A stretch of 58,298 nt of DNA from a virus. Its lineage: Duplodnaviria > Caudoviricetes. The DNA lies in IMG/VR virus record IMGVR_UViG_3300026333_000001, positions 1 to 58,298 of that record; one strand, 5' to 3'. Below are positions 1 through 58,298 of the stretch, piece by piece; the first letter of the stretch is position 1, and every line of letters starts with the position of its first letter. The position numbers and the translations under genes are program-made. The notes under the pieces are model-generated. The model was not told the origin of the DNA. It saw only the letters and a list, made by a program, of their open reading frames with translations, and searched no databases.

Positions 1-16
1 GCTCATTGCGCCATCC
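1..16 (+). repeat. Terminal direct repeat (circularisation overlap), second copy at 58283-58298
   Basis: GCTCATTGCGCCATCC at both ends. Joining the ends makes the stop of 3..1256 overlap the start of 57731..58288 (ATGA), as elsewhere in the operon. Confidence 0.9.
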
Positions 17-1256
17 AGACCACGACCATCTTGGAGGCGTCCCCGGCGCCGTTGCGTACGGTGCGGGTGGTGGTGCCGGAGCTTTGCGTCTGCTGCATCT
101 GCAACTCGACGTAGTCCCCGGCGGCCATGCGCACGAGACCGGCGGCCCACAGGGCGGTTCCGGTGCTGCCGGTTCCGGTCATGGGAAGGCACGTCCACCC
201 GGCGTAGGTGGTGGTGCCGCCCGCCGCGAAGGTCTGCTGCAGCCGCACGGCCCGGTAGCCGTTGTTCGTGGATGCGGCGTCGCCCTCGGAGATGGACGCG
301 CATCCCGCGACCAGGTACAGGCCCGCACGCTGGCAGGTGTACCTGGTGTTGTTCGTGACGTTGTCGTGGCCGCCGTAGTTGTCGACGCTCTCGCTCGGGA
401 ACTGGACGCTCGTCCATGTGCCGGACCCGGTCGGGATGGTCTGGCTGGTGCCCTGGGAGGTGAGCCGCGCGATCGGCGGATTGTTCAAGAAGTTGACCGC
501 GTCGCGCAGTTCCCGGTTCAGCGGCACGAGGGTGTGCCCGCCGACGGTGCCGGTCGCGGTCGCGGTGGCCCGGTCGGAGTCGACCCAGGTGTGCGGCACG
601 CCCGGGAGTGCCGGGGTGGCGGCGCCGGCCCATGCCGTGTTCGCGCACACCCACCGCAGGGTCAGGGACGGGGTTTTGCCGGAGACGATGGTGTTGATGG
701 CGCCGCCGGTGTTCTGGAAGGCCATCAGCTCGACGAAGTCGCCGTCCAAGCCGATCATCTGGACCAGGTCGATCGCCATCGTGTCGACGACGTGGCTGGT
801 GCCGCCCGGCACCTTGCCGCCTTCGAGGACCGTCCCGGCGCCGTTCTTGCGGAACCCCGCGACGTGGACGTGTGCGGCGTCGGTGCTGTTGTACGGCACG
901 TATCCGCTGCACAGGTACCAGTCGCCGGCGGCTTCTTCGCTGTTCGTGCTCGGCGCGAAGTACCGGCCCGTGTTGCTGGTGTCGGAGTGCCCGGCGTAGT
1001 TGTCGATCAGCTCGGACAGGCCCGTGACGGCCGTCCACGTGCCGGTCGGGATCGACTGGACACCCGCGGCGATGCCCTGGAACAGGGGGCGTTGCCGGTG
1101 CCACGCGACCCCGCCGCCCGCGTCGGCCTGGACGAACGGTGCTCTGAGCGGGGTGCCGATCACGCCGGGCGTCTCGTCGACCCAGGTGCGGGGCGCGCGC
1201 GGCGGAAGGACCACCTGCCCGTCCGGCATGAAGATGCGCGCGAGGTTGCTCATCAC
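3..1256 (-). CDS. Minor tail protein with two internal repeats of a beta-rich domain
   Basis: 417 aa, downstream of tail genes; repeated motif QS/TIP-TG-TWT...E..DNY.GH....NT.RY....G.YL..G. Confidence 0.75.
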   Translation of the reverse strand: MMSNLARIFMPDGQVVLPPRAPRTWVDETPGVIGTPLRAPFVQADAGGGVAWHRQRPLFQGIAAGVQSIPTGTWTAVTGLSELIDNYAGHSDTSNTGRYFAPSTNSEEAAGDWYLCSGYVPYNSTDAAHVHVAGFRKNGAGTVLEGGKVPGGTSHVVDTMAIDLVQMIGLDGDFVELMAFQNTGGAINTIVSGKTPSLTLRWVCANTAWAGAATPALPGVPHTWVDSDRATATATGTVGGHTLVPLNRELRDAVNFLNNPPIARLTSQGTSQTIPTGSGTWTSVQFPSESVDNYGGHDNVTNNTRYTCQRAGLYLVAGCASISEGDAASTNNGYRAVRLQQTFAAGGTTTYAGWTCLPMTGTGSTGTALWAAGLVRMAAGDYVELQMQQTQSSGTTTRTVRNGAGDASKMVVVWMAQ

Positions 1257-4195
1257 GCCCCCATCGCTGTGTCGCCGACGATGCCCAGAACCGGATCGTT
1301 CAGGACGCTCACCCGCAGCGGCGCGGCTGCCAGGGTGAGGGTGATGCTTCCGGTTGTCTGCTCGCCGTAGCTGCGGCTCGGCTGCCGGCGCAGCACCCGG
1401 CAGCGAATCGAGAAGGACGGTGCGCCGATCGGGCGCTTCGTGACGGTGATCAGGTCACCGATCTCGACGCCGAGCACGAACGGCCATCGCGCACCCGCCG
1501 CCGCGGCCTCGATCGTGACGGTCTCGACGCGCCGCTGCGGGTAGGCGTACCCGGACAGGTACCACCAGGTCATGTCCCAGGCGTCGGAGTCGGCCAGGAA
1601 CTTCGTCGACCTGGCCAGGGTGCGGCTTCCGTACTTCCTCGCTGAGATCTCATCGACGGCGACGAATGTGGAGGTCGTCCCGAGCGTTGTCCCGAGGTCC
1701 GGCTCGAAGGTTCTGGTGTTGTCGATCTCGACGTCGTTGTACAGGAACGCGGGGTTGTAGCCGAAGGCGACGCCCGGCTGGTAGGGGATCTCCCCGCCCG
1801 TGGTGTCCTCACCCAGCACGGCGCGCGGTGCCTGCTGGTAGGCCGTCACCCGGTCCCGATACTGCAACTGGGAGGCCGCGTCGGTGAACAGCAGCCCGTC
1901 CCCGTACCCGGCGGCCTCGGCCACGGTGTCCCCGATCGAACCCGATGGGGCGCCGTCGCCGATGAAAGCGGCCCCGGCGCCAAGTACCCGGGTGCCCTTC
2001 CACGCGATCGTGTTCAGCTTCCGCTCGGCGAACTGAGCGATCGTCTCACCGGAAGCAATGGGCCCACCCAGCGCGGTCGTGTTTCTCAGTGACCGGATCT
2101 CTCCCGCCGACAGGACCCGTCCGAAGACCGCACAGTGGACGTGCAGTCCGGGGAGGGAGTGGCCGTTGAAGAACGCGTCCGCCTCGCCACCGATGCCGAT
2201 GCCGGAGAAGGTCGAGACAAGGTTCGCCGCACCGCTGACCTCGGCGGCGCCGTCGCGGTAGAAGGTCCATGCGCTCGTGGTGAAGGTGATCGCCCACGAC
2301 ACCAGGTCTCCGGTTATCTGAAAGCCCGTGGCCGTCGTCGTGGCGGCGTGAGTCGCCTTGTCCCAGACGGTGATGTTGGTCCGGCCTGTCACGCGGGTGA
2401 TCGACAGTTTCAGCACGGAGCCTTGCCCTGTGCCCGTAGCCGGGTCGGTGTTGCGGAGAACGAGAATGGTCGGGTCTGTGGTCGCGGCGGCGATCGTCGT
2501 CGCCTGCGCGTCGGTGACCGCCAGCACCCCGAAGACGGTGACGCCCCCCGTGATCGGCGGGAAGTCGGAGGTGCTGCCGACCAGCGCGTAACCCTTGGTG
2601 GCGATCTCGGCGGCGCTCTGACCGGTCTGCGCCCATCCTGACCCTTGGTCGCCGAGCAGCGACTGCACACCGCCGACACCCATGGCGAGATCCTGGGTTG
2701 CGGCCCCGAAGTCGGCAGTCGTGTTCGTGCCGCCCCCGAACTTGGAGGTGGTCTGGGTGAGCACGGCCGTGGACACCCCGGACGCGTTCGTGGCATACCC
2801 GGACCCGGACGCGTCATCGAGTGGCCAGTAGTGCGTCGGGTTACGGCGCAGGATCTCCCCGCGCAGCGAGGACACGGCGGCCGTGGTCAGGGTCTCCAGC
2901 GCGTCCGTGGCGACCGCCTGAACCTCGGAGTAGGCGGCGCCGTCGTAGGCCACGGGCAGGTCCCGCAGCCACCCTGACGCGGTCACATAGGTGACCCCCG
3001 CCCAGGTCTCCAGCAGCCTGTAGGGGATGTACAGGTCGATCGGGATACCGACGTAGTTGTCGCCGGACGCCGTCGCGGCCAGCGCACCCGATCCGCCGTC
3101 GGCGCGCTTGAACGTGACGGTGGTCGTCCCCGCCGCCGAGGCGGTTGAGACGACCTGGAAGACGGTGAACTCCTTCAGGACCCCGGAGGAGTTCGTGACC
3201 CGGAAGAAGTCGCCCTTGTTGATGTTCGCCGCGCTCGCGTCCGGGATCTTGATCGTGGTTGTTGTCCCGGCGGCGTTCGCGGTCGCCGCCCCGGCGGTGC
3301 GGGGGGAGTACGCGCCGTCGCGGTTGTCGATGACAAGGTCGCTCTGGCCCTGCTGCGCCGTACCCAGCTCCGACTGGATCCCGCCGTCGCCGTGGAACTC
3401 CAGCAGGCGCTTGGTCTGCCCCGTCCACTTCACCCTGCTCAGCGGCGTGGACAGGTCATATCCGAGACCGACCTGGAACTGTGCGCCGGGCCATGCCGGG
3501 TTCGGCTGCGGGACCGGCACGCCGGTCTGCCGGAGCGCGACGACCACGCCCGCCCAGTTCGCGGTGCCCGCCGACAGCGTGAACGTCACCGCGCCACCGG
3601 TGGTGGCCTCCCGCCACGCCGCGGCCACCCGCGTGTCGGGGCCGGAACGCGTCACCGGGGTCAGCCCGGTCCAGCCCGCGCCGGACGGGGTGATCGCCGT
3701 GGCGGAATCGGCGACGGCCGTTGCGACCATCAGGCAGTCCGCGGACCCGGACGGGGCCGGGGCGGTGAGCGCCAGACTCGCGGCGGCGCTGGCGGTGCCG
3801 GGGGTGACCGAGTCGACGGTCAGGGCGTTGTTGCCCATACCGGCGACCTCGAACACGTTCACGCACATGCTGCCGACGTCGCTCGCGGAGATCTGCATGG
3901 CGCTCGCGTAGACGTTGAGGAAGTCCCAGCCCGCGAACATGGCGGCCGGGCACGCCCACACCTCGGCCTGCAGCTGCGCGCCCGCGTGCGCGGCGTGCGC
4001 CTCGGCCGTGTCGGAGTACAGCAGCGTCCACACGTTCCGGGAGAAGTCGCCCAGGTTCAGCAGCGGCGCCGAGCCGTCCGTGACCCGGGCGGTGACGACG
4101 GCCACCAGCCAGTTCCCCGACGTGGGGAACGTGGTGATCTCGGCGTCGATGTCGGCGACGGCGACCGTCCACTGGTTGACGACGCTGATCGCCAT
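1253..4195 (-). CDS. Large minor tail / baseplate protein with a LamG/concanavalin-like central region
   Basis: 980 aa directly after the tape measure gene; PTHYWPLDDASG motif, IDNRDG.YSP motif, hub-like C-terminus (IGDLITV). Confidence 0.8.
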   Translation of the reverse strand: MAISVVNQWTVAVADIDAEITTFPTSGNWLVAVVTARVTDGSAPLLNLGDFSRNVWTLLYSDTAEAHAAHAGAQLQAEVWACPAAMFAGWDFLNVYASAMQISASDVGSMCVNVFEVAGMGNNALTVDSVTPGTASAAASLALTAPAPSGSADCLMVATAVADSATAITPSGAGWTGLTPVTRSGPDTRVAAAWREATTGGAVTFTLSAGTANWAGVVVALRQTGVPVPQPNPAWPGAQFQVGLGYDLSTPLSRVKWTGQTKRLLEFHGDGGIQSELGTAQQGQSDLVIDNRDGAYSPRTAGAATANAAGTTTTIKIPDASAANINKGDFFRVTNSSGVLKEFTVFQVVSTASAAGTTTVTFKRADGGSGALAATASGDNYVGIPIDLYIPYRLLETWAGVTYVTASGWLRDLPVAYDGAAYSEVQAVATDALETLTTAAVSSLRGEILRRNPTHYWPLDDASGSGYATNASGVSTAVLTQTTSKFGGGTNTTADFGAATQDLAMGVGGVQSLLGDQGSGWAQTGQSAAEIATKGYALVGSTSDFPPITGGVTVFGVLAVTDAQATTIAAATTDPTILVLRNTDPATGTGQGSVLKLSITRVTGRTNITVWDKATHAATTTATGFQITGDLVSWAITFTTSAWTFYRDGAAEVSGAANLVSTFSGIGIGGEADAFFNGHSLPGLHVHCAVFGRVLSAGEIRSLRNTTALGGPIASGETIAQFAERKLNTIAWKGTRVLGAGAAFIGDGAPSGSIGDTVAEAAGYGDGLLFTDAASQLQYRDRVTAYQQAPRAVLGEDTTGGEIPYQPGVAFGYNPAFLYNDVEIDNTRTFEPDLGTTLGTTSTFVAVDEISARKYGSRTLARSTKFLADSDAWDMTWWYLSGYAYPQRRVETVTIEAAAAGARWPFVLGVEIGDLITVTKRPIGAPSFSIRCRVLRRQPSRSYGEQTTGSITLTLAAAPLRVSVLNDPVLGIVGDTAMGA

Positions 4196-6664
4196 CTATC
4201 GGCCCGCCTGCAGACCCACGGCCTTGCGGCCTTGCAGCAGCTTCTGCTGGACCATGTCGACGATGTCGCGGTCACTCCTGATCGAGCCCTGCACGGTCAC
4301 GTTCACGTTCGTGACGTGCATGACCGTCGCACCGTGCCCCGACCCTGCACCCACCAGCCCCGCCACCCGCATCGCACCCAGCGCGGAGGAGCGCATCGAG
4401 GCCAGCGAGGACTGCGCGGCGAGGGCGGCGAGCTCCTCCGGCCGGTGCTTCGCGTGCGCCAGCTTCGCGAGGGCGGCCTTGGTCGGAGGCCGTGGCAGAT
4501 TCACCTGCTTGCCGTGCGGGTGGAATCGGCCGCCCTTGGCGAACCGCTCGCCGGTCACCATCGCCGCCTGCATCCAGGACATGCCGGAGTTCAGCGCCGC
4601 GAGGGCGGCCGTGTTCTTCTCGGTGGCGTTCGCGTTCACCACGAACTCGCCCGTAGACAGCGCGGCGAGGATCGAGTCGGACGTGCTCGTCCCGGGCCCG
4701 GACACCAACCCGCTCGGCCCGCCGTCGGCGAGATGCTTGATCGGGCCGCGATCCATCGGCCCACCGTGGGCCTTCGGCCGATACCCGGAGATCGCTTGGC
4801 GCTGGTTCTGGTACGCCTGCACGGTGGTCAGGTGCATGGTCTGGTAGATGTCGATGTGCTTGCCGTGCAGGGCGTTGATGGCGTGCTGGTATGCCTGCAG
4901 CCGCGCCCGCGCCGAGGGGGTGTTGTCGTTGAGCTTGGTGCTCTTCTGGGCGGGGATCTTGTCCGCCGCGCTCTTGACGCCCAGCAGCTTCTGCGCCAAC
5001 GCAATCGCCGCTCGGTGGGAGACGCCCATCGCCTGAGCGGAAGCGATGAGCCGGGCCCGCATCGTCGCGATCACGGCGGCAGTCGGATGCGTTTTGAGCT
5101 CGACATCCTTGATCGCCGCCGCGAGCTGCGACAGCGACTGCCTGTTCGTGTTCGCGGCGGCAGTGTTCTTGGTGATCCCGGCATTGTTGGCCTTGGCCTG
5201 CGCGGTGGCGGCCAGCAGCGCCACCCGGTATTGGGTTTCGGCGTCGAAGCCGGACTGGAAGGCACCCGTCAGCGCGTCCAGGGCGCTCTTGAGCTGCTGG
5301 GAGGTCAGCGCCGCGGCCTGCTGCGCCGTCATCAGGTGCTGCGTGCTCGCCGCCGCGACGGTCGCCTGCTGGGAGAAAGACGGGAAGGTGCGGTCAACGA
5401 TGTCGAGCCCGTCCTTGGCGCCCGTGAAGGCGCCCTTGACCTTGCCCACGCTGGAGATCAAGCTCCCCAGGCCCGGGCCGAGCAGCAGCACATCCTTGCC
5501 GATGCTCTTGATCTGCGACCCGTACCTGATCAGGATGCCGATCGAGTCGCCGGTGTAGCGGACGAGCTTCGAGACATCCTCGACCAGGGCGTTGATGGCG
5601 CCCGGGTTCGCCGCTGCCGCGTCCGTGATCGCCTTCACGCCGGTGGCGATGTTGTTCATGATCGCGGGCATCCGTGGCCCGAGATCATCCAGCACGTTCG
5701 AGAATGCGTGGCCGATGCTCTGGATCGCCGGGTCGAGCTCGTGCATCGAGGAGGCGAAACTGAACGCGAACCGGTCGACGGCCGGGCTCATCTCATCGAA
5801 CGCGGACTGCAGCGACGGCGCGAGGGCGTCGAAGGCGGTCTTGCCGTCGGCGGCGATGTCCTTCAGCGTCTTCTGCCACGCAAACGAGACGATCTGCGCT
5901 TCCAGCGACACGTGCTTGCGCATGTCGGTGAAGCTGCGTTTGACCTCCTCGTTCTTGGCCGCCGACATGATGCCGATCGCGGCCAGCGCGCCGCCGAGGC
6001 CGATCGTGATCCCGCCACCGGCCGCAGCCGCGAGAGCGGGCAGGTTCTCCAGGATGCCGACGATGCCGGCGAGCACCAGCGGCCCGGACTTGCCGAGGAC
6101 GCTGACGTTCTTCAGCGCCCCATCGATGGCGTTGCCGAACCGCTGCCCGCCGGTCTCCATCAGCTTGAACGCCCCCGAGGCGTCCTTGGCCAGGTCGGGG
6201 AACTGCCTGCGGAGCTTCAGCAGCTCGGTGTTGTGCTCCCGCACGGCACCCGCGGACCTGAGCGCGGCGAGGCGTTGCTTCGCGGCGGCCAGCTCGGCGG
6301 CGCGGCCCATCTGCCGGTAGTTGGCCGCAGCCTTGTCCGCCGCGTCCGCCGTGGCGCGCTGCGCCTCCGCTGCCTTGATGCTGGCGCGTTCGAGCTCGCG
6401 TTCGGCGCGGGCGGCCTTGTCTGCGGCCTCTGCGGCGCCGATCTCACCCTTCGCGAGCTTCTCGGCGGCGTCCGCGGCTTCCCGCTGGGCACGCGACGCC
6501 TTGTCCGCGGCCTCCTTGGCGGCCAGGCCCATGCGGCGGGCGGCCAGCGCAGCGGCCTCGTTACGGTCCCTGAACTTGTCGGCGTCCCGGGCGGCGTCGC
6601 GCAGCGGCCCGGAGTACCGGCGGGTGTCGGCGACGAACTCTTGCCGCTCCTCAGGCAGAGCCAC
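4196..6664 (-). CDS. Tape measure protein
   Basis: 822 aa, Ala-rich and helical, with a hydrophobic stretch and the GPGTSTSDSI..LS.GEFVV motif common in tape measure C-termini. Confidence 0.9.
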   Translation of the reverse strand: MALPEERQEFVADTRRYSGPLRDAARDADKFRDRNEAAALAARRMGLAAKEAADKASRAQREAADAAEKLAKGEIGAAEAADKAARAERELERASIKAAEAQRATADAADKAAANYRQMGRAAELAAAKQRLAALRSAGAVREHNTELLKLRRQFPDLAKDASGAFKLMETGGQRFGNAIDGALKNVSVLGKSGPLVLAGIVGILENLPALAAAAGGGITIGLGGALAAIGIMSAAKNEEVKRSFTDMRKHVSLEAQIVSFAWQKTLKDIAADGKTAFDALAPSLQSAFDEMSPAVDRFAFSFASSMHELDPAIQSIGHAFSNVLDDLGPRMPAIMNNIATGVKAITDAAAANPGAINALVEDVSKLVRYTGDSIGILIRYGSQIKSIGKDVLLLGPGLGSLISSVGKVKGAFTGAKDGLDIVDRTFPSFSQQATVAAASTQHLMTAQQAAALTSQQLKSALDALTGAFQSGFDAETQYRVALLAATAQAKANNAGITKNTAAANTNRQSLSQLAAAIKDVELKTHPTAAVIATMRARLIASAQAMGVSHRAAIALAQKLLGVKSAADKIPAQKSTKLNDNTPSARARLQAYQHAINALHGKHIDIYQTMHLTTVQAYQNQRQAISGYRPKAHGGPMDRGPIKHLADGGPSGLVSGPGTSTSDSILAALSTGEFVVNANATEKNTAALAALNSGMSWMQAAMVTGERFAKGGRFHPHGKQVNLPRPPTKAALAKLAHAKHRPEELAALAAQSSLASMRSSALGAMRVAGLVGAGSGHGATVMHVTNVNVTVQGSIRSDRDIVDMVQQKLLQGRKAVGLQAGR

Positions 6665-6667
6665 GGC

Positions 6668-7090
6668 TCACCCCCCGAACACGGCGCGGTAGAAGGCGGA
6701 CGATCCTGCTTGGGCGATGCGACCCCGCGCGGCGCTCACGCCCATGTACGGCCGCGGCGGCAGGTCACTCGCGTGGTTGCGTCCGGCGCGTCCGCCGCGT
6801 TGCTGGATGGCGGCGTAGACGACGCCGCGAGGGCTCACGGCCACCCGCCACACCCCACCGCCGCCCGTGGGTGCCCCGGCCGTGATCGAGCGCTGTAGGC
6901 GCCCGGAGATGCGCGCGGGGGGCTGCCCCGGCGGTGATGGGGTTGGGGTGCGGGGCGGGTGCGAACGACGCCCCAGGTTGCTCTTGATCTCGTCCCGGCC
7001 TACCTGCCCCATCGCGTCGGCCGCTGCCCGGCCGCCCTCGTTATCGGCCCGGTCGGCCAGCCTGCGGAGGGCGTCCCCGGCTGCGCTCAC
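6668..7090 (-). CDS. HK97 gp10-like tail completion protein
   Basis: PARISGRLQRSI...YAAIQQRGG...PPRPYM motifs. Confidence 0.7.
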   Translation of the reverse strand: MSAAGDALRRLADRADNEGGRAAADAMGQVGRDEIKSNLGRRSHPPRTPTPSPPGQPPARISGRLQRSITAGAPTGGGGVWRVAVSPRGVVYAAIQQRGGRAGRNHASDLPPRPYMGVSAARGRIAQAGSSAFYRAVFGG

Positions 7091-7307
7091 TGCGGACCTC
7101 CTCGATCAGGGAATGCAGCGGCAGCAGCCACGGCTCGACCGAAGCGGGCAGGGCATCGACCTGTTCGGGTGTCCACCCGAAGTGGTCGGCGTACAGCAGG
7201 TACCGCAGCGCCCTCAGGGCGTCTCGGCGGGGTTCTTGTCCGGGGAGGTCGTGTCCTGAGAGGACGTTCTTGACTCGGAGGAGGTCGAGGGCTTCCGGTT
7301 GAAATCC
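7041..7307 (-). CDS. Tail assembly chaperone -1 frameshift extension (gpGT-like T segment)
   Basis: The -1 frame after G GAT TTC (7307-7301) reads FQPEALDLLRVKNVLSG...RYLLYADHFGWTPEQVDALP... to TAA at 7041; not in the ORF track. Confidence 0.75.
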   Translation of the reverse strand, partial: GFQPEALDLLRVKNVLSGHDLPGQEPRRDALRALRYLLYADHFGWTPEQVDALPASVEPWLLPLHSLIEEVRSERSRGRPPQAGRPGR

Positions 7308-7597
7308 AGGCGCTCGGCGTGCTCCTCCACCGCATCATGCAGGGCATCGAACGCGTCGCCGGGGACGTCGGCGAGCACCTCCGCGTTCCCCTTCGGGACG
7401 GGCAGGTCGAGGGACCATTCGTGCACGACCTCGGCGATGAGCTGCTCGTCCATGCGCATGCCGCTCACGAACGGGTGCACGGTCTCGTCGCGGAAGCCGT
7501 TCAGGAACTCCTGCACGCGCATCTTCATGCCGTGGGTCATGTCGTCGGGTTCGATCAGCTTCGCCCAACGGTCCTTGCCGAGGTCGACGTGGCGCAT
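7214..7597 (-). CDS. Tail assembly chaperone (gpG-like)
   Basis: 127 aa acidic protein directly after the major tail gene; Ser/Thr-rich end after the slippery site. Confidence 0.8.
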   Translation of the reverse strand: MRHVDLGKDRWAKLIEPDDMTHGMKMRVQEFLNGFRDETVHPFVSGMRMDEQLIAEVVHEWSLDLPVPKGNAEVLADVPGDAFDALHDAVEEHAERLDFNRKPSTSSESRTSSQDTTSPDKNPAETP

Positions 7598-7613
7598 GGG
7601 GGTGCGTTCCTTC

Positions 7614-8600
7614 TCAGTAGGTGGTGACGAGGTTCTTCAGCACGGCCTGCACGGGTGCGAGACCGGCGGAGGCGCCGACGTCGGTGGCGTTCGCGATGCC
7701 CTTCCAGCCCATCTCCCAGCCGAGCGGGGTCTCCCGCGTCATCTGCCCGGTGTCGTAGACACCCTTCGTGCAGGTGAGCGTCAGGTTCCGGACGTTCGCG
7801 GCCACACCGCCGGAGTCGATGTTGATGACGATCGCCTGCTGCGTGCCGGCCATCAGCGCGGTCGCGGGCGTCTCGTCCTTGGCGGCGAAGGTGAGCTTCC
7901 CCGCCACGGTCATGCCCTTACGGGCGATCGCGTACGGGTCCGGGGTGCCGTCGGCGGTGTCGACGGTCTCCAAGTCGCGGGAGATCGTGATGCCCCACTC
8001 CCGGATGTTCAGCGCGGCCGACCCGCCGATGGACACCGTCGACTTGAACGTCGGGATGACGACCTCGGAGGTGACCGTGTTCGTCGGCGCGGACGCGGCA
8101 GCGGTGGAGGCGTAGGAGGTGAACTTCGCCTCCACCGTGACGAGCCCGGTGGCGTTGCCGGAGATGGTCAGTTCCGAGCAGCACGCGTACGCGTACGCCC
8201 GTGCGTTGACCGTCGGCGTCATGTTCGTGTTGTCGGTGATCGTGTGCGCCGGCGGCTGCCCGTCCCCGGAGTTCAGCAGGCTGAACGTGTGCGGGAACAC
8301 ACCCGAGACGGCGGCGCCGACGGCGTACCCGCCGAACAGGTTGTAGAGCAGGTCCCCGACCGAATCGACGTACAGGTAGGTGGCCAGGTCCACGGACCCG
8401 ATGCGCGGGCCCGGCTGCGCGCCGTACTCCATCGCCATCGACCCGCGCACGCCGTCGTCGATGAGCAGGCCCGGGTTGTCCTGCACGTCGAGCTTGGTGA
8501 ACGGGAAGAACCGGGTGGGGGCGACGGCGGTGCCGTTGCTGGACTCCTTGCCGATCCCGGCGAAGGTGCGTTCGCTGGCGAACACGGTGGGCGAAGGCAT
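7614..8600 (-). CDS. Major tail (tube) protein
   Basis: Probable start MPSPTVFASERTFAGIGKES at 8600 (328 aa); GIGKES..GTAVAPT motif; synteny. Confidence 0.85.
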   Translation of the reverse strand: MPSPTVFASERTFAGIGKESSNGTAVAPTRFFPFTKLDVQDNPGLLIDDGVRGSMAMEYGAQPGPRIGSVDLATYLYVDSVGDLLYNLFGGYAVGAAVSGVFPHTFSLLNSGDGQPPAHTITDNTNMTPTVNARAYAYACCSELTISGNATGLVTVEAKFTSYASTAAASAPTNTVTSEVVIPTFKSTVSIGGSAALNIREWGITISRDLETVDTADGTPDPYAIARKGMTVAGKLTFAAKDETPATALMAGTQQAIVINIDSGGVAANVRNLTLTCTKGVYDTGQMTRETPLGWEMGWKGIANATDVGASAGLAPVQAVLKNLVTTY

Positions 8601-8854
8601 CAGCCGGTCTCCTTCTTCTTCGCCGCGGCGGGCTTCGCCTCGACCTCGGGCGTCCAGTCCTTGTCCGGCGGCATCGGCAGCGGCATGTCCGTCACCTGGC
8701 CGTCCACGGTGGGCGCCGTGTGGCCGTCGGCCTGCTTGATGTCGTAGGTGTTGCCGGGCTCGGCGACGAGCGTCGTCACGTTCTGCGGGTCGGTGACGTC
8801 CAGGTAGAACGAGAACGTCACCGGCTGGTCGCCGCCGTAGGTGTATCTGGCCAT
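8600..8854 (-). CDS. Small virion-region hypothetical protein
   Basis: MARYTYGGDQ..., coupled by TGATG to the tail tube gene. Confidence 0.7.
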   Translation of the reverse strand: MARYTYGGDQPVTFSFYLDVTDPQNVTTLVAEPGNTYDIKQADGHTAPTVDGQVTDMPLPMPPDKDWTPEVEAKPAAAKKKETG

Positions 8855-8862
8855 TGCCTGCC

Positions 8863-9417
8863 TCACGCGATGTTCGGGTACGTGTTGACGCTGAATGAGA
8901 TCGCCGCGTCCTGCAGCGTCTTGGGTGAGGCGCCCGGCTCGGTGGCGGGCCAGCCCGGCGACACGGTGATGCCGCGCTCGCCCTCACCGGCCTGCGTGAC
9001 GATCGTCGGGGAGCCGGAGCCCACGCCCATGCCGAGGGTCGGATCGGCGCGGATGCGGGCGACCACGGCCGCGACGAGGTCATCGACGTGCGCCTGCGCG
9101 GTCTCGGTGAGCGGCCCCAGCGCCAGATGCCAGATCATCAGATGCACGTCATACGGCCGGTCGAGGGTCCCGCCGATCGTCAGGCGCTTCTCGGTGGACT
9201 CACCCAGCCACACACCCATCACGGCGCCCATCGTCGAACCCTCCGCTAGGCCGACCATCCGGTCCTCGCCGGTGACGATGACGGGCATGTAGGTGCGCAC
9301 ACCACCCAGCCCCACCGCGGCGAGCGGCGTCGGCCGGTGAATCTGGTAGGTCGCATCGAAGGTCGGCCCGCCGAAGTAGGTGGCGATGCCGGTGCGAATG
9401 TCGGTGCGTTCGCTCAT
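8863..9417 (-). CDS. Putative tail terminator / head-tail joining protein
   Basis: 184 aa; ARIRADPTLG motif; synteny. Confidence 0.6.
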   Translation of the reverse strand: MSERTDIRTGIATYFGGPTFDATYQIHRPTPLAAVGLGGVRTYMPVIVTGEDRMVGLAEGSTMGAVMGVWLGESTEKRLTIGGTLDRPYDVHLMIWHLALGPLTETAQAHVDDLVAAVVARIRADPTLGMGVGSGSPTIVTQAGEGERGITVSPGWPATEPGASPKTLQDAAISFSVNTYPNIA

Positions 9418-9809
9418 GTCAGGTACGTGTACGGGGCCATGCCGGTCAGCCCGGCCTGCTGCAGGATCGACCAGACCTGCTCACCCAGGCGCGGCTGGTC
9501 GACGCTGGAACCGCCTGCGGACTGGCCGCGGGTCAGGTCCACGGTGCCGGCCGACGCGCCCGAAGGAACGCCGGCCTGCATGCCGTGACGGATCCCGTCC
9601 TCGTTGCCGATCGCCCGGTTGTAGACGACCTGCTCCAGGCAGGCGTCCCTGAGCGCCGCGACCACGGCCGCATCGGTCGGGTCGTAGATCGCGGCGAGCA
9701 GCGCCTGGTCGATGTCGCGTGTCGCCCGGTCGAGCAGCGTCTGGGCGTTGTTCGGCGTGTAGCCGTTGCCCAGACGCGTGGTGAGTTCGGCGACCGTCGC
9801 GTACGCCAT
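9414..9809 (-). CDS. Head-tail connector (adaptor)
   Basis: MAYATVAEL...LLDRATRDID...ACLEQV, typical of gp6/gp15-like adaptors. Confidence 0.75.
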   Translation of the reverse strand: MAYATVAELTTRLGNGYTPNNAQTLLDRATRDIDQALLAAIYDPTDAAVVAALRDACLEQVVYNRAIGNEDGIRHGMQAGVPSGASAGTVDLTRGQSAGGSSVDQPRLGEQVWSILQQAGLTGMAPYTYLT

Positions 9810-9813
9810 CGAC

Positions 9814-10401
9814 TCAGGTCGCCACGCAGTACGGCGCGAAGTTCGCCACCGCCGGGGTGGCGATCGTCGCCGGGGCCGTCGCGGTCAGCGAAGACCCGGA
9901 CGTCTGCGCGAGGTTGCGCTCACCCGTGACGACCGGCTTGACCCCGATCGAACCCAGCAGGCTCGGGACGGTGGTGGCCTTGACGTGAATGGCCGCCCAG
10001 TACACGCCCGTCTTGGGCACCGTGTACGCGGCGGTCAGCGCCTTGGTCTGCGCCGTGAACGCCGCCCACGCCGTCGACGTCTGGTCGGCGGTCTGGGCGA
10101 TCAGCGCCGGGGTCGCGGAGAGGTCGTACAGCGCGAACCACCAGTTCGTGGGGGTACCGGCCGCGGTGGCGCCGGACACGAACGACAGGTTCGTGACGAC
10201 GTCGCCCATGGCCAGCAGGAGCGGCACCGACGTCATGACCTGGGTGGTCAGCGCCACGCTGCCGCTGTCGCTGGCCGAGTCGTACAGGCCAACACGCGGC
10301 TGGGTGGCCCGGTAGAACTGTGTGGGCGACGTGGGGGCCATGGTCCCGTACGCCGCGAGGGCATCACGGACGATGCCGTTGTAGAGGCCGAGCTGCGTCA
10401 C
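9814..10401 (-). CDS. Putative head decoration / structural protein
   Basis: 195 aa, Thr/Ala-rich, beta-strand character, two genes after the capsid gene. Confidence 0.55.
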   Translation of the reverse strand: MTQLGLYNGIVRDALAAYGTMAPTSPTQFYRATQPRVGLYDSASDSGSVALTTQVMTSVPLLLAMGDVVTNLSFVSGATAAGTPTNWWFALYDLSATPALIAQTADQTSTAWAAFTAQTKALTAAYTVPKTGVYWAAIHVKATTVPSLLGSIGVKPVVTGERNLAQTSGSSLTATAPATIATPAVANFAPYCVAT

Positions 10402-10763
10402 TGGTCCTCACCCTTCTTGCTTGCGAGGATCGCGTCACGCTGGTCGGTGATCCCCTTGCGGTTCTTGCCTTCGGCCTCGGCGTCCAGGACGCGGAGCGCC
10501 TCGTCGCTGTCGGCGTCCTTCAGGTAGGCCAGCACGGACGGCATGTCGTGCTCGCTCGGGTCGAACGGGCCGTCCGACTTCGGGGTCTGCCGCTGCACCT
10601 TCGGCGCCTCCACCGGCTCGACGTGGTAGCCCGCGCCACGGCAGTACGCCAGTACGGCGGGGTGGATCTCCTCGTCGATGACGGCCCTGCCGTCGGTGAA
10701 CTCGACGCCGCTGATCGACCCGACGTAGTTCGGTTCGGGTGCGGTGACGTTGAATTTCGCCAT
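10398..10763 (-). CDS. Hypothetical head-associated protein
   Basis: MAKFNVTAP...GVEFTDGRA..., C-terminal EAEGKNRKGI helical motif common after major capsid genes. Confidence 0.65.
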   Translation of the reverse strand: MAKFNVTAPEPNYVGSISGVEFTDGRAVIDEEIHPAVLAYCRGAGYHVEPVEAPKVQRQTPKSDGPFDPSEHDMPSVLAYLKDADSDEALRVLDAEAEGKNRKGITDQRDAILASKKGEDQ

Positions 10764-10771
10764 GTCGCGCC

Positions 10772-11791
10772 TCACTGAACCTTGACCGCGCGCAGCACGG
10801 CCGCGGATTTCGTGTTCTTCAAGACGCAGGCGATCGGGCCCATCTCGACCTCACCCGACTTGACGGCGCCCGCGACGGTGAAGTCCGGCAACCACGTCTT
10901 GACCATGGCCGAGCCGGACACGCTGACGCCGTGGAAGGCGTCGAGCCCGAAGGTCACCGCGTACAGGTCGGTGGTGCCGGTGCCGGAGATGGGGATGATC
11001 GGCGCGGAGCCGTCATGGCGGTCGCCGATGTCGATCAGCGCCCAGTCGCCGTAGTGGCCGACCAGCCCGCCGACGGTGTCCTTCTCGGAGGTGAACATCG
11101 ACGCCCACCGGGCCAGTGCCCGGATGCGCGCGATGGCCTTGGTGTTCCCGAGGATGGCCTTCGTGCCCGCGGGTAGCGCGCCCGGCTCGCCCTGGTCACC
11201 GGATCCGGTGTGGGACGGCACGACCAGCGACAGCCAGTCATCCAGCTCGTCCAGCCGCATCTGCGCCAGCGCCTGCGTGTTGGTCGTAGCGGTGGTCCAG
11301 TCCGCGGACCCGGCCACGTACCCGGCGGTCTTCTCCGTGGACTGCCCGGTCAACGACTTGGACAGGCCGTCGAAGCCGTTCGAGTCGACCGCGGTGTCAC
11401 CGAGAACCAGCTCCTGCTGGAAGCGGATCTTCGTTCCGACCAGCAGCTGCTGCATCTGAAAGGAGATCTCGTTCGTGGCCGTCGGACCGAGGTTCGCCAG
11501 CACACGGTCCACTGTGAACGCGCCGCCGAAGGGTTTCAGGTCGACACTGAACCGCTGCCGACCGGCCTGGCCGGGGGTGTACTCCGTATTGAGAGCACGG
11601 AATGACGCCCCGACGGCGTTGGTGAGCCGCGTGTAGCCGAAGGTGAGCGTGGACCCGCCACCGGCGGGGTTGACGCAGTCCTCCCACACCATGTGGTCGA
11701 GCAACCAGCTGTAGCGGCGAAGGTTGTCGATGACGCTGAAATCGACGTCGTTCAGCGTGTTCACCGCCGCCTGCGCGAGCGTGACGGGCAT
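10772..11791 (-). CDS. Major capsid protein
   Basis: 339 aa; MPVTLAQA, FRALNTEY, GD...NGFDGL motifs; follows the scaffold gene. Confidence 0.92.
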   Translation of the reverse strand: MPVTLAQAAVNTLNDVDFSVIDNLRRYSWLLDHMVWEDCVNPAGGGSTLTFGYTRLTNAVGASFRALNTEYTPGQAGRQRFSVDLKPFGGAFTVDRVLANLGPTATNEISFQMQQLLVGTKIRFQQELVLGDTAVDSNGFDGLSKSLTGQSTEKTAGYVAGSADWTTATTNTQALAQMRLDELDDWLSLVVPSHTGSGDQGEPGALPAGTKAILGNTKAIARIRALARWASMFTSEKDTVGGLVGHYGDWALIDIGDRHDGSAPIIPISGTGTTDLYAVTFGLDAFHGVSVSGSAMVKTWLPDFTVAGAVKSGEVEMGPIACVLKNTKSAAVLRAVKVQ

Positions 11792-11805
11792 TGTTTCTCC
11801 TTGGC

Positions 11806-12567
11806 TTAGCCCCCGCCGTGGTAGGCACCGCGGAGGGCTTCATTGAGGCTCTTGGGCCTCTTGTTGGTGGCGGCCGGGGGGCCGCCGGGGATCTCCCCGC
11901 CGGAGCGGGACGGTGCCGCCGTCAAGGCGAACCGCGGTTTCTTCGCGAACTCGCGAGCGACCTTCGCGACGGCCTTGGTCAGGTCGTCGTCCTCGAACTC
12001 GTCCCCGAGCTCGGCCGCGACCGCGTCCCGGAACGAGCCGCTGTCCAGCAGCGCGTCCGCGTCCGCGTTGACCGCGCTGGCGGCGCTGCGAACGGCGTCC
12101 CGGTAGGCGTGTTCGGTCTGGGTCGCCTCCAGCTCCTCAATACGCTCCTGGCGCTCTTCGAGCTGCTTGGCGAGGTCGTCCACGGTGGGTTCGCCGTCGG
12201 TGTCCAGGCCGAGGGTTTTGGAGATCTCGGCGAGGAGCGCCGTACGTGCTTCGTCGGCGGCCTGCTGCTTGGCGGCCGTTCGGGCGTTGCCCGCGTCGGC
12301 CCGTGCCTTCTTGAGCGCCTTCTGCGCCCAGTCGGGCAGAGACTTGACGTCCTGCGGGTCGTCGGGGTCGTCGCTGCCGGGCTTGTCGGGTGGCGCGCCG
12401 GGCGCCTGCGGCTTGCCCTGCTGCGGCTGCCCCCGGTTGGGCTTGCCGAGCGGCTGGTTGTTCGGTTGCGGGTCGTTCTGCGGGGCCGGTTCCTGCGCGC
12501 CGGGCGCGGCCGGGTCTCCGCCGGGCTGTCCACCCTCGGGCGCGCCAGGCGCCGCCGGTGTGGTCAT
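11806..12567 (-). CDS. Capsid scaffolding protein
   Basis: Pro/Gln-rich N-terminus, LPDWAQK..KKARADA motif, coiled coil; directly upstream of the capsid gene. Confidence 0.85.
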   Translation of the reverse strand: MTTPAAPGAPEGGQPGGDPAAPGAQEPAPQNDPQPNNQPLGKPNRGQPQQGKPQAPGAPPDKPGSDDPDDPQDVKSLPDWAQKALKKARADAGNARTAAKQQAADEARTALLAEISKTLGLDTDGEPTVDDLAKQLEERQERIEELEATQTEHAYRDAVRSAASAVNADADALLDSGSFRDAVAAELGDEFEDDDLTKAVAKVAREFAKKPRFALTAAPSRSGGEIPGGPPAATNKRPKSLNEALRGAYHGGG

Positions 12568-12582
12568 GTGGTTCTCCCTGTG

Positions 12583-12735
12583 TTACTTCGCCCTCGACTT
12601 GAGGGACGTCTTCTTGTGGTGACGCTTGGCCGCCGCGGCGCGGGCCCGGACCTTCGGGTTGTGCTGCGTGATCCAGCCCGCGAGGCGCTTCGAGCCGACC
12701 TTGCTGGCCAGCGCGTCGAACTTCGGGCTTGCCAT
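12583..12735 (-). CDS. Small highly basic protein (50 aa)
   Basis: MASPKFDALASKVGSKRLAGWITQHNPKVRARAAAAKRHHKKTSLKSRAK; TGATG coupling to the upstream gene. Confidence 0.7.
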   Translation of the reverse strand: MASPKFDALASKVGSKRLAGWITQHNPKVRARAAAAKRHHKKTSLKSRAK

Positions 12736-13280
12736 CAGCGGCCGCGGGCGATGCTCTGGCTGATGGCCGTCCGCGAGTCGAGGCTGAGCCCGCCCTTGGG
12801 CCGGGCGCGGGACGCGGCGGCCTTGGGCTTGGCGGCCTTGAGCGGGCGCTTCTTCGTGGCGAGTGTCGCCTTCTTGTGCACCCTGCCGGTTGCCTGCTTG
12901 AGCATCGCCGCGGTGACGACGCCGTTGGCCTTCATGCCGTGCGCCTTCTGCCATTTCTTGACCGCGGCGGTGGTCTTCGGACCGAGCTTGCCGTCGACGA
13001 GCAGCGCCTTGCCGTGCGCATCCGTCATGTGCAACCGGTTCAGCGTTGTCTGCAGCCTCTTGACTCGCGGGTCGCCGTGCGGGGATCCGTAGCCGGTGCC
13101 GGTCTTGCCGTTGAAGCTCATCGAGCCGTGACCGGCGCTGGCCGCGTGGTGCTTCCTCGCGGCGGGCTTCGCCACCGGCTTGGTCGGCTTCGCCTTCGCG
13201 GCACCGCCCTTCCCGCCAGCGAACTCACCACCGGCCGGGCCCTTCGGGTTGCGCGGATGTACGGCAGCGTTCCAGGTCAC
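12735..13280 (-). CDS. Lys-rich protein with a peptidoglycan-binding (PG_binding_1-like) domain and an N-terminal HPR motif
   Basis: GTG start after GGAG; GDPRVKRLQ..LN...VDGKLGPKTTAAVKKWQKAHGMKANGVV is a PGBD signature. Confidence 0.8.
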   Translation of the reverse strand: MTWNAAVHPRNPKGPAGGEFAGGKGGAAKAKPTKPVAKPAARKHHAASAGHGSMSFNGKTGTGYGSPHGDPRVKRLQTTLNRLHMTDAHGKALLVDGKLGPKTTAAVKKWQKAHGMKANGVVTAAMLKQATGRVHKKATLATKKRPLKAAKPKAAASRARPKGGLSLDSRTAISQSIARGR

Positions 13281-13288
13281 AGCGGCTC

Positions 13289-14317
13289 CTATCCGTGGGC
13301 GTGCCGCCGTGGCGACGTGTGTCCGTAGTCGGTGCGCTCCCGCTGCCTCGACCGACGCAGCCCCTCGGCGGCGAGATGCTGACGCAGCTCGGCCTGCCAG
13401 GCGCGAACCTTCCGCGCGGCCTGCACACGGGTCAGGTCGTCGAGCGCGGCGGCCTGGCGGCGCTTCCAGGACCGGATGTGCCGTTCGATCGTGCGCTGGC
13501 GCTGCGTCGCCTCGTACGTGCCTGGCCGGTTCTGCAGCGAGTGCGGCGGCCACGTGAACCCCGGCCGCCACGCGAACAGGGTGTGATGGCAGTTCGGGTG
13601 AAACAGGCCGGCGCGGCGGGCGGTCGCGACGCTCGGACGGCGCGGATCAGCGCCGGTGATCGACAGCACCTTGTGCTCCCACGGGTCGCACAGCGGGCAC
13701 GGATGCGGGGACTCGGTGACGATCACCAGGTCGTCGCCTTCGGCCGGGAGCCGGTCGAGGAAGCCCGCGATGACGGCCTGGCCCGCCTCGTGCTGCACGG
13801 TCTGCCCGACGTAGCCGGTCAGGCTGTACGCGCGGCCGGTCGCGTCGCGGAAGCCGGTGATGCCGCGTCCGGCGTCGCGTTGCAGCATCCGGTCCGCTGC
13901 CGCCCGCGCGTCCTTCCCGGCGATCGCGGCGGTGAGCCGGTTCCACAGCGAGGTGACCCAGCCGAGGATCCCGGTCCGCAGCGCGGCGAGGCGCTGCAGC
14001 ACCTGCCGGACGGTGTCTTCGACGAGACGCCGCTCGTCGCCGTGGCCGCGACCGTACGCCTCACGCAACACCTGCGGTACGAGCCGCCTGGCTCGTGTCT
14101 CCGTGTGGTCGAGGATGCGGCGGACGGTGGTCTGCGTCGCGCCGGACCGCACGTGCATCTGCATGACGGGGTCCGGGGCGTTCAGCGCGGCCTTCACGTT
14201 CGCGGTGATGGCCAGCAGGATCGCCTGCTCGCCCTCGGCGTACACCTGCGTGACGGTGATGGCCAGGCCCTCGGCCAGCGAGGGTGAGGCAGACGCCGGG
14301 GGCGGCTCAGCGGTCAT
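13289..14317 (-). CDS. Phage minor capsid protein (MuF/minor capsid 2 family)
   Basis: GITGFRDATGR, CPLCDPWEHKVLS, AGLFHPNCHH, QRQR.IERHIR.WK motifs. Confidence 0.88.
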   Translation of the reverse strand: MTAEPPPASASPSLAEGLAITVTQVYAEGEQAILLAITANVKAALNAPDPVMQMHVRSGATQTTVRRILDHTETRARRLVPQVLREAYGRGHGDERRLVEDTVRQVLQRLAALRTGILGWVTSLWNRLTAAIAGKDARAAADRMLQRDAGRGITGFRDATGRAYSLTGYVGQTVQHEAGQAVIAGFLDRLPAEGDDLVIVTESPHPCPLCDPWEHKVLSITGADPRRPSVATARRAGLFHPNCHHTLFAWRPGFTWPPHSLQNRPGTYEATQRQRTIERHIRSWKRRQAAALDDLTRVQAARKVRAWQAELRQHLAAEGLRRSRQRERTDYGHTSPRRHAHG

Positions 14318-14619
14318 TGCCAGTTCGCACGCCGACGCTGGTCGTGTGCGATCGCTCGCGCGTCCATCGGCTGCCCGCACGAATGACAAGCCTTGCCGGG
14401 CGAGTTCTGGCCCGGTCCGAGAATGCCGCGCCGCCGTGCCTCCCTGACCCAGCGGTGCACGGTGCTCACGGGGAGGTCGTTCGCCTCGGCTAGGTGCTTG
14501 GCTGGGTGGTTCTTGCCCCAGATGATGTGCACGAGGGTCCAGCGCGCGGCGACCTGCTCGTAGAAGCCGTCAGGGTACGAACGGCCGGATGGGACGGTGA
14601 GCTTCAGGGTGGTCGTCAT
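14314..14619 (-). CDS. HTH protein with C-terminal CxxC
   Basis: PAKHLAEANDLPVSTVHRWVREARRRG HTH; CHSC. Confidence 0.7.
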   Translation of the reverse strand: MTTTLKLTVPSGRSYPDGFYEQVAARWTLVHIIWGKNHPAKHLAEANDLPVSTVHRWVREARRRGILGPGQNSPGKACHSCGQPMDARAIAHDQRRRANWQ

Positions 14620-14792
14620 CGTGCGCTCCTCACTCCAGGCGCCCGCTTGCGGGTCGGCAACCGCCGGTACCGGACCTTCGGGCCGCCCGGCGTCGCGTGC
14701 GCCTTCTCGTGCGCGTAGCGGCGCAGACGCGGGCTGCTGAAGAAAAGCCTCCATTGACTTCGCGATTTGAACCCCGTGTGACCGCCGGGCAT
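14616..14792 (-). CDS. Small basic protein (58 aa), below the ORF-track cutoff
   Basis: MPGGHTGFKSRSQWRLFFSSPRLRRYAHEKAHATPGGPKVRYRRLPTRKRAPGVRSAR; starts 2 nt after the portal stop, ATGA overlap with the next gene. Confidence 0.7.
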   Translation of the reverse strand: MPGGHTGFKSRSQWRLFFSSPRLRRYAHEKAHATPGGPKVRYRRLPTRKRAPGVRSAR

Positions 14793-14793
14793 G

Positions 14794-16398
14794 TCAGCCT
14801 CCGTACGCCGCCGGGTCCTGCTGCATCTGCCCGTCCGGGGTGCCCGGCCCGGTGGGCCCCATGCCGTCCCCCAGGCCGGGCACGCTCATCGACGACTGCT
14901 TCTCGTCGGTGATCTTCGCGACCTCCTCGGAGACGGCCGCGTCGTCCCAGTCCGGATGCACCAGCCGCACCAGCGTGTCCGTCGAAGCCGCCTCCGCCGC
15001 GCGCAGCATCTGCGCCGTCTGCGCCGTCGTCGTCGGGTCCTCACTGACGCCGTCGCCCCACTCCAGGTCCGGGCGGGAAGGTGTGACGTCGGTCTTGAAG
15101 ACGGCCCGGTCGATCAGCAGCAGCGTCTCGTAGAAGTCCGCGAGCTGCGGCCGCATGTAGTTGATCTTCCGGGAGCGGGTCGTGTACGACTTGCGTTCCC
15201 GCGCCGCGACCTCCGTGGCCGTCAGCGGGCGCGTGTTCTCCCCCTGCAGCCCGAACGTCTGCGCCTCATACCCGGCCGCCGACACGATGCGGGTCATCAG
15301 GTCGTAGGCGGTGTCCTTGTGCTCCTGCACACGGATCTTGAACTGGGACTGGGTGATCATGTTGTCGCCGGGGGCGGCGAGCATGTTCAACGCCTCGTAA
15401 ACCTCACGCTCCGGATCCCAGCGGGCGCCCTGCCCCTGGCCGAGGGACTGCATGTAGGTGTCCGGGACCAGCAGCCGGGCCTTGCCGAGACGGATGTCGC
15501 GCATCCACGAGCTCACGACCTCGTCGAGGGAGTCCATCAGCGACTCGGTGCCGGAGAAGTCCGATCTGCCCATCGGCGCGGCTGCGGGCAGCGAGCGCCA
15601 CAGCCGGTTTGGGCGCATGTTCGGGATGTAGACGGCCGTGAGCTTGTCGATGCCGGTCGGGATCGCGCCGGTCTCGTCGACGACGTCCGCGATCTTCTCC
15701 ATCTGCGGCACCTCGGACAGTGGGATCGGCTCGCCGAGATCCGTCGCCGTGCCCTCGTACAGGCCGTGCAGGATGTAGCCGGGCTCGTGACGTTCCAGAT
15801 GCCGGATCACGACCTGGTTCTCGTCCGAGAGTTCCCGCCAGAACGTGACCGCCGCCAGGCGACCCCACTGCCACTCCGGCACCGCGGCGTCCGCGTGCAC
15901 GGCATCGAGCCACGGGCGCTTGGCGAGCTCCTCGTCCCAGCACACCCGCAGGAACACGCCGCCGAGCGCCGCGCACACCTCCGCGGCCTCCAGCAGCGTC
16001 GCGTGGACGCCGTCGTCGATCAGCTCATCCAGGCGCTTCTGCGTGGCGTCGTCGTCGACCTTCACCGACGGTGGTTCGGCGAACAGCAGGTCCGCGGACG
16101 TGGCCGCGATGTCCGCGGCGATCGGGATGTGAAGCTTGGTGCGCTTCTGGTTGAGAGTGAACGGCTCACCCCAGAACCAGCGCGCGAACCAGCCCACGAC
16201 GCCGCCGCGGTACTGGCTCGGGTGCTCGCGGATGCGCGCCAGGCCGGTCGAGTCGTACGGTGCGGCCGAGTACGCGCCGTAGGTGCGGGCCAGGTCGTCG
16301 GGTGAGCCGGAGTACCAGGCCGACCAGGAGGCGAGGCGCTGATAGACGGGCTGCAGCGGCTCAGGCGGCCACGGGGTCTTGCCTGCTGGTAGCGGCAT
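14794..16398 (-). CDS. Portal protein (SPP1 gp6/A118-like)
   Basis: 534 aa; KLHIPIAADIA..SADLLF, GRSDF, TATEV motifs; synteny. Confidence 0.92.
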   Translation of the reverse strand: MPLPAGKTPWPPEPLQPVYQRLASWSAWYSGSPDDLARTYGAYSAAPYDSTGLARIREHPSQYRGGVVGWFARWFWGEPFTLNQKRTKLHIPIAADIAATSADLLFAEPPSVKVDDDATQKRLDELIDDGVHATLLEAAEVCAALGGVFLRVCWDEELAKRPWLDAVHADAAVPEWQWGRLAAVTFWRELSDENQVVIRHLERHEPGYILHGLYEGTATDLGEPIPLSEVPQMEKIADVVDETGAIPTGIDKLTAVYIPNMRPNRLWRSLPAAAPMGRSDFSGTESLMDSLDEVVSSWMRDIRLGKARLLVPDTYMQSLGQGQGARWDPEREVYEALNMLAAPGDNMITQSQFKIRVQEHKDTAYDLMTRIVSAAGYEAQTFGLQGENTRPLTATEVAARERKSYTTRSRKINYMRPQLADFYETLLLIDRAVFKTDVTPSRPDLEWGDGVSEDPTTTAQTAQMLRAAEAASTDTLVRLVHPDWDDAAVSEEVAKITDEKQSSMSVPGLGDGMGPTGPGTPDGQMQQDPAAYGG

Positions 16399-16847
16399 CA
16401 GGCGGGCCAGCCGAGGTCGCGCCGCATCTGAGCCTTCATCGCCTCACTGATCTGACGCTCGACGATGCCGCCCTGAGCGTAGACGTTCACCATTGGCGAG
16501 TCGTGGCCTCCGATGGCCTCGTAGGTGGCTTCGAAGACGCCGGGGGCGCAGCGGCGGAACTCGCCGTTGGCGTCCTTGACGATCCAGTCGCCCGCCTCGG
16601 CGCGTATTTCGCCGTCAGGTGTAGAGAAGATGATGGTCGGCTCCTCGAAGCTGCCGCCGAACAGGCCGTTGCACCACTTGGCGACGGCGCGGCCCGCCTC
16701 GCCGTCTGCACTCCCGGTGACGCGCACCGCGTCGACCTCCACACGCTTCTGGCGGAAGCGGGTCGCGAGCGTTGAGTTGGCCCGAACCCTCTGGAGTTCC
16801 GCCCACGCCTCGTCGAGGCGCTCGAGCGCGCGATCCAGTTCGTCCAT
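16398..16847 (-). CDS. Conserved phage hypothetical protein (EAVQ...GDWIV...C.P.VF..TYE family)
   Basis: RQKRVEVDAV...TPDGEIRAEAGDWIVKDANGEF..C.PGVFEATYE. Confidence 0.7.
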   Translation of the reverse strand: MDELDRALERLDEAWAELQRVRANSTLATRFRQKRVEVDAVRVTGSADGEAGRAVAKWCNGLFGGSFEEPTIIFSTPDGEIRAEAGDWIVKDANGEFRRCAPGVFEATYEAIGGHDSPMVNVYAQGGIVERQISEAMKAQMRRDLGWPA

Positions 16848-17183
16848 CGGGCCCCCTCGGTTCGGTCACGGTCAGTAGCGCAGGTCGCGAGACGACGGCG
16901 GGAAGTAGGCTTGCCCGCCCGTGCGGGGTGGTGACTTGTCGCAGGTAAGGAGACGGGAGTGCGGAGAGTGACGAACGGCGGTGGTGGCTGCGGCCTGACA
17001 GGTGCTTGACACCGCCACGAGGCGAGTCGCTGACCTGCGCTAACTTGAGCAAGCGCAGCGATAACACGAGGGAACGCGTCCACCTGCGCTGATGGCGTCG
17101 CGGTTTGGTTGCTAATGGTGTTTATGTAAAGCTGGCCTGCTTGCTCTTGCTAGCGGATCGTCACTCTCGGTGCGACGACACGT

Positions 17184-17831
17184 CTACGCCTTGGGCTGAG
17201 CGTGCTGCCAGGTCGCGCCGCACGAACGCGAGCAGAAGCGGGTCTTGGCGTACTTGTTCTTCTTGAACGCATCACCGCAGTTCAGACAGTTGACCTCGAC
17301 CGCGTCGAGCCCCGCAGCACGTCGCCACGCGGACTTGCAGGCGTTGGAGCAGAACCGCTCGTTGCCGGTTGCGCTGCGGGTCAGGAAGCGGACGTCGCAC
17401 TGCTCGCAGTTGTGCTCGGTGTAGGCGCGTCCTTCCCACGTCCGCTTGCCATGCTCTCGATGCCAGGCCCGGCCCTCCTCGGAGCGGTGCCATTCGGCGG
17501 CCTTGGGCCGGACCTCGTCCATAAGCGCCCGTAGCTGCTGGCGTCTCTCCGAAGTCATCGAGGAGCCGTGATGCGCCCGATGGTCTTCACTAGCGATGCA
17601 GGCCAAGTTGGCAAGGTCGTTGTTCAACGTGTCGTGATCAACGTGGTGAACGTTGTGACCACTAGGGATCGGTCCGTTGGCGTCGATCCAGATCTCCTCG
17701 TGGAGCCGCCTTCGGCCCTTCTGGCGGTCGGCGATGCCGGGTACGTAGTACGCCCGTTCGGCCCACGTCTTGGCGTTGGGGTAGCGCCGGTATCGCACGC
17801 CCTTGAATACGATCACATCCACAATGGCCAC
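17184..17831 (-). CDS. Free-standing HNH endonuclease with two C-terminal zinc-finger repeats
   Basis: VHHVDHDTLNNDLANL HNH motif; two CxxC...FCSxxC repeats; probable leaderless GTG start 6 nt after TACAAT (17843-17838). Confidence 0.88.
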   Translation of the reverse strand: MAIVDVIVFKGVRYRRYPNAKTWAERAYYVPGIADRQKGRRRLHEEIWIDANGPIPSGHNVHHVDHDTLNNDLANLACIASEDHRAHHGSSMTSERRQQLRALMDEVRPKAAEWHRSEEGRAWHREHGKRTWEGRAYTEHNCEQCDVRFLTRSATGNERFCSNACKSAWRRAAGLDAVEVNCLNCGDAFKKNKYAKTRFCSRSCGATWQHAQPKA

Positions 17832-17853
17832 ATGGATATTGTATCGGCAAGCA

Positions 17854-19107
17854 TCACGCGGCGTCGGCCGGTCTAAGTTCCGGTCTCCATGCGGCTTCAG
17901 TGGTATGAATAGCGTAGCGCATCGCATCTACACAATGATCGTCGACCTTCACGGGCGCGTCCTCGCCCTTCGCGGCCTTGTCGTCGTCCCAGGAGTAGCC
18001 GGGCAGCTCGTTCAGCAGATTCCGGCACGAACGGTGGATGAACAGCCGGTCCTGCGCGAACAGGCTGGACACGGTGCGGATGCCGTCGAGGACGTCGTTG
18101 TTGCCGAGCGTCGGCGTGAGCTTGTCGCGGTACAGCTGCTGCACGAAGCTCGCGGCGGACGGGTCCACGACCGTCCACTGCGGGCGGATGCCCTTTACGT
18201 CGGTGCCCGGGATCGGTAGGCCGGCGAGCCAGCCACGCAGCCGCTCGGAGTATTCGCTGTCGGTGAGCTGCTTACGCTGGATCTTCGACGACCACCAGTA
18301 CTCGTGGGCGAGGTACAGGCGCCCGTCCGTGCCGACGCCGAGCATCAGGCCCGCGAACGGGTTCGTGGTGCCGTAGTCGATGCCCAGGGCGAGCCAGCGC
18401 CGCATCGGCGGGAGGATGTCGACGACGTGACGGTCCGGGTCGAACATCTCGTAGATGGCGCCTTCGGCCAGGCACCACTCGCCGAGGATGAACCGGCGGT
18501 ACCACAGGCCGGTGTACTCCAGCTTCAGCGAAGCGACGTACTCCGGGTCGAGGGACGGGTTGTCATCGAGGCCGAACCTGAAATGCCGCAGGTCCAGCTC
18601 GGGCGCCCGCAACAGGAAGTCCTGCCGCAGCCAGTGCGCCGGCCCGTCCGGGTTCGTGGTGGCGAACAGCTTCGCGTCCTTGACCGACAGGCGGGCGAGC
18701 ATCTGCTTCCAGAACGGCTCCGGCAGCAGCGTCGCCTCGTCGATGTAGGCGCCGGCCGCCGTGAGACCGCGAAGGCGCCCTTCGGCCTTGACGTCGTTGG
18801 CGGTGATGACCTCAATGGTCTTGCCGAGGATTGTCGCCGTGCCCGCACCGCGGGTGTACTTCACGTGCCTGGCCGCGTCCCCGAACAGCGTCGGGTCCGA
18901 CAGCGGGCTGAACACGTTACGGGCGACGGTGTCGAATGTCTTGCCGGACACCACCAGGTCGCCACCGCGCGGCGGGTCCGCGACGTACATCAGCCAGCGC
19001 AGCAGCGACGCGGTCGTCTTCCCCGACCGCACAGAGCCGTCCCACACGTTGATGCGGGCACCGCTGTGAGCGATCGAGCGCTCCTGCGCCTCACTCAGGA
19101 GGGGCAT
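17854..19107 (-). CDS. terL: Terminase large subunit
   Basis: Walker A GSVRSGKT, Walker B YIDEA, TTNP, GIDYG, VDPSAA, DDH.VDAMRY. Confidence 0.96.
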   Translation of the reverse strand: MPLLSEAQERSIAHSGARINVWDGSVRSGKTTASLLRWLMYVADPPRGGDLVVSGKTFDTVARNVFSPLSDPTLFGDAARHVKYTRGAGTATILGKTIEVITANDVKAEGRLRGLTAAGAYIDEATLLPEPFWKQMLARLSVKDAKLFATTNPDGPAHWLRQDFLLRAPELDLRHFRFGLDDNPSLDPEYVASLKLEYTGLWYRRFILGEWCLAEGAIYEMFDPDRHVVDILPPMRRWLALGIDYGTTNPFAGLMLGVGTDGRLYLAHEYWWSSKIQRKQLTDSEYSERLRGWLAGLPIPGTDVKGIRPQWTVVDPSAASFVQQLYRDKLTPTLGNNDVLDGIRTVSSLFAQDRLFIHRSCRNLLNELPGYSWDDDKAAKGEDAPVKVDDHCVDAMRYAIHTTEAAWRPELRPADAA

Positions 19108-19537
19108 CGCCGTGCTTGGCCTTCAGGTTCCCGAGCAGGTCGCCGAGCAGCGATGCGATTCCCTCGGCGCCGGAGTCGTCGGGTGCGAGCTCGCGGGCCT
19201 TGTCGGCGGCGATACCGAGCACGATCCCACGGGAGTGGAACGAAGTCCGCGCCCACTCCTCATCCGTCATGCGCTCGAACGAGCCGAGTGCCCGCTCGGC
19301 GAGTCCGGCCGCGCGGGACGCGAGAGCGATCAGCCGTGCGCGATGGTCGGCGATGTTGGCGGCGGTGGCTTTCTTTGTGGCTGACCGGTCAAAGGCGTCG
19401 GTCAGTCCGGACTCTCTCGCGATGTTGGTTACGGAGCCGACGGAGACGTCGTGGTCACGGGCGATCTGGTTGCGTGGCTTGCCGTCGCGGATGTCGTCGG
19501 TGATCGCCTGACGCTTGGTGTCGGGGATGCGTGGCAC
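19091..19537 (-). CDS. terS: Terminase small subunit (HTH)
   Basis: N-terminal HTH (RNQIARDHDVSVGSVTNIA); overlaps the terL start. Confidence 0.75.
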   Translation of the reverse strand: MPRIPDTKRQAITDDIRDGKPRNQIARDHDVSVGSVTNIARESGLTDAFDRSATKKATAANIADHRARLIALASRAAGLAERALGSFERMTDEEWARTSFHSRGIVLGIAADKARELAPDDSGAEGIASLLGDLLGNLKAKHGDAPPE

Positions 19538-19630
19538 AACGAGCTCACCTCGCCCTCGACGGATTCGCTCATGGGTGTTCGGTGATGGTCAGGTGGACGT
19601 TCCCCAACGCATCGGCCGGGTGCTTACATG

Positions 19631-19664
19631 CGAAACGGCCCCGAGCGCGGTACGGGGCCGTTCG
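19631..19664 (-). terminator. Hairpin upstream of terS (late-operon leader terminator or attenuator)
   Basis: AACGGCCCCG-N9-CGGGGCCGTT stem followed by TCGCATGT on the minus strand. Confidence 0.6.
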
Positions 19665-19730
19665 ATAGATCAGCTAGCGTTCACTACGGAGTGTTGCAGA
19701 CCGCTGACCTCGTACGCAACTCTGACACGC

Positions 19731-20093
19731 TCACGGCTTCCACTCCTCCCGGTAGTCCGGGTGGTCGGCGTAGGGCAGGACGAGCAGGCGCTGTGTGGTG
19801 CAGGGATCCCCATCGTGGGGATGTGCTCGGTCATGCCATTCCAGCATCCGCCGCTTGGCGTCGACCTCGCGTAGCACGCGGGCCGGGTCGTGGCGGGCGA
19901 TGTGGCGCTGGTGCTCGGCATGCTCGGTGCTGGCGACGTATCCCTGGTGTCGGAGTCCTCGCTCCTCGCGCTGCGACGTCGCACTGACATGGATCATGTT
20001 AGGTACGGACGCCTCCCAAGCGGCGCCACCAGTCGCGTGGGCCGCAGCCTCGTCCTCGTCGAGCCGGGCCCGTAGGAACTCCACCAGGGTCAT
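19731..20093 (-). CDS. DUF6221-like protein
   Basis: EFLRARLDEDE...HIARHDPARVLREVDAKRR...LPYADHPDYREEW. Confidence 0.85.
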   Translation of the reverse strand: MTLVEFLRARLDEDEAAAHATGGAAWEASVPNMIHVSATSQREERGLRHQGYVASTEHAEHQRHIARHDPARVLREVDAKRRMLEWHDRAHPHDGDPCTTQRLLVLPYADHPDYREEWKP

Positions 20094-20908
20094 GCACTCA
20101 TCATCTCCCGCTTGCTCCGCTCGTCGAGGTACTTGTGCACGCTCCCGAGGTCGTACCAGGTCTTCTCGTGCTCCTCCTTGACCTGGACGTGCTCCCGTAC
20201 CGCCCAGGATCGGATCGTCGCCCGGTCGACGCGCCTGCCGTGCACGCGCAGCACGTACGCCTCGACGCGTTCGATGGTGACCCAGCGGCCGTCGACGCTG
20301 TCGGCCATGTACGCGCCGGGAAGCTGCGGGCCGCACGACGAGCACCAGGCTTTCCACGCCTCATCGCCGGACTGGCGCATCGTGACGGTGCCGTCGCAGC
20401 GTTCCCCGTCCTTGCCGGTGACCCGGCAGCGTTCCCCCGTGGGCAGGTAGCGGTCCGGGTCGAGCATGGCGCGGGCCCGCCCGGCGAGCTGGCGCAGCAC
20501 CAGCAGCAGCTCCTCGGCGGCGGGCCGGTTGCCGGCGCACCAGTCCACGTGACGGGTCAGCCACGCGGCCGTGGTGACCGGGTCGCCGTTGCCGGGCCGG
20601 GCGATGCCGCGCTCGTCGGCGACGTAGACGCACCACCACACGAGGTCGTGGCGGATCTGCTGCTGGTGTTCGATCACGGCCGTGTTGACCGGCAGCGGCT
20701 CACTCGGTGATCCGGACACCCGTTGTCCGCCGTCGCCGCCCGTGGCCAGCACGGTCCCGAGGCGGGCATGCAGGCCGGGCAGGTCGTCGAGGAGGTCGCG
20801 CAGCTGGCCTAGGCAGCCGTGGCACAGCCACAGCCCGTCGACGGCGCGGCGCTCGCGGTCCGGGTCGTGCTTGTGGACAGTGACGCAGATGTCGCTGGGC
20901 TGGGTCAC
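20090..20908 (-). CDS. Zn-finger/HTH protein, candidate late-gene regulator
   Basis: CHGC, C..C, CSSC and C-terminal HTH (RATIRSWA...WYDLGSV); last large gene before the late leader. Confidence 0.6.
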   Translation of the reverse strand: MTQPSDICVTVHKHDPDRERRAVDGLWLCHGCLGQLRDLLDDLPGLHARLGTVLATGGDGGQRVSGSPSEPLPVNTAVIEHQQQIRHDLVWWCVYVADERGIARPGNGDPVTTAAWLTRHVDWCAGNRPAAEELLLVLRQLAGRARAMLDPDRYLPTGERCRVTGKDGERCDGTVTMRQSGDEAWKAWCSSCGPQLPGAYMADSVDGRWVTIERVEAYVLRVHGRRVDRATIRSWAVREHVQVKEEHEKTWYDLGSVHKYLDERSKREMMSA

Positions 20909-21204
20909 AGGGTTCCTCCGCAGCCGAGGCACTTGAATCCTGCGGGCGGTCGCCCGTAGCAAGTAGCGCAGGTGGTGCTGTCGCTGACCAGTTCTTCCAG
21001 TGGCACCCTGAGCGCTCGCGCGATCCGGACGGCTGACGCCAGGGTCGTCCCGCGCTCGCCGTGCTCGATTGCGTGCAGTGTTGAGTAGTTGACGTCGCTG
21101 CGCTCGGCTAGGGCGCGGTATGACCAGCCCAGGCGCTTGCGAGCGACCGCGACGTTGCGCCCGAACTGCTGGACGATCTCGCAGGGCTGGGTCTCGATGG
21201 TCAA
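20905..21204 (-). CDS. XRE-family HTH protein with CxxC-CxxC tail
   Basis: ARKRLGWSYRALAERSDVNYSTLHAIEHG. Confidence 0.85.
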   Translation of the reverse strand: MTIETQPCEIVQQFGRNVAVARKRLGWSYRALAERSDVNYSTLHAIEHGERGTTLASAVRIARALRVPLEELVSDSTTCATCYGRPPAGFKCLGCGGTL

Positions 21205-21207
21205 AAC

Positions 21208-21363
21208 TCATCCCCCCAGGTTGTTGACGAACACGGACAGCTTCTGGCCTGCGTGGCTCAGGGCGGCCATGCCGTGGTTGACGGTGTGGGCCGCGGCGGC
21301 GGGGTCTTTGAGCAGGTAGAAGATGATGAACGCGCCGACGGCCCACGACAGGTATTTGCGCAT
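21208..21363 (-). CDS. Small membrane protein (51 aa), below the ORF-track cutoff
   Basis: MRKYLSWAVGAFIIFYLLKDPAAAAHTV...; GGAGG RBS. Confidence 0.7.
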   Translation of the reverse strand: MRKYLSWAVGAFIIFYLLKDPAAAAHTVNHGMAALSHAGQKLSVFVNNLGG

Positions 21364-21397
21364 CAGGTTCCTCCGGATGGGTCGGTTACGGCGGTCA

Positions 21398-22193
21398 TCA
21401 GGTGTTCACCCAGCCGTGGAAGCACCAGCCGCCACGCGCCAGCGGGAAGGCCAGCCACGGCCCCCATTTGTCGTCGGGATCGACACCCTTCGGCGGGTGC
21501 TGGCGCGTCCAGCCGCACATCCAGTCGATCGCGTCGTCGGTGACGGGCTTGTCCCAGACCTGGACGTGACCCTTCTCGTACGGGTCGGGCCAGTCGGAGT
21601 CTTTTACCCAGTCGGCGAGCATCGCGGCCAGGGCCTCGTCTGGTGTGGCTCCGACTCCGGTCTCAGCGGCGTATGTGGCGCCCATGGTCACGCGCCTCCG
21701 AACAGGATGGCCGCGGCCTGGCGCGGGTCGTTGAGTGCGGCGGTGTGGGTGGCGATGCGTCGTAGGTCCCGGGCGCTCCACGATGCGATGCGGTAGAACC
21801 TGCGGACGTCCCCCGGTTTGAGGTAGAGGCGTTCGACGTCGTCGTGGAGCCACCGGTTGAACAGGGCGGCCAGCTCCTCAACGACCGTCGTGGTTTCCCT
21901 GGCCGCGGGGCGGCGTGGTGTGCGGTGGGTGGGGTAGGACAGCACGGCGGGGGTCACGCGTGCTCCTCGAACCAGAACGGGTCCTGGATCGCGCAGTTCA
22001 CGAACAGAGGAGGGCGGAGCCTGCCGGCCACCAGATCCGCGGCGTGTCGGTCGAGAACGTGGTCGATACCGGCCTGCATTTCCCGTCGCGTGCACTGCTG
22101 CCAAACGCCGGGCACGATGGCGCCGCAGACGGTGCAGCACATGACCTCGATGTCCTGGTCGACCATCGGCAGCTTCGCGGGTACCTGGATCAC
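21398..22193 (-). other. Three small, translationally coupled hypothetical genes (approx. 21398-21691, 21688-21957, 21954-22193)
   Basis: Overlapping start/stop codons and GC3-rich frames. Confidence 0.55.
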
Positions 22194-22501
22194 TTCTCAG
22201 CCTCCTGAGCCTCTTGCGGCCCGCTACCCACACCGGCCCCTAGGTCTGCCGGTGCTAGGCCGTCCTGCGCGTCACCGTGAGGCGGGAAGACGCCATCGGG
22301 CATCTCTCCGGGCAGGCGCCAGACGCCGTCGGGGCGCTGGATGAGCCCACGGTCGGCCGGGTCGTGGCAGTGGCTGCCGTGGTTGATGGTCTGGTGCTTG
22401 TCGAAGGCGGACAGGCCGCTGAAGCTCTCGTGGCAGGCGCCGCAGTGACAGCGTCGGGAGCTGTTACGAGGTGGCGGGCAGCCGAGCGTGACGCAGTTCA
22501 T
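22190..22501 (-). CDS. FDXHR-type zinc-binding phage protein
   Basis: CHCGACHESFSGLSAFDKHQ...CHDPA..GL. Confidence 0.75.
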   Translation of the reverse strand: MNCVTLGCPPPRNSSRRCHCGACHESFSGLSAFDKHQTINHGSHCHDPADRGLIQRPDGVWRLPGEMPDGVFPPHGDAQDGLAPADLGAGVGSGPQEAQEAEK

Positions 22502-25500
22502 GATCGATCGGTCTCCTCCGTGGGGGCGTCCGGACCGAGCCATTCGACGTCGTGGCACCACAGGCATTGCCGATGCGCTGGGACGTCGTTCTCGTTGTCC
22601 GGGTCGGGCTGGTACTCGCTCCAGTGGTGCTCACACGTCTCGTTCAGGTACGAGCGCAGGTCCCGGCCGAGCAGCGCGAGCCTGCTGCCGACGGGGGCGT
22701 TCACGGAGAGGACGCTCTCAACGTGCCAGAGCATCCGCCGGTCGGTGGGCGTGGTGACCAGCTCGTCCTGAGGGTTGAACAGGTCGGTGACGCTGGGAGG
22801 CATGCGGTCGGTCCACCTCTGCTCAGCCATCGGTCAGTCCTCTCCGCCCGTGGGGGCGTCCTGGTGGCTGTCCGGGCCTCCTGGGGTGTCCAGGGCGTCA
22901 CGGAGGATGCGGCGGGTGCGGGACGCCTGCGCGTACACGCCGAGCTGCCAGCGGTCGCGGGTGATGCCGGTCTTCTTCTGCTGTTCGATGGCGTCCGCTT
23001 GCACCTGTTCGACGGCCGCTTTGAGCGCGTCCCGCTCGGCCTCGGCCTGCTCGGCGCGATGGTTCACGGGGCACGGGGTCGCGTCGCAGTCGCACAGCTC
23101 CGACTCGCACGCGGTTTCCCCACAGGTGCACCGCTCGTTCTCGTTGGCCTTAAGCGCGTCCTGCTCGGCGCGCTGGCGCTGCTCGAAGAGCGCGGCACGC
23201 ACGGCACCGGGAGCATCGGCGAGGGTGGCAGGACGCGGCAGGCCGGTCGCCTCGCCCGCCGCGATAAGCGCAGCGCGGATCTCGGCCTCACGCTCATCGC
23301 GGTAGCTGCGCAAACCGTCCCGCTCGGCGCGTAGCCGCTCCAGCTCGGGCGAGACCTGAGCCCACACGGCATCGGTGGCCCTCGAACTGCGGTAGCCGAG
23401 GTGGAATGCGATCTCATTGCCGATCCGGTCGCGTAGGTCGTCAGTCATCCTCGGACTCCTTCGGCCAGTTCGGGAACAGGACCCGGTGGGCGCGCTCGAA
23501 CCGGGTCGTGTCGTGCTCACTGTTCTCGATGACGTAGCTGAGGGCGTCTGCGACGTCGGCCATGACCTCGTGGGATTCGAGTGCACGCAGGACGGCGTCG
23601 GCGTGGTCGTGGGGGGTCGTTCCGGTAGAGCTGGCGAGACCGGCTTGCATGCAGGTGTTGATCGCCTCGGCAATCTGGTCGCGTAGGTCGTCAGCGGTCA
23701 CGGGCGCGGTGGGGTCGTCCGGTGGTGTGCGCTCGGGCGCGGCCAGGACGCAGCGCACACCCGATGGATGCTCAGGGTGAGTCGCCTCCGTGCAGTCATG
23801 GCAGCACAAGTCACCAGGGGGCTCACAGTGGGCGTTATGGAGGTCGCAGCAGGGGACGGTCGTGCGCTCGGGCGCGGTGGGGTCGGACTCCTTGTAGCCG
23901 AGCGCGCGGAGCGCTTCACGCTGCCACTCGGGTGAGGTGGGGTCAGGCATGGTCGGTCACCTTCTCGGCCAGCCGAACCACTGCGACGGCCAGGAGTTCA
24001 GCAAACGTCTCGCGGTTGTGCTCGCTGGCCTGCAGCCACGCGGACAAACCGGCGATGTCCACCTCCCGCACCGTGGCGTTCTGGGAACGGACATCGCGGT
24101 ACGCCTTGATGAGGTCGTCAACGAACGCGTTGAGTGGGGCATGTGCCTGATCGAAGGCGGCGAGTTGAGCGGGTGTGGTGTCGCCCCGCGGTGTGGGCAC
24201 GGTGGGGTCAGGCATCGATACCTCCGAGGTTGAAGCCGCCGTCGCGCGCGAAGATCGCTTTGATGTCAGCGAGCGGAAGCACTGTCAGGTCGATCCAGCA
24301 CCGGCACAGGACAGCGGCCGAGCACATCCCGCCACAGTCCGCGCAGTGCCACGGCGGGCAGTCGCCGCAGTGCTCAGAGGGGAATCGGTCCGTCGGCGAG
24401 CCGGTCGGCCCGGGCTCCGTCGCACCGCAGCCCTTGCAGATCAGGATCTGCGCGGTGGGGTCAGGCATGGTCTGCGGTCTCCTTGCTGCGGTGGAGGATG
24501 GCTCGGACGCTGGCGACCCACGGCGGAGCGTCGAGGCGGTTCGCCGAGCAGTGCGCCTCGATCTCGTCGCAGTAGGTCCGCACGCTCTCGATGACGGCTT
24601 CGGCGTTGCGGGCCTGCTGCTTCCAGTAGTCGGCCTGACCGCCGACCCAGGTCGTCACCTCGTCGCGGGTCTCGGGCATGGTCGTCACCTCGTCTCGGCT
24701 CTCAGCCGTCCGAGGCCCCGCATTTCCTGCAGCATCCTGGAATGCGCCGGGCTCTGCGCGTAGCCCCGGTGGGTCCTGCACAGCAGGTTTCCGCCGATCA
24801 TGGTGAGTAGCTCACGGTCGGCGCGCTCCTCGTCGGTGAAGCCCTGAGGCTCCTCGTACATGCACAGGCAGCAGATGAGGTTGATCATTGGCTGGTCTCC
24901 TCGATGGACTGGTGGGCGCATGGGCAGGTGTCCGGGTTGCGGCAGTCGGCGGCGGTGTGGCCGGGACTGTGGCGCTGACCGAGGTCGATGATCGGAGGCT
25001 GCTTATCGTCAGGCGTGGGCTCAGGCATGGTCGTCCTTCCGGGTGATGGCGGCCTTGCGGGCCTTGAACTCCTCGTTGGCGGGCACCGCATCGGCGCCGC
25101 GGGACTGCTCGACCACGCCCGGCGCGGGCGGCATGTACCGCCAGTGGCCTTGCTTGCGGGCGTCGTCCCAGTAGTCGCGGGCGAACTTGAGAGGGTCCGC
25201 CCACAGCGACTCGGGAACGTGGCCGCGGATGAGCTTGGCGAGGTACTGCGCTGCCCTCTCGGCTGCCTCGTCCTGGTCGGTGGCGGTCACGGTTGAGCCC
25301 CTTCAGCAGCGAGAGAAGTAGCGACGTCGGCTAGCACGCCCAGCCGCTCGGCGAGCCGACCCACGCACGGCGGGCACCATGTCAAGCCGTCAGGCGGGGT
25401 CGCGGGCATCGGATCGAGGAGCATCGCTCGCGAGTTCCGGCCGTCCCACATCGCTTGTCCGCAGAGCGCCTGCTGGCGAGCGAAAGTGCCGTCCTCGCGC

Positions 25501-25574
25501 AGGATGTGCAACCGCCGGACCTGCCCGGCGCGCTGGCCGCCGTCGACGTAGGTCCGGTACACGGCGGCGGTCAT
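22498..25574 (-). other. Array of about ten small hypothetical early genes (22498-22830, 22834-23448, 23441-23950, 23943-24215, 24208-24468, 24461-~24688, 24685-24888, 24885-25028, 25021-25290, 25287-25574)
   Basis: Contiguous coupled ORFs, several Cys-rich; shared junction repeats. Confidence 0.65.
23936..25028 (-). repeat. Gene-junction direct repeat ATGCCTGACCCCACC x3 plus one variant
   Basis: Exact copies at 23936-23950, 24201-24215 and 24454-24468; variant ATGCCTGAGCCCACG at 25014-25028. Confidence 0.9.
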
Positions 25575-25945
25575 GCCGTCCACCGCCTCGTGGGGATACC
25601 GGCCCGCTCTGCGAGGTCGGCGGTGTGTGTGGCGCCGCGGGAGCCGTCGCGGATGAACGCCAGGCAGACGTCCGCGCCCAGCTCAACCATCTCGGCGTTG
25701 CGTATGAACCCGGCGCGGCGGCCATGGCGCTTCCAGTCCGCGGGGTGGCGCTCCTCGGTGATGTCGAGGTATTCGGCCATGTGCCGCACCAGGTCGGCCG
25801 CGATGGCGTCCGCGCCGGAAGGGCATGCGCCATGCACGACCACGACCGGGTATCGCCCATATGCGGCGACGGCGAGTGCGGCCCGTATCGTCTCGACGTC
25901 GTCGAAGGTGCGGGAGCCGGTGACGAGGATGCGCAGGGCGGTCAC
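25571..25945 (-). CDS. DUF2493 / YspA-like SLOG family protein
   Basis: ILVTGSR, VHGACPSGAD, ADW..HGRRAGFIRN.EMV, SRGA.HT. Confidence 0.88.
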   Translation of the reverse strand: MTALRILVTGSRTFDDVETIRAALAVAAYGRYPVVVVHGACPSGADAIAADLVRHMAEYLDITEERHPADWKRHGRRAGFIRNAEMVELGADVCLAFIRDGSRGATHTADLAERAGIPTRRWTA

Positions 25946-26090
25946 GATGCCTCCTCGGCCGGTGCGCGGCACTCATGGCAGATGCCTTGACAGTCGGCGG
26001 GATCCCAGCAGACCGGCCCGCCGGTGTAGGGCTTACCGCCGCGCCGGGTGAGAGCTTCCTGCCAGATGTCGCCGGCGGGCTCACAGGCCT

Positions 26091-26723
26091 TCATGCGGCT
26101 TTTCCTTTCAACGGCGGATCGTGATCTCTGGGTTTGTCCACAATCGGCGAGGCACGTGATCGGCATTCCAGCTCAGCTAGTCGACTACGGAAACGATCAT
26201 GCTTGTTGGTAGGTGTCTTGTGGTTAGGTGCTTGGTTAGGTGGGCGGTAACCATTACCGGTGTTCTCGGCCTCAGTTACCGGTGTTCTGGCCTCAGTTAC
26301 CGGTGTTCTTGAACCGGTCGCCACCGAACACCGGTTATCGCTACCGGTGTTCGGTGGGTTATCCACAGACTTCTCGTCCCGGTTATCCACAGGCTTCTCG
26401 TCCGGGTCGAGCATCTCCACACGGTCCAAGAGGTCATCGGGAACCGTCAGCCGGTACTCATCCGCCAACCCGCGGCGGCCCATCTTCGACCCCTCGAAGA
26501 CCCGCTCGACCAGACCGAGGTCCCGGAGCCGGTCCAGAGCTTTCCGGACCGTCTTGTCGGACAGTTCGGTGACGGCCACGAGACGCTCGTTTCCCGGCCT
26601 GATCCGCGTGCCGTCGCGGTTGGCGTAGTCGGCCAGCACCGCGGCGACTAGCTTCACCGAGGCGCCGAGTCGGCACCGGCGGATGACCCTGCGCCAACTG
26701 AACGGGTCGATGCCATCCCCCAT
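26091..26723 (-). CDS. Replication initiator (N-terminal winged HTH)
   Basis: ADYAN.DGT.IRPG..RL...TELSDKTVRKAL..LRDLGLVE wHTH; low-complexity C-terminal half encoded by iterons. Confidence 0.8.
   Translation of the reverse strand: MGDGIDPFSWRRVIRRCRLGASVKLVAAVLADYANRDGTRIRPGNERLVAVTELSDKTVRKALDRLRDLGLVERVFEGSKMGRRGLADEYRLTVPDDLLDRVEMLDPDEKPVDNRDEKSVDNPPNTGSDNRCSVATGSRTPVTEARTPVTEAENTGNGYRPPNQAPNHKTPTNKHDRFRSRLAELECRSRASPIVDKPRDHDPPLKGKAA
26134..26404. promoter_or_regulatory. Putative replication origin: iterons, inverted repeat and DnaA boxes
   Basis: TTACCGGTGTTCT at 26254, 26276 and 26297; 15-bp perfect inverted repeat 26321-26335/26343-26357; TTATCCACA at 26359 and 26383; TTGTCCACA at 26134. 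Confidence 0.85.
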
Positions 26724-27241
26724 CAGGCGACTCCCTGCTCAATCTGTGGACGCATGCGAGCGACAGCGAACTCCGGCGGTAGGTCACTGATCCTGTAGGC
26801 GCGGAAGGTCGACGAGCCGTCGCCGTTCTTCTGCTCGACACCGGGGGCCTTGCCGACAGGCAGCTGAGCAAGGGTCCGGCTGTGCCATAGCCGGAACACC
26901 TTCAGGTCGCCGAGCAGCCAGCCGTTGAGGTCGGTGCCGGAGCTGCTCGCGAAGCCGTAGAAGACGTAGTCGCCCCAGCCGGACAGCATCTTGGCCAGCT
27001 CGGTTTCGGTCCCCTTCGGGCGACGGGAACGGATGGTGAACTCGTCGGGGTAGCGGGTCGCGTAGTCGGCCCGACGCAGTCGACATGCGACTCGCACCGC
27101 GTCGAGCTTGAGCACGATGAGATCGGTGTTGTGCCGGGCGTCCTCCTCGAAGGGGGCTTCGGCGATCAGGTAGTTCGCCAGCACTTGCTTGACGCGCGGG
27201 ATGAGAGCCCGCTGCCAGTCGAAGTCACGCTCAAACGACAT
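26723..27241 (-). CDS. Conserved hypothetical protein, possible PD-(D/E)XK-like fold
   Basis: MSFERDFDWQ...EEDARHNTDL...RVACRLR...EFTIRS...GWGDYVFYGF; overlaps the end of the MT-A70 gene. The fold call is tentative. Confidence 0.6.
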   Translation of the reverse strand: MSFERDFDWQRALIPRVKQVLANYLIAEAPFEEDARHNTDLIVLKLDAVRVACRLRRADYATRYPDEFTIRSRRPKGTETELAKMLSGWGDYVFYGFASSSGTDLNGWLLGDLKVFRLWHSRTLAQLPVGKAPGVEQKNGDGSSTFRAYRISDLPPEFAVARMRPQIEQGVA

Positions 27242-28436
27242 CAGCGACCTCGTTCCCCCATGCGATGAATCCTTCGCGATCACGTCGAGCGAACATTTCG
27301 ACACGTGGGCCGGGGCTGGCCGCGGTGACGCGTTCATAGAACACATCCGGCTTGACGCTGTGCCCCTGCACGGGCGCCTCGAACGACAAGCGCAGGCCGA
27401 GACGTTGCAACGGCAGGTTCCCCCGCCGGCCGAACAGGACATGCTCGGTGTCATACATCCATGAGAACGGGGTGATGCCGACGTTCTTGCGCCACGTCAT
27501 CACGCACTGGTAGTTGAATCCCCACGCCTCAAGCAGGTCCATACCGGCGGGCAGGAACTTGTGGGTGACCCACAAATAGATGTGGCAATCGTCGGCGGCG
27601 AGGGTGCGCACCGGCACCAGGGCCTCCTCGGCGATGTCCTCGAGGCTCATCACCGGGTAGTCGAGCGTCCGGCCCTGGTCGGGACGCTCGACGCGTTCGA
27701 TCTTCTGCATCGGCCAAGGCGGGTCGATCACGACGCATGAGAACTTGCCCTCTGGCGGCCGTACCGGATCGGCGACCGCATCGGGAATGTGCAGACGCGC
27801 CACCGCCTGCCGAGCTTCGGCCTCGTCGCGCCGCATTTGCTTCGCCAGCCGCGCGGTACGTTCACTCTCGGCCTGAGCAAGAAACTGTTGTCGCTGCTCT
27901 TCGGCCAGCCCTGCCGCCGCAGCTGCCGCCGAGATGCTGATACCGCCATCCTTGCGACCCTTCTCGGCCTCAGCAATCAGCCTCTCGTCGCCACTATCCA
28001 GCACCTTGCGGGCGGCAATAACACTTTCACGACTGACTTTGAGCAACTTCGCGGCCGAGTCCTGAGGCAAAGTGGAAGTTTCCACTTTGCCTCCGGTGTG
28101 CTGGTTACCTCTATCGCCACCACGAGAAATGGTGGCGATCCGCGCGGCGACCATTGAGCGCTGGTCGCTGTCCAAATGCCGCCGATGCAAATTTAGCGAC
28201 ACCACGAATGCGACGAGTTCCGCATCCGGCCCCCCGTAGGTGCGGTAGTCCGGTTCCCGGGCGAGACTCCGGCACGCCCGGTACCGGTTCCGACCGTCGA
28301 TGATCCGGCCGTCGCTGTGCAACCACACCGGCTCGCGCAGCCCATGCTCTCTGATGTCATCAACGAGCCCGGCGAATTCAAGCTCGGACATCATCGGGAA
28401 GATGTCCGCGACAGGATGAAAATGCAGTTCGGTCAC
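27231..28436 (-). CDS. ParB-N/HTH/MT-A70 fusion adenine methyltransferase
   Basis: DIREHGLREPV...IIDGRNRYRAC (ParB-N); SLNLHRRHL; IDPPW, YLWVT, TEHVLFG, HSVKP, EMFAR...WGNE (MT-A70). Confidence 0.92.
   Translation of the reverse strand: MTELHFHPVADIFPMMSELEFAGLVDDIREHGLREPVWLHSDGRIIDGRNRYRACRSLAREPDYRTYGGPDAELVAFVVSLNLHRRHLDSDQRSMVAARIATISRGGDRGNQHTGGKVETSTLPQDSAAKLLKVSRESVIAARKVLDSGDERLIAEAEKGRKDGGISISAAAAAAGLAEEQRQQFLAQAESERTARLAKQMRRDEAEARQAVARLHIPDAVADPVRPPEGKFSCVVIDPPWPMQKIERVERPDQGRTLDYPVMSLEDIAEEALVPVRTLAADDCHIYLWVTHKFLPAGMDLLEAWGFNYQCVMTWRKNVGITPFSWMYDTEHVLFGRRGNLPLQRLGLRLSFEAPVQGHSVKPDVFYERVTAASPGPRVEMFARRDREGFIAWGNEVADVV
28064..28139. repeat. Two adjacent inverted repeats inside the ParB-MT-A70 gene
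   Basis: GAGGCAAAGTGGAA-GT-TTCCACTTTGCCTC (28064-28093) and ATCGCCACCA-N7-TGGTGGCGAT (28113-28139). Confidence 0.95.
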
Positions 28437-28645
28437 GTGTCGTCCTGTCCTTCGGCCGCCTTCTCAGGCCAGCTCGCCAGCAGCTCGCGGTTGCGCGCCG
28501 CCTGCTTCTCGGTGATGGGCGTATAGGCGGGCGTGAGCCCGGGGATGCGCTCGACCGGGGCGGGCGCGTACCGTTCGGCCTCCAACTGGTCCGGGTAGGA
28601 GATCCGTTCGCGTTCGAGCCGGACCATCAGTTCGTCGTGGTTCAC
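28433..28645 (-). CDS. Hypothetical protein
   Basis: 70 aa coupled ORF. Confidence 0.6.
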   Translation of the reverse strand: MNHDELMVRLERERISYPDQLEAERYAPAPVERIPGLTPAYTPITEKQAARNRELLASWPEKAAEGQDDT

Positions 28646-29046
28646 GCCGCCCCCTGTTCCGCATCCACCCGGGCGATGAGCCGTTGCGTGGTGGACCCGT
28701 TGATGTTCAGCAGCCGCGCGGTCTCACGCGGCCCGCACCCGCGACCGCGCAGGATGCGCACCGCCTCGACCCGCTCGGCCCTGCTGAGCGGCACCAGCCC
28801 ACCCGCGCAGGCCCGCTCCACGGCGACCTCGTCGATGACGCCGTCGTCGGGGCGCACCAGCGGATGCGGGCACCGGGCGGCCAGCACCACGGCGAGGGCG
28901 AGCAGTTCCTGCCGGTCAAGGCTGAGCAGCATGTCGGCGACCATCCGCGGGTTCCGCATGTGCACGGCGTAGGTCAGCCACGGCACGGTTGAGGAGGCCA
29001 GCAGTTCGGCCAGCTCGTCCCGCTGCTCGACGGTCAGGCCGGTCAT
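28642..29046 (-). CDS. HTH-domain protein
   Basis: IDEVAVERAC.G..V.LSRAER.EAV..L...RETARLL.INGSTTQR. Confidence 0.7.
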   Translation of the reverse strand: MTGLTVEQRDELAELLASSTVPWLTYAVHMRNPRMVADMLLSLDRQELLALAVVLAARCPHPLVRPDDGVIDEVAVERACAGGLVPLSRAERVEAVRILRGRGCGPRETARLLNINGSTTQRLIARVDAEQGAA

Positions 29047-29297
29047 GAGGCCGGCCTCATCCGCCGCTGGCCTCGGCGGCGCATGCGAACACGCTCATCC
29101 TCGGTGAGGCCACCCCAGATCCCGTACCTCTCCGGTGCGTCGAACGCCTGGTTCAGGCACTTGGCGCGGACTGGGCAGTGGCCACAGATCTTTTGAGCCG
29201 TCTCGATCTGCCGGGTGAACTCGGCGCCGTGGCCGGCCGGGAAGAACAGTTCGGTGTCTTCGTCGCGGCACGCGGCGGCGTCCTTCCAGGTGGTCAT
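29043..29297 (-). CDS. whiB: WhiB-family transcriptional regulator
   Basis: W...AAC...TELFFP...AQKICGHCPVRAKCL..A.....YGIWGGLTEDER; four Cys. Confidence 0.93.
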   Translation of the reverse strand: MTTWKDAAACRDEDTELFFPAGHGAEFTRQIETAQKICGHCPVRAKCLNQAFDAPERYGIWGGLTEDERVRMRRRGQRRMRPAS

Positions 29298-29611
29298 CAG
29301 CTCACCTCCGCTGTTTTGCGGGCCTGGATGGTGGCCTGCGCCCGGAGACCGCCGCGGCGTCTGCGTGCACGCCTGCGGTCGCGGCGGTTCATCCCGGCGA
29401 CCACGCCGTCGGGTTCCTCGCGCGGGCTCAGGGACATCACCCACCTGGTGCACTCGCGGATGACGGGGCACACCCCGCATACGGCCTTGGCCGGGGTGTC
29501 GTCGGGGCTTTCCATGACGACCGACTTGCCGCCGCAGGCCGCCCTCTTGGTCCAGGCGCCGCCGAGAAGTTCTGTCATTGCCTTGTGGTAGGCGCCGCGC
29601 ATGTTGGTCAT
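29297..29611 (-). CDS. Second, divergent WhiB-like protein
   Basis: WTKRAAC...AKAVCGVCPVIREC...GVVAGMNRRDR; four Cys retained, GVWGG altered. Confidence 0.8.
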   Translation of the reverse strand: MTNMRGAYHKAMTELLGGAWTKRAACGGKSVVMESPDDTPAKAVCGVCPVIRECTRWVMSLSPREEPDGVVAGMNRRDRRRARRRRGGLRAQATIQARKTAEVS

Positions 29612-30537
29612 CAGCCGGTCACCTCCTCGAACAGGTCGCCCTGCCCGTTCATCACAGGCGGGGGCTTCGGAACGCCGAGGGCACGGGCCCGCTCGCCGGG
29701 GTCGGTGGTGCGCCAGGCGGCGAGACGGCAGTAGTCGCCGGATCGGTCGATGCTGACGCCGCGGCGGCCGAGGACGTCGGCGACGAGAGCCGTGGTGCCC
29801 GTCCCTCCGAAGGGATCGGCGATCACGCCGCCAATCGGGGACCAGCCGAGGATGATGCGCCGCGGCCACTCCATCGGGAACGCGGCGTAGTGGTCAACTG
29901 CGAGGTGTGCGGGGACCTTGAGGGGCTGGGTGGCGATCTCCCAGACCGAGCCGGGCAGCGCCCCCCGCGCGTTCATTGAGGCGAACCTGCCGCCTCGCGG
30001 ACACGTCTGCGAGCCCTCCTCGCGGGCACGACGGGCCGCCGTCCAGGAGTCGTTGATCTCGCGGTTCCATTTGCGCGCCTCGCGGATCTCATCGACCGCG
30101 CTGAAGTAGCGCGGCTGCTTGGTCAGGTGCACCCAGTCTTCGTGCGAGCGCCGCACCCGGTCGGTCACGCTTTCGGGCAACCCATTGGGCTTGGACCAGA
30201 TCATGACGGCGCGGCCGATCAATCCCAGCTCGTCCCGGCACGCGATCCGGTACCGCTCCGGCAGGAACAGCAGGCTCTTGCCGTCGTACTTGTCGCCGAG
30301 GTCGACGAACATCGACCCCTCGGGCTTCAGCACACGCATCCACTCGCGGGTGCATTCCAGCAGCGCGGCCACGTACTCCTGCGGCGTGGCCTCGGAGCCG
30401 ATCTGCCCTGCGAGGCTGCTGTCTCCGTCGCGGTAATCCCTGAGGGCGTAGTACGGCGGCGAGGTGACGATCAGGTCCACGCTGGCGTCGTCGAGCGGGA
30501 GGTGACGGGCGTCTCCCCGTACGATGACGGCGGCCAT
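29611..30537 (-). CDS. DNA methyltransferase (N4-C/N6-A, beta class)
   Basis: VTSPPYY, RVLKPEGS, WSKPN, HYAAFP, DPFGGTGT. Confidence 0.93.
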   Translation of the reverse strand: MAAVIVRGDARHLPLDDASVDLIVTSPPYYALRDYRDGDSSLAGQIGSEATPQEYVAALLECTREWMRVLKPEGSMFVDLGDKYDGKSLLFLPERYRIACRDELGLIGRAVMIWSKPNGLPESVTDRVRRSHEDWVHLTKQPRYFSAVDEIREARKWNREINDSWTAARRAREEGSQTCPRGGRFASMNARGALPGSVWEIATQPLKVPAHLAVDHYAAFPMEWPRRIILGWSPIGGVIADPFGGTGTTALVADVLGRRGVSIDRSGDYCRLAAWRTTDPGERARALGVPKPPPVMNGQGDLFEEVTG

Positions 30538-33433
30538 CAGTCGGTCACCTCCAGCTCGGTGAAGCGCGTGCACCCGCACGGCGTCGCCTTCGGCCCGCTG
30601 CTGTACGAGCAGACGGTGCGGGTCTTGTCGCGGTCGCGGATGTCATGCAGCTCCTCAGCATGGCCGCAGCCCTCGGTGCCGCAGTGCTTGCCGGCGGCGG
30701 CGACGTGAGCGCAGGGTGGGACCGGGGACTGGGGGGAGGTCACGAGTCCTCGCTCTCCACAGCGTCAGCAGCGGCCAGGAGCTGCGCCGCGTACTGCCGG
30801 GCGTGCCAGGGCTCGCTTTCGCCGGCCTCGCGGCGGATCCACCCGTTGGGCAGGACGCGAGGGCCGACCGCGACGGTCTCGTCGTGGGGGATCTTCGACA
30901 CGACCCAGTGCCCGTCCTCGATTAGCCGCAGCACGGCGTCAGCGGCGCCGGGCCAGCCCCAGTCGGGATCGCTGCCGTCGCAGAAATCGGCCAGGATCTT
31001 CGCGAGCTGTTCGCGGAGGGTGGCCCGACCCGCGAGCGGGGTGTCATCGGGTCGGGCCGGTCCCGGCGGGGTGAGGGCGTCCCCGGCGGGAGTCTGGGAT
31101 GAGGTCACGACGTCCTCCCCGCGTGCCGCTCGCGCCAGGCGAGCACCGCAACCCCGCAGATGGTCCGGTCGCTGTACATCGGCGGGACCACGGCGAGCAG
31201 GAGCGTCACGGCGACGCCGACCGTGAACGCGGCGGCCAGGGGGATGGAGTAGCGGAGCGTCATGACCGCCTCCACTTGATGACGAGCAGCGGCAGCGGGC
31301 ACACGTACACGGCGGCCGGTGCCACGTACACGCCCACCCACGCGTCACGGGGCTCGACGTAGACCGACACGCGGCCGAGCGTGAGGCGCCTCACGGCTGT
31401 TCGCCCCGGGCAATGCGGGCGTCGCGGTACATGATCGCCGCGATGCGGGTAAGCGCCCGGTCGGCCTCGTCGCTGGTGGCCACGTCGTTAATCCGGTCGC
31501 GGAAGTAGTCCTCGATGTCCTTGGCGACCTGCTCGCGGACCTGCCGCTCATGGTCGGCCAGCACTGCAGCGATGGCGGCCCGGTTTGGCGAGTTGTCGCC
31601 GCGTTCGCGGGCCTGTAGCCATGCCCTAAAAAAGACGTCCACCAGCTCGTCGGGTACCTGCTCGGGTTTCACAGCCCCTCCCGCTTGCGGTCGTTGAACT
31701 GAGCCCAGCCGTCGTCGATGGCGGCGTGGTAGCCGCTCTCGCGGCCCTGCCTGCGGCCTCGGTGCACGCCGTAGCGGTAGGCGACCCAGACGGGGAAGGC
31801 CAGGGCGACGGCGGTGATGATGACGGCGGTCACAGCCCCTCCGTCTCGTGGTCGTAGACCTCGGCGGGCTCGCCGTACGCCTCATCACGAGCAGCGCCCG
31901 CGTCGTAGCCGGTGACCTCGTCCATGCGGGTGTCGAACCTCGCCATGTCCCAGCCCTCGCGATAGCCCTCGTGGTAGCCGCGCTGGTAGAAGAAGTCACG
32001 CGTGAGCCAGATGCTCAGCCCGGCGGTGGCGCCCAGGACCATGAACAGGACGGCGGCGAAGATGAGGATCTGGTGCGGTGGGGGGATCACGCGTCCCCAC
32101 CCCGCTCGGCCTCTATCTCCTCACGGACGGACGCGAGGACATCGGCGGCGGGCAGCCCGTAGGCCGCAGCGGCGCCGGAGAGGAGGCGAGCGTTCTCCTC
32201 GGTGAGCCGCGCGACTTCCTGCTCCAGCGCTACCGCTGCGTCACGGGCCCGGTCACGGTCGCCGATGAGCCGGGTCACCTCAGCCCGGTACGCATCCAGC
32301 ACGGCGGTTTCTTCGGGGATCATTCGGTACCGCCTTCAAGGACGTCGGCGAGGGTTTGGAGGGCTAGGCACCGCTGGTCGTTGCGGAGCGCGTTCAGGGC
32401 GGTCGCGGCGGCGTCGGTCAAGCGCTTCACGTCGGCCTCGGCCGCTTCCTTCTCGGCGACCAGAGCGCTGATGTTGGCCTGCAGCACGTCCTCGCCCGCC
32501 TGGTGCGCCTTGGCCGCGCGACGGTTCTCCTCGCACTTCTCCCGGAGCCGCTTCACCTCGGCGAGCAGGCCGTCAGCGTGCGCGAGTGCGTCAGAGATGA
32601 TCAGGTCGCTGTCGCGGTCCGGTCGCGCGGGGATGCTCATCCGCCAGCGACCGGGACCGGTGCGTCGGCAGATCTCACCGACCTCGGTGTGCGCCTTCTC
32701 CAGCGCGGCCTTGACGACGTCGAGGTCAGTCATGACCGGGCCCCCACGTAATTGCAGTCGTATCCGGGGGTCGCACCCCACTGGTAGGCGCGCTTGCAGC
32801 GCAGCGTGAGCGTCATCCCCGGATGCAGCAGTGAGCAGCGGGAGTCGTCGCAGGCGCGCTGTCGGCCGTCGGTGAAGGCGACGACGAACCGCTCCTCCAT
32901 CGTCTTGTCGCCGGTGGAGACGAGCCGCTTGGAGACCGTCTGGATGGTGCCCGTGGTCGTCTGCCACGAGTGGTACTCCCACCGGTACGGCCAGAACGCG
33001 ATCGCGGCGATACCGACGATGACGAGAGCAACGCCGACGGCGCCCCACTTGGGCAGGGTGAAGTCGTCGTCTTCCTTGGCCCAGTACCGGAGGACGAAGA
33101 ACGCGATCGCCGTGGCGATGAACAGGACGCCCGCGATGGGCAGTCCGATGATGATTCCGAGCGATGGCATTACGCGGTCCTCGCAGCGGTCAGGGCGGGC
33201 AGGGTGGTGGTGCGGCGCGGCCGGGCGTGGCAGTTCTCGTGCTCGAACCGGCGCCGGCGGTAGGTGAGTCCCCGGCGGAACCTCCCGGGCCAAGCCGCGA
33301 GAGCGGCGGCGAGGTCCCGGGCGTCGCGGGCGGTGGCGGTGAAGACCTGCGGGTGGCGGGCGATCCAGGCGAGCAGCACGTAGGAGGCGACGAGGAGGGT
33401 GAGCATCGCGGCCACGGTGAGGGTGTGGGTCAC
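30537..33433 (-). other. Cluster of about 11 small hypothetical early genes, several with single TM segments (e.g. 31105-31263, 31260-31394, 31669-31833, 31830-32090, 32730-33170, 33170-33433)
   Basis: Coupled GTGA/ATGA overlaps; hydrophobic N-termini. Confidence 0.6.
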
Positions 33434-33783
33434 GACGACGCACCCGCGATCGCGAGCTGTTCGGGGCGACGGATACCGTCACGCTCGGCCACCTCGGCGG
33501 CGCACCGTCGCAGCGCGGACGTGACCTGCTCGGCGGTGCGTTCCGGCGCGTCGTTCCAGTTGACGACGGACTCGACGCCGAGCCGTCCTTGCAGCGATTC
33601 GATCGCGGCGCAAATGGCGTCGGCCTCGCTGGGAGTGGCCTTCGCCATGTCCACGCCAGCCGCCGCGTATATCGCGGCTAGGGTGCACATGCCCGTGCCG
33701 CGCGGGTCATACAGGTCGCCCTGGTACCAGCCGACCTCATCGATGACGTCGGCCGTCCTGGCCAGGATCTCGGCGGTGTTCAC
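33430..33783 (-). CDS. DUF6197-like protein
   Basis: EIL..TADVI...GWYQG.....MCTLAAI...WNDAPERTAEQV..AL. Confidence 0.75.
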   Translation of the reverse strand: MNTAEILARTADVIDEVGWYQGDLYDPRGTGMCTLAAIYAAAGVDMAKATPSEADAICAAIESLQGRLGVESVVNWNDAPERTAEQVTSALRRCAAEVAERDGIRRPEQLAIAGASS

Positions 33784-34553
33784 GAAGGCACCTCCGTCAT
33801 GACGTGCCGCTCCCACTTCTGGACGAACGCGGTGTCGATGGACTGGTTCGGGCGGATCGAGCCGAACGGCGTGCCGCACTGGCAGCGGCCGTACAGCTCG
33901 CAGTCGCCGTACTCGACGACCAGGGCATGCCCGCCCTCCCAGGTGGCCGGGAAGGTCTCCTCGGTCACGACCCCTCGCCTTCCGGGACCTGCGCCGCCTC
34001 GGGCTGCGGGTCCACGACCGTGGCATCCATCGGTTCGGGGGCAAGGCACGACGTGTCCACGTCTGCGGCGTGCGACCAGCCGAGCGCGTCGCGGACGATC
34101 GGCTGCTGGCAGTTCCGGCACGCGACCGGGTTCCGCTGCGCGTCCTGCTCATCGGCGATCCGCCGATAGTCCGCAGCGCGGCGGCGCAGATCGTCGGCCT
34201 CCCCGGCAGCACGGCGCATCACCTCGTCGGCGAGCCCGTCAAGGCTGTCGGCGTGGCCGCGTAGGCTGTCCGGGGTCTTGTCGCTGTACAGCTCGATACG
34301 ATTACTCATGACGCGGTCCCTTCATGTCGGCGTCATCGGCGGCCCTCGGTAGCTCGGGGGCCGTCTCGCTTGTGGGGTGAATCTGGTCGGTAACGGCGCG
34401 CAGGTGGCGGCGCAGCGTCTCCTCCAGCGGCACGCAGGCACGGCAGTCGTGGTCGGCGGGCCGGTCCTCACCGCACGGCCCGCACCAGGTGAGCGGCACC
34501 AGCACGGCGCGTACGCCCTTCAGTGAGGACACGAGCCACATGGGGGCGATCAC
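33780..34553 (-). other. Three small hypothetical genes (33780-33968, 33965-34309, 34302-34553)
   Basis: Coupled ORFs with CxxC pairs. Confidence 0.55.
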
Positions 34554-35257
34554 GATGCGGCTCCGATCGTGAGCTGTTCATCGGGATCTTCGTCGCTCCC
34601 AGACACGACCCCGGTCAGGCGTTGGGCAATCCGCTCGCAGTACCGCTCATCGATCTCCACACCGATGGCCTTACGGCCGATCGCCTTCGCGGCCAGCAAC
34701 GCAGAACCCCCACCGGCGAAGGGGTCAAGAACCGTGGCCGGGGCGAGCTTGCTGATCAGGTACCGCAGAAGCGCCTGCGGCTTCTCGGTCGGGTGCACGC
34801 GGGTCGCTGCCGGTGACTTCGGGTAGCGCAGAACGCTTTGGTCTCGGCTACCGACCGTCTTGCCGTATCCGGCCGAGGCGATCAGCTCGTACGACGGCCC
34901 CCAGTGCTTGAGGTCGCCCATGCCGGGGTCGCCCTTGTCCCAGACGAGCATGCCGCGCAGCGGGAACCATGGCCCGAGTTCGGCCCACACGTCAGGCCAG
35001 ACGTCCCAGCGGGTGAACCACAGCACATGGTTTGAGCGCAGCAGCGGGATCACTGAACGCTGGAGAGCGATGGACAGCCGCACGCCGTCGTTCGTGATCG
35101 GTCGGGCACCACGGCCGACGGTGCGGTTCGAGACGTAGTTGATGCCGTACGGCGGGTCGGTGACGACGAGGTCAACTGGGTCGAGGGTTGGCAGGACATC
35201 GCGGCAGTCCGAGTGATACAGCGTCACCGTGTCGTCGGCGTAGTAGGGGGCCATCAC
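34550..35257 (-). CDS. DNA methyltransferase (N6-A/N4-C, beta class)
   Basis: VTDPPYG, HPTEKP, LDPFAGGGS, GVEIDERYCE. Confidence 0.93.
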   Translation of the reverse strand: MMAPYYADDTVTLYHSDCRDVLPTLDPVDLVVTDPPYGINYVSNRTVGRGARPITNDGVRLSIALQRSVIPLLRSNHVLWFTRWDVWPDVWAELGPWFPLRGMLVWDKGDPGMGDLKHWGPSYELIASAGYGKTVGSRDQSVLRYPKSPAATRVHPTEKPQALLRYLISKLAPATVLDPFAGGGSALLAAKAIGRKAIGVEIDERYCERIAQRLTGVVSGSDEDPDEQLTIGAAS

Positions 35258-35796
35258 GACGCCTCCCCGCTCGGCACCGGCCGTACGGTCCCGTCGTCAT
35301 CGAGCAGGCACCAGCCGTAGACTGCGTGATCGACTCGCTCGAGCCGGGGATGTTGTGACTGCTTCAGCCAGAAGCCCCTACGGTGCATCTCGGCGTCGCG
35401 GGACTCCGCCTTGCGGTGGCAGCCCGTGGTGGCGCTTCCGCACAGCAAGATCAAGTTGGCCGGAGAATTTGTTCTCGGGTCCGAGGACCCCCCGTCACCA
35501 CGGGCCACCCTGTGCTGAATGCTGTAGTCGACTCCCGCGACACCCTTGACAGGGTCGCCGCAGTCGGCGCACCGCCAGTCGTCGCGCTGCATGACCAGAG
35601 CCCGGGTGTTGCGGTCCGGGCCGGTGTCGACGTGCTTGACGCCTTCGAGGTGCCACTGCCCGTACCAGCACTGCGCGACCCGCTTGGGCGTCTCCTTCCG
35701 AAGCCCGAGGTCCGTCACCTTGACCAGGGCGCGTTCGGCGGCGGCCTGATCGCGGTACGTCTTGGTGCCGCAGGCGCACTTCGACTTGAGGGTCAC
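35254..35796 (-). CDS. HNH endonuclease
   Basis: RD.WRCADCG...IQHRVARG.GG....N.PANL.LLCG....GCH. Confidence 0.85.
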   Translation of the reverse strand: MTLKSKCACGTKTYRDQAAAERALVKVTDLGLRKETPKRVAQCWYGQWHLEGVKHVDTGPDRNTRALVMQRDDWRCADCGDPVKGVAGVDYSIQHRVARGDGGSSDPRTNSPANLILLCGSATTGCHRKAESRDAEMHRRGFWLKQSQHPRLERVDHAVYGWCLLDDDGTVRPVPSGEAS

Positions 35797-35950
35797 GGCT
35801 GCACCTCTTCTTTGGGGCCCTTGCAGCCCTTGTCAGCCCAGCGGCACGGGTCGTCCGCGGTCTCGCCGGGATAGATCAGGTGGCCACACGGGCGGCGGTG
35901 CGCGGCGTAGATGTCCGCCGACGGCGTATCCGCGGTGTCGTGGCGGCGGG

Positions 35951-36331
35951 TCATGGGTGCACGCCCGTCCCGGCGAGCTTCATCTCGTCGCGGGTGGTGG
36001 CGGACAGGGTGCGGCCGACGTCGATACGGGCGTGCACGGCTCGGATCGCCTCACGGCAGCCCGACACCTTCCGTTCCGCAAGATCGGCAGCGAAACGTTC
36101 ATCGGCGGCGACGAGGATCGCGAATTGACGGCGCTCCTCCACGGTGCCTTCGGCACGCATGTACGCCTCCGCGTACGCCACCTCGGCCTTCTTCTTCGCC
36201 TCCGGCGCCGCATCGCCGAGCCCGCGGTATTCGGTGACCAGTTCGTCGAGCGCTCCGCTGAGCTGGATCAGGTGCGAGGCGATCTCGTTGGGCGTCATGT
36301 CCGCGCCGGGCTGCGCGTGCTGGCCGCTCAC
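35951..36331 (-). CDS. Coiled-coil hypothetical protein (recombination module)
   Basis: 126 aa helical; EGTVEERR motif; next to ERF. Confidence 0.65.
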   Translation of the reverse strand: MSGQHAQPGADMTPNEIASHLIQLSGALDELVTEYRGLGDAAPEAKKKAEVAYAEAYMRAEGTVEERRQFAILVAADERFAADLAERKVSGCREAIRAVHARIDVGRTLSATTRDEMKLAGTGVHP

Positions 36332-36852
36332 GCCTGCTCACCGCCTGCCGGGAGCGCGGGCGTGGCCAGGTACTCCAGCGGGTTGAACCGCCCTTCCCGC
36401 CACGCCTCCTCGATCGCCTCACGACCCCCGTCGGCGTACCGGACACTGAACCCCGTGGGAGTGTCAGAGCCGGGGCGTACCCTCGCCCACTTCACGGCCT
36501 CGCCCGTGCGGGTGTCGATGACGTCGCCGCCGACGATCTTCAACCGGCCGACGACCGCACGCCGGAACGACTCCCGCACCGCGGTGACGACCTCGCTCGG
36601 GTGCTCGGCCTTGACCCAGCGCAGGAACGCCGCGTCATCGACGCTGATCCCCGCCCGGGGGGTGGTGAGCGTCGCCGTGCCGACCTGCGTCCCGTCGGGC
36701 AGTTCGATGTCTACGGACTTGACGCCGAGGGCGTCCCGGGCGGCCAGCAGTGCGGCCAGGGCTTCGGCGCGTCCGGTCTGGTCTGCGTCGGCGATCAGCT
36801 CCTTCAGCAGCTTGGACAGCAGGGCGCCGCGCACCGAGTCTTTGAGGCTCAT
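36328..36852 (-). CDS. Hypothetical protein of the recombination module
   Basis: 174 aa; AFLRWV..EHP.EV...VR.SF. Confidence 0.65.
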   Translation of the reverse strand: MSLKDSVRGALLSKLLKELIADADQTGRAEALAALLAARDALGVKSVDIELPDGTQVGTATLTTPRAGISVDDAAFLRWVKAEHPSEVVTAVRESFRRAVVGRLKIVGGDVIDTRTGEAVKWARVRPGSDTPTGFSVRYADGGREAIEEAWREGRFNPLEYLATPALPAGGEQA

Positions 36853-37502
36853 GCCGGGGACTCCTCCAGCTCCTTCTTGCGCAGCTCGAAGACCTGCTCG
36901 AACGTCGCCCGGTCATCGGCGGTGAGCTGGCCCCGCTGGGTCTTGCTGCTCATCTCCCCCCACAGGCCACGCAGCTCACCGAGCGAGGCGGCGGCGGACA
37001 GGCGGGTCTCGAACTTGTTGGCCCAGTCCCAGTCGGTGACCGGCTCGACCTGTGCGGGCGTGGACCGTTCGTAGGTGTGGGAGTCCGGCTCGGGCTCATC
37101 CGTGGGGATGCACAGCGCCTGCAGCAGCGCGATGCGGTACGCCACGGACATGGCTTTGGGTGCGCCCTTGTCGCCGAAGTCCATGGACTCGCCCGGCACC
37201 TCGGCGTCGATGAAGTCCCCGGCCGGGCCGTAGAACCGGTACGTCACCGTGACGGTGCACTCCCGCGACGGCTTGCCGCGGGAGGTCTGCACGTCCCGGT
37301 ACCGGGCCTCCGACTTCGCGGGGACCGCGATGACGCCGTGCTTGCGGAACGCCGGCCCGACCGCGTTGATGACGGCATCGATGCCACGGAACGGGTAGTT
37401 CTGGTCGGTGTTCCGGCTGTTCTTGCCGACCGCCTGCACATCACCCATGACCGCGAGCAGGGCCTCGATTACGGTCGGCTTCTCGGTGTTCTGTTCCGTC
37501 AT
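36849..37502 (-). CDS. ERF-family single-strand annealing protein
   Basis: YPFRGIDAVINAV.P..RKHG, GESMDFGDKG..KAMSVAYR.ALLQALCIPT. Confidence 0.9.
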   Translation of the reverse strand: MTEQNTEKPTVIEALLAVMGDVQAVGKNSRNTDQNYPFRGIDAVINAVGPAFRKHGVIAVPAKSEARYRDVQTSRGKPSRECTVTVTYRFYGPAGDFIDAEVPGESMDFGDKGAPKAMSVAYRIALLQALCIPTDEPEPDSHTYERSTPAQVEPVTDWDWANKFETRLSAAASLGELRGLWGEMSSKTQRGQLTADDRATFEQVFELRKKELEESPA

Positions 37503-37572
37503 GATCGTGACCACCTGCACTTACAGCGGAGCCGGTAATAGGTCTGGTAGAGCGTGCAGAAGGAGCGCGCCT

Positions 37573-39433
37573 TCACATCCGCCTCCCGACGAGCGTGAGG
37601 ACCGCGGCGAGGACGTGCCCCCGGCAGTCGATGACGTAGGTCTCGGCGTCGAACTCGGGCCCGGTCAGCGCCACGTCCAGCACGGTGGACGGGTCCTCAG
37701 CGGCCTGTAGGCGCAGCAGCGCGTCGGTCAGCACCTCGATGGCGGCCCAACCGTCCTCGGCCGTCAGGTGCCCGGCGTGGTCGCGGAGCGCGGCGGCGAC
37801 GTCGGCGTTGGCGATCTCCCGGTTCTGGTGCAGCCGGGCCAGGTCCTCCCACACCTCACCGGTCAGCGGCGGTAGGGGGTTGCCGCAGACGAGCTTGTTG
37901 CGGCAGGTGCGGCACAGCGGCTTCGGCTGATGGTCGCGTGGGTCGAGACTCCACGCGATGGTGGACACGCACCGCCAGCAGCCACGGCAGGGTTGGAAGC
38001 CGCCCCCGGTGTAGGGGTAGATGACCGTCGTCTCGGCGGCGCGGTATCCGCTAGGCATCGGACACCTCCGTGGCGTCCCGAGCGGTGAGGATGTCCCGCA
38101 GCCGCTCGACGGTGGCTTCGGCTTCCTTCAGCTCGTCCTCGGCCTTCACGGTGCGGGCTACCCACTGGTCTCGCTCGGCGCGTAGCCGCTCCACCTCGAC
38201 CTCCCGGTATCCGCTAGGCATGAGGCACCTCGCCTTCGACCTCGATCGAGGCGAACTCGACGATCCGCGTGGGGCCGTCGCCCGCCGCTGCCTTGAGCAG
38301 TCGCATGGCCCGCTCCAGCGCTCTGGCCGGGCTCACGGCCTGCGAGATGAACTGCGTCCCCTCGCGCCACGCCGTCACGCGGTACAGCAGTGGCGCACCG
38401 TTGGCGTCGCGGCCGAGTACGGCGAACTGGACAGCGTCGGCGTGCGGTGCGTCGGAGTGGACGGCCGCGAAAATCGCGTGGTCCAGGTCGCTGGTGTGGA
38501 CGGTGCTCATGAGGCACCGCCGATGGACTCGATCGTGAAGCGGCCCCCGCTGTTCAAGCCGCACAGGATCCCGCCGCTCTGCTTGTCGACGTCCACGTAC
38601 ACCTCGACGTCCCGGGAGCGCAGGCGCGGCCTGGCGTAGTCGAAGATGACCTCGGCCAACTCGTCGGCCGTCGCTGCCACGGTGACCAGCGGGGGTACGA
38701 GGTGGTCGCGGCCGATGCGGTCGAACGTCACCCGATATGAGGTGATCGGCTCGTCGTGGTCCAGGTCGCTGGTGTGGACGGTCATGAGGAACCCCCGTAC
38801 AGCTCGTGGATCGTCCGCCAGTTGCGGAGGACGTCCGCAGCACCAAGCCGCGTCAGCTCGTAGTTGGCGGCGAGGTACGCGACCGCCTCGTCCCGGGTGA
38901 TGAGTCCTTCGCTCACGGCCTTGCCGTGCGCGTAGATCACATCGGCGAGAGGAACGATGGGCTCCGTCATGAGGCACCACCACGGCGGGCGAGGATGACC
39001 TTCGTCCACTGGGCGGTCAAGGCATCCAGCTCACGCCGCGAGTCACCGTCGAGGCCGTACCGGGAAGCGACAGCGTTCAACGGGTCAGGAAAGAGCGCGT
39101 CGTAGTGCCGCTCCGACGGGGTGAGCGGGCCACCAACAGGTCCCCGCCAGGTCTGGGCGAGCAGGTCGCAATGCGGGTTGAGCGGATGCAGCATCTCGAC
39201 GTCGACCAGGCGGTCCCAGCCGGGCTCACGCTCGTCCAGCAGCGCCGCACCTCGGGCGACGCGGGTTTCGATGGTGTCGCTCAACGGGTGCTCCCCCGGT
39301 CGGCGTGGACGTGACAGATGCCGGTCGTGGAGTACTCGGCGAGGACGAGCCGCAGGTGGCCGTCGCGCACGATGGCGTACTCGTGGCCCTGGTAGTAGGT
39401 GCGGCGGACACCGTGGTCGTTGTAGCCGGTCAT
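37573..39433 (-). other. Array of small hypothetical genes (37573-38058, 38051-38221, 38214-38510, 38507-38785, 38782-38970, 38967-39284, 39281-39433)
   Basis: Coupled ORFs with duplicated N-termini and junction repeats. Confidence 0.65.
38042..38978 (-). repeat. Gene-start and junction direct repeats
   Basis: 17 bp at 38042-38058 and 38205-38221; 28 bp at 38477-38504 and 38755-38782; CATGAGGCACC at 38219, 38508 and 38968 (variant at 38783). Confidence 0.9.
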
Positions 39434-39843
39434 GACGCGTCGCCCACCCGGTCGCGAAGCCAGGACTGGACCTGCTCGGTCGTGTGGACCTGGACCTCGT
39501 AGCCCTCCCAGTGGATCACCGAGCCGGGGATGTCACCTGCGTATGCGCTGGCGCGCAGTTCGTCGGCGAGCGCCTCACGACCGACCGCCTGATGTTCGGC
39601 GTACCGATCGACCTGGTCATCAAGGCCGAGCAGGTCAGGCATGGACGTGTGTAGCGCCACCGCAAGAGAGGCAAGCTCGGCGACTCGGATGGGCCGCTGC
39701 CCCTTCTCGGTGCGGAGCACCGTCGTTTGATGCCAGTCGTGACCGTGCTGCTGCATCCGCGCGGCCACGTCTCGCTGCGTGGCGCCGATCTCCTCGCGGC
39801 GAGCGTTGAGGCGATCTGCGACGAGGCGGTCGATGTCGGTCAT
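39430..39843 (-). CDS. XRE-family HTH protein
   Basis: RREEIGATQRDVAARM...WHQTTVLRTEKGQRPI. Confidence 0.85.
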   Translation of the reverse strand: MTDIDRLVADRLNARREEIGATQRDVAARMQQHGHDWHQTTVLRTEKGQRPIRVAELASLAVALHTSMPDLLGLDDQVDRYAEHQAVGREALADELRASAYAGDIPGSVIHWEGYEVQVHTTEQVQSWLRDRVGDAS

Positions 39844-40136
39844 GCCGTCCGCACCTCCCCGACCTGCTCCCACTCGCCGTCAACCAGATGCGCCGCGAAC
39901 GCGGGCAGGTAGCGGCGCGGGAAGGTGCGCAGGATCGTGCGTGCGTACAGGTCGTCTTCGCAGGTCCGCATGCCCGGCTCGTCCCAGCCGTCGGCCGGGG
40001 GGAACACCACCGCCCACTCGAAGCCGGGTGCGAAGGCGTTCGTGCCGTTGGCCTGCGCGCAGTGCGCGTTGGTGTCAGCGCATCGGGCGATCACCGAGGC
40101 AGGAAGCGGGCGGGCGTGGTCGGTGAGGCGGGTCAT
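39840..40136 (-). CDS. Hypothetical protein
   Basis: 98 aa coupled ORF. Confidence 0.6.
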   Translation of the reverse strand: MTRLTDHARPLPASVIARCADTNAHCAQANGTNAFAPGFEWAVVFPPADGWDEPGMRTCEDDLYARTILRTFPRRYLPAFAAHLVDGEWEQVGEVRTA

Positions 40137-40333
40137 CGCGTACCGCCCGCGGGCTGCCCGGCGGCGAGGACGTCGGACTCCCAGAAGCGACGGTGCCCGC
40201 CCGGGGTGCGGAACGCGGCCTTCAGTACGCCCGTGGTGTCCCAGCGGGCGACCGTCTTGACGTCCACCCGGTAGTAGGCGGCGACCTCACCCGAGGTCAT
40301 CACACGTCGCTGGCTGTCGATTAGGGTTGTCAC
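40133..40333 (-). CDS. BldC-like MerR/Xis-type DNA-binding protein
   Basis: MTSGEVAAYYRVDVKTVARW...G.L....RTPGGHRRF, closely resembling BldC (TPAEVA..FRVDPKTVTRW..G.L..IRTLGGHRRY). Confidence 0.85.
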   Translation of the reverse strand: MTTLIDSQRRVMTSGEVAAYYRVDVKTVARWDTTGVLKAAFRTPGGHRRFWESDVLAAGQPAGGTR

Positions 40334-40368
40334 TGGCCCTGCTCCTTCGGTGAGTTGTTGTGGGGCCT

Positions 40369-40403
40369 GAGGGTCCGTCCGGGTGCATCCGGTACGGGCC
40401 CTC
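40369..40403 (-). terminator. GC-rich hairpin after the excisionase gene
   Basis: GAGGGTCCGT-CCGG...CCGG-T-ACGGGCCCTC imperfect stem. Confidence 0.45.
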
Positions 40404-40407
40404 GCTG

Positions 40408-40644
40408 TTATCCGGTCGCGCGCAGGTCACGCGCGGAGCGGGTGCGCCGCTTGATGAAGGCGGTCACGGACGCCTCGGGCACGCGGGACTTGGATGCGCG
40501 TCCTGGCGTGGCGATGTCGGTGACGTCGAGTTCGCCGGCGGCGATGAGCGTGTAGACGTGGCCTCGGCTGCACCGCAGCCGTTCGGCCGCCTCGGGGATC
40601 GTGAGTACGTTGCAGGTGGCGTGCTTGGGCTGGGCGGCCATCAC
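40408..40644 (-). CDS. xis: Excisionase-like HTH_17 protein
   Basis: LTIPEAAERLRCSRGHVYTLIAAGEL....RVP..SV..FI. Confidence 0.75.
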   Translation of the reverse strand: MMAAQPKHATCNVLTIPEAAERLRCSRGHVYTLIAAGELDVTDIATPGRASKSRVPEASVTAFIKRRTRSARDLRATG

Positions 40645-41441
40645 GCGCCCCCGATCGCGAGCTGCACGCCGGGCATGGTCGGCGAGGAGACGAGACCAGC
40701 CGCGTGCAGTCGACGCCAGATCAGCGCCTCACCTCTCGGCGTGACGTACGTGGTCGACCGCTCCTCGGGCGCGCGGTCCGGGTTCACGTCCACGAGCCGG
40801 GTCTTGAGGTCGAAGTACTCGGGGATGTAGCGCGCGTACGGCTCGTTACGCCGCGAACCGCCACGGATGAGCAGCTTCTCCGCGAACAGGAACTCCCGAA
40901 ACGCCCGCTCCTTGATGCCGAACCGTTTGGCGACGGTGCCGACGAGCGCCATACCGTCGGCGTTCATGGTGCGGCGGGCGCGCGCGGCCTCCGGCTCCAG
41001 TTCGGCGATCTTCTCCTCGGCGGCCAGCGCGCGACGCTCGGCGGACATGGCCATGTCGAGGATCTGCATCCGTCCCTGCGACGTAGACATGTCGGGGAGC
41101 GCGGAGACGCCATACGAACCGGTGCGGCGGATCGCCGGCAGCACCTCGGCCGTGACCCACTCCTGGAACCGTTCGGCCAGCTCCGCATTGCTCCGCATGA
41201 TCAGCCGGTACATCCCGGCCTCGGAGATGACGGTCACGTCCTGGTCGCCGGAGGGGGTCGCGATCCGCGACGCCCCCTTGTGGTGGGCGGGGACGTGCTT
41301 GGCGAGTGCGTCGCGGGGGTTGGAGTAGCCGAGGGCAAGGGCGATATCCCGGCCGACGAACCACGGCTGGTCGTCCACGGTGACGGTGCGGACGTTCTGG
41401 CCGGTGGCCGGGAAGGCGAAGGGCGTGATCTCGGCGGCCAT
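40641..41441 (-). CDS. BRO-N / ANT(KilAC) antirepressor
   Basis: PWFVGRDIALALGYSNPRDA, ISEAGMYRLIMRS, FQEWVT.EVLP.IR.TG.Y; C-terminal TYVTPRG. Confidence 0.92.
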   Translation of the reverse strand: MAAEITPFAFPATGQNVRTVTVDDQPWFVGRDIALALGYSNPRDALAKHVPAHHKGASRIATPSGDQDVTVISEAGMYRLIMRSNAELAERFQEWVTAEVLPAIRRTGSYGVSALPDMSTSQGRMQILDMAMSAERRALAAEEKIAELEPEAARARRTMNADGMALVGTVAKRFGIKERAFREFLFAEKLLIRGGSRRNEPYARYIPEYFDLKTRLVDVNPDRAPEERSTTYVTPRGEALIWRRLHAAGLVSSPTMPGVQLAIGGA

Positions 41442-41722
41442 CAGGCGGACACCTCGTAATCGGCCACTTCGACGGGCTTGGGGGACGGGTCGGCGAGGAT
41501 CGCAACCTTGGAGACCTTCAGCACCCGTGCGATCGCGCCGATGAGCTGCGGACTTGCGCCCCTGGCGTTCGTCTCAACGTTGCGCAGGCTGTTCGGGTGG
41601 ATGGTGATCCTCTCCTGCTCGAAGAGGAGGTCGCACAGCTCCGCCACCGACAGTTCACTCCGCTTCCGGAGTGCCCGTATGGCGGGACCGTTCTGGTCCC
41701 GACTGGAGGTGCTCTGTGTCAT
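41441..41722 (-). CDS. Cro-like XRE protein
   Basis: IRALRKRSELSVAEL...SLRNVET; divergent from the repressor; leaderless start 6 nt after TAGTGT. Confidence 0.8.
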   Translation of the reverse strand: MTQSTSSRDQNGPAIRALRKRSELSVAELCDLLFEQERITIHPNSLRNVETNARGASPQLIGAIARVLKVSKVAILADPSPKPVEVADYEVSA

Positions 41723-41888
41723 ACGCCCACACTAAGGCGTGATCAGGCGTGAAACAAGCCTGTTCAGGTCTTTTCACGCATGACTATGCCTGACAATGCG
41801 GTGGCGGAAAGTCAGGGAAAGTCATGGCCGGTTGCCGTGAACCAAATCATGCCTGGACACGTCTAAACACGCCTGTCATGATGCGGAT
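41723..41888. promoter_or_regulatory. Immunity switch region (divergent promoters and operators)
   Basis: Divergent intergenic region with roughly 10-bp-phased degenerate repeats (AGGCGTGA x2, ATGCCTG x2, ACACGTCT/ACACGCCT, GGAAAGTCA x2). Confidence 0.7.
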
Positions 41889-42290
41889 GTGAGCAACACC
41901 GAGGGATGGCTCCGCCTCGCAGAGGTGGTGAAACGCCGACGTGCAGACCGTGCCTGGACCCAGCTCGATGTACACGTCCAGGGCGGTCCCTCAATCGACC
42001 GAATCCAAGCCATCGAGAGCGCACGCACCGACGGATACAGTTCGCACACCATCGCGAAACTGGAACGCGGACTGGAGTGGGAGACGGGAAGCGTCGCGGC
42101 GATCCTCGCAGGCGGCGAACCGACACCGACCGACAACCAGCCCACGCCGCCGGCCCGCGAGATGCAGCCGGAGATCGAGCAGTTGCAAGCCCGCCTAGAG
42201 GAAATGGACCGCAGGATCGCCGAGATGGAACGCAGGATCGGTCAGCAAGAGCACGTGCAGGACGGCCACCGGGGGCGCGACGCCGTCTGA
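41889..42290 (+). CDS. Immunity repressor (XRE HTH)
   Basis: W.RLAEVVKRRR...WTQ..V...GGPS...IQAIE......TIAKLERGLEW..GSV..IL.GG.P. Confidence 0.82.
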   Translation: MSNTEGWLRLAEVVKRRRADRAWTQLDVHVQGGPSIDRIQAIESARTDGYSSHTIAKLERGLEWETGSVAAILAGGEPTPTDNQPTPPAREMQPEIEQLQARLEEMDRRIAEMERRIGQQEHVQDGHRGRDAV

Positions 42291-42424
42291 CCCAGGGGTC
42301 ACCGAACCCTAACCGCTCGTCACGTGACATCACATATGTCCAGGTATGAGCATCGGTAGCCCCAATTCACGCGCGTGACCGCGCCACGCGCCGCGACCAC
42401 GATGTACCAAGGGGACGGGCGTGT

Positions 42425-43045
42425 ATGCCAGAGCCATCACACACCGGGGGCCAAGACCAAGACCTACCCGAGCTGTACCGAATGCTCGCCCACAGCAGGG
42501 CGAACACCCAGCGCATCGAGGAACTGATCGCCCGCAAGGAAGGGACCCCCACCGCGGAACTGCATCAGCGCCGCCGGCGCATCATGCGGATTGTGCCGTG
42601 GGCCTCGGCCGCGAACGTCGGCGCCGCCCGGCGCGGACTTCCCGCCAAGGTGAAGGCTGCAATGGGCGTGGGGGCCGTGGCCGGCATCGTCGCGGCGTTA
42701 ATGACCGTGGCCCAGTCCGGCGTCGACCGTCCACGGCGGCCGCACGCCGCGCCGCGGGCGAGCGTCCCGGCGATGGCGCCACCGTTCATCCCCGCCCCGC
42801 CCCGCGCGCACGCCCCGCCGCGACCGTCGCACAGCGCTGCACCGCCGCCGCCTGCCCCTTCCCGCCCGCCCGCGCGCGGGAAGGGGTCCGCATCGTCGGC
42901 GCACAACCCGCCGCCCGGGGGCGTGGATTCGCACGGGACCATAGCCTCGTACAGCACCCCCCGGCCGATGCACTCGACCAACCCGCGCTGCCTGCTCGCA
43001 TACCAGCGGCCCGTCAAAATGCGGCTGCTGTGCCGCGAGACCTAA
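42425..43045 (+). CDS. Pro-rich single-TM hypothetical protein between repressor and integrase
   Basis: Hydrophobic AAMGVGAVAGIVAALMTVA, Pro-rich linker, two C-terminal Cys; in-frame TTA at 42698. Confidence 0.5.
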   Translation: MPEPSHTGGQDQDLPELYRMLAHSRANTQRIEELIARKEGTPTAELHQRRRRIMRIVPWASAANVGAARRGLPAKVKAAMGVGAVAGIVAALMTVAQSGVDRPRRPHAAPRASVPAMAPPFIPAPPRAHAPPRPSHSAAPPPPAPSRPPARGKGSASSAHNPPPGGVDSHGTIASYSTPRPMHSTNPRCLLAYQRPVKMRLLCRET

Positions 43046-43069
43046 GATCCCCGAACCCGAACTCAGGAA

Positions 43070-44278
43070 GTGCCCGTGGCCTACATCCGCAAACTGCCGT
43101 CCGGGAAGTACCAGGCCACCGTCCGCATGCCGAACGGCCAGCGCATCACCGAGACCGACCCGCTGAAGAAGGTCGTCAAGAAATGGGCGACCGAGCAGGA
43201 GGCGCGGTTCAACCGCGGCGATCACCGCGACCCGCGCGCCGGCCTGATCAAGTTGGGGGAGTGGCGCCGCCGCGTCTCGGAGAACCGCAGCCTTGAGCTG
43301 ACCACGGTGGCGAAACTCGACACCCTGTGGCGCACCCACTGCGAGGCCCAGTGGGGGCAGTGGCCGATGGCCGCGGTCACGCGCATGGAGGCGCAGGAGT
43401 GGGCGAACCGGCTGCGTACCACACGGCGTGCCCGGCACAAGGGCCGGACCGTGCGCGACCAGGACGAGGACGTGCCGCTACTGAGCGCCGAGACGATTCA
43501 CGCGGCCGTCAACACCATGAGCAAGCTGTACGCCCTCGCGATGCGAGAGAGCCCGCCGCTGGTGGCCGCTAACCCGTTCACAGACCTGGACCTGCCGCCA
43601 ATCGAGCTGCAGCCGATCGAGTTCTATGAGCATGGGGAGGCGGAGCTGCTGTACGCCGCGGTCGAGCAGCGATCCGGCATCGAATGGCGGGCCGCGGTCG
43701 AGCTCGGCATGGACGTCGGGCTGCGGCCAGGTGAGATCTTCGGTCTGCACGCTCCGCTGGTCGACTGGCGCCGCCGGCTGGCGGGGGTGCGGCAGGTGAT
43801 GACCCGCTACGGGCTGCGGGACTACCCCAAGTCCCGCAAGAGCAACCGCACCGTGCCGGTTCCCGAGGCGACGATGGAGCGGATGTCGGTGGCGATGCGG
43901 GGCCGGGACGCGTTCGGGGTGTGCACGTGCCCGAAGGTGCTCGCCGACGGCAGCCGCCTACCCGGCCGGGGCCCGTGCCCGGCGCTGGTCTTCAGGGCGC
44001 CGGAGGGTGGCCCGATCGACGACGGCAACTTCCGCGACCGGGTGTGGAACCCCGCCGTGGAGAAGGCGGGCATCCGCCGGTTCCCGCCGCGGATCATGCG
44101 TCACACTGCGGCGTCGTGGCTCGTGCAGGACGGGGTGCCGCTCTATGATGTGCAGGCGCTGCTCGGCCACGAGTCATATGCGACCACGCAGCGGTACGCG
44201 AGTCTCGCGCCGGACGCCCACGACAAGGTGATCGAGTCGTGGCAGCGACGCACCCGACAAGATCTCTCCGGTTCTTGA
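43070..44278 (+). CDS. int: Tyrosine integrase
   Basis: GLRPGE, PKS, RIMRHT, LLGH, TQRY; N-terminal arm-binding domain. Confidence 0.96.
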   Translation: MPVAYIRKLPSGKYQATVRMPNGQRITETDPLKKVVKKWATEQEARFNRGDHRDPRAGLIKLGEWRRRVSENRSLELTTVAKLDTLWRTHCEAQWGQWPMAAVTRMEAQEWANRLRTTRRARHKGRTVRDQDEDVPLLSAETIHAAVNTMSKLYALAMRESPPLVAANPFTDLDLPPIELQPIEFYEHGEAELLYAAVEQRSGIEWRAAVELGMDVGLRPGEIFGLHAPLVDWRRRLAGVRQVMTRYGLRDYPKSRKSNRTVPVPEATMERMSVAMRGRDAFGVCTCPKVLADGSRLPGRGPCPALVFRAPEGGPIDDGNFRDRVWNPAVEKAGIRRFPPRIMRHTAASWLVQDGVPLYDVQALLGHESYATTQRYASLAPDAHDKVIESWQRRTRQDLSGS

Positions 44279-44504
44279 CGCACCGGTGACGCATGGACCA
44301 GAAAGGCCCGCTCCCGATGATCTCGGAAACGGGCCGTTGACCAGGAGGTGGGCCCGGGTGGACTTGAACCACCGACCTCATCCTTATCAGGGATGGAAGA
44401 GCCGCAGGTCAGGGGACCGACATGTCTCTGACCAGCCAGAATTTGTCCAAGAGTGTCAGGACAGTCCACCCGTGTTGGGTGGTCGTGACGCACGGGTGAC
44501 GCAC
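44276..44504 (+). repeat. Integrase arm-type sites flanking the att core
   Basis: TGACGCA(C/T) pairs at 44276/44287 and 44486/44497, both 11 bp apart. Confidence 0.75.
44347..44395 (-). other. attP: attP core: 3' half of tRNA-Ile(GAT)
   Basis: Minus strand CATCC-CTGATAA-GGATG-AGGTC-GGTGGTTCAAGTCCACC-CGGGCCCACC gives anticodon arm, T arm and acceptor 3' strand; no D arm or 5' half. Confidence 0.9.
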
Positions 44505-44652
44505 GATCATGAAACCCGCTGCCCGATCTGTGAGCAGCCGATCTGCTCCCTGAGGCACGTCTACGACCGGCTGACCGTCGAGCGGGCCGACGGGCTCGCG
44601 CGCGTCGTCTGCGGCGCGGACAACCTCAAATCGCCCACCAGCGTTCCGGGGG

Positions 44653-44847
44653 CTACTCGGCTGGTGGCCGCTTCGGGAGCGTGACGCCTTTCTCGCGCAG
44701 CCACCAGCGCCACAACCGGACGGTCAGCGCGGACAGGTCCCCGTGGCCCGAAGCCTTGGCGCTCTCACGGACGGCATCGGCGAGTTCCTTGGTCCCGCCG
44801 CGAACGCCGACGACGTGAGGGTTCTTGTGCCGGTCGCCGTCTGCCAT
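44653..44847 (-). CDS. Small ribbon-helix-helix-like repressor (Kor-like)
   Basis: HKNPHVVGVRG..KELADAVRE.A...G..DLSALTVRLWRWWLRE.G..LP.RP; divergent from the transfer operon. Confidence 0.7.
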   Translation of the reverse strand: MADGDRHKNPHVVGVRGGTKELADAVRESAKASGHGDLSALTVRLWRWWLREKGVTLPKRPPAE

Positions 44848-44863
44848 GCAACATCTCCCGAAA

Positions 44864-44922
44864 GTGGTTAACCACCCGGCTTGTGTGTGCATCGTATCAG
44901 GCGTACGCTAGTGGTTAACCAC
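44864..44922 (+). promoter_or_regulatory. Transfer-operon promoter bracketed by two 12-bp palindromic operators
   Basis: GTGGTTAACCAC at 44864-44875 and 44911-44922; TTGTGT(44881)-N17-TACGCT(44904) between them. Confidence 0.8.
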
Positions 44923-44942
44923 AAGAGGGCGAGGAGAACGCC

Positions 44943-45140
44943 ATGATCAGCGAATGCGACGAGGTCAACGAGCACACGCCGCGCGACAGCGGTTGGGGCG
45001 TGCTCGGCGGTCTCGCCGTCATGTTCGTCTGCGCCGTGATCGCGGGCGCCGCGGTCGTGTTCGCCGGACCCATCGTCGTGCACGCCATCACCGCTCTCGC
45101 CGCCGCCGCATGGCACGGCACCGCTCGGCTGCTGTCGTGA
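44943..45140 (+). CDS. Small membrane protein (Spd-like by position)
   Basis: 65 aa, long hydrophobic segment, AGGAG RBS. Confidence 0.65.
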   Translation: MISECDEVNEHTPRDSGWGVLGGLAVMFVCAVIAGAAVVFAGPIVVHAITALAAAAWHGTARLLS

Positions 45141-45325
45141 GGCACCCGCCCCCGCCCGAACGCCAGCGGATCTTCGACCGGGCATTCTGGCTCGACGCAG
45201 CGGTCCTCTTCGCCGCGTTCCTCATCGTCGCCGTGGGGACGGTCATCTCCGACCACCGTCCGCTGCATCTCAAAGTCCCCGTGACCAGCTCGACCACCAC
45301 GCCGAATGTGGCTGCCACGCCATAA
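45137..45325 (+). CDS. Small membrane protein
   Basis: GTGA overlap; FWLDAAVLFAAFLIVAVGTVI TM segment. Confidence 0.6.
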   Translation: MRHPPPPERQRIFDRAFWLDAAVLFAAFLIVAVGTVISDHRPLHLKVPVTSSTTTPNVAATP

Positions 45326-45358
45326 CCCGACCGGACCCAACTATCCAGAAGGAATCCC

Positions 45359-45637
45359 ATGAACAAGACGCAGTTCGTCGATGCCGTCGCTGAGCGCATC
45401 GGCGACAGGAAGGCCGACGGCGTGGCCGTCGACGCCGTCCTGGAGACCATCCGAGACACCGTGGCCGCCGGCGAGAAGGTCGCCCTCACCGGCTTCGGAT
45501 CGTTCGAGAGGGTCACCCGGCCCGCACGCGACGCCCGCAACCCGGCCACCGGCGCGACCATCCACGTCCCGGCGACGGCCGTGCCGAAGTTCAAGGCGGG
45601 TGCCGATTTCAAGGCGCGCGTCGCGGCGGGGGCATAG
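45359..45637 (+). CDS. hup: HU-family DNA-binding protein
   Basis: MNKTQFVDAVA...GEKVALTGFGSFE...AR..RNPATG..I.VPA..VPKFKAG..FK. Confidence 0.95.
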   Translation: MNKTQFVDAVAERIGDRKADGVAVDAVLETIRDTVAAGEKVALTGFGSFERVTRPARDARNPATGATIHVPATAVPKFKAGADFKARVAAGA

Positions 45638-45658
45638 CGCGTCGACCGCGCGAAAGAC

Positions 45659-45695
45659 GTCGCCCGGTCCGCGACCTAACCGCGGACCGGGCGGC
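45659..45695 (+). terminator. Strong hairpin between the HU and DUF2637 genes
   Basis: CGCCCGGTCCGCG-N7-CGCGGACCGGGCG. Confidence 0.65.
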
Positions 45696-45723
45696 TTGAT
45701 CGGACTACTGAGGAGTCCAACCC

Positions 45724-46506
45724 GTGACCGAACCTACCCACCCGGGCGAGGAGAGCCCCCGCACGGGCCGCCCCGTCACCGTGGCCGCCGCGGGCGCCGA
45801 CGAGGAGCCGGAGCGGTGGCCGGTGGATGCCGACCGGCTCGTCCGGTGGTCGACGATCGTCGTCGTCGTCCTCGTCGCGCTCGCCGCCGCCTATGTCTCC
45901 TACCGCCACGCGTACGAGCTCATCCACGACCACGGCGAGTCTGGTACGGCGGCGCGCATCGGCCCGGCCACGGTGGACGGGCTGATCTACGCGTCGGGGA
46001 TGGTGCTGTTGCAGGCCGCCCGCTACCGGCAGGCCGCGCCGCCTCTCGCGTACTTCGGGCTGTGGCTGGGGATCGCGGCGACCGTCGGCGCGAACGTGGC
46101 GCACGGATGGTCCCACGGCGTGCTCGGTGCGCTGGTCAGCGCGTGGCCCGCGGTGGCGCTGATCGTCTCCTACGAACTGCTGATGAAGATCATCCGTGTT
46201 GGAGCGGCACGCGGCGCCGAGCCCGGTCCGGACGAGCGGGCCGCCACCGGGGACGCCTGCCCGCACGGTGTGGCGGCGACGGTGCAGGAGGCCGTCGTCA
46301 ACGCGTGGCTGCACGCCCGTGACTGCCTCGGTGAGGAGCTATCGCAGCGCCAGCTCGCCACCGACTTTGATGTGAAGGACCGCAAGAAGATCAAGACGTG
46401 GCTCGATGCGGCGGCGCCGAAGACCGCACCAGTCGTGTTGGAGCCGCCCGCGGCGCCTTCAGCCCAGGAGGAAGCGCCAGCACTGAACGGTGGGCCGCCA
46501 GCATGA
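45724..46506 (+). CDS. DUF2637 / SpdA-like multi-pass membrane protein with C-terminal HTH-like segment
   Basis: AAYVSY.H...L...HGE......P..VDGLI..S...AT..ANVAHG...G..GA.VSAWP..ALI.SYELL. Confidence 0.85.
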   Translation: MTEPTHPGEESPRTGRPVTVAAAGADEEPERWPVDADRLVRWSTIVVVVLVALAAAYVSYRHAYELIHDHGESGTAARIGPATVDGLIYASGMVLLQAARYRQAAPPLAYFGLWLGIAATVGANVAHGWSHGVLGALVSAWPAVALIVSYELLMKIIRVGAARGAEPGPDERAATGDACPHGVAATVQEAVVNAWLHARDCLGEELSQRQLATDFDVKDRKKIKTWLDAAAPKTAPVVLEPPAAPSAQEEAPALNGGPPA

Positions 46507-48629
46507 GCGAGTCGGAGCGGCGCCCGGACGACGAGCGCCCGCTGCGCGCCGTCCCCGACGCCGTCGAGGAGCCCGACGACGAGCCGGGGCGGGAGGTCGC
46601 GGTACGCGACGAGACCGCCCCGGCCGCCATGGAACAGGACGAGCCGCTCGACGGTGTGGTCCTCGTCGAGGAGCGGGAGCTGCCGGCGCTGTTGCCGCCC
46701 TGGGCGACGAGCGCGGCAAGCATCCGCGCGTACGCCGTGTGGCGGGCACGCTGGTCGGGGCACATGCTTGCGTTCCACGCCATCCGCACCCCGCTGTACG
46801 CCGTCCGTGTCGTCGTACGCGGCGTCGTTGGCACCGCCCGTGGCGTACGGGCGCTGGTCGCGTGGGTCTTCGATTGGCAGGCACAGCCGCTTCGCCGTGC
46901 GGCCGTGGAGGGCACCGAGTACCGGGAGTATCTCGCGCTGGTCCATATCCGCAACGACTACGTCCGCATCCGCGGGATCGTGGCCGGCGCCAGCCTCCTG
47001 GCCGTCGGCGTCGGTGTGGCCATCGAGGTGGCGACGTTCCCGGCCGCCCTGGTCCTCGAAGCCCTGCTAGGGCTGGCCGTCGCCGCGTGGTGGGGTGGCC
47101 CCGGCGAGCAGGCCGGCCTGTTCGATTCCCCGGACCTGCCGGTGCGGCTCGACCTGAACGAACAGCATCTCAACGGTGCGTTCCGCGCCGCGGGCCTGCT
47201 CAAAGGCAAGGACGAAGACGACGACGCGCCGCAGCTCCTGATGGTCCGGCCGCCGATGCGTGACCAGAACGGCTGGTCGGCCGTGATGGACCTGCCCCGC
47301 GGTGGCGGCAAGACCGCCAAGGACGCCCTGGGCAAGCGGGACGTCATCGCCGCCGAGCTGGGTGTCGATGAGATCCAGCTCGACCTGCGGCGGGTGCGTG
47401 CCGTGCACGGCGGGCATGCGGGGCGGATCTCGCTGTGGGCGTGCGACGACGACCCATACCTACAGGAAGAACCAACCCCGTCGGTACTCGCCGACATGGA
47501 AACCTTCGATATCTGGCAGCCCGTACCCTTCGGGCGCGATGCCCGTCGCAACCGCGTCGACCTGCCGCTGATGTGGCAGTCCATGTTCTTCGGTGGCCTG
47601 CCGCGGCGCGGAAAGTCGGCGTCGCAGCGACTCCCGTCGGCCGCCGCCGCCCTCGACGCGCACGTGCGGCACTACGTCGCCGACGGCAAGGGCGGTGGGG
47701 ACTGGCTGCCGATGCGGCAACTCGCGCACCGGCTCGTCCTCGGCGCCGAACTCGATGCCGTGGCCGCGCTCGAAGACATGCTGGACGAGGTCATCGAGGA
47801 GATGGAGTCCGCATACCGGGTCATCCGCAAGATCCCGGCGCGGGTCGCACCGGACGCCAAACTCACCCCGCAGATCCAGCGCCGCTACAACCTGCCGATC
47901 TCCTTCGTGACCATCGATGAGCTGCAGGAATATCTCACGGCGATCAGCGAGACCAAGCGGCGGGAGGCGCTGATCGACCGGCTGTGCCGCATCTCCCGCC
48001 GCGGCCCTGCCGCCGGTTACATCTCGAACTTCGCGTCCCAGCGCCCGGACGCCGACAGTGTGCCGGCGCGACTCCGGGAGATCGTCACGTACCGGTACTG
48101 CACGCAGGTCATCGACCGCACGAGCTCGGACATGGTGCTCGGCAAGGGCAAGGCGTCCCAGGGCGCGGATGCTTCCGTGCTGGCCGAGGAGCACGTCGGG
48201 GTGGGGGTGCTGGTGACCAGCGCGGCGAACTTCACGACCGTCCTGTGCGACTACCTTGACCTGCCGGGCTTCACCGCCGTCTGCGCGCGCGGGCGCGTGC
48301 TGCGGGAGCAGGCCGGGACACTGACCGGCGACGCCGCCGACGATGTGCTGGCCCGCGCGGAGGCTCAGATCATCCCGCAGGTGCTCGCGGACGCGCTCAC
48401 GCTGATGCGGCATGTAGAGCGGATCCACAGCTTCGACCTGCTGAACAGGCTCGTCAACCTGGACCAGGGCAGCTACGGGAACTGGTCTGTGGAACGCCTC
48501 GCGGACGAGCTCGCCGATGCAGGGGTGGAGCGCACGACCCGGCAGGTCAAGATCGACGGCCGGAACTTGAACGGCTATCACCGCTCCGATCTGGAGGCCG
48601 CCGCCGAGCAGTACGAGCGGCCGTCATGA
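46503..48629 (+). CDS. traB: FtsK/SpoIIIE-family TraB-like conjugative DNA translocase
   Basis: 708 aa; N-terminal TM pair, Walker A GGLPRRGKS, DGKGG.D, Walker B TIDELQE, ASQRP, SDMVLG; C-terminal wHTH-like domain ending GY.R.DL. Confidence 0.88.
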   Translation: MSESERRPDDERPLRAVPDAVEEPDDEPGREVAVRDETAPAAMEQDEPLDGVVLVEERELPALLPPWATSAASIRAYAVWRARWSGHMLAFHAIRTPLYAVRVVVRGVVGTARGVRALVAWVFDWQAQPLRRAAVEGTEYREYLALVHIRNDYVRIRGIVAGASLLAVGVGVAIEVATFPAALVLEALLGLAVAAWWGGPGEQAGLFDSPDLPVRLDLNEQHLNGAFRAAGLLKGKDEDDDAPQLLMVRPPMRDQNGWSAVMDLPRGGGKTAKDALGKRDVIAAELGVDEIQLDLRRVRAVHGGHAGRISLWACDDDPYLQEEPTPSVLADMETFDIWQPVPFGRDARRNRVDLPLMWQSMFFGGLPRRGKSASQRLPSAAAALDAHVRHYVADGKGGGDWLPMRQLAHRLVLGAELDAVAALEDMLDEVIEEMESAYRVIRKIPARVAPDAKLTPQIQRRYNLPISFVTIDELQEYLTAISETKRREALIDRLCRISRRGPAAGYISNFASQRPDADSVPARLREIVTYRYCTQVIDRTSSDMVLGKGKASQGADASVLAEEHVGVGVLVTSAANFTTVLCDYLDLPGFTAVCARGRVLREQAGTLTGDAADDVLARAEAQIIPQVLADALTLMRHVERIHSFDLLNRLVNLDQGSYGNWSVERLADELADAGVERTTRQVKIDGRNLNGYHRSDLEAAAEQYERPS

Positions 48630-48646
48630 CCCCCCGGAACCGGCCC

Positions 48647-48775
48647 GTAGAGGCACGGGAGCGGCCCGCCGTGCACCCCCTCTACCGGGGTCTACCTCGC
48701 AGGTCAGCGGCCACCTACCGGCCCCCTCTACCCGGTAGGCGCTCCCCTCTACGGCGGGGGTCGCGGGTAGAGGGG
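48647..48775. repeat. clt-like repeat cluster directly downstream of traB
   Basis: CCCCTCTAC at 48677, 48723 and 48744; inverted GTAGAGGGG at 48767; partial copies at 48647, 48691, 48714 and 48734. Confidence 0.75.
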
Positions 48776-48808
48776 TCAACCACCATCCACGGCAAGGAGA
48801 CGATCACC

Positions 48809-49162
48809 ATGCCCCCAGCCAAACGCGGGACGCCCGCGGGCAAGACCAAGACGCATGTCCGCGCCCACGCTCGCACCACCGCCGCGGGCCGATCGGTCCG
48901 GGTTCGCTCGCACAGCCGTACGGTCACCGCCTGGCAGCAGGCCGGGATCGCCTGGGCGGGCACGGCCGCGACCGGCGCCACCACCCTCGCCCTCGTCGTC
49001 GAGCTCGGCCTGACGCTGATCTCCGCAGTGCTGATGCTGGTGACCGCGCTGGTTGGCGCGCTGGCCGTCGCGGCGACGGCGAAGGCATCGAAGCCGCGAC
49101 GCAGGATGCGCGCCAGGACGCGAGGTCGCCGGCGCCCGACAGGACGAGGGAGACGGCGATGA
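48809..49162 (+). CDS. Basic membrane protein (Spd-like by position)
   Basis: AAGGAG RBS; HVRAHAR...VRVRSHSR motif, two hydrophobic segments, Arg-rich tail. Confidence 0.7.
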   Translation: MPPAKRGTPAGKTKTHVRAHARTTAAGRSVRVRSHSRTVTAWQQAGIAWAGTAATGATTLALVVELGLTLISAVLMLVTALVGALAVAATAKASKPRRRMRARTRGRRRPTGRGRRR

Positions 49163-49365
49163 CGACCCTGATCCTCGGCGTCATCATCGCCGCCATCCTC
49201 TACCGCATCAGCCTGGCGATCTGGCCGTACACCGCGTGCCGGGGCTGCTCCGGCGAGGGCACGAACGCCGGCAGCAACCGCAAGCGCTGGGGCAACTGCC
49301 GTCGCTGCGGCGGATCCGGGCAGAAGCTGCGCCTCGGCACCCGACTACTCGTCCGCCGTCGATGA
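49159..49365 (+). CDS. Small membrane-anchored DnaJ-type zinc-finger protein
   Basis: TM segment then CRGCSGEG...CRRCGGSG. Confidence 0.8.
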   Translation: MTTLILGVIIAAILYRISLAIWPYTACRGCSGEGTNAGSNRKRWGNCRRCGGSGQKLRLGTRLLVRRR

Positions 49366-49389
49366 CCGTACTCTCGATACGACGAGGAG

Positions 49390-49424
49390 GCCCCGCCGGT
49401 CGTGATGACCGTGCGGGGCGTTTT
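49390..49424 (+). terminator. Rho-independent terminator ending the transfer operon
   Basis: GCCCCGCCGGTC-N5-GACCGTGCGGGGC-GTTTT. Confidence 0.75.
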
Positions 49425-49516
49425 GGTGTTGAGATGACTACCTGAGGTAACTCGGTCCTGTCCTTGACCGCCCTTCCCGCCCGGGCTGACGCTCGCAGAT
49501 GGGAGGAGGTGGCATC

Positions 49517-49648
49517 ATGGGCAACCTGACCGGCGTGTTGTGGCGTAAGGCCACACGCTGCGGCGGCAACACCGGCGACCAGTCCTCGGACGACAACAGC
49601 GAGTCGTGTGTGCTCGTCGCGGTCATGGACGTTGACGCGAGGGACTGA
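49517..49648 (+). CDS. Short DUF397-like peptide (43 aa)
   Basis: MGNLTGVLWRKATRCGG...ESCVLVAVMDVDARD; strong GGAGGAGGT RBS. Confidence 0.7.
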   Translation: MGNLTGVLWRKATRCGGNTGDQSSDDNSESCVLVAVMDVDARD

Positions 49649-49712
49649 CAGGTGAACGACGCGGCCTCCGGTGACCTGTCCCGGGGGCTGTGTCATGTGA
49701 GGAGGGCGGCGG

Positions 49713-50165
49713 GTGCACTACCACGCGTACAGCTACGAAGGGCCAGGGGAGGCGATCAAACCGTTCGACGGTGCGCGGCGCGCTGGCGGTGTCGGGTTTG
49801 ATACGGCCGCCGTCCCTCCGGTGCGCACCGACTGGTGGCTGTGCCGCCCGGCCAGAGCCATCCGCGCGACCTGGGATGACCCGCGTGAGGGCGTATCGTG
49901 GCTGACCGCGCAGTGGCGCGAGAAGGTCGACGGCCACGAGATACATCCCCGTCAACAGCGCAGGCCCCACCTGGACTTTATGGCCGCCTTGAGCCTTGAA
50001 CAGTTGTCGATGGGCAACGATGAGGTGTGGGCGTCATGGCTGAGTGGGGGGATGTACGCGCATTTCGCGGTGATCTGCTGCCCGAACCGTACGGTGGGCG
50101 GCCCGCCGTGCCCGATAGGCCGCGAGGACACGCGCCCGGAAGGTGCGACACGGTACGTGGGCTAG
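49713..50165 (+). CDS. Conserved actinobacterial hypothetical protein
   Basis: HYHAYSY...PP.RT.WWL.RPA...TW..P...WL...AVICCPN; GGAGG RBS. Confidence 0.7.
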   Translation: MHYHAYSYEGPGEAIKPFDGARRAGGVGFDTAAVPPVRTDWWLCRPARAIRATWDDPREGVSWLTAQWREKVDGHEIHPRQQRRPHLDFMAALSLEQLSMGNDEVWASWLSGGMYAHFAVICCPNRTVGGPPCPIGREDTRPEGATRYVG

Positions 50166-50223
50166 ATCCCGATGACCGCCCGAACGTTTGAGCGAAGGCG
50201 TATCATCGGGTTCGGGATTGGAA

Positions 50224-50253
50224 GAGGCCCCCGGGCGGTTGCCTGGGGGCCTC
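50224..50253. terminator. Bidirectional terminator between convergent genes
   Basis: GAGGCCCCCGGGC-GGTT-GCCTGGGGGCCTC. Confidence 0.75.
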
Positions 50254-50267
50254 CGTGTTGACAGGTG

Positions 50268-50363
50268 TTACTTGGCTGCCTCGCGCTCGACGCGGGCAAC
50301 CTCGACGCACTCGTTCTGACTGCCGCTTCGGGTGCTTTTACGCCACTCGATGGTTTGGGACAT
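50268..50363 (-). CDS. Mini DUF397 peptide (31 aa)
   Basis: MSQTIEWRKSTRSGSQNECVEVARVEREAAK, directly downstream of the XRE-DUF5753 gene; AAGGAG RBS. Confidence 0.8.
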   Translation of the reverse strand: MSQTIEWRKSTRSGSQNECVEVARVEREAAK

Positions 50364-50374
50364 GGGGATTGGAT

Positions 50375-51217
50375 CTACTCCTTGGCCACGTCGGCGATCA
50401 GTGCCGCCGAGTCTTCCGGTGATAGCGCCGCATCAGCGATACGGTCGAACGCCAGCCTAAACCGTCTGTTCTGTTCGGCGCTCTCGATGTAGGTCTCTCC
50501 AGACAGGTCCTCGATGTAGGAGACCGCCGGGTCGACGTCCTCCGCGAACTCCAGGTGAGTGAACGCGCCCTCCAGACCGATGTTCGCGCCGGCCGGGAAC
50601 GCCAGCACTCGCACCGACACGTTCGGCCTCCGCTGCTGTATGAGCAGCAGTTCGCGGAGCTGCTCTCGCATGACGTCGGGGCCGCCGACCTGCTGGCGGA
50701 TAGCCGCCTCGCCGAGTATCGCGTGGAACTCTGGTGCGTCCGGTCGGCTGAGCAGCAGCTTTCGCGCGACGCGGGCACGAACCCGTTCCTGGACGGCTTC
50801 CGGGCTCGGCTTGGGCAGGCCGGTCGCGATGACCGCGCGCGCGTAGTCCTCACTCTGCAGCAGGCCGGGGACCAGCAGCGGACGCCACACGCGGATGATG
50901 GATGCGGCCTCTTCGAGACCGACGTATGAGCCGGTGAACACGCCAAGGTCCTCCCACCAGCCGCGCTCATGCGCGTTGCGGGCCAGCTCGATCAGGCTGT
51001 CGCGCTTCTCCGCTTCGACGCCGTAGAGGGCAAGGATCTGCTTCACCTGAGCTGGCGTCGGGACCTTACGCCGATTCTCGAATCGGTTCAGCTTGGAATA
51101 CGACCAGCTCAACTGTGCTGCCGCACGCTCGACGGTCAGACCCGCCTGTTCGCGGAGGCGCTTGAGTTCGTCAGCGAGTCTGCGAGCGCGCACGGACAGG
51201 CTCTGCGTCGGTGCCAT
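50375..51217 (-). CDS. XRE-DUF5753 regulator (WhiJ/Scr1-like)
   Basis: RRLADELKRLREQAG...RGWW...LE..AS.IR....LVPGLLQ.EDYARA...EAAIRQQVGGPDVMREQL. Confidence 0.93.
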   Translation of the reverse strand: MAPTQSLSVRARRLADELKRLREQAGLTVERAAAQLSWSYSKLNRFENRRKVPTPAQVKQILALYGVEAEKRDSLIELARNAHERGWWEDLGVFTGSYVGLEEAASIIRVWRPLLVPGLLQSEDYARAVIATGLPKPSPEAVQERVRARVARKLLLSRPDAPEFHAILGEAAIRQQVGGPDVMREQLRELLLIQQRRPNVSVRVLAFPAGANIGLEGAFTHLEFAEDVDPAVSYIEDLSGETYIESAEQNRRFRLAFDRIADAALSPEDSAALIADVAKE

Positions 51218-51412
51218 GGCGTGCAGTGTCTCGCGTGCCGTTGCGTCTACGCAAAGGCATCTGACCCCCAGTCAGAAAATCATGAGAGTAAGGCTTGAGT
51301 TGATGATGACATCACGGCATCATGACGACCATCCAATCCCGGCCGGGACTCCCAACCCGGCACCCCTACAGGGGAGTGATCCCCCATGGAGCATCGCCCG
51401 CGAGCGGCCACC

Positions 51413-51886
51413 ATGACGCCGCCGAACGGCACACCCGTCGCCGCCGCGCCGTCGTGGCTCGCCCTCGAACCCGACCCGGTGTCGGCGAAGACCGCCCGCG
51501 TGTTCACGCGCACCCTGCTCGTGGAGGATCCGCGAGAGCTCGTCGACGACGTGGAGATGGTCGTCGACGAGCTCGTCACGAACGCGATCGTGCACGCCCC
51601 CGACGGCTACGTCGTCCCGCCGGGTATCTCGCCGTTAATTCACCTGGCGCTGCTGCCGATGCGCCGCTGGGTGGTCATCGAGGTGCGGGACCCGTGGCCG
51701 GACATCCCATGTAAACGAGAAACCGGCGACGCCGCCGAGGGTGGCCGCGGGCTGGAGATCGTGCACGCCCTGGCCGCCCGGTGCTGGACGAACCGGGGGG
51801 CAGCCGACAAAACAGTCCGTGCGATCGTGACCCGACCCGGCGCGAGGGTGACGGACGCGGAGCTGGACAGGCTGCGGCGCTCATGA
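51413..51886 (+). CDS. HATPase-like ATP-binding protein (AbaA-orfA / anti-sigma-like)
   Basis: VDELVTNAIVH, IEVRD, EGGRGLEIV.ALA..W...K.V.A; divergent from XRE; in-frame TTA at 51635. Confidence 0.9.
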   Translation: MTPPNGTPVAAAPSWLALEPDPVSAKTARVFTRTLLVEDPRELVDDVEMVVDELVTNAIVHAPDGYVVPPGISPLIHLALLPMRRWVVIEVRDPWPDIPCKRETGDAAEGGRGLEIVHALAARCWTNRGAADKTVRAIVTRPGARVTDAELDRLRRS

Positions 51887-52035
51887 GCGCCTCCGGCCGA
51901 CCAACCCCGGTGATCCCCGGTTTCCGGCTTCAGCAAGACCCGCTCACCGACGAGTGGATCGGCACCTCCCGCTCCGGGTTCGTGATCCGTGGCTGGTCGC
52001 AAGGCGAGCTCGAAGCCGCACGGCGGGCGTTGTGA
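51883..52035 (+). CDS. Small hypothetical protein, possibly truncated by an in-frame TGA
   Basis: ATGA overlap; frame stays open after TGA (RQILLNFRAALIEVYPG...). Confidence 0.45.
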   Translation: MSASGRPTPVIPGFRLQQDPLTDEWIGTSRSGFVIRGWSQGELEAARRAL

Positions 52036-52560
52036 CGGCAGATCCTTCTGAACTTCCGGGCCGCGCTCATCGAGGTGTACCCGGGAGACCAGTCGTTACA
52101 GACTCCCACGCGGCCGGGCCCCACCCTGTCCCCGGCGCGCGCGGGATTCCCCGGGAACTCGCCCCGAATTGCGTGGGGGGGCGGGATGCGACCCGGGAAG
52201 GGGCGCCGGCGATCTCCCCCGAGTCGCCGGGCCCGGCCGCCGCGAGGATGCACTGCCTCGCGCGGCCCTGCGGCCACCGGGGAGCGTGCCTTTGGGCGTC
52301 TGAGCGCTCCCCGGTGGCCCCTCACGACCAAACTCCCGAACGAAAGAGGCTTGCATGTGGTGGTTTGACCCGCTGTGGTGGCACGTTCCCGGCGCCAGCG
52401 GACGCCACTACCCGCCCGTCGTTCATCGCCCCCGCCGCCGCTGGGCGCGCCTGGTCAATCGACTGCGCAGGCAGCGGCGCCCCTGATCGGCCCACGGCCT
52501 CGGCATGCGCGGTGCCCGGGGCCGTGGGTCCACCGCACGAAGGAACAGGATCGGCTCGAA

Positions 52561-52887
52561 ATGACCGGAGAAACACTCGTCGACCAGCTCCTGATCGGCG
52601 ACGAGCAGCTCGACCACCGCGCGGAACGCATCCGCGCGATCGGCGTCACCGCAGATGACCTCGGGCTGGTCGCCGATTACCTGCGCGCCCTGGCCGAGCA
52701 CGGCGAGAGCGTGGCCCATCTCGCCCAACGCGCCTTCGATGAGGCGCCGCCATCACATCCGGTGCGGTCCATGGACACTGCCGGGGACGTCGAGTTGTTC
52801 CTGTCCCATGCCCAGAACCTGTTCGGGGCGGCGCAGACGTTCGCCTCAGAAACCTTCGTGCGGATCCGCGACGCGGACACCACATGA
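52561..52887 (+). CDS. Hypothetical helical protein
   Basis: MTGETLVDQLL...; GC3-rich, 108 aa. Confidence 0.6.
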   Translation: MTGETLVDQLLIGDEQLDHRAERIRAIGVTADDLGLVADYLRALAEHGESVAHLAQRAFDEAPPSHPVRSMDTAGDVELFLSHAQNLFGAAQTFASETFVRIRDADTT

Positions 52888-53023
52888 CCCCCGCGGCCCG
52901 CGGGTCGACGGCGCGCACCTGCGCGCTGCGCGTCAGCAAGGCGACTGGCACCGGAAGGAGGTGGAAGCTAACCGACCGTCAACGTCATCATGTCCAAAGA
53001 CGTCCTTCATGGAGGAAGCAAGG

Positions 53024-53506
53024 ATGGCAACAGCACAGCTCGGAGTGAAGACCGGCATGACGCTCCTCGACGACATGGAGCTGTTCAACCGCATCGCCGA
53101 CCGCATCACCCGCGAGAACGAGACCATCGACCGGGCCATGGCCGGGAGGATCCTCGACCAGGCGATCCTGTTCGTCGCCGCGGCCGGGCGCAACCCCGGC
53201 ATGGGCCTGTCCCCATCGGAGCAGATCGACGTCGGCTGGGACGCGTTCATCCTCTACACGAAGGAGTACTTCGACTTCTGCGCCAGGGTCGCTGGCCGTT
53301 ACGTCCACCACACCCCGAACGACACCCCCGGCCACGAAGTCACGCTCACCAACGGCGACCCGATCCGCACCCCGGCCGAGACCGCGGATGTGCTCCGTGA
53401 GTGCGGGTTCTGGGTGGATGATGAACTGTGGCCCGCGGAGGCGAAGGCGAACTGTACGAACTGCTACGTCGGTGACCACGACAGCGGGACCGTGGACGAT
53501 ACCTGA
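53024..53506 (+). CDS. GRDP/DUF1399-like (PS..VD.GWH.FIL.T..Y..FC...G..HH.P family) protein
   Basis: LSPSEQIDVGWDAFILYTKEYFDFCARVAGRYVHHTP; C-terminal CTNC. Confidence 0.75.
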   Translation: MATAQLGVKTGMTLLDDMELFNRIADRITRENETIDRAMAGRILDQAILFVAAAGRNPGMGLSPSEQIDVGWDAFILYTKEYFDFCARVAGRYVHHTPNDTPGHEVTLTNGDPIRTPAETADVLRECGFWVDDELWPAEAKANCTNCYVGDHDSGTVDDT

Positions 53507-53530
53507 CCCCCGCCAGTAGTCCCCGACGAC

Positions 53531-53575
53531 GAAAGCCCCGTCTCGCCCTCCGAAGAGGTACGAGACGGGGCTTTC
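53531..53575. terminator. Bidirectional terminator ending the late operon and the accessory region
   Basis: GAAAGCCCCGTCTCG-N15-CGAGACGGGGCTTTC. Confidence 0.85.
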
Positions 53576-53603
53576 TGTGGGGGCCCTGCCGGGGGAGGCA
53601 GGT

Positions 53604-53759
53604 CTAGGGGCGGCGCTCGGCCAGCAGGGCAGCGACCTCGCGACGTACCTGCCGCCGCTCAACTCGCTTCCGTCGCCGCTTTTCGAGGCGCTCTGTTCTG
53701 CTCCTGCAGTCCAGGCACCAGCACGCCGGGGACGGGTAGCGGCCGAGCATGCGCGTCAT
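53604..53759 (-). CDS. Small Arg-rich protein with CxCxxC
   Basis: MTRMLGRYPSPACWCLDCRSRTERLEKRRRKRVERRQVRRE. Confidence 0.5.
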   Translation of the reverse strand: MTRMLGRYPSPACWCLDCRSRTERLEKRRRKRVERRQVRREVAALLAERRP

Positions 53760-53769
53760 AACCGCGAGC

Positions 53770-54114
53770 CTACGCGCGAGCCCTGGCCTTCCCCTGTACG
53801 GGCGAGACGTTCTGCCGCAGCAGCAGCGCCAGCACAATGGACAGCGCCGTCACGGTCGCGCCGATCTGGTCGCCGGACAGGTGCAGCCCGAACGCCGCCA
53901 CGGCGCTCAGCAGCGACGCCACGGCCGCGGTGACGGTCGAGACGACCACCGGGCGGGTCATGGCCGCGGTCGCGATCGTCAGCACCGCCGTGGCGATGAC
54001 GGTGACGGCCGCGGTCTGGTCGTGGGATAGGGGCAGGCCGAACGAGACGAACAGCGCGACCGCCGCGTTGAGCGCGTACAGCAGCGTCGCCGGTTCGTAG
54101 CCGAAGATCTTCAA
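53770..54114 (-). CDS. Holin-like membrane protein
   Basis: 114 aa, about four hydrophobic segments in two repeats; MKIFGYEP...RQNVSPV. Confidence 0.75.
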   Translation of the reverse strand: MKIFGYEPATLLYALNAAVALFVSFGLPLSHDQTAAVTVIATAVLTIATAAMTRPVVVSTVTAAVASLLSAVAAFGLHLSGDQIGATVTALSIVLALLLRQNVSPVQGKARARA

Positions 54115-54180
54115 TAGAGGTCTCCTTACATTCTCGGCCGCCGATGTGAAGCCGTCGGCGGTCCGCTTGAAAAGCGCTGG

Positions 54181-54876
54181 TCAGGTGGTGACTCGCCGGA
54201 CACTCCGGCCGAGCTCGTGCCGTTTGGCGGCGACGTAGCGCCGGTTGGCGTGCTCGCCGAACTGCTGATCCTCGGTGCCGTCCGGGAAGCGGCGGACGAC
54301 GTAGCCGCCCGGCGCGAGCGTGAACGGTTTCAGCTCACCGGGCATCCAGTGGGTGCGGGTGTCCGGCACGTCGTACCAGCCGGGCGTCACGAAGTCGGAG
54401 ACGGCCACGCCGTCGATCAGGTAGGAGTCGCCCTCGACTGGGTCACACGCCTCGTAGGCGACCTCGTAGCCGCTGCCGGTGTCCTTCCAGACGTCGACGT
54501 GCGGGTCGACGAACGTCTCGACGATCTCGTGGCTTTCCGTGGTGCTCACGGGCACGCCGTACTCCAGGCATGGGCGCACGAAGATCCGCCCGTAGATCCG
54601 GCCGTACCGGTCGATCGAGTGGTAGCCGAGCGCCCCGGCCTGGTCGGCGTCGTCGAGCACGACCAGCACCCAGGCGCCGCGCGGCGCGTGCGAGGTCTTG
54701 GACAGGAACTGCACGCGGACCGGCTTCAGGCCGTACGCGGGTGCGACGTGCTCGCGGATTTGGCGGGCGCACGCCGCCGTCCACCGCTTCACGTCCTCGT
54801 CGGTGACGAGGGTCGACCGGTTGACGACGTAGATGCCGGTCTTGGGTCGTGAGACCCGCAGCAGCTTGCAGGACAT
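54181..54876 (-). CDS. Putative zincin-like metallopeptidase
   Basis: GALGYH...SHEIVETFVDP...YEACDPVE...VSDFVTP.WY. Confidence 0.6.
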   Translation of the reverse strand: MSCKLLRVSRPKTGIYVVNRSTLVTDEDVKRWTAACARQIREHVAPAYGLKPVRVQFLSKTSHAPRGAWVLVVLDDADQAGALGYHSIDRYGRIYGRIFVRPCLEYGVPVSTTESHEIVETFVDPHVDVWKDTGSGYEVAYEACDPVEGDSYLIDGVAVSDFVTPGWYDVPDTRTHWMPGELKPFTLAPGGYVVRRFPDGTEDQQFGEHANRRYVAAKRHELGRSVRRVTT

Positions 54877-54879
54877 GGC

Positions 54880-55929
54880 TTAGCTCATGTCCCAGCCGAC
54901 GGGGTCCGTGCCGTCGTCGAGGCGGGTCAGGCTGACCCAGTCGCCGTCGGCCGGGGTCTTGAACGCCTGCACCGTCTTGCGCGGCCACGAGTCCGTGGTC
55001 GAGGCGGGGCCGCCGACCTTCAGGTCGTAGACCTCCCCGGAACCGGCCTTGTGGTGAAACGCCACCCGCACCTCGGCGGGCTTCGGGTTGTCGTAGACCA
55101 GGCCGATGGCCTTCTCCGCGCCGTGCGGGAAGGAGATGTTGGCCTTGGCGCCTTTACCCGCCGGGAGCTGTCCGCCGTAGGGCATGTCTTCCTCCTGAGG
55201 AGTGGGTGAGGGTGTGGGCTGCGGGACGGGCGCGTGCCCGCCGTGGGCGAGCTGGTCGAGGGGTAGCCACGACACCGATGCGTCGAGGCCGTTGAAGTTG
55301 TCGGTGAACTGCCAGATGTGCGGCCGGGACCAGCCAGTCGTGTTCACCGACGGCAGCGACGGCGTGAAGTTCGGCGGCCACAGCGAGGCGGCCCGCGCGA
55401 TCGGCACCTTCCGCGGTGCGTCGGCGCTGCGCGGGTGGATGCCGCGGGCCCGCATCGCCAGGTGCCGCACGCGGGCCAACAGGTACTTACTCGGATACTG
55501 CGGGAACCACCACAGGTTGAAATGCTGCGACAGGTCCCGGCCGGTGTTGTTGGCGACGTAGCCGCGGCCGAGGTAGGCGCCGGTCGCCAGCCAGTCCGCC
55601 TCGGACCACAGCTCATCACCGAAGTCGCGAGCCCACCGGTTCGTGTCGGCCTGGTTCAGCTTTGAGGCTTCGAGGTCGAGCCAGGCGACCTCGCCCCGCA
55701 CCGGCTGTACGACGTCGAGGAAGCGGCGACACTGGGACTTCGCGCTGGATTGTTCCGGCCGGGCGAAGTGGTAAGCGCCGCGGACCTTCGCCCTGCTCTT
55801 GGCGCTCGCGTACTGCGCACCGAACTTCGAGGACGTGTACCCGCTGCCCTCGGTCGCCTTGATGAAGTCGAAGTCGCCACTCGGCGCCGTGGCGCCCTGG
55901 AACGCGCTCACATCGAAGCCGTGCAGCAT
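54880..55929 (-). CDS. Endolysin, GH25 muramidase
   Basis: GFDVSAFQG, FIKATEG, GAYHFARP, WLDLE, IWQFT. Confidence 0.92.
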   Translation of the reverse strand: MLHGFDVSAFQGATAPSGDFDFIKATEGSGYTSSKFGAQYASAKSRAKVRGAYHFARPEQSSAKSQCRRFLDVVQPVRGEVAWLDLEASKLNQADTNRWARDFGDELWSEADWLATGAYLGRGYVANNTGRDLSQHFNLWWFPQYPSKYLLARVRHLAMRARGIHPRSADAPRKVPIARAASLWPPNFTPSLPSVNTTGWSRPHIWQFTDNFNGLDASVSWLPLDQLAHGGHAPVPQPTPSPTPQEEDMPYGGQLPAGKGAKANISFPHGAEKAIGLVYDNPKPAEVRVAFHHKAGSGEVYDLKVGGPASTTDSWPRKTVQAFKTPADGDWVSLTRLDDGTDPVGWDMS

Positions 55930-56165
55930 CACACACCCCTCCAATACGGCGAATCGCCGCCCGTCCAGAAGCCGTGGATCCCGCAGTTGCCGCAGAGGAT
56001 CGACGGTGTCAGGCCGCCGTCGGCAGTCCACTGCCAGCCCTGCGAGCCGAGCGGCAGCGTCACGCGGCCCACCGGGTCGAACTCCGGCGGTTTGGCCGGG
56101 CAGTGGTGCACCCAGACCGGGTGCCCGTCCTCGTCACGTTCGACGTGCGGCTCAACGGTCGCCAT
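55929..56165 (-). CDS. DUF6527-like small Cys/His protein
   Basis: HHCP...LTPSILCGNCGIHGFW..G...W. Confidence 0.65.
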   Translation of the reverse strand: MATVEPHVERDEDGHPVWVHHCPAKPPEFDPVGRVTLPLGSQGWQWTADGGLTPSILCGNCGIHGFWTGGDSPYWRGV

Positions 56166-56168
56166 CGT

Positions 56169-56693
56169 TCAGCCCATCCAGCAGGAGTCGCCGACGCGCA
56201 CGACGGGCGTCGGAGTGGGGGGCGGCGCCGGGACGGCAGGCCAGGCCGGGTCGCCGTAGCCGAGCACGTCGCTCTTGTTGCGGGTGCGGGTCGCGCACTG
56301 CCCGCCGAGGGTGTTGAACTCGACGGTCGTGATGGTGCCGTTGCCGTTGTCCTTCAGGCACGCCCCGACGTGCTCAGGGTCGCCGGAGCGGTTGAAGTCG
56401 AAGAACACGATCCGCCCGCGCGCGGCCGTCTTCGAGGAGCGGCCGATCTTCTTCCAGTGCTGCCACCACGACGGCACCCACGCCCACGCCTTGTCCACCC
56501 CGCCGAGCACGGCGAGCTGGCCGGTCTGGTCGGCGCACCACAGCAGACCCATGGCGCAGAAGTCACCGTCGTCGTAGGCGGGGCTGTGGACCTGGTCGCC
56601 GAACCACGTCCCGTACTTCGTGCTGCCGTCGGCGTGCACGCAGCGGCCGCGCTGGGACAGGGCCATGGTCAGGAACGCCTCGCGTCCGCTCAT
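56169..56693 (-). CDS. CHAP-domain peptidoglycan hydrolase
   Basis: TKYG.WFG...FCAMGL.WC...IVFFD.....EHVG.....TVEFNT...VLGYG.P.W. Confidence 0.85.
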   Translation of the reverse strand: MSGREAFLTMALSQRGRCVHADGSTKYGTWFGDQVHSPAYDDGDFCAMGLLWCADQTGQLAVLGGVDKAWAWVPSWWQHWKKIGRSSKTAARGRIVFFDFNRSGDPEHVGACLKDNGNGTITTVEFNTLGGQCATRTRNKSDVLGYGDPAWPAVPAPPPTPTPVVRVGDSCWMG

Positions 56694-56707
56694 CTGGAAC
56701 CCCACCC

Positions 56708-56881
56708 CTACCTGAGCGTGGTCTGGTAGGGGCGCCCCTTGTCCGCGCCGGGCTGGTTCTCCAGCTTGGTGCAGTGTCGTGAAGCACCCCGGTTCGTGTA
56801 GAAGTGCCCGTGCTCACTCACCACGGTGCCGGTACGGCAGTCGACCCGGATGACCTTCAGCTTCGAGAATGGTTTGTTCAT
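56708..56881 (-). CDS. Small hypothetical protein (57 aa)
   Basis: MNKPFSKLKVIRVDC...; AGGAGG RBS. Confidence 0.55.
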   Translation of the reverse strand: MNKPFSKLKVIRVDCRTGTVVSEHGHFYTNRGASRHCTKLENQPGADKGRPYQTTLR

Positions 56882-56897
56882 GTGGAACCTCCTACGG

Positions 56898-57410
56898 TCA
56901 TTGGTCGGCGGTGCAGATCACGGCGTCCCGCGGGCCGTCGCCGGTCACCACCGTGGTGTGTGTCGCGTGGAAGCCATCAGGGCAGGCCGGGCCGGGAGCG
57001 CCGTCTTTGCCGTCGGTGCCGTCTTTGCCGTCCGCACCATCGGCGCCCGGCGGTCCCGCAGGACCGGCAGGGCCGGATGGTCCTGGAGGACCGGTCGGCC
57101 CCGCCATGCCCGGCCGCCCGCTGGTACCCGACGGCCCCGACGGTCCGGGTGACCCCGAGCGGCCAGGGTTGCCGGGGTTGCCGGGGGCGCCGGGCGGGCC
57201 AGGGTTTCCCGTCGGGCCCGGCAGCGGTGACACCTTCGGGACGATGTTGTGGTCACGCAACTGCTTGGCGAGGGTCTGGTTGTCCCGCCGCGCCTGCCCG
57301 AGCCGCTGGCCCAGGTTCTGCAACTGCAGGTACATCAGGCCGAGCAGCGCGGCGACGACGACGGCGAACAGCAGGGCAGGCAGATACACCGGAGGGCGGA
57401 AACGTCTCAT
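56898..57410 (-). CDS. Membrane-anchored collagen-like (Gly-X-Y) protein
   Basis: N-terminal TM, coiled coil, long GPxGPx repeat, C-terminal CP.G....C. Confidence 0.85.
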
Positions 57411-57730
57411 GGGGTGCCCTTGCTTCGCAGGTACGAGCTGATCAGCAGCAGGAACAGGGGCGCGATGATCGAGGTGAACAACGCCGCCCAGATCATGCGG
57501 CGGTCGCTGGCCCGCTGTTGTTTGTCGGTCTTGCGTTCGGCCCTGATCTCGCTGATGTCCTTCTCGTGCTCCTCGTGGCGGCTGCGGTCGGCTTCGAGGT
57601 GCGCGTTGAACAGGTCCACTGAGACGTGCTTGTCCAGGCGCTGGTTGAGGCCCTTGAACCCCTCGCGCATGTCCTCGCGGATCGCGGCGAGGGTGCGCTG
57701 CAGCTCCCACGGGGAAGGCTCATCGGCCAC
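57407..57730 (-). CDS. Coiled-coil protein with C-terminal TM (lysis-associated)
   Basis: EPSPWEL.R.L...REDMR.GF...; [20 protein letters not shown]. Confidence 0.75.
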
Positions 57731-58288
57731 TCAGACCCCCATCCACACGATCTCGATGCGGGACTGCGCCCCGGCGGTGGTCTGCCAGGTCAGGTTCGCG
57801 GCCGGTTCGCTGGACAGGAACACGTCGATGCTGATCTGGTCGCCGACGTTGAGGTACGCCTCCCAGAAGCCGGAGACGGCTTTCGGGTCCGCGGCGCCGG
57901 TCGGGATGAAGACCTCCGGGCCTTCCCAGCCTGCTGTGCCGAAGCCGGTCGGGGATGCGCCGTTCACGGCCAGGGCGGGGATCAGGATGGTGTTCGCGGC
58001 GCCGGTCCCTGCCACGGACGCGGTCGCGCAGATGGCGTACCAGCCGGGCGCCTGCACCGTGTAGACCGTGGGGGTCCCGCCCGACCATCCGGCGTAGGGG
58101 TCCTCATCGACGGTGTCCCAGGGGATGAGGGTGTGCGCGTTCTTGGTGACGGTGCCGGTCGCGGCGCGTCTGGCCCGGAAGACGGACTTGGCGAGCAGGA
58201 ACTGCAGCGCCTGCGCCATGACGTTGAGCTGCGGCGTGGACTGTACGCCCGGGTAGAACACCGGCACGGCCGGGGGCTGCAGGCTCAT
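57731..58288 (-). CDS. Minor tail protein, paralogous to the repeats in 3..1256
   Basis: IPWDTVDED.Y.GW.....YTVQAPGWY.I.A...LNVGD.I.I...WMG. Confidence 0.7.
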   Translation of the reverse strand: MSLQPPAVPVFYPGVQSTPQLNVMAQALQFLLAKSVFRARRAATGTVTKNAHTLIPWDTVDEDPYAGWSGGTPTVYTVQAPGWYAICATASVAGTGAANTILIPALAVNGASPTGFGTAGWEGPEVFIPTGAADPKAVSGFWEAYLNVGDQISIDVFLSSEPAANLTWQTTAGAQSRIEIVWMGV

Positions 58289-58298
58289 TGCGCCATCC

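Follow-up and report, generated by a model that had tools for sequence, protein, structure and literature searches.

A perfect 30-bp palindrome lies within the coding sequence of a phage gene for a ParB-like protein fused to an MT-A70 methyltransferase, immediately ahead of the codons for the helix-turn-helix (HTH) of the same protein. This in-gene dyad is a real feature and a variation on the ParB-parS theme. About half of the related genes carry different palindromes at the same position, and the element is therefore probably a private docking site of the protein encoded around it. From sequence comparisons, we place the probability that the palindrome is a cognate double-stranded DNA docking site for its own gene product at roughly 55%.

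A palindrome within a ParB-like/MT-A70 fusion gene

The window, by which we mean the whole 58,298-bp stretch of DNA analysed, is the genome of a phage with actinobacterial-type genes that derives from soil metagenomes. Every relative in the phage collection falls below 60% identity, and a DNA-level search returned short methylase and WhiB matches only. The features relevant to the palindrome are as follows.

27231..28436, minus strand: fusion-protein gene, 401 amino acids (open reading frame), encoding a ParB-type N-domain, glycine-rich linker, HTH, long helix and MT-A70 adenine methyltransferase
28128..28436, minus strand: ParB/Srx-type N-terminal domain, residues 1-103 (homologue profile, Foldseek, AF2)
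28284..28295, minus strand: GxxR motif, G48-R-N-R51 (codons GGT CGG AAC CGG), counterpart of ParB Box II (GERR)
28113-28139, no strand assigned: second inverted repeat, 10-7-10, over codons I-A-T-I-S-R-G-G-D, with perfect arms at 28113-28122 and 28130-28139
28065..28127, minus strand: linker, residues 104-124, consisting of the conserved GGDRGNQHTGGK and then the variable palindrome-encoded peptide (AF2, alignment A2)
28064-28093, no strand assigned: perfect 14-2-14 palindrome, candidate cognate docking or loading site (read directly; single copy in the genome)
27993..28064, minus strand: HTH, residues 125-148 (AF2 helices 125-131 and 136-148, pLDDT about 89)
27792..27902, minus strand: long helix, residues 179-215, linking the DNA-binding module to the methylase (AF2 secondary structure)
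27249..27743, minus strand: MT-A70 methyltransferase domain, residues 232-396 (Pfam PF05063, E 9.8e-16)
27714-27725, minus strand: DPPW catalytic motif, D238-P-P-W241 (codons read; invariant in alignment A3)

The first-pass annotation of this DNA, made from its letters alone, had described a 30-bp palindrome with perfect 14-bp arms and a 2-nt spacer. The element is present at 28064-28093, and it can be extended to 17-nt arms with 94% complementarity. Its reported position just ahead of the HTH is likewise correct, in that the repeats encode ...IATISRGGDRGNQHTGGKVETSTLPQ..., directly before the two predicted helices. The segment also has the low GC3 originally ascribed to it, with a value of 0.50 for codons 101-140 versus 0.825 in the MT-A70 part; the mean over 75 open reading frames, which had been pre-selected for GC3 above 0.78, is 0.864. 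Several codons within the palindrome are rare, with relative usages of 0.027 for ACT (which occurs twice), 0.062 for TTG, 0.072 for GGA, 0.076 for CCT and 0.084 for AAA.

In 30 Markov-1 simulations of the genome, perfect inverted repeats with arms of at least 14 nt and loops of at most 12 nt occurred 0.03 times on average. When the peptide was held fixed and synonymous codons were resampled according to genome usage, arms of at least 14 nt arose in 0.095% of 20,000 draws (P = 0.00095). A 12-nt arm of the palindrome has no other copy in the 58,298-bp genome, and allowing up to two mismatches adds a single match, no more than chance would provide. No promoter, terminator, T-run or terminator-like site was found at the dyad.

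The encoded protein matches phrog_21315 over its full length (E 3e-60), and its AF2 model has a mean pLDDT of 74.7. By profile and predicted fold, its N-terminal domain belongs to the ParB/Srx superfamily (ParB-CTPase fold). A profile built from 20 homologues (A1) matches Noc, Spo0J and ParB chains in the PDB with E values of 4e-19 to 4.5e-14, and KorB with 3e-7. The same proteins, Noc, Spo0J, ParB and KorB, are the top Foldseek matches for the model of the N-terminal part, where the domain reaches a pLDDT of about 90, and the alignments to ParB, Noc and Spo0J run over 145-167 columns that span both the N-domain and the HTH. In a single-sequence search, the window's own protein does not match Pfam ParB_N at E<=0.01, and it reaches only E 0.036 against TIGR00180; nine of the 20 aligned homologues do match ParB_N. 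Residues G48 and R51 of the GxxR motif are invariant across alignment A3, which comprises 14-15 full-length homologues, and they align with GERRWRA of Noc.

The linker is of low confidence in both AF2 models, which portray it as disordered, and it accepts almost any peptide. Its GGDRGNQHTGGK peptide is invariant in alignment A2. We rejected DNA-level conservation of the corresponding codons because their synonymous sites vary freely (53 genes). More than 2,000 homologues were found; the closest protein, P0002, is 82% identical to that of the window and is without the GGDRGNQHTGGK motif. The linker peptide of P0002 is compatible with a palindromic coding sequence of window-like inner half-site geometry, although this is a back-translation and does not count as evidence.

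Downstream of the HTH, Pfam identifies MT-A70 alone, and there is no canonical ParB C-terminal dimerisation domain; the predicted long helix (residues 179-215) is a possible dimerisation element. The PF05063 match scores 58.6 bits against a gathering cutoff of 23.9 and covers model positions 1-172 of 172, and the C-terminal half is predicted to fold like METTL3/MTA1 (Foldseek matches to METTL3 and MTA1, E about 1e-9). A ParA-like PHROG match is found for none of the 62 open reading frames of the genome at E<=1e-5. The fusion gene is adjoined by a replication-initiator gene that is full of repeats.

Recurrence and exchange of the palindrome among homologous genes

The initial proposal raised the question of whether a palindrome recurs at the equivalent codon position of ParB-N/GGDR/HTH homologues, and the answer is affirmative. 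In a non-redundant set of 75 homologous genes, 40 carry a strong linker dyad (a score of at least 8), whereas dyads of this strength occur in 0 of 67 equal-length control segments from the N-domain and in 1 of 55 from the MT domain. A motif-anchored set gave 28 of 53 genes with the dyad; the corresponding counts for eight control windows ranged from 0 to 2 of 53. Furthermore, when perfect inverted repeats (arms of at least 8, loops of at most 12) were mapped in 38 genes, 25 of the 29 fell at query residues 100-149.

The dyads comprise 39 distinct sequences that vary by lineage. In every genome checked the dyad is single-copy, namely in the window, a complete 188-kb phage (G003) and seven fragmentary contigs. 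Dyads at the same position are also present in ParB-N/HTH genes that match the N-terminal module only (L037/L092, L076, L124, L114), which have no methylase domain in the stretch examined. The other 35 of the 75 homologues are without a linker dyad scoring at least 8. Relocated palindromes were considered for these genes and rejected, since their flanks of 1.5-3 kb hold no excess (5 inverted repeats per group). Since these 35 genes have neither a strong linker dyad nor a compensating flank palindrome, the family does not strictly require the site.

The manner in which the dyads vary indicates that selection acts on the DNA and not on the peptide, as judged from the distinct dyads, the rare codons and resampling results, and compensatory changes between the arms. 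These last are seen on comparing L004/L142 with L042, in which both flanking domains are 99% identical and two compensatory changes affect both arms of the dyad, with the encoded amino acids altered too.

The first-pass annotation also held that the HTH and its site are swapped together as one specificity cassette. Three pairs of near-identical genes, each differing only in a patch that takes in the dyad together with some or all of the HTH, support this idea at the sequence level. Between L180 and L192, DNA identity is 30-63% within a patch of approximately 200 nt that holds the dyad and HTH, compared with 93-100% elsewhere, and the two palindromes are unrelated. The replaced patch again consists of the dyad and HTH in L227/L146, and of the dyad, linker and first HTH helix in L209/L212. 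The dyad occupies linker codons immediately upstream of the HTH codons, and thus site and putative reader would be inherited or exchanged as a single hypervariable cassette. Covariation with the recognition helix, another part of the original proposal, appears only weakly outside these mosaic pairs: half-site similarity tracks HTH identity with a partial Spearman coefficient of 0.21 over 378 non-independent pairs, versus a partial rho of 0.02 for N-domain identity. Overall, the initial interpretation is supported in part, with regard to positional recurrence, cassette swapping and the ParB-N/HTH/MT-A70 family, but not for the second hairpin that it included, which is unconserved, nor for the 35 genes in which a strong dyad is missing.

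A putative docking site and competing explanations

We propose that a dimer of the ParB-like module would dock on the dyad via its two HTH motifs. If the protein behaves like ParB, KorB and BisD, its N-domains probably close once nucleotide is bound at the GxxR pocket, after which the closed dimer would leave the dyad as a sliding clamp and could take its pair of MT-A70 domains along the encoding phage DNA. If the clamp moves the methylase along the encoding DNA in this way, adenine methylation would as a consequence be biased towards the phage's own DNA, presumably as an anti-restriction measure. That the gene product binds the dyad, dimerises, depends on nucleotide, slides and methylates preferentially in cis is our inference, and the clamp-loading and cis-methylation steps taken alone are possible at best. 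Equally tentative is a broader notion, in which the linker dyad and HTH would form a portable and hypervariable address label. Each lineage of phages or mobile elements would then possess a private site-reader pair inside a single gene, an NTP-gated clamp would deliver the effector, in this case an adenine methylase, only to the encoding DNA, and a swap of the cassette of about 200 nt would re-address the enzyme.

Several observations count against a docking site. First, a single site would need to suffice for a genome of 58 kb (188 kb in G003), which exceeds the sliding distance of about 50 kb described for BisD (PMC12409273). Second, arms of 14-17 bp are longer than the usual HTH half-site. 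Third, the protein is missing the canonical ParB C-terminal dimerisation domain, and Pfam ParB_N misses its N-domain. Fourth, 35 of 75 homologues have no strong linker dyad. Fifth, the 82%-identical P0002 is without the GGDRGNQHTGGK motif. With regard to the nucleotide, a survey of purified ParB-fold proteins describes NTP binding by only 11 of 28, finds that SAM-methyltransferase fusions bound ATP and not CTP, and states that NTP specificity is not predictable from sequence (PMC12704722).

The alternative that survives best, although we consider it unlikely, is that the dyad is solely an autoregulatory operator at which an HTH dimer would block or slow transcription of its own gene, thereby capping a potentially harmful methylase, with no clamp loading or spreading. 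A dyad that is single-copy and always intragenic is enough for self-regulation and is less than genome-wide spreading would need. Methyltransferases that control their own synthesis through a separate operator-binding domain are established, as for M.Ecl18kI (PMC2760811), and the covariation of site and HTH is explained equally well. However, the same-position dyad also occurs in the genes noted above that have the N-terminal module and no methylase domain, and a simple repressor needs no conserved GxxR N-domain. Moreover, no promoter-like site was found near the dyad, and repression would therefore need to operate in a roadblock mode. An operator and a docking site are compatible functions, and both could hold for the same dyad.

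The geometry of the dyads bears on explanations that invoke nucleic acid structure. Their arms are 10-17 nt long, their spacers are mostly 0-3 nt, and the dyads as a whole measure 20-37 bp. A spacer of at most 2 nt is found in 24 of 39 dyads (binomial P 1.5e-6 against a 25% expectation that we assumed for elements acting only as hairpins). The central bases are therefore complementary, though they would be unable to pair in a hairpin. None of the eight arm mismatches is G·T, and dyad centres are A/T-rich (0.64 versus 0.46 in the outer arms). Together, the short spacers and the lack of G·T mismatches fit a double-stranded dimer site better than an RNA hairpin.

It is improbable, in our estimation, that the palindrome acts as a cruciform or single-strand hairpin read by the replication, recombination or packaging machinery, or as a joint for module exchange, with the protein's own HTH not being the reader. 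Retention of pairing while sequence varies is typical of structural elements, the A/T-rich centres would favour extrusion, in mosaic pairs the replaced patch has the dyad at its edge, and the repeat-filled replication-initiator gene is next door. Such an explanation nevertheless gives no account of why, across phyla, the element is confined to a single codon position in a single family of proteins, leaves unexplained the adjacent HTH that changes with the dyad, and has no need of central complementarity. In addition, a stable cruciform would usually call for arms longer than 10-17 bp.

Far less probable still is a role at the mRNA level, whereby a hairpin would pause or control translation after the N-domain and before the HTH, or would provide a processing site. 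Every such element is transcribed and keeps the reading frame, the palindrome is rich in rare codons, and a perfect palindrome would fold as RNA; however, conserved complementarity at the centre of the short-spacered dyads would be useless to a hairpin, G·T is absent from the arm mismatches, and no T-run or terminator-like site accompanies the dyad. Finally, the disordered, tolerant linker predicted by both AF2 models and the lack of a strong dyad in about half of the homologues would suit a functionless palindrome, arising by chance or as a by-product of template-switch mutation, but we give this the least credence of all in view of the excess of linker dyads over control segments, the simulated expectation of 0.03 such repeats per genome, and the compensatory changes on both arms between 99%-identical genes.

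Related systems and neighbouring repeats

The known case closest to the putative docking site is BisD-bisS of the Pseudomonas element ICEclc. BisD is a ParB-like CTP clamp whose bisS sites are 11-1-11 palindromes (23 bp) inside coding sequences; it loads at bisS and slides over tens of kb, and its binding and CTPase activity have been measured (PMC12409273). As described there, BisD shares with the window's protein the ParB-like character, the GxxR nucleotide pocket, an added effector domain and long, perfect, intragenic palindromes. In contrast, bisS occurs as two copies in other genes (inrR and ssb), whereas the candidate dyad is a single copy at a fixed codon position of its reader's own gene. 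The effectors differ as well, being a transcription-activating domain in BisD (PMC12409273) and an MT-A70 methylase in the window's protein.

The ParB-parS, Noc-NBS and KorB-OB systems resemble the window's gene in having a ParB N-domain and HTH fold, a GxxR motif and a palindrome, which in the known systems is a site read by a dimer. Unlike canonical ParABS systems, the window has no ParA-like match among its 62 open reading frames and no C-terminal dimerisation domain. Canonical ParB sites are conserved and 13-16 bp long, whereas the dyads of the window's family are 20-37 bp, lineage-specific, hypervariable and fixed before the HTH codons. Sites inside a protein's own coding sequence are also a feature of the phage lambda O protein, whose binding sites (the ori-lambda iterons) occupy a tolerant region of its own gene. 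The window's O-like gene has the same layout. Lambda O differs in belonging to another protein family, in its replication-origin function, and in having iterons rather than a single dyad. In ParB systems, too, the operon or gene of the reader can harbour its site. The B. subtilis spo0J gene reportedly contains a parS. Sites of this type near or inside partition genes are described for the repABC replicons of Rhizobiales, where repB can carry one at its 5' end (PMC9040568).

Two phage-associated groups couple ParB-like proteins to DNA modification or to methyltransferases. Phage-enriched fusions of a ParB-CTPase fold to methyltransferases, MT-A70 included, have the same class of architecture as the window's protein, and the text describing them mentions no palindromes and names no cognate DNA sites for methyltransferase fusions (PMC12704722). 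There, the MT-A70 fusion is enriched in archaea and MT-A70 is seen as RNA-related (PMC12704722), whereas the window is a phage with actinobacterial-type genes and a candidate site. The thymine dioxygenase system 5mYOX176/ParB176 likewise couples a phage ParB-like protein to a post-replicative modifier of bases in double-stranded DNA, but its components are described as separate proteins, with no site known for the ParB and no obvious DNA-binding domain in it (PMC13229309); the window's protein is fused and has both an HTH and a candidate site. In the main text of openly available papers, we found no account of a palindrome that occupies a fixed place within ParB-like or ParB-methylase genes.

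Orphan ParB-like proteins are described as widespread on phages and plasmids (PMC12704722). The DNA targets of these proteins are mostly unknown, and for HerB/YfjB of the F plasmid, ChIP-seq is reported to have given no parS-like repeat (PMC13370423). Provided that the dyad within the gene is the cognate site, the target could be read from the gene for about half of the family, and the role of the ParB module for the fused methylase could be tested with a 30-bp oligonucleotide; the mosaic pairs constitute natural specificity-swap experiments. If loading confines methylation to the encoding DNA, this would amount to a new form of phage self-protection that leaves competitors and host unmethylated. 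Should the dyad and HTH truly serve as an address label, they would represent a device for self/non-self marking in DNA modification, and a general rule might follow whereby the cognate sites of many orphan ParB-like proteins are readable from their genes.

The second hairpin of the first-pass annotation, placed 19 nt from the first, does exist as a perfect 10-7-10 repeat (28113-28139). We rejected it as a conserved element, given that among 37 other genes only L062 has an equivalent, and it is probably incidental. Genome-wide, eight inverted repeats with arms of at least 10 are observed against 2.8 expected, and the 10-7-10 repeat by itself is within chance. A third inverted repeat, at 27660-27692 in the MT domain, has a counterpart in no homologue. 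Three of the eight genome-wide repeats lie inside the fusion gene, which is a post hoc observation. We also considered extra half-sites around the dyad. In the window, four of the genome's 12 AAAGT/ACTTT pentamers fall within 28023-28088, and the half-sites were rejected when arm 6-mers proved not to be enriched within 150 nt (0.0040 versus 0.0034 per nt at 25 loci).

The palindrome and the fusion protein

Three features on the minus-strand gene for the ParB-methylase fusion frame the analysis.

27231-28436, minus strand: ORF of the fusion protein, 401 aa
28064-28093: perfect 14-2-14 palindrome, its arms stretching to 17 nt at 94% complementarity
28113-28139: perfect 10-7-10 inverted repeat, beginning 19 nt past the end of the 14-2-14 palindrome

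The first-pass annotation had described this 30-bp palindrome, the second hairpin 19 nt away and the low GC3 of the helix-turn-helix (HTH) segment that holds them, and all three are borne out. On the coding strand, the palindrome occupies codons 115-125 and the second repeat codons 100-108, within the peptide stretch IATISRGGDRGNQHTGGKVETSTLPQ, and the HTH is predicted directly after this stretch (helices 125-131 and 136-148 in the AF2 model). GC3 is 0.50 over codons 101-140, compared with 0.696 over codons 1-230 and 0.825 in the MT-A70 part. Averaged over 75 ORFs, which were pre-filtered for high GC3, it is 0.864. The palindrome's codons are rare by this genome's usage. Perfect repeats with arms of at least 14 nt occur at a mean of 0.03 per simulated genome, and just 0.095% of 20,000 synonymous resamplings, with the peptide kept fixed, produced arms of this length.

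The methylase assignment rests on an MT-A70 Pfam match of 58.6 bits (cutoff 23.9), a DPPW motif that is invariant across homologues, and an AF2 model whose C-terminal half is structurally similar to METTL3 and MTA1. For the N-terminal part, the window's single sequence gave no match to Pfam ParB_N; a profile built from 20 homologous N-terminal regions matched Noc, Spo0J and ParB chains of solved structure (E from 4e-19 to 4.5e-14) and KorB (3e-7). The AF2 model of residues 5-165 (pLDDT 85, pTM 0.73) has Noc, Spo0J, ParB and KorB as its best structural matches, with 145-167 aligned columns, and G48-R-N-R51, the counterpart of Box II, is conserved. The full-length architecture corresponds to phage family phrog_21315 (E 3e-60). 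Of 8,000 candidate proteins that were scored, 2,280 reached E<=1e-10.

In 53 motif-bearing loci from several phyla, whose proteins are otherwise ~30% identical, the 12-residue peptide GGDRGNQHTGGK hardly varies. It is kept at the protein level only, as synonymous sites vary freely in these 53 genes, and it is missing from P0002, the closest relative, which is 82% identical to the window's protein. Because the GGDRGNQHTGGK loop and the palindrome-encoded peptide are of low confidence in both AF2 models, the dyad is predicted to lie in the codons of a flexible linker.

Other repeats in the gene did not survive comparison with relatives. Of 37 other genes, one has a counterpart of the 10-7-10 repeat, which is ruled out as a conserved element. 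A perfect 11-11-11 inverted repeat at 27660-27692, where the MT-A70 domain has its conserved VERPDQGRTLDY peptide, recurs in no homologue. Four of the genome's 12 AAAGT/ACTTT pentamers fall within 66 nt (28023-28088), two within the arms of the palindrome and two within HTH codons; relatives have no such enrichment, and we rejected the pentamers as extra half-sites. It is odd, though spotted post hoc, that 3 of the 8 perfect repeats genome-wide (arms >=10, loop <=12) lie within this 1.2-kb gene.

Recurrence and geometry of linker dyads

Homologous loci were gathered from viral, genome and metagenome contigs, and each gene was placed on the query by tblastn. In a first set of 38 non-redundant genes, a perfect inverted repeat (arms >=9, loop <=4) is found in the linker of 17 (4,668 nt of linker in total). 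The remaining 33,945 nt hold 3 such repeats, one of which is a linker dyad just beyond the edge of the linker window used. When 53 genes were anchored on the peptide GNQHTGG, such repeats centred 0-50 nt past the motif start were present in 15, while the other thirteen 50-nt bins yielded 5 altogether; with mismatches permitted, 28/53 score at least 8, compared with 0-2/53 in each of eight control windows. The union set comprises 75 non-redundant genes including the window's, with N-domain (67) and MT-domain (55) stretches as controls.

Table. Genes with a dyad in the union set, by minimum score
Score at least 8: linker 40/75; N-domain control 0/67; MT-domain control 1/55
Score at least 10: linker 31/75; N-domain control 0/67; MT-domain control 1/55
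Score at least 12: linker 22/75; N-domain control 0/67; MT-domain control 0/55

The first-pass annotation had taken the palindrome for a loading site carried by the gene itself and had named its recurrence in homologues as a check. It does recur at this codon position, and the counts at the lowest threshold indicate that roughly half of the family has the dyad there and roughly half lacks it. Homologues without a linker dyad have no compensating palindrome in the flanking DNA examined, and two of three cultured-phage relatives are without any repeat of arms >=9. The ParB-methylase gene of Agrobacterium phage Rivra carries a perfect 10-1-10 palindrome (L080:4369-4389) just after the HTH codons, not before them. 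Separately, in one homologue that lacks a linker dyad, a perfect 20-1-20 palindrome (L001:5984-6024) occurs ~1.9 kb downstream of the gene.

There are 39 distinct dyad sequences, many of which have the conserved motif's Gly-Lys codons as their anchor and vary in their inner part. Spacers are 0 nt in 12, 1 in 6, 2 in 6, 3 in 8, 4 in 2 and 8-11 in 5. In 24/39, the spacer is too short for a hairpin loop, and the centre is thus complementary beyond any use by RNA or single-strand folding (binomial P 1.5e-6 for the short-spacer excess, against an assumed expectation of 25%). None of 8 arm mismatches is G·T, and the A/T fraction is 0.64 in dyad centres versus 0.46 in outer arms. Such features are consistent with a double-stranded site read by a symmetric dimer. 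Loci L004/L142 and L042, with both flanking domains 99% identical, differ by two changes that are mirrored on both arms and alter amino acids, which argues that symmetry is what is conserved. The arm sequence has no second occurrence in the window's genome, and the dyad is single-copy there, in a complete phage of 188 kb that has terminal repeats, in contigs of 39.6 kb and 44.9 kb and in five smaller fragments, although fragments cannot exclude further copies.

Exchange of the dyad with the HTH, and a candidate function

The proposal that dyad and HTH are swapped together as a cassette is supported by three mosaic pairs of loci. The L180 and L192 proteins are near-identical except for residues ~99-155; at the DNA level they share 93-100% identity within nt 1-210 and mostly 90-100% (full range 77-100%) from nt 511 on, but 30-63% within nt 300-480, where dyad and HTH lie. 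Their palindromes are unrelated (13-nt and 14-nt arms, both with spacer 0). L227 and L146 have N and methylase domains 86-88% identical, a diverged linker and HTH, and dyads with common outer and different inner arms. L209 and L212 are identical except for a ~35-residue patch covering the linker and the first HTH helix, and their dyads differ. The expected covariation of palindrome and recognition helix is weakly positive: given N-domain identity, inner half-site similarity follows HTH identity with a partial Spearman of 0.21 (378 non-independent pairs from 28 genes), and no such relation is seen with N-domain identity once HTH identity is controlled for (0.02).

The whole N-terminal module is likewise exchangeable. 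In five proteins (P0042, P0059, P0065, P0070 and P0087), a methylase domain with 74-87% identity to that of the window is joined to an unrelated N-terminal part (a different ParB-like module, HTH_23-type modules or PF11300), and the junction lies near the proline-rich stretch preceding the DPPW domain. These five are cases of module shuffling among close relatives.

Taken together, the best-supported reading, to which we give a little better than even odds (about 0.55), is that the gene's own product recognises the dyad as its cognate site. A dimer of this product would dock on the dyad through its HTH motifs, nucleotide binding in the GxxR pocket would convert it to a sliding clamp, by analogy with ParB, KorB and BisD, and the clamp would then transport two methylase domains along the phage DNA, giving methylation biased in cis. 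A simpler alternative, compatible with a cognate site, is that the dyad serves as an intragenic operator for self-regulation.

A parS site lies within spo0J, and the lambda origin lies within the O gene. Another parS is at the 5' end of repB, according to the available text of PMC9040568. Since sites in or beside partition genes are already known, we class the linker dyad within the ParB-parS theme rather than as a new kind. The published precedent nearest in geometry, in the portions available of PMC12409273, is BisD-bisS: the verified bisS sites, 11-1-11 palindromes, fall within coding sequences, and BisD slides ~50 kb. Phage ParB-like proteins that assist DNA-modifying enzymes (PMC13229309) and ParB-fold fusions to methyltransferases (PMC12704722) are also published; unlike the dyad here, an in-gene site is not described in the accessible text of either, and 'palindrom' occurs 0 times in that of PMC12704722. 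A full-text search of the main text of openly accessible articles found no description of a fixed-position dyad within ParB-like or ParB-methylase genes.

The phage genome and its other in-gene repeats

The window is an entire virus record of 58,298 bp, found in two soil-metagenome runs, with G+C of ~69%. PHROG matches on 62 ORFs identify a temperate tailed phage.

26091-26723, minus strand: O-like replication initiator (phrog_270/391)
29043-29480: WhiB-like regulator
29611-30579, minus strand: DNA methyltransferase (phrog_67)
34550-35257, minus strand: DNA methyltransferase (phrog_67)
35254-35796: HNH endonuclease, adjoining one of the two phrog_67 genes
43070-44278: integrase
Also matched: anti-repressor and Erf-like annealing protein; terminase large subunit, portal, major head protein and tape-measure protein; holin and endolysins

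Its actinobacterial-type genes (WhiB) suggest that the host is an actinobacterium. With the MT-A70 fusion and the two phrog_67 genes, the phage has three methylase genes in all. A perfect 15-9-15 inverted repeat (51536-51574) within a predicted transcriptional-regulator ORF (51386-51886), near the repressor/integrase region, could be an operator or a further in-gene site. The O-like initiator gene has repeats at 26200-26407, including a perfect 15-7-15 inverted repeat (26321-26357), and three short tandem arrays (15 nt x3.1; 21 nt x2.6, with 97% matches; 24 nt x2.1). The layout resembles an origin whose iterons lie within the initiator gene itself, and would make a second instance, in this genome, of a site within the gene of its reader.

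Follow-up and report, generated by a model that had tools for sequence, protein, structure and literature searches.

A transfer operon sits between the sole integrase, with its attP, and the lysis genes of a phage genome that we analyzed as one 58,298-nucleotide stretch, hereafter the window (Table 1). A sequence-only reading had listed ORFs, an HU gene, a DUF2637 gene, an ATPase, repeats and a terminator in this module, and every one of these elements lies where it had been placed. The module ORFs are intact, with starts and stops overlapping at 45137-45140, 46503-46506 and 49159-49162. At a GC content of 0.68-0.71, the module is not distinct in composition from the rest of the genome.

Table 1. 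Features of the transfer module and of the phage genome that carries it, in window coordinates.
Feature	Position	Strand	Basis or remark
Virion operon	3..19537	-	Pfam and PHROG matches
Minor tail genes	1253-4195 and 3-1256	-	Pfam/PHROG
Tape measure	4196-6664	-	Pfam/PHROG
Tail tube	7614-9083	-	Pfam/PHROG
MCP	10772-11791	-	phrog_212, 5e-62
Scaffold	11806-12567	-	Pfam/PHROG
Minor capsid	13289-14389	-	Pfam/PHROG
Portal	14794-16398	-	phrog_533, 4e-121
TerL	17854-19107	-	phrog_2, 1.5e-45
Possible small terminase	19091-19537	-	phrog_5536 match (family of unknown function)
Phage O-like replication initiator	26091..26723	-	phrog_270, 9.2e-14
WhiB-like gene	29043-29480		early region around replication initiator
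HNH	35254-35796		early region around replication initiator
ERF	36849-37520		early region around replication initiator
Antirepressor	40641-41441		early region around replication initiator
Tyrosine integrase	43070-44278	+	PF00589, 6.7e-21
attP core, tRNA 3'-half-like (anticodon stem to acceptor end)	about 44347-44399	-	sequence reading
Small divergent regulator, 64 aa from inner ATG	44653-44847 (ORF extends to 44892)	-	ORF
Two perfect 12-bp palindromes, GTGGTTAACCAC	44864-44875 and 44911-44922		between divergent genes
Two small membrane genes, 65 aa and 62 aa	44943-45140 and 45137-45325	+	one hydrophobic segment each
HU/IHF-type DNA-bending protein	45359-45637	+	PF00216, 2.8e-25
DUF2637 membrane protein, 260 aa	45724-46506	+	5.7e-15; two hydrophobic segments
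TraB, FtsK-like double-stranded-DNA translocase, 708 aa	46503-48629	+	BLASTP, tree, model
clt-like repeat cluster	48647..48774		CCCTCTAC, three direct and one inverted; 7-of-8 inverted copy at 48647-48654
Small basic membrane gene, 117 aa	48809-49162	+	two hydrophobic segments
Small membrane gene, 68 aa	49159-49365	+	one hydrophobic segment; CxxC...CxxC
Terminator-like hairpin, then U-run	49382-49430	+	-34.4 kcal/mol, z -4.18
Virion operon, continued over record's ends	53770..58288	-	
Holin	53770-54114	-	
GH25 lysin	54880-56031	-	
CHAP lysin	56169-56705	-	
Tail gene	57731-58288	-	

The operon faces a small divergent ORF across two palindromes, as the sequence-only reading had it. The palindrome GTGGTTAACCAC occurs exactly twice in the window, compared with 0.02 expected, and the copies are 47 bp apart from start to start; we take them as candidate operators. 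A sigma-70 scan returned no promoter at the module, so the promoter once proposed here gained no backing. The regulator had also been assigned an RHH fold. It has no match in Pfam or NCBIfam, and its single-sequence model, of low confidence (pLDDT 62), contains an extended N-terminal part and two helices only; we describe the protein as possibly RHH-like. An atlas search with the regulator yielded unnamed clusters and one lead to DUF3950, the latter with a low shared-feature count. A Kor-type repressor was expected as well, and Pfam and NCBIfam searches of the module found no GntR-type repressor (TraR/KorA, as in Kil-Kor pairing). In the place of the GntR regulator of the plasmids stands the 64-aa ORF with its two palindromes. 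A divergent GntR/UTRA gene is present in a relative, the integrated prophage G005.

Similar caution applies to the small genes. The DUF2637 protein had been called SpdA-like. Unlike it, however, the SpdB2 protein of plasmid pSVH1 has no DUF2637 match, DUF2637 is not tied to any Spd protein, and no Spd homologue was recognized in the module. Among 16 IMG/VR relatives, 5 have a DUF2637 gene close to TraB (E<=0.01), and in 4 of these the match exceeds the family cut-off. The gene pair that follows the repeats (48809..49365) has a weak DnaJ zinc-finger match, and BLASTP found no similarity between the 68-aa zinc-ribbon protein and the "RRQRL motif" protein encoded just after TraB by plasmid NZ_CP107886. 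NCBIfam assigned neither TraB nor DUF2637 nor any of the small genes to a family. Apart from TraB, the module proteins had no BLASTP match at 1e-3 in other TraB loci, where a crude ORF caller missed genes, including DUF2637.

In the ATPase, membrane segments (residues about 154-194) precede the motor (about 330-600), and the C-terminal domain (626-702) is helical. The Walker A motif, GLPRRGKS, lies at residue 365 and the Walker B motif, FVTIDE, at 468. BLASTP against pSVH1 TraB gives 32% identity over 482 aa (E 4e-50), with no alignment between the C-terminal parts of the two proteins. A tblastn search with TraB recovers pSVH1 (5e-43) and a 12,207-bp S. viridosporus plasmid (3e-35). No TraB match turned up in 50,697 deposited phage genomes. 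The PF01580 score, 19.8 bits, is under the cut-off of 24, and the predicted motor matches FtsK 6t8o (E 1.4e-13). We built a motor-domain tree of 23 rows, with T4CPs left out and genome L069 used for outgroups. The TraB rows, those of the window and pSVH1 among them, fall together across a branch with an SH-aLRT of 100, apart from FtsK and from six domains that we call EccC-like because they come from 1348-1504-aa ORFs with two PF01580 domains. This grouping agrees with the earlier assignment of the ATPase to TraB.

The TraB model has helices over residues 626-672 of the C-terminus and, over 683-693, short strands, a secondary structure compatible with a putative wHTH. The dN/dS of traB is 0.10-0.24 in 8 pairs, indicating purifying selection at the sequence level. 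Pairs with the window itself give 0.39 and 0.44, both near saturation.

Just past the traB stop, CCCTCTAC occurs four times within 97 bp (48678-48774); the whole 58-kb window holds 5 copies, compared with 0.88 expected. The core of this word, CCTCTAC, is conserved: of 98 loci from relatives, 75 hold at least 2 copies in the corresponding position, against a background of 0.04 per 330 nt. The positive control, pSVH1, has the same layout with its own 8-mer. With intact ORFs, homology to pSVH1 TraB and repeats after traB, the locus deserves its earlier description as an intact TraB/clt-type unit. The hairpin at 49382-49430 was missed by a simple terminator scan with a loop limit of 8, and Rfam returned chance-level matches only across 44000-50500.

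The window is the whole, non-integrated genome of a temperate siphophage, circularly permuted. It contains the TerL, portal, MCP, tail and lysis genes, integrase and attP of a temperate tailed phage, together with replication genes, and CheckV puts the completeness of the record at 100%, all of which bears out the claim that this is a complete virion-encoding phage. Three DNA methyltransferases lie in the early region around the O-like initiator. Homologues of the tail genes at the two ends of the window (3-1256 and 57731-58288) adjoin in the relative G017, 20 bp apart, and the window is therefore a circular permutation. Nor is it oversize: the TraB-less G017 genome measures 59.9 kb, compared with 58.3 kb for the window. 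Megablast of positions 40000-52000 against deposited phages gave no match, and megablast of positions 1-25000 against plasmids gave nothing beyond a 257-bp terminase match. As host, Streptosporangiales is more likely than Streptomyces.

The integrase accounts for the one PF00589 match in the whole record and is 53% identical to that of G005. The att core is present in a single copy. ARAGORN called no whole tRNA there, and the anticodon loop, which we read as CUGAUAA, would be Ile-GAU. In soil sequencing runs, 31-mers of 44347-44379 reach 322-420x, compared with about 9x for the phage. The sequence-only reading had the phage's own Int, Xis and Rep supplying the excised circle. The integrase and a phage O-like initiator are indeed present, but the ORFs preceding the integrase (41906-42349 and 42425-43045) have no matches that would identify a Xis. 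Nor did searches for Prim-Pol and for the RepAM-type DUF3631 bring up an AICE-type Rep in the window: Prim-Pol is absent, and DUF3631 appears only at E 0.009 inside TraB.

Could the phage and the module be an artefact of assembly, either a chimeric contig or a prophage and a separate AICE side by side? The source is a metagenome, IMG/VR classes the record as linear, without end repeats, tandem elements are common at tRNA sites, and the flank past attR of G005 resembles, by eye, another integrase gene. However, Logan contigs, from another assembler and from two soil runs of two studies, tile 38300-58298 without differences and span all junctions at even depth (about 9x and 7.5x). One 2897-nt contig (42834-45730) bridges int, attP and module, and one 12.6-kb contig holds DUF2637, TraB, clt, regulators, holin and lysins and continues into the tail genes. 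Both of these runs may be the record's own source sample, so at most one is independent. In addition, an intact attP separates int from the module, and the record's ends fall inside the tail gene cluster, not at att.

Two relatives independently show the same linkage. In G005, a single pair of 45-bp tRNA-end repeats, which have no further copy, encloses both the phage genes and TraB, and G016, a 64-kb record with a 174-bp end overlap, holds TerL, MCP and TraB. We conclude that phage and module are one molecule, as had been proposed, and consider an artefact very improbable. We also set aside two further arrangements. The single att core and single integrase speak against a nested AICE flanked by att sites of its own, and the place of the record's ends speaks against an integrated provirus with the module outside it. 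Run X3 provides a small share only, in short low-depth pieces, and one X1 contig extends 75 nt beyond the window's end. No RNA run was among those found to carry the phage.

The association of TraB with virion genes recurs. A virion gene is present in 12 of 16 TraB-bearing IMG/VR records, with none shown in the other 4, and in at least 5 of 80 TraB genome loci. Several TerL matches among the TraB-bearing records are weak (about 1e-8). In the 111-kb provirus record G015, TraB and TerL are 45 kb apart, so the linkage there may be mere neighborhood.

The nearest complete relative, G017 (MCP 83%, portal 61%), has neither an integrase nor an FtsK-family gene; the block is therefore accessory and dispensable for the phage. 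Integrase and TraB traveling together in this way would suit a passenger, an AICE int-attP-tra backbone acquired by recombination of which the phage uses only Int and attP. The tra genes would then be a leftover, or would mobilize the host chromosome only, and the phage genome would not be moved. The phage-linked rows of the TraB tree, which need at least 4-5 changes, likewise point to repeated exchange with AICEs, and in the panel used at least 75 of 80 genome loci have no virion gene within 10 kb. Nevertheless, the operon shows no damage and its stops and starts are coupled, clt has been retained, and traB is under purifying selection in phage-linked pairs. Moreover, although their proteins are only about 50% identical, the window and G005 still share one int-attP-tra arrangement, and the composition of the block is unremarkable. 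In our view, it is unlikely that the module is a mere passenger.

On balance, we favor a reading in which the window represents a temperate siphophage genome in its free, attP form, with a mycelial actinomycete as host, probably one of the Streptosporangiales. It would carry a transfer module of the Streptomyces-plasmid or AICE type as one block with its integrase and attP, and its TraB pump would move clt DNA. The small regulator, bound to the two GTGGTTAACCAC palindromes, would keep the operon off. When repression is lifted, TraB would form an FtsK-like ring in the membrane, with its C-terminal domain recognizing the CCCTCTAC repeats as clt. The pump could then act on double-stranded DNA with clt in cis, whether the excised phage circle or the prophage and adjoining chromosome. 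This DNA would pass into a touching hypha and across cross-walls, possibly helped by the small membrane proteins and DUF2637, and Int would then insert it at the tRNA site. According to an excerpt of PMC4447253, TraB alone is enough for transfer and binds 8-bp repeats in clt. Transfer of the whole phage would bring a risk of induction in the recipient, which counts against our reading, as do the dispensability of the block (G017), the lack of TraB matches among the deposited phage genomes, a regulator of non-GntR type and the lack of any recognized Spd homologue.

The pump may instead have another job in the phage's own cycle: moving the genome across cross-walls of the same mycelium only, taking a copy into spore compartments, or acting as a kil or exclusion function. 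The same excerpt reports that TraB takes part, with Spd proteins, in spreading inside the recipient mycelium and that unregulated traB is toxic (PMC4447253), and the module is under its own tight-looking putative repressor. However, all characterized members of the clade act in conjugation, as far as that excerpt goes (PMC4447253), and sequence does not separate spreading from mating. We think such a role quite unlikely.

The module can be compared most directly with the TraB-clt systems of Streptomyces plasmids (pSVH1, pIJ101 and pSG5). The pump is homologous and falls in the same clade as pSVH1 TraB, 8-bp repeats directly follow traB, and the operons share their shape, with a repressor gene pointing the other way, small genes that overlap, and a membrane-protein gene ahead of traB. 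Unlike those plasmids, the window embeds its module in a phage of 58 kb that has complete sets of virion and lysis genes, uses CCCTCTAC rather than GACCCGGA as its repeat word, and has a 64-aa regulator instead of a GntR protein. AICEs (pSAM2, SLP1 and pMEA300) are defined by Int, Rep and Tra in the part of PMC3218068 consulted. Like them, the window has a tyrosine integrase by an att site in a tRNA 3' end and an FtsK-like Tra, and its circular form places attP between int and the transfer genes. In contrast to AICEs, the only initiator found in the window is phage O-like, and the window is several times larger and encodes virions.

Elements that are both phage and something else are on record in actinomycetes. 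As excerpted, PMC3583192 credits pZL12 of Streptomyces with a tra locus together with a plasmid/lytic phage cycle, and PMC4487206 describes it as a 90-kb autonomous plasmid with ParA/ParB. PhiNon1 of Nonomuraea gerenzanensis (59,257 bp, 70% GC) was found, according to an excerpt of PMC5431353, in a circular form and also inserted into the 3' end of a tRNA. We liken the window to pZL12/phiZL12 and PhiNon1 by these descriptions only. Unlike pZL12, the window has an integrase and attP and no ParA-type gene (no AAA_31 match, the single ParA model searched). A Streptomyces phage-plasmid of 88 kb, whose portal is related, lacks any FtsK-family gene.

Outside the actinomycetes, phage genomes have likewise been joined to, or credited with, a conjugative route. 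Excerpts of the sources describe p1002-1 of E. coli as a conjugative plasmid and a phage-plasmid fused into one (10.1101/2025.03.14.643293) and term Phi1207.3 of Streptococcus pyogenes a "conjugative prophage" (PMC4260502). The window differs from p1002-1 in its one-protein, FtsK-type double-strand pump and its filamentous host. The statement that such a lifestyle has not been characterized was too strong, to judge from the passage on pZL12 (PMC3583192) and from "conjugative phage-plasmid" and "conjugative prophage" as terms in print. A limited literature search found no TraB inside integrating phages.

It is conceivable, and we suggest it tentatively, that temperate phages of mycelial actinomycetes repeatedly recruit the one-protein TraB-clt pump as a means for their own genomes to travel between hyphae and across cross-walls without virions or receptors. 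This second, non-lytic route would recur in several unrelated backbones, and one infection could lysogenize a whole mycelium. If the pump moves the phage, the virus would spread in two ways, as particles and by DNA passed directly between hyphae, with consequences for how host range, receptor resistance and lysogeny in filamentous bacteria are viewed and for the question of how a phage copes with a mycelium divided into compartments. The distinction between phages and AICEs, which current classifiers sort into separate bins, is blurred as well. For DNA-binding studies, TraB and clt are at hand as a pair whose putative recognition word (CCCTCTAC) is new, and related prophages in cultured strains (L100, a Nonomuraea; L073, a Streptomyces; and L108, S. 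toyocaensis) make the hypothesis directly testable.

The record has a GC content of 0.64-0.72 and belongs to the linear class of IMG/VR virus records, of which it is an entire one (58,298 bp; CheckV completeness 100%). Neither a tRNA gene nor long direct repeats were found in the window. Its nearest complete relative, G017, is 59,862 bp long with direct terminal repeats, and the two share 83% (MCP), 61% (portal) and 55% (TerL) identity. In G017, the homologues of the window's 3-1256 and 57731-58288 are adjacent, with 20 bp between them. This makes the window a circularly permuted free phage genome, not an integrated provirus. Its three early-region methyltransferase genes suggest broad anti-restriction protection.

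Features of the window, with strand and context
Feature	Position	Strand	Context
Virion operon	left part, down to position 3	-	TerL, portal, minor capsid, scaffold, MCP, tail genes
Minor tail proteins	reaching position 3	-	virion operon
Tape measure	4196-6664	-	virion operon
MCP	10772-11791	-	virion operon
Portal, SPP1-type	14794-16398	-	virion operon
TerL	17854-19107	-	virion operon
Minor capsid protein, scaffold, tail tube		-	virion operon
O-like replication initiator, ERF, Gam-like, WhiB-like, HNH, antirepressor			early region
Three DNA methyltransferases (one MT-A70, two N6_N4_Mtase)	27231-28436, 29611-30579, 34550-35257		early region
Tyrosine integrase			sole one in the window; attP region follows
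attP region			single tRNA 3'-half-like core
Divergent ORF, 64 aa			next after attP region
Two small membrane genes, HU, DUF2637, 708-aa ATPase (TraB)	TraB 46503-48629		in this order after the palindromes
Two small membrane genes, strong hairpin with U-run			module end
WhiJ-type cluster	49499-51886		between module and holin
Two tiny ORFs	49499-49648; 50268-50363	+; -	WhiJ-type cluster; DUF397-like by eye
XRE/DUF5753 regulator	50375-51217	-	WhiJ-type cluster
HATPase_c_2 anti-sigma-like gene	51386-51886		WhiJ-type cluster
Holin	53770-54114	-	
CHAP lysin, GH25 lysin	right end	-	
Tail gene	57731-58288	-	right end; virion operon strand resumed

The sequence-only reading allowed that the transfer module (44653-49430) might be a chimeric join. 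In two soil-metagenome runs from two studies, X1 and X2, 99-100% of the words sampled from 41500-51400 are present; either run is possibly the source of the record, so at most one is independent. Logan contigs of both runs, made with another assembler, tile 38300-58298 with zero differences. A single 2897-nt contig of X2 (42834-45730) leads from the integrase through attP into the module, and in each run one contig of ~12.6 kb carries DUF2637, TraB, the repeats, regulators, holin and lysins to the window end, which the X1 contig overruns by 75 nt. Depth is even, ~9x and ~7.5x in the two runs, except at the att core, whose 31-mers reach 322-420x and are common to tRNA genes of other organisms. 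Independently assembled contigs thus bridge int-attP-module and DUF2637-to-tail at even depth, which argues against a chimeric join. The anatomy of the module and its linkage to the phage are real.

All module elements named in the sequence-only reading are present, the RHH fold of the small regulator and the C-terminal wHTH of the ATPase being putative. The perfect palindrome GTGGTTAACCAC occurs twice in the window against 0.02 expected, and the repeat CCCTCTAC five times against 0.88 expected, four of these no more than 97 bp past the ATPase stop. Module genes have start/stop overlaps like those of plasmid tra operons, as described in passages of PMC4447253. The GntR regulator usual in plasmids is absent from the window. 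The label SpdA-like for the DUF2637 gene was not confirmed: we found no tie to any Spd protein, and the product matches phrog_733, annotated as excisionase. Homologues of the XRE/DUF5753 regulator beyond the module lie near TraB in three relatives (L057, L100 and the IMG/VR record G015).

TraB is described in the same passages (PMC4447253) as FtsK-like, sufficient alone for transfer, binding 8-bp clt repeats and forming a Kil-Kor pair with TraR. The 708-aa ATPase has a below-threshold match to FtsK_SpoIIIE in Pfam, and its best matches among PDB sequences, to FtsK and TcpA, reach only E ~0.02. In a tblastn search of plasmids it matched 112 records (70 from Streptomyces), including pSVH1 (5e-43) and a 12,207-bp S. 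viridosporus plasmid that we take to be pSG5. BLASTP aligns it with pSVH1 TraB over 482 residues (E 4e-50, 32% identity), spanning the membrane segment and motor and leaving out the C-terminus. An AlphaFold model built on 32 sequences (pLDDT 78.6) has the FtsK motor 6t8o as its top match (E 1.4e-13), with TcpA second and EccC more distant. A tree of motor domains, in which FtsK and six domains taken from EccC-like ORFs of a single Streptomyces genome serve as outsiders, places the ATPase and pSVH1 TraB on the same side of a branch with an SH-aLRT of 100. An ATPase outside the TraB clades would have refuted the sequence-only reading, which passes this check. The C-terminus (residues ~620-708) weakly matches DUF3631 (E 0.009), the family of RepAM, which is reported in part of PMC2440964 to bind 8-bp repeats. 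The DNA-reading domains of the two proteins may be related.

As a positive control we used pSVH1, whose 8-mer, GACCCGGA, stands in four direct copies and one inverted copy in the ~100 bp past the traB stop. The window has the same layout. We scanned 99 TraB-relative loci (the window, 16 IMG/VR records, 80 genome loci and two plasmids), 98 of them long enough downstream for a repeat count. Within 330 nt around the traB stop, the core CCTCTAC is present in at least two copies in 75 of the 98 and at least three in 36, against a background of 0.04 per 330 nt; the remaining loci mostly have near variants, such as CCGCTACC or CCTTTACC. A recognition site would be expected to show this pattern, with a non-coding word fixed in position across proteins that share only 50-60% identity. 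Judged by its sequence, the module is a genuine TraB-clt unit.

The prophage relative G005 (45,662 bp) resembles the window in TerL (50%), portal (50%), MCP (43%), Int (54%) and TraB (51%; BLASTP). It is in integrated form, with an exact 45-bp tRNA-end repeat at 1-45 and 45193-45237 and no third copy. Integrase and TraB operon occupy opposite ends, with the virion genes between them, and the operon has a divergent regulator of GntR/UTRA type; integration of the window circle at its attP should produce this layout. Just past attR (45238-45662), a reverse-strand ORF resembles, by eye, the terminal part of a further integrase gene, which hints at tandem elements at this tRNA site. G016 (64,431 bp, 174-bp end overlap) combines TerL (phrog_9, 1.9e-67), an HK97-type MCP and RecT with TraB. 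It also has two integrase genes (2690-4093 and 7964-9367), both encoding 467 aa.

A pattern scan of IMG/VR gave 16 records with a TraB relative (50-61% identity), 12 of them with a virion gene, counting G005, G007 and G011 through similarity to window proteins. TerL (phrog_2) was found in seven, four at only ~1e-8, portal PF04860 in five and MCP PF05065 in three. No virion gene turned up in G001, G002, G003 or G009, and the first three (14-18 kb) look like plain AICEs. G015, a 111-kb provirus record, is a weak case of phage linkage because its TraB and TerL are 45 kb apart. TraB is carried by at least three types of phage backbone: with an SPP1-type portal, with a PF04860 portal and HK97-type MCP, and of the G016 type. 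Among 80 genome TraB loci with 10-kb flanks, a panel of 19 virion proteins matched at three (L068, L073, L123), and a closer look at eight added L100 and L108. At least five of the 80 are thus phage-linked, and most have an ordinary AICE-like context. The TerL gene of L073 begins 2.3 kb past TraB.

The TraB tree (98 rows; L130 was too short) tracks host taxonomy and requires at least 4-5 changes for the phage-linked rows, nine of which fall in one 13-row clade. Eight of ten pairs gave dN/dS of 0.10-0.24; the window gave 0.39 against L057 and 0.44 against G015, with dS near saturation. The recurrence of the module in phage genomes, and its conservation there, speak for a module in use. Most likely, the module would move phage DNA between hyphae.

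At E 1e-3, TraB had no match among 50,697 deposited phage genomes. G017 has no TraB, FtsK-family gene or tyrosine integrase; Int, attP and tra are therefore an accessory block, for which the simplest source is an AICE. AICEs are defined, in part of PMC3218068, by Int, Rep and Tra, with prophages set apart. Neither a ParA-type gene nor Prim-Pol was found in the window, which is thus neither a plasmid-prophage nor a strict-sense AICE. Among named organisms, Actinoallomurus, Actinomadura and Spirillospora have the closest TraB relatives (63-74% identity), the tree neighbour is an Actinomadura contig, and the portal is <50% identical to that of any deposited phage. From these sequences the host is probably in Streptosporangiales.

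A phage that also conjugates is already known, so the sequence-only reading, which knew of no such characterised lifestyle, went too far: pZL12, with its tra locus, is such a phage per the cited literature, with a plasmid/lytic phage cycle named in the title of a paper cited in PMC3583192. In passages of PMC5431353, PhiNon1 (59,257 bp) is seen both as a circle and integrated at the end of a tRNA. The terms 'conjugative phage-plasmid' and 'conjugative prophage' are in published use for E. coli and streptococci. Our literature search, of limited coverage, found no published description of a TraB-clt module inside an integrating tailed phage.

Streptomyces plasmids of 88-93 kb (NZ_CP109440.1 and H68-H71) encode a portal that shares 45-47% identity with that of the window. 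With ParA, ERF and WhiB as well as lysis genes, they resemble phage-plasmids about as large as pZL12; an FtsK-family gene is absent from the one checked. A 29,140-bp 'plasmid' (L002, NZ_CP107886.1) contains a 14.57-kb element (Prim-Pol, GntR, TraB, recombinase) twice over in identical form, and is thus either dimeric or duplicated in assembly. The 11.85-Mb Nonomuraea gerenzanensis replicon filed as 'plasmid I' (L055, NZ_LT559118.1; 10 annotated features) is evidently a chromosome.
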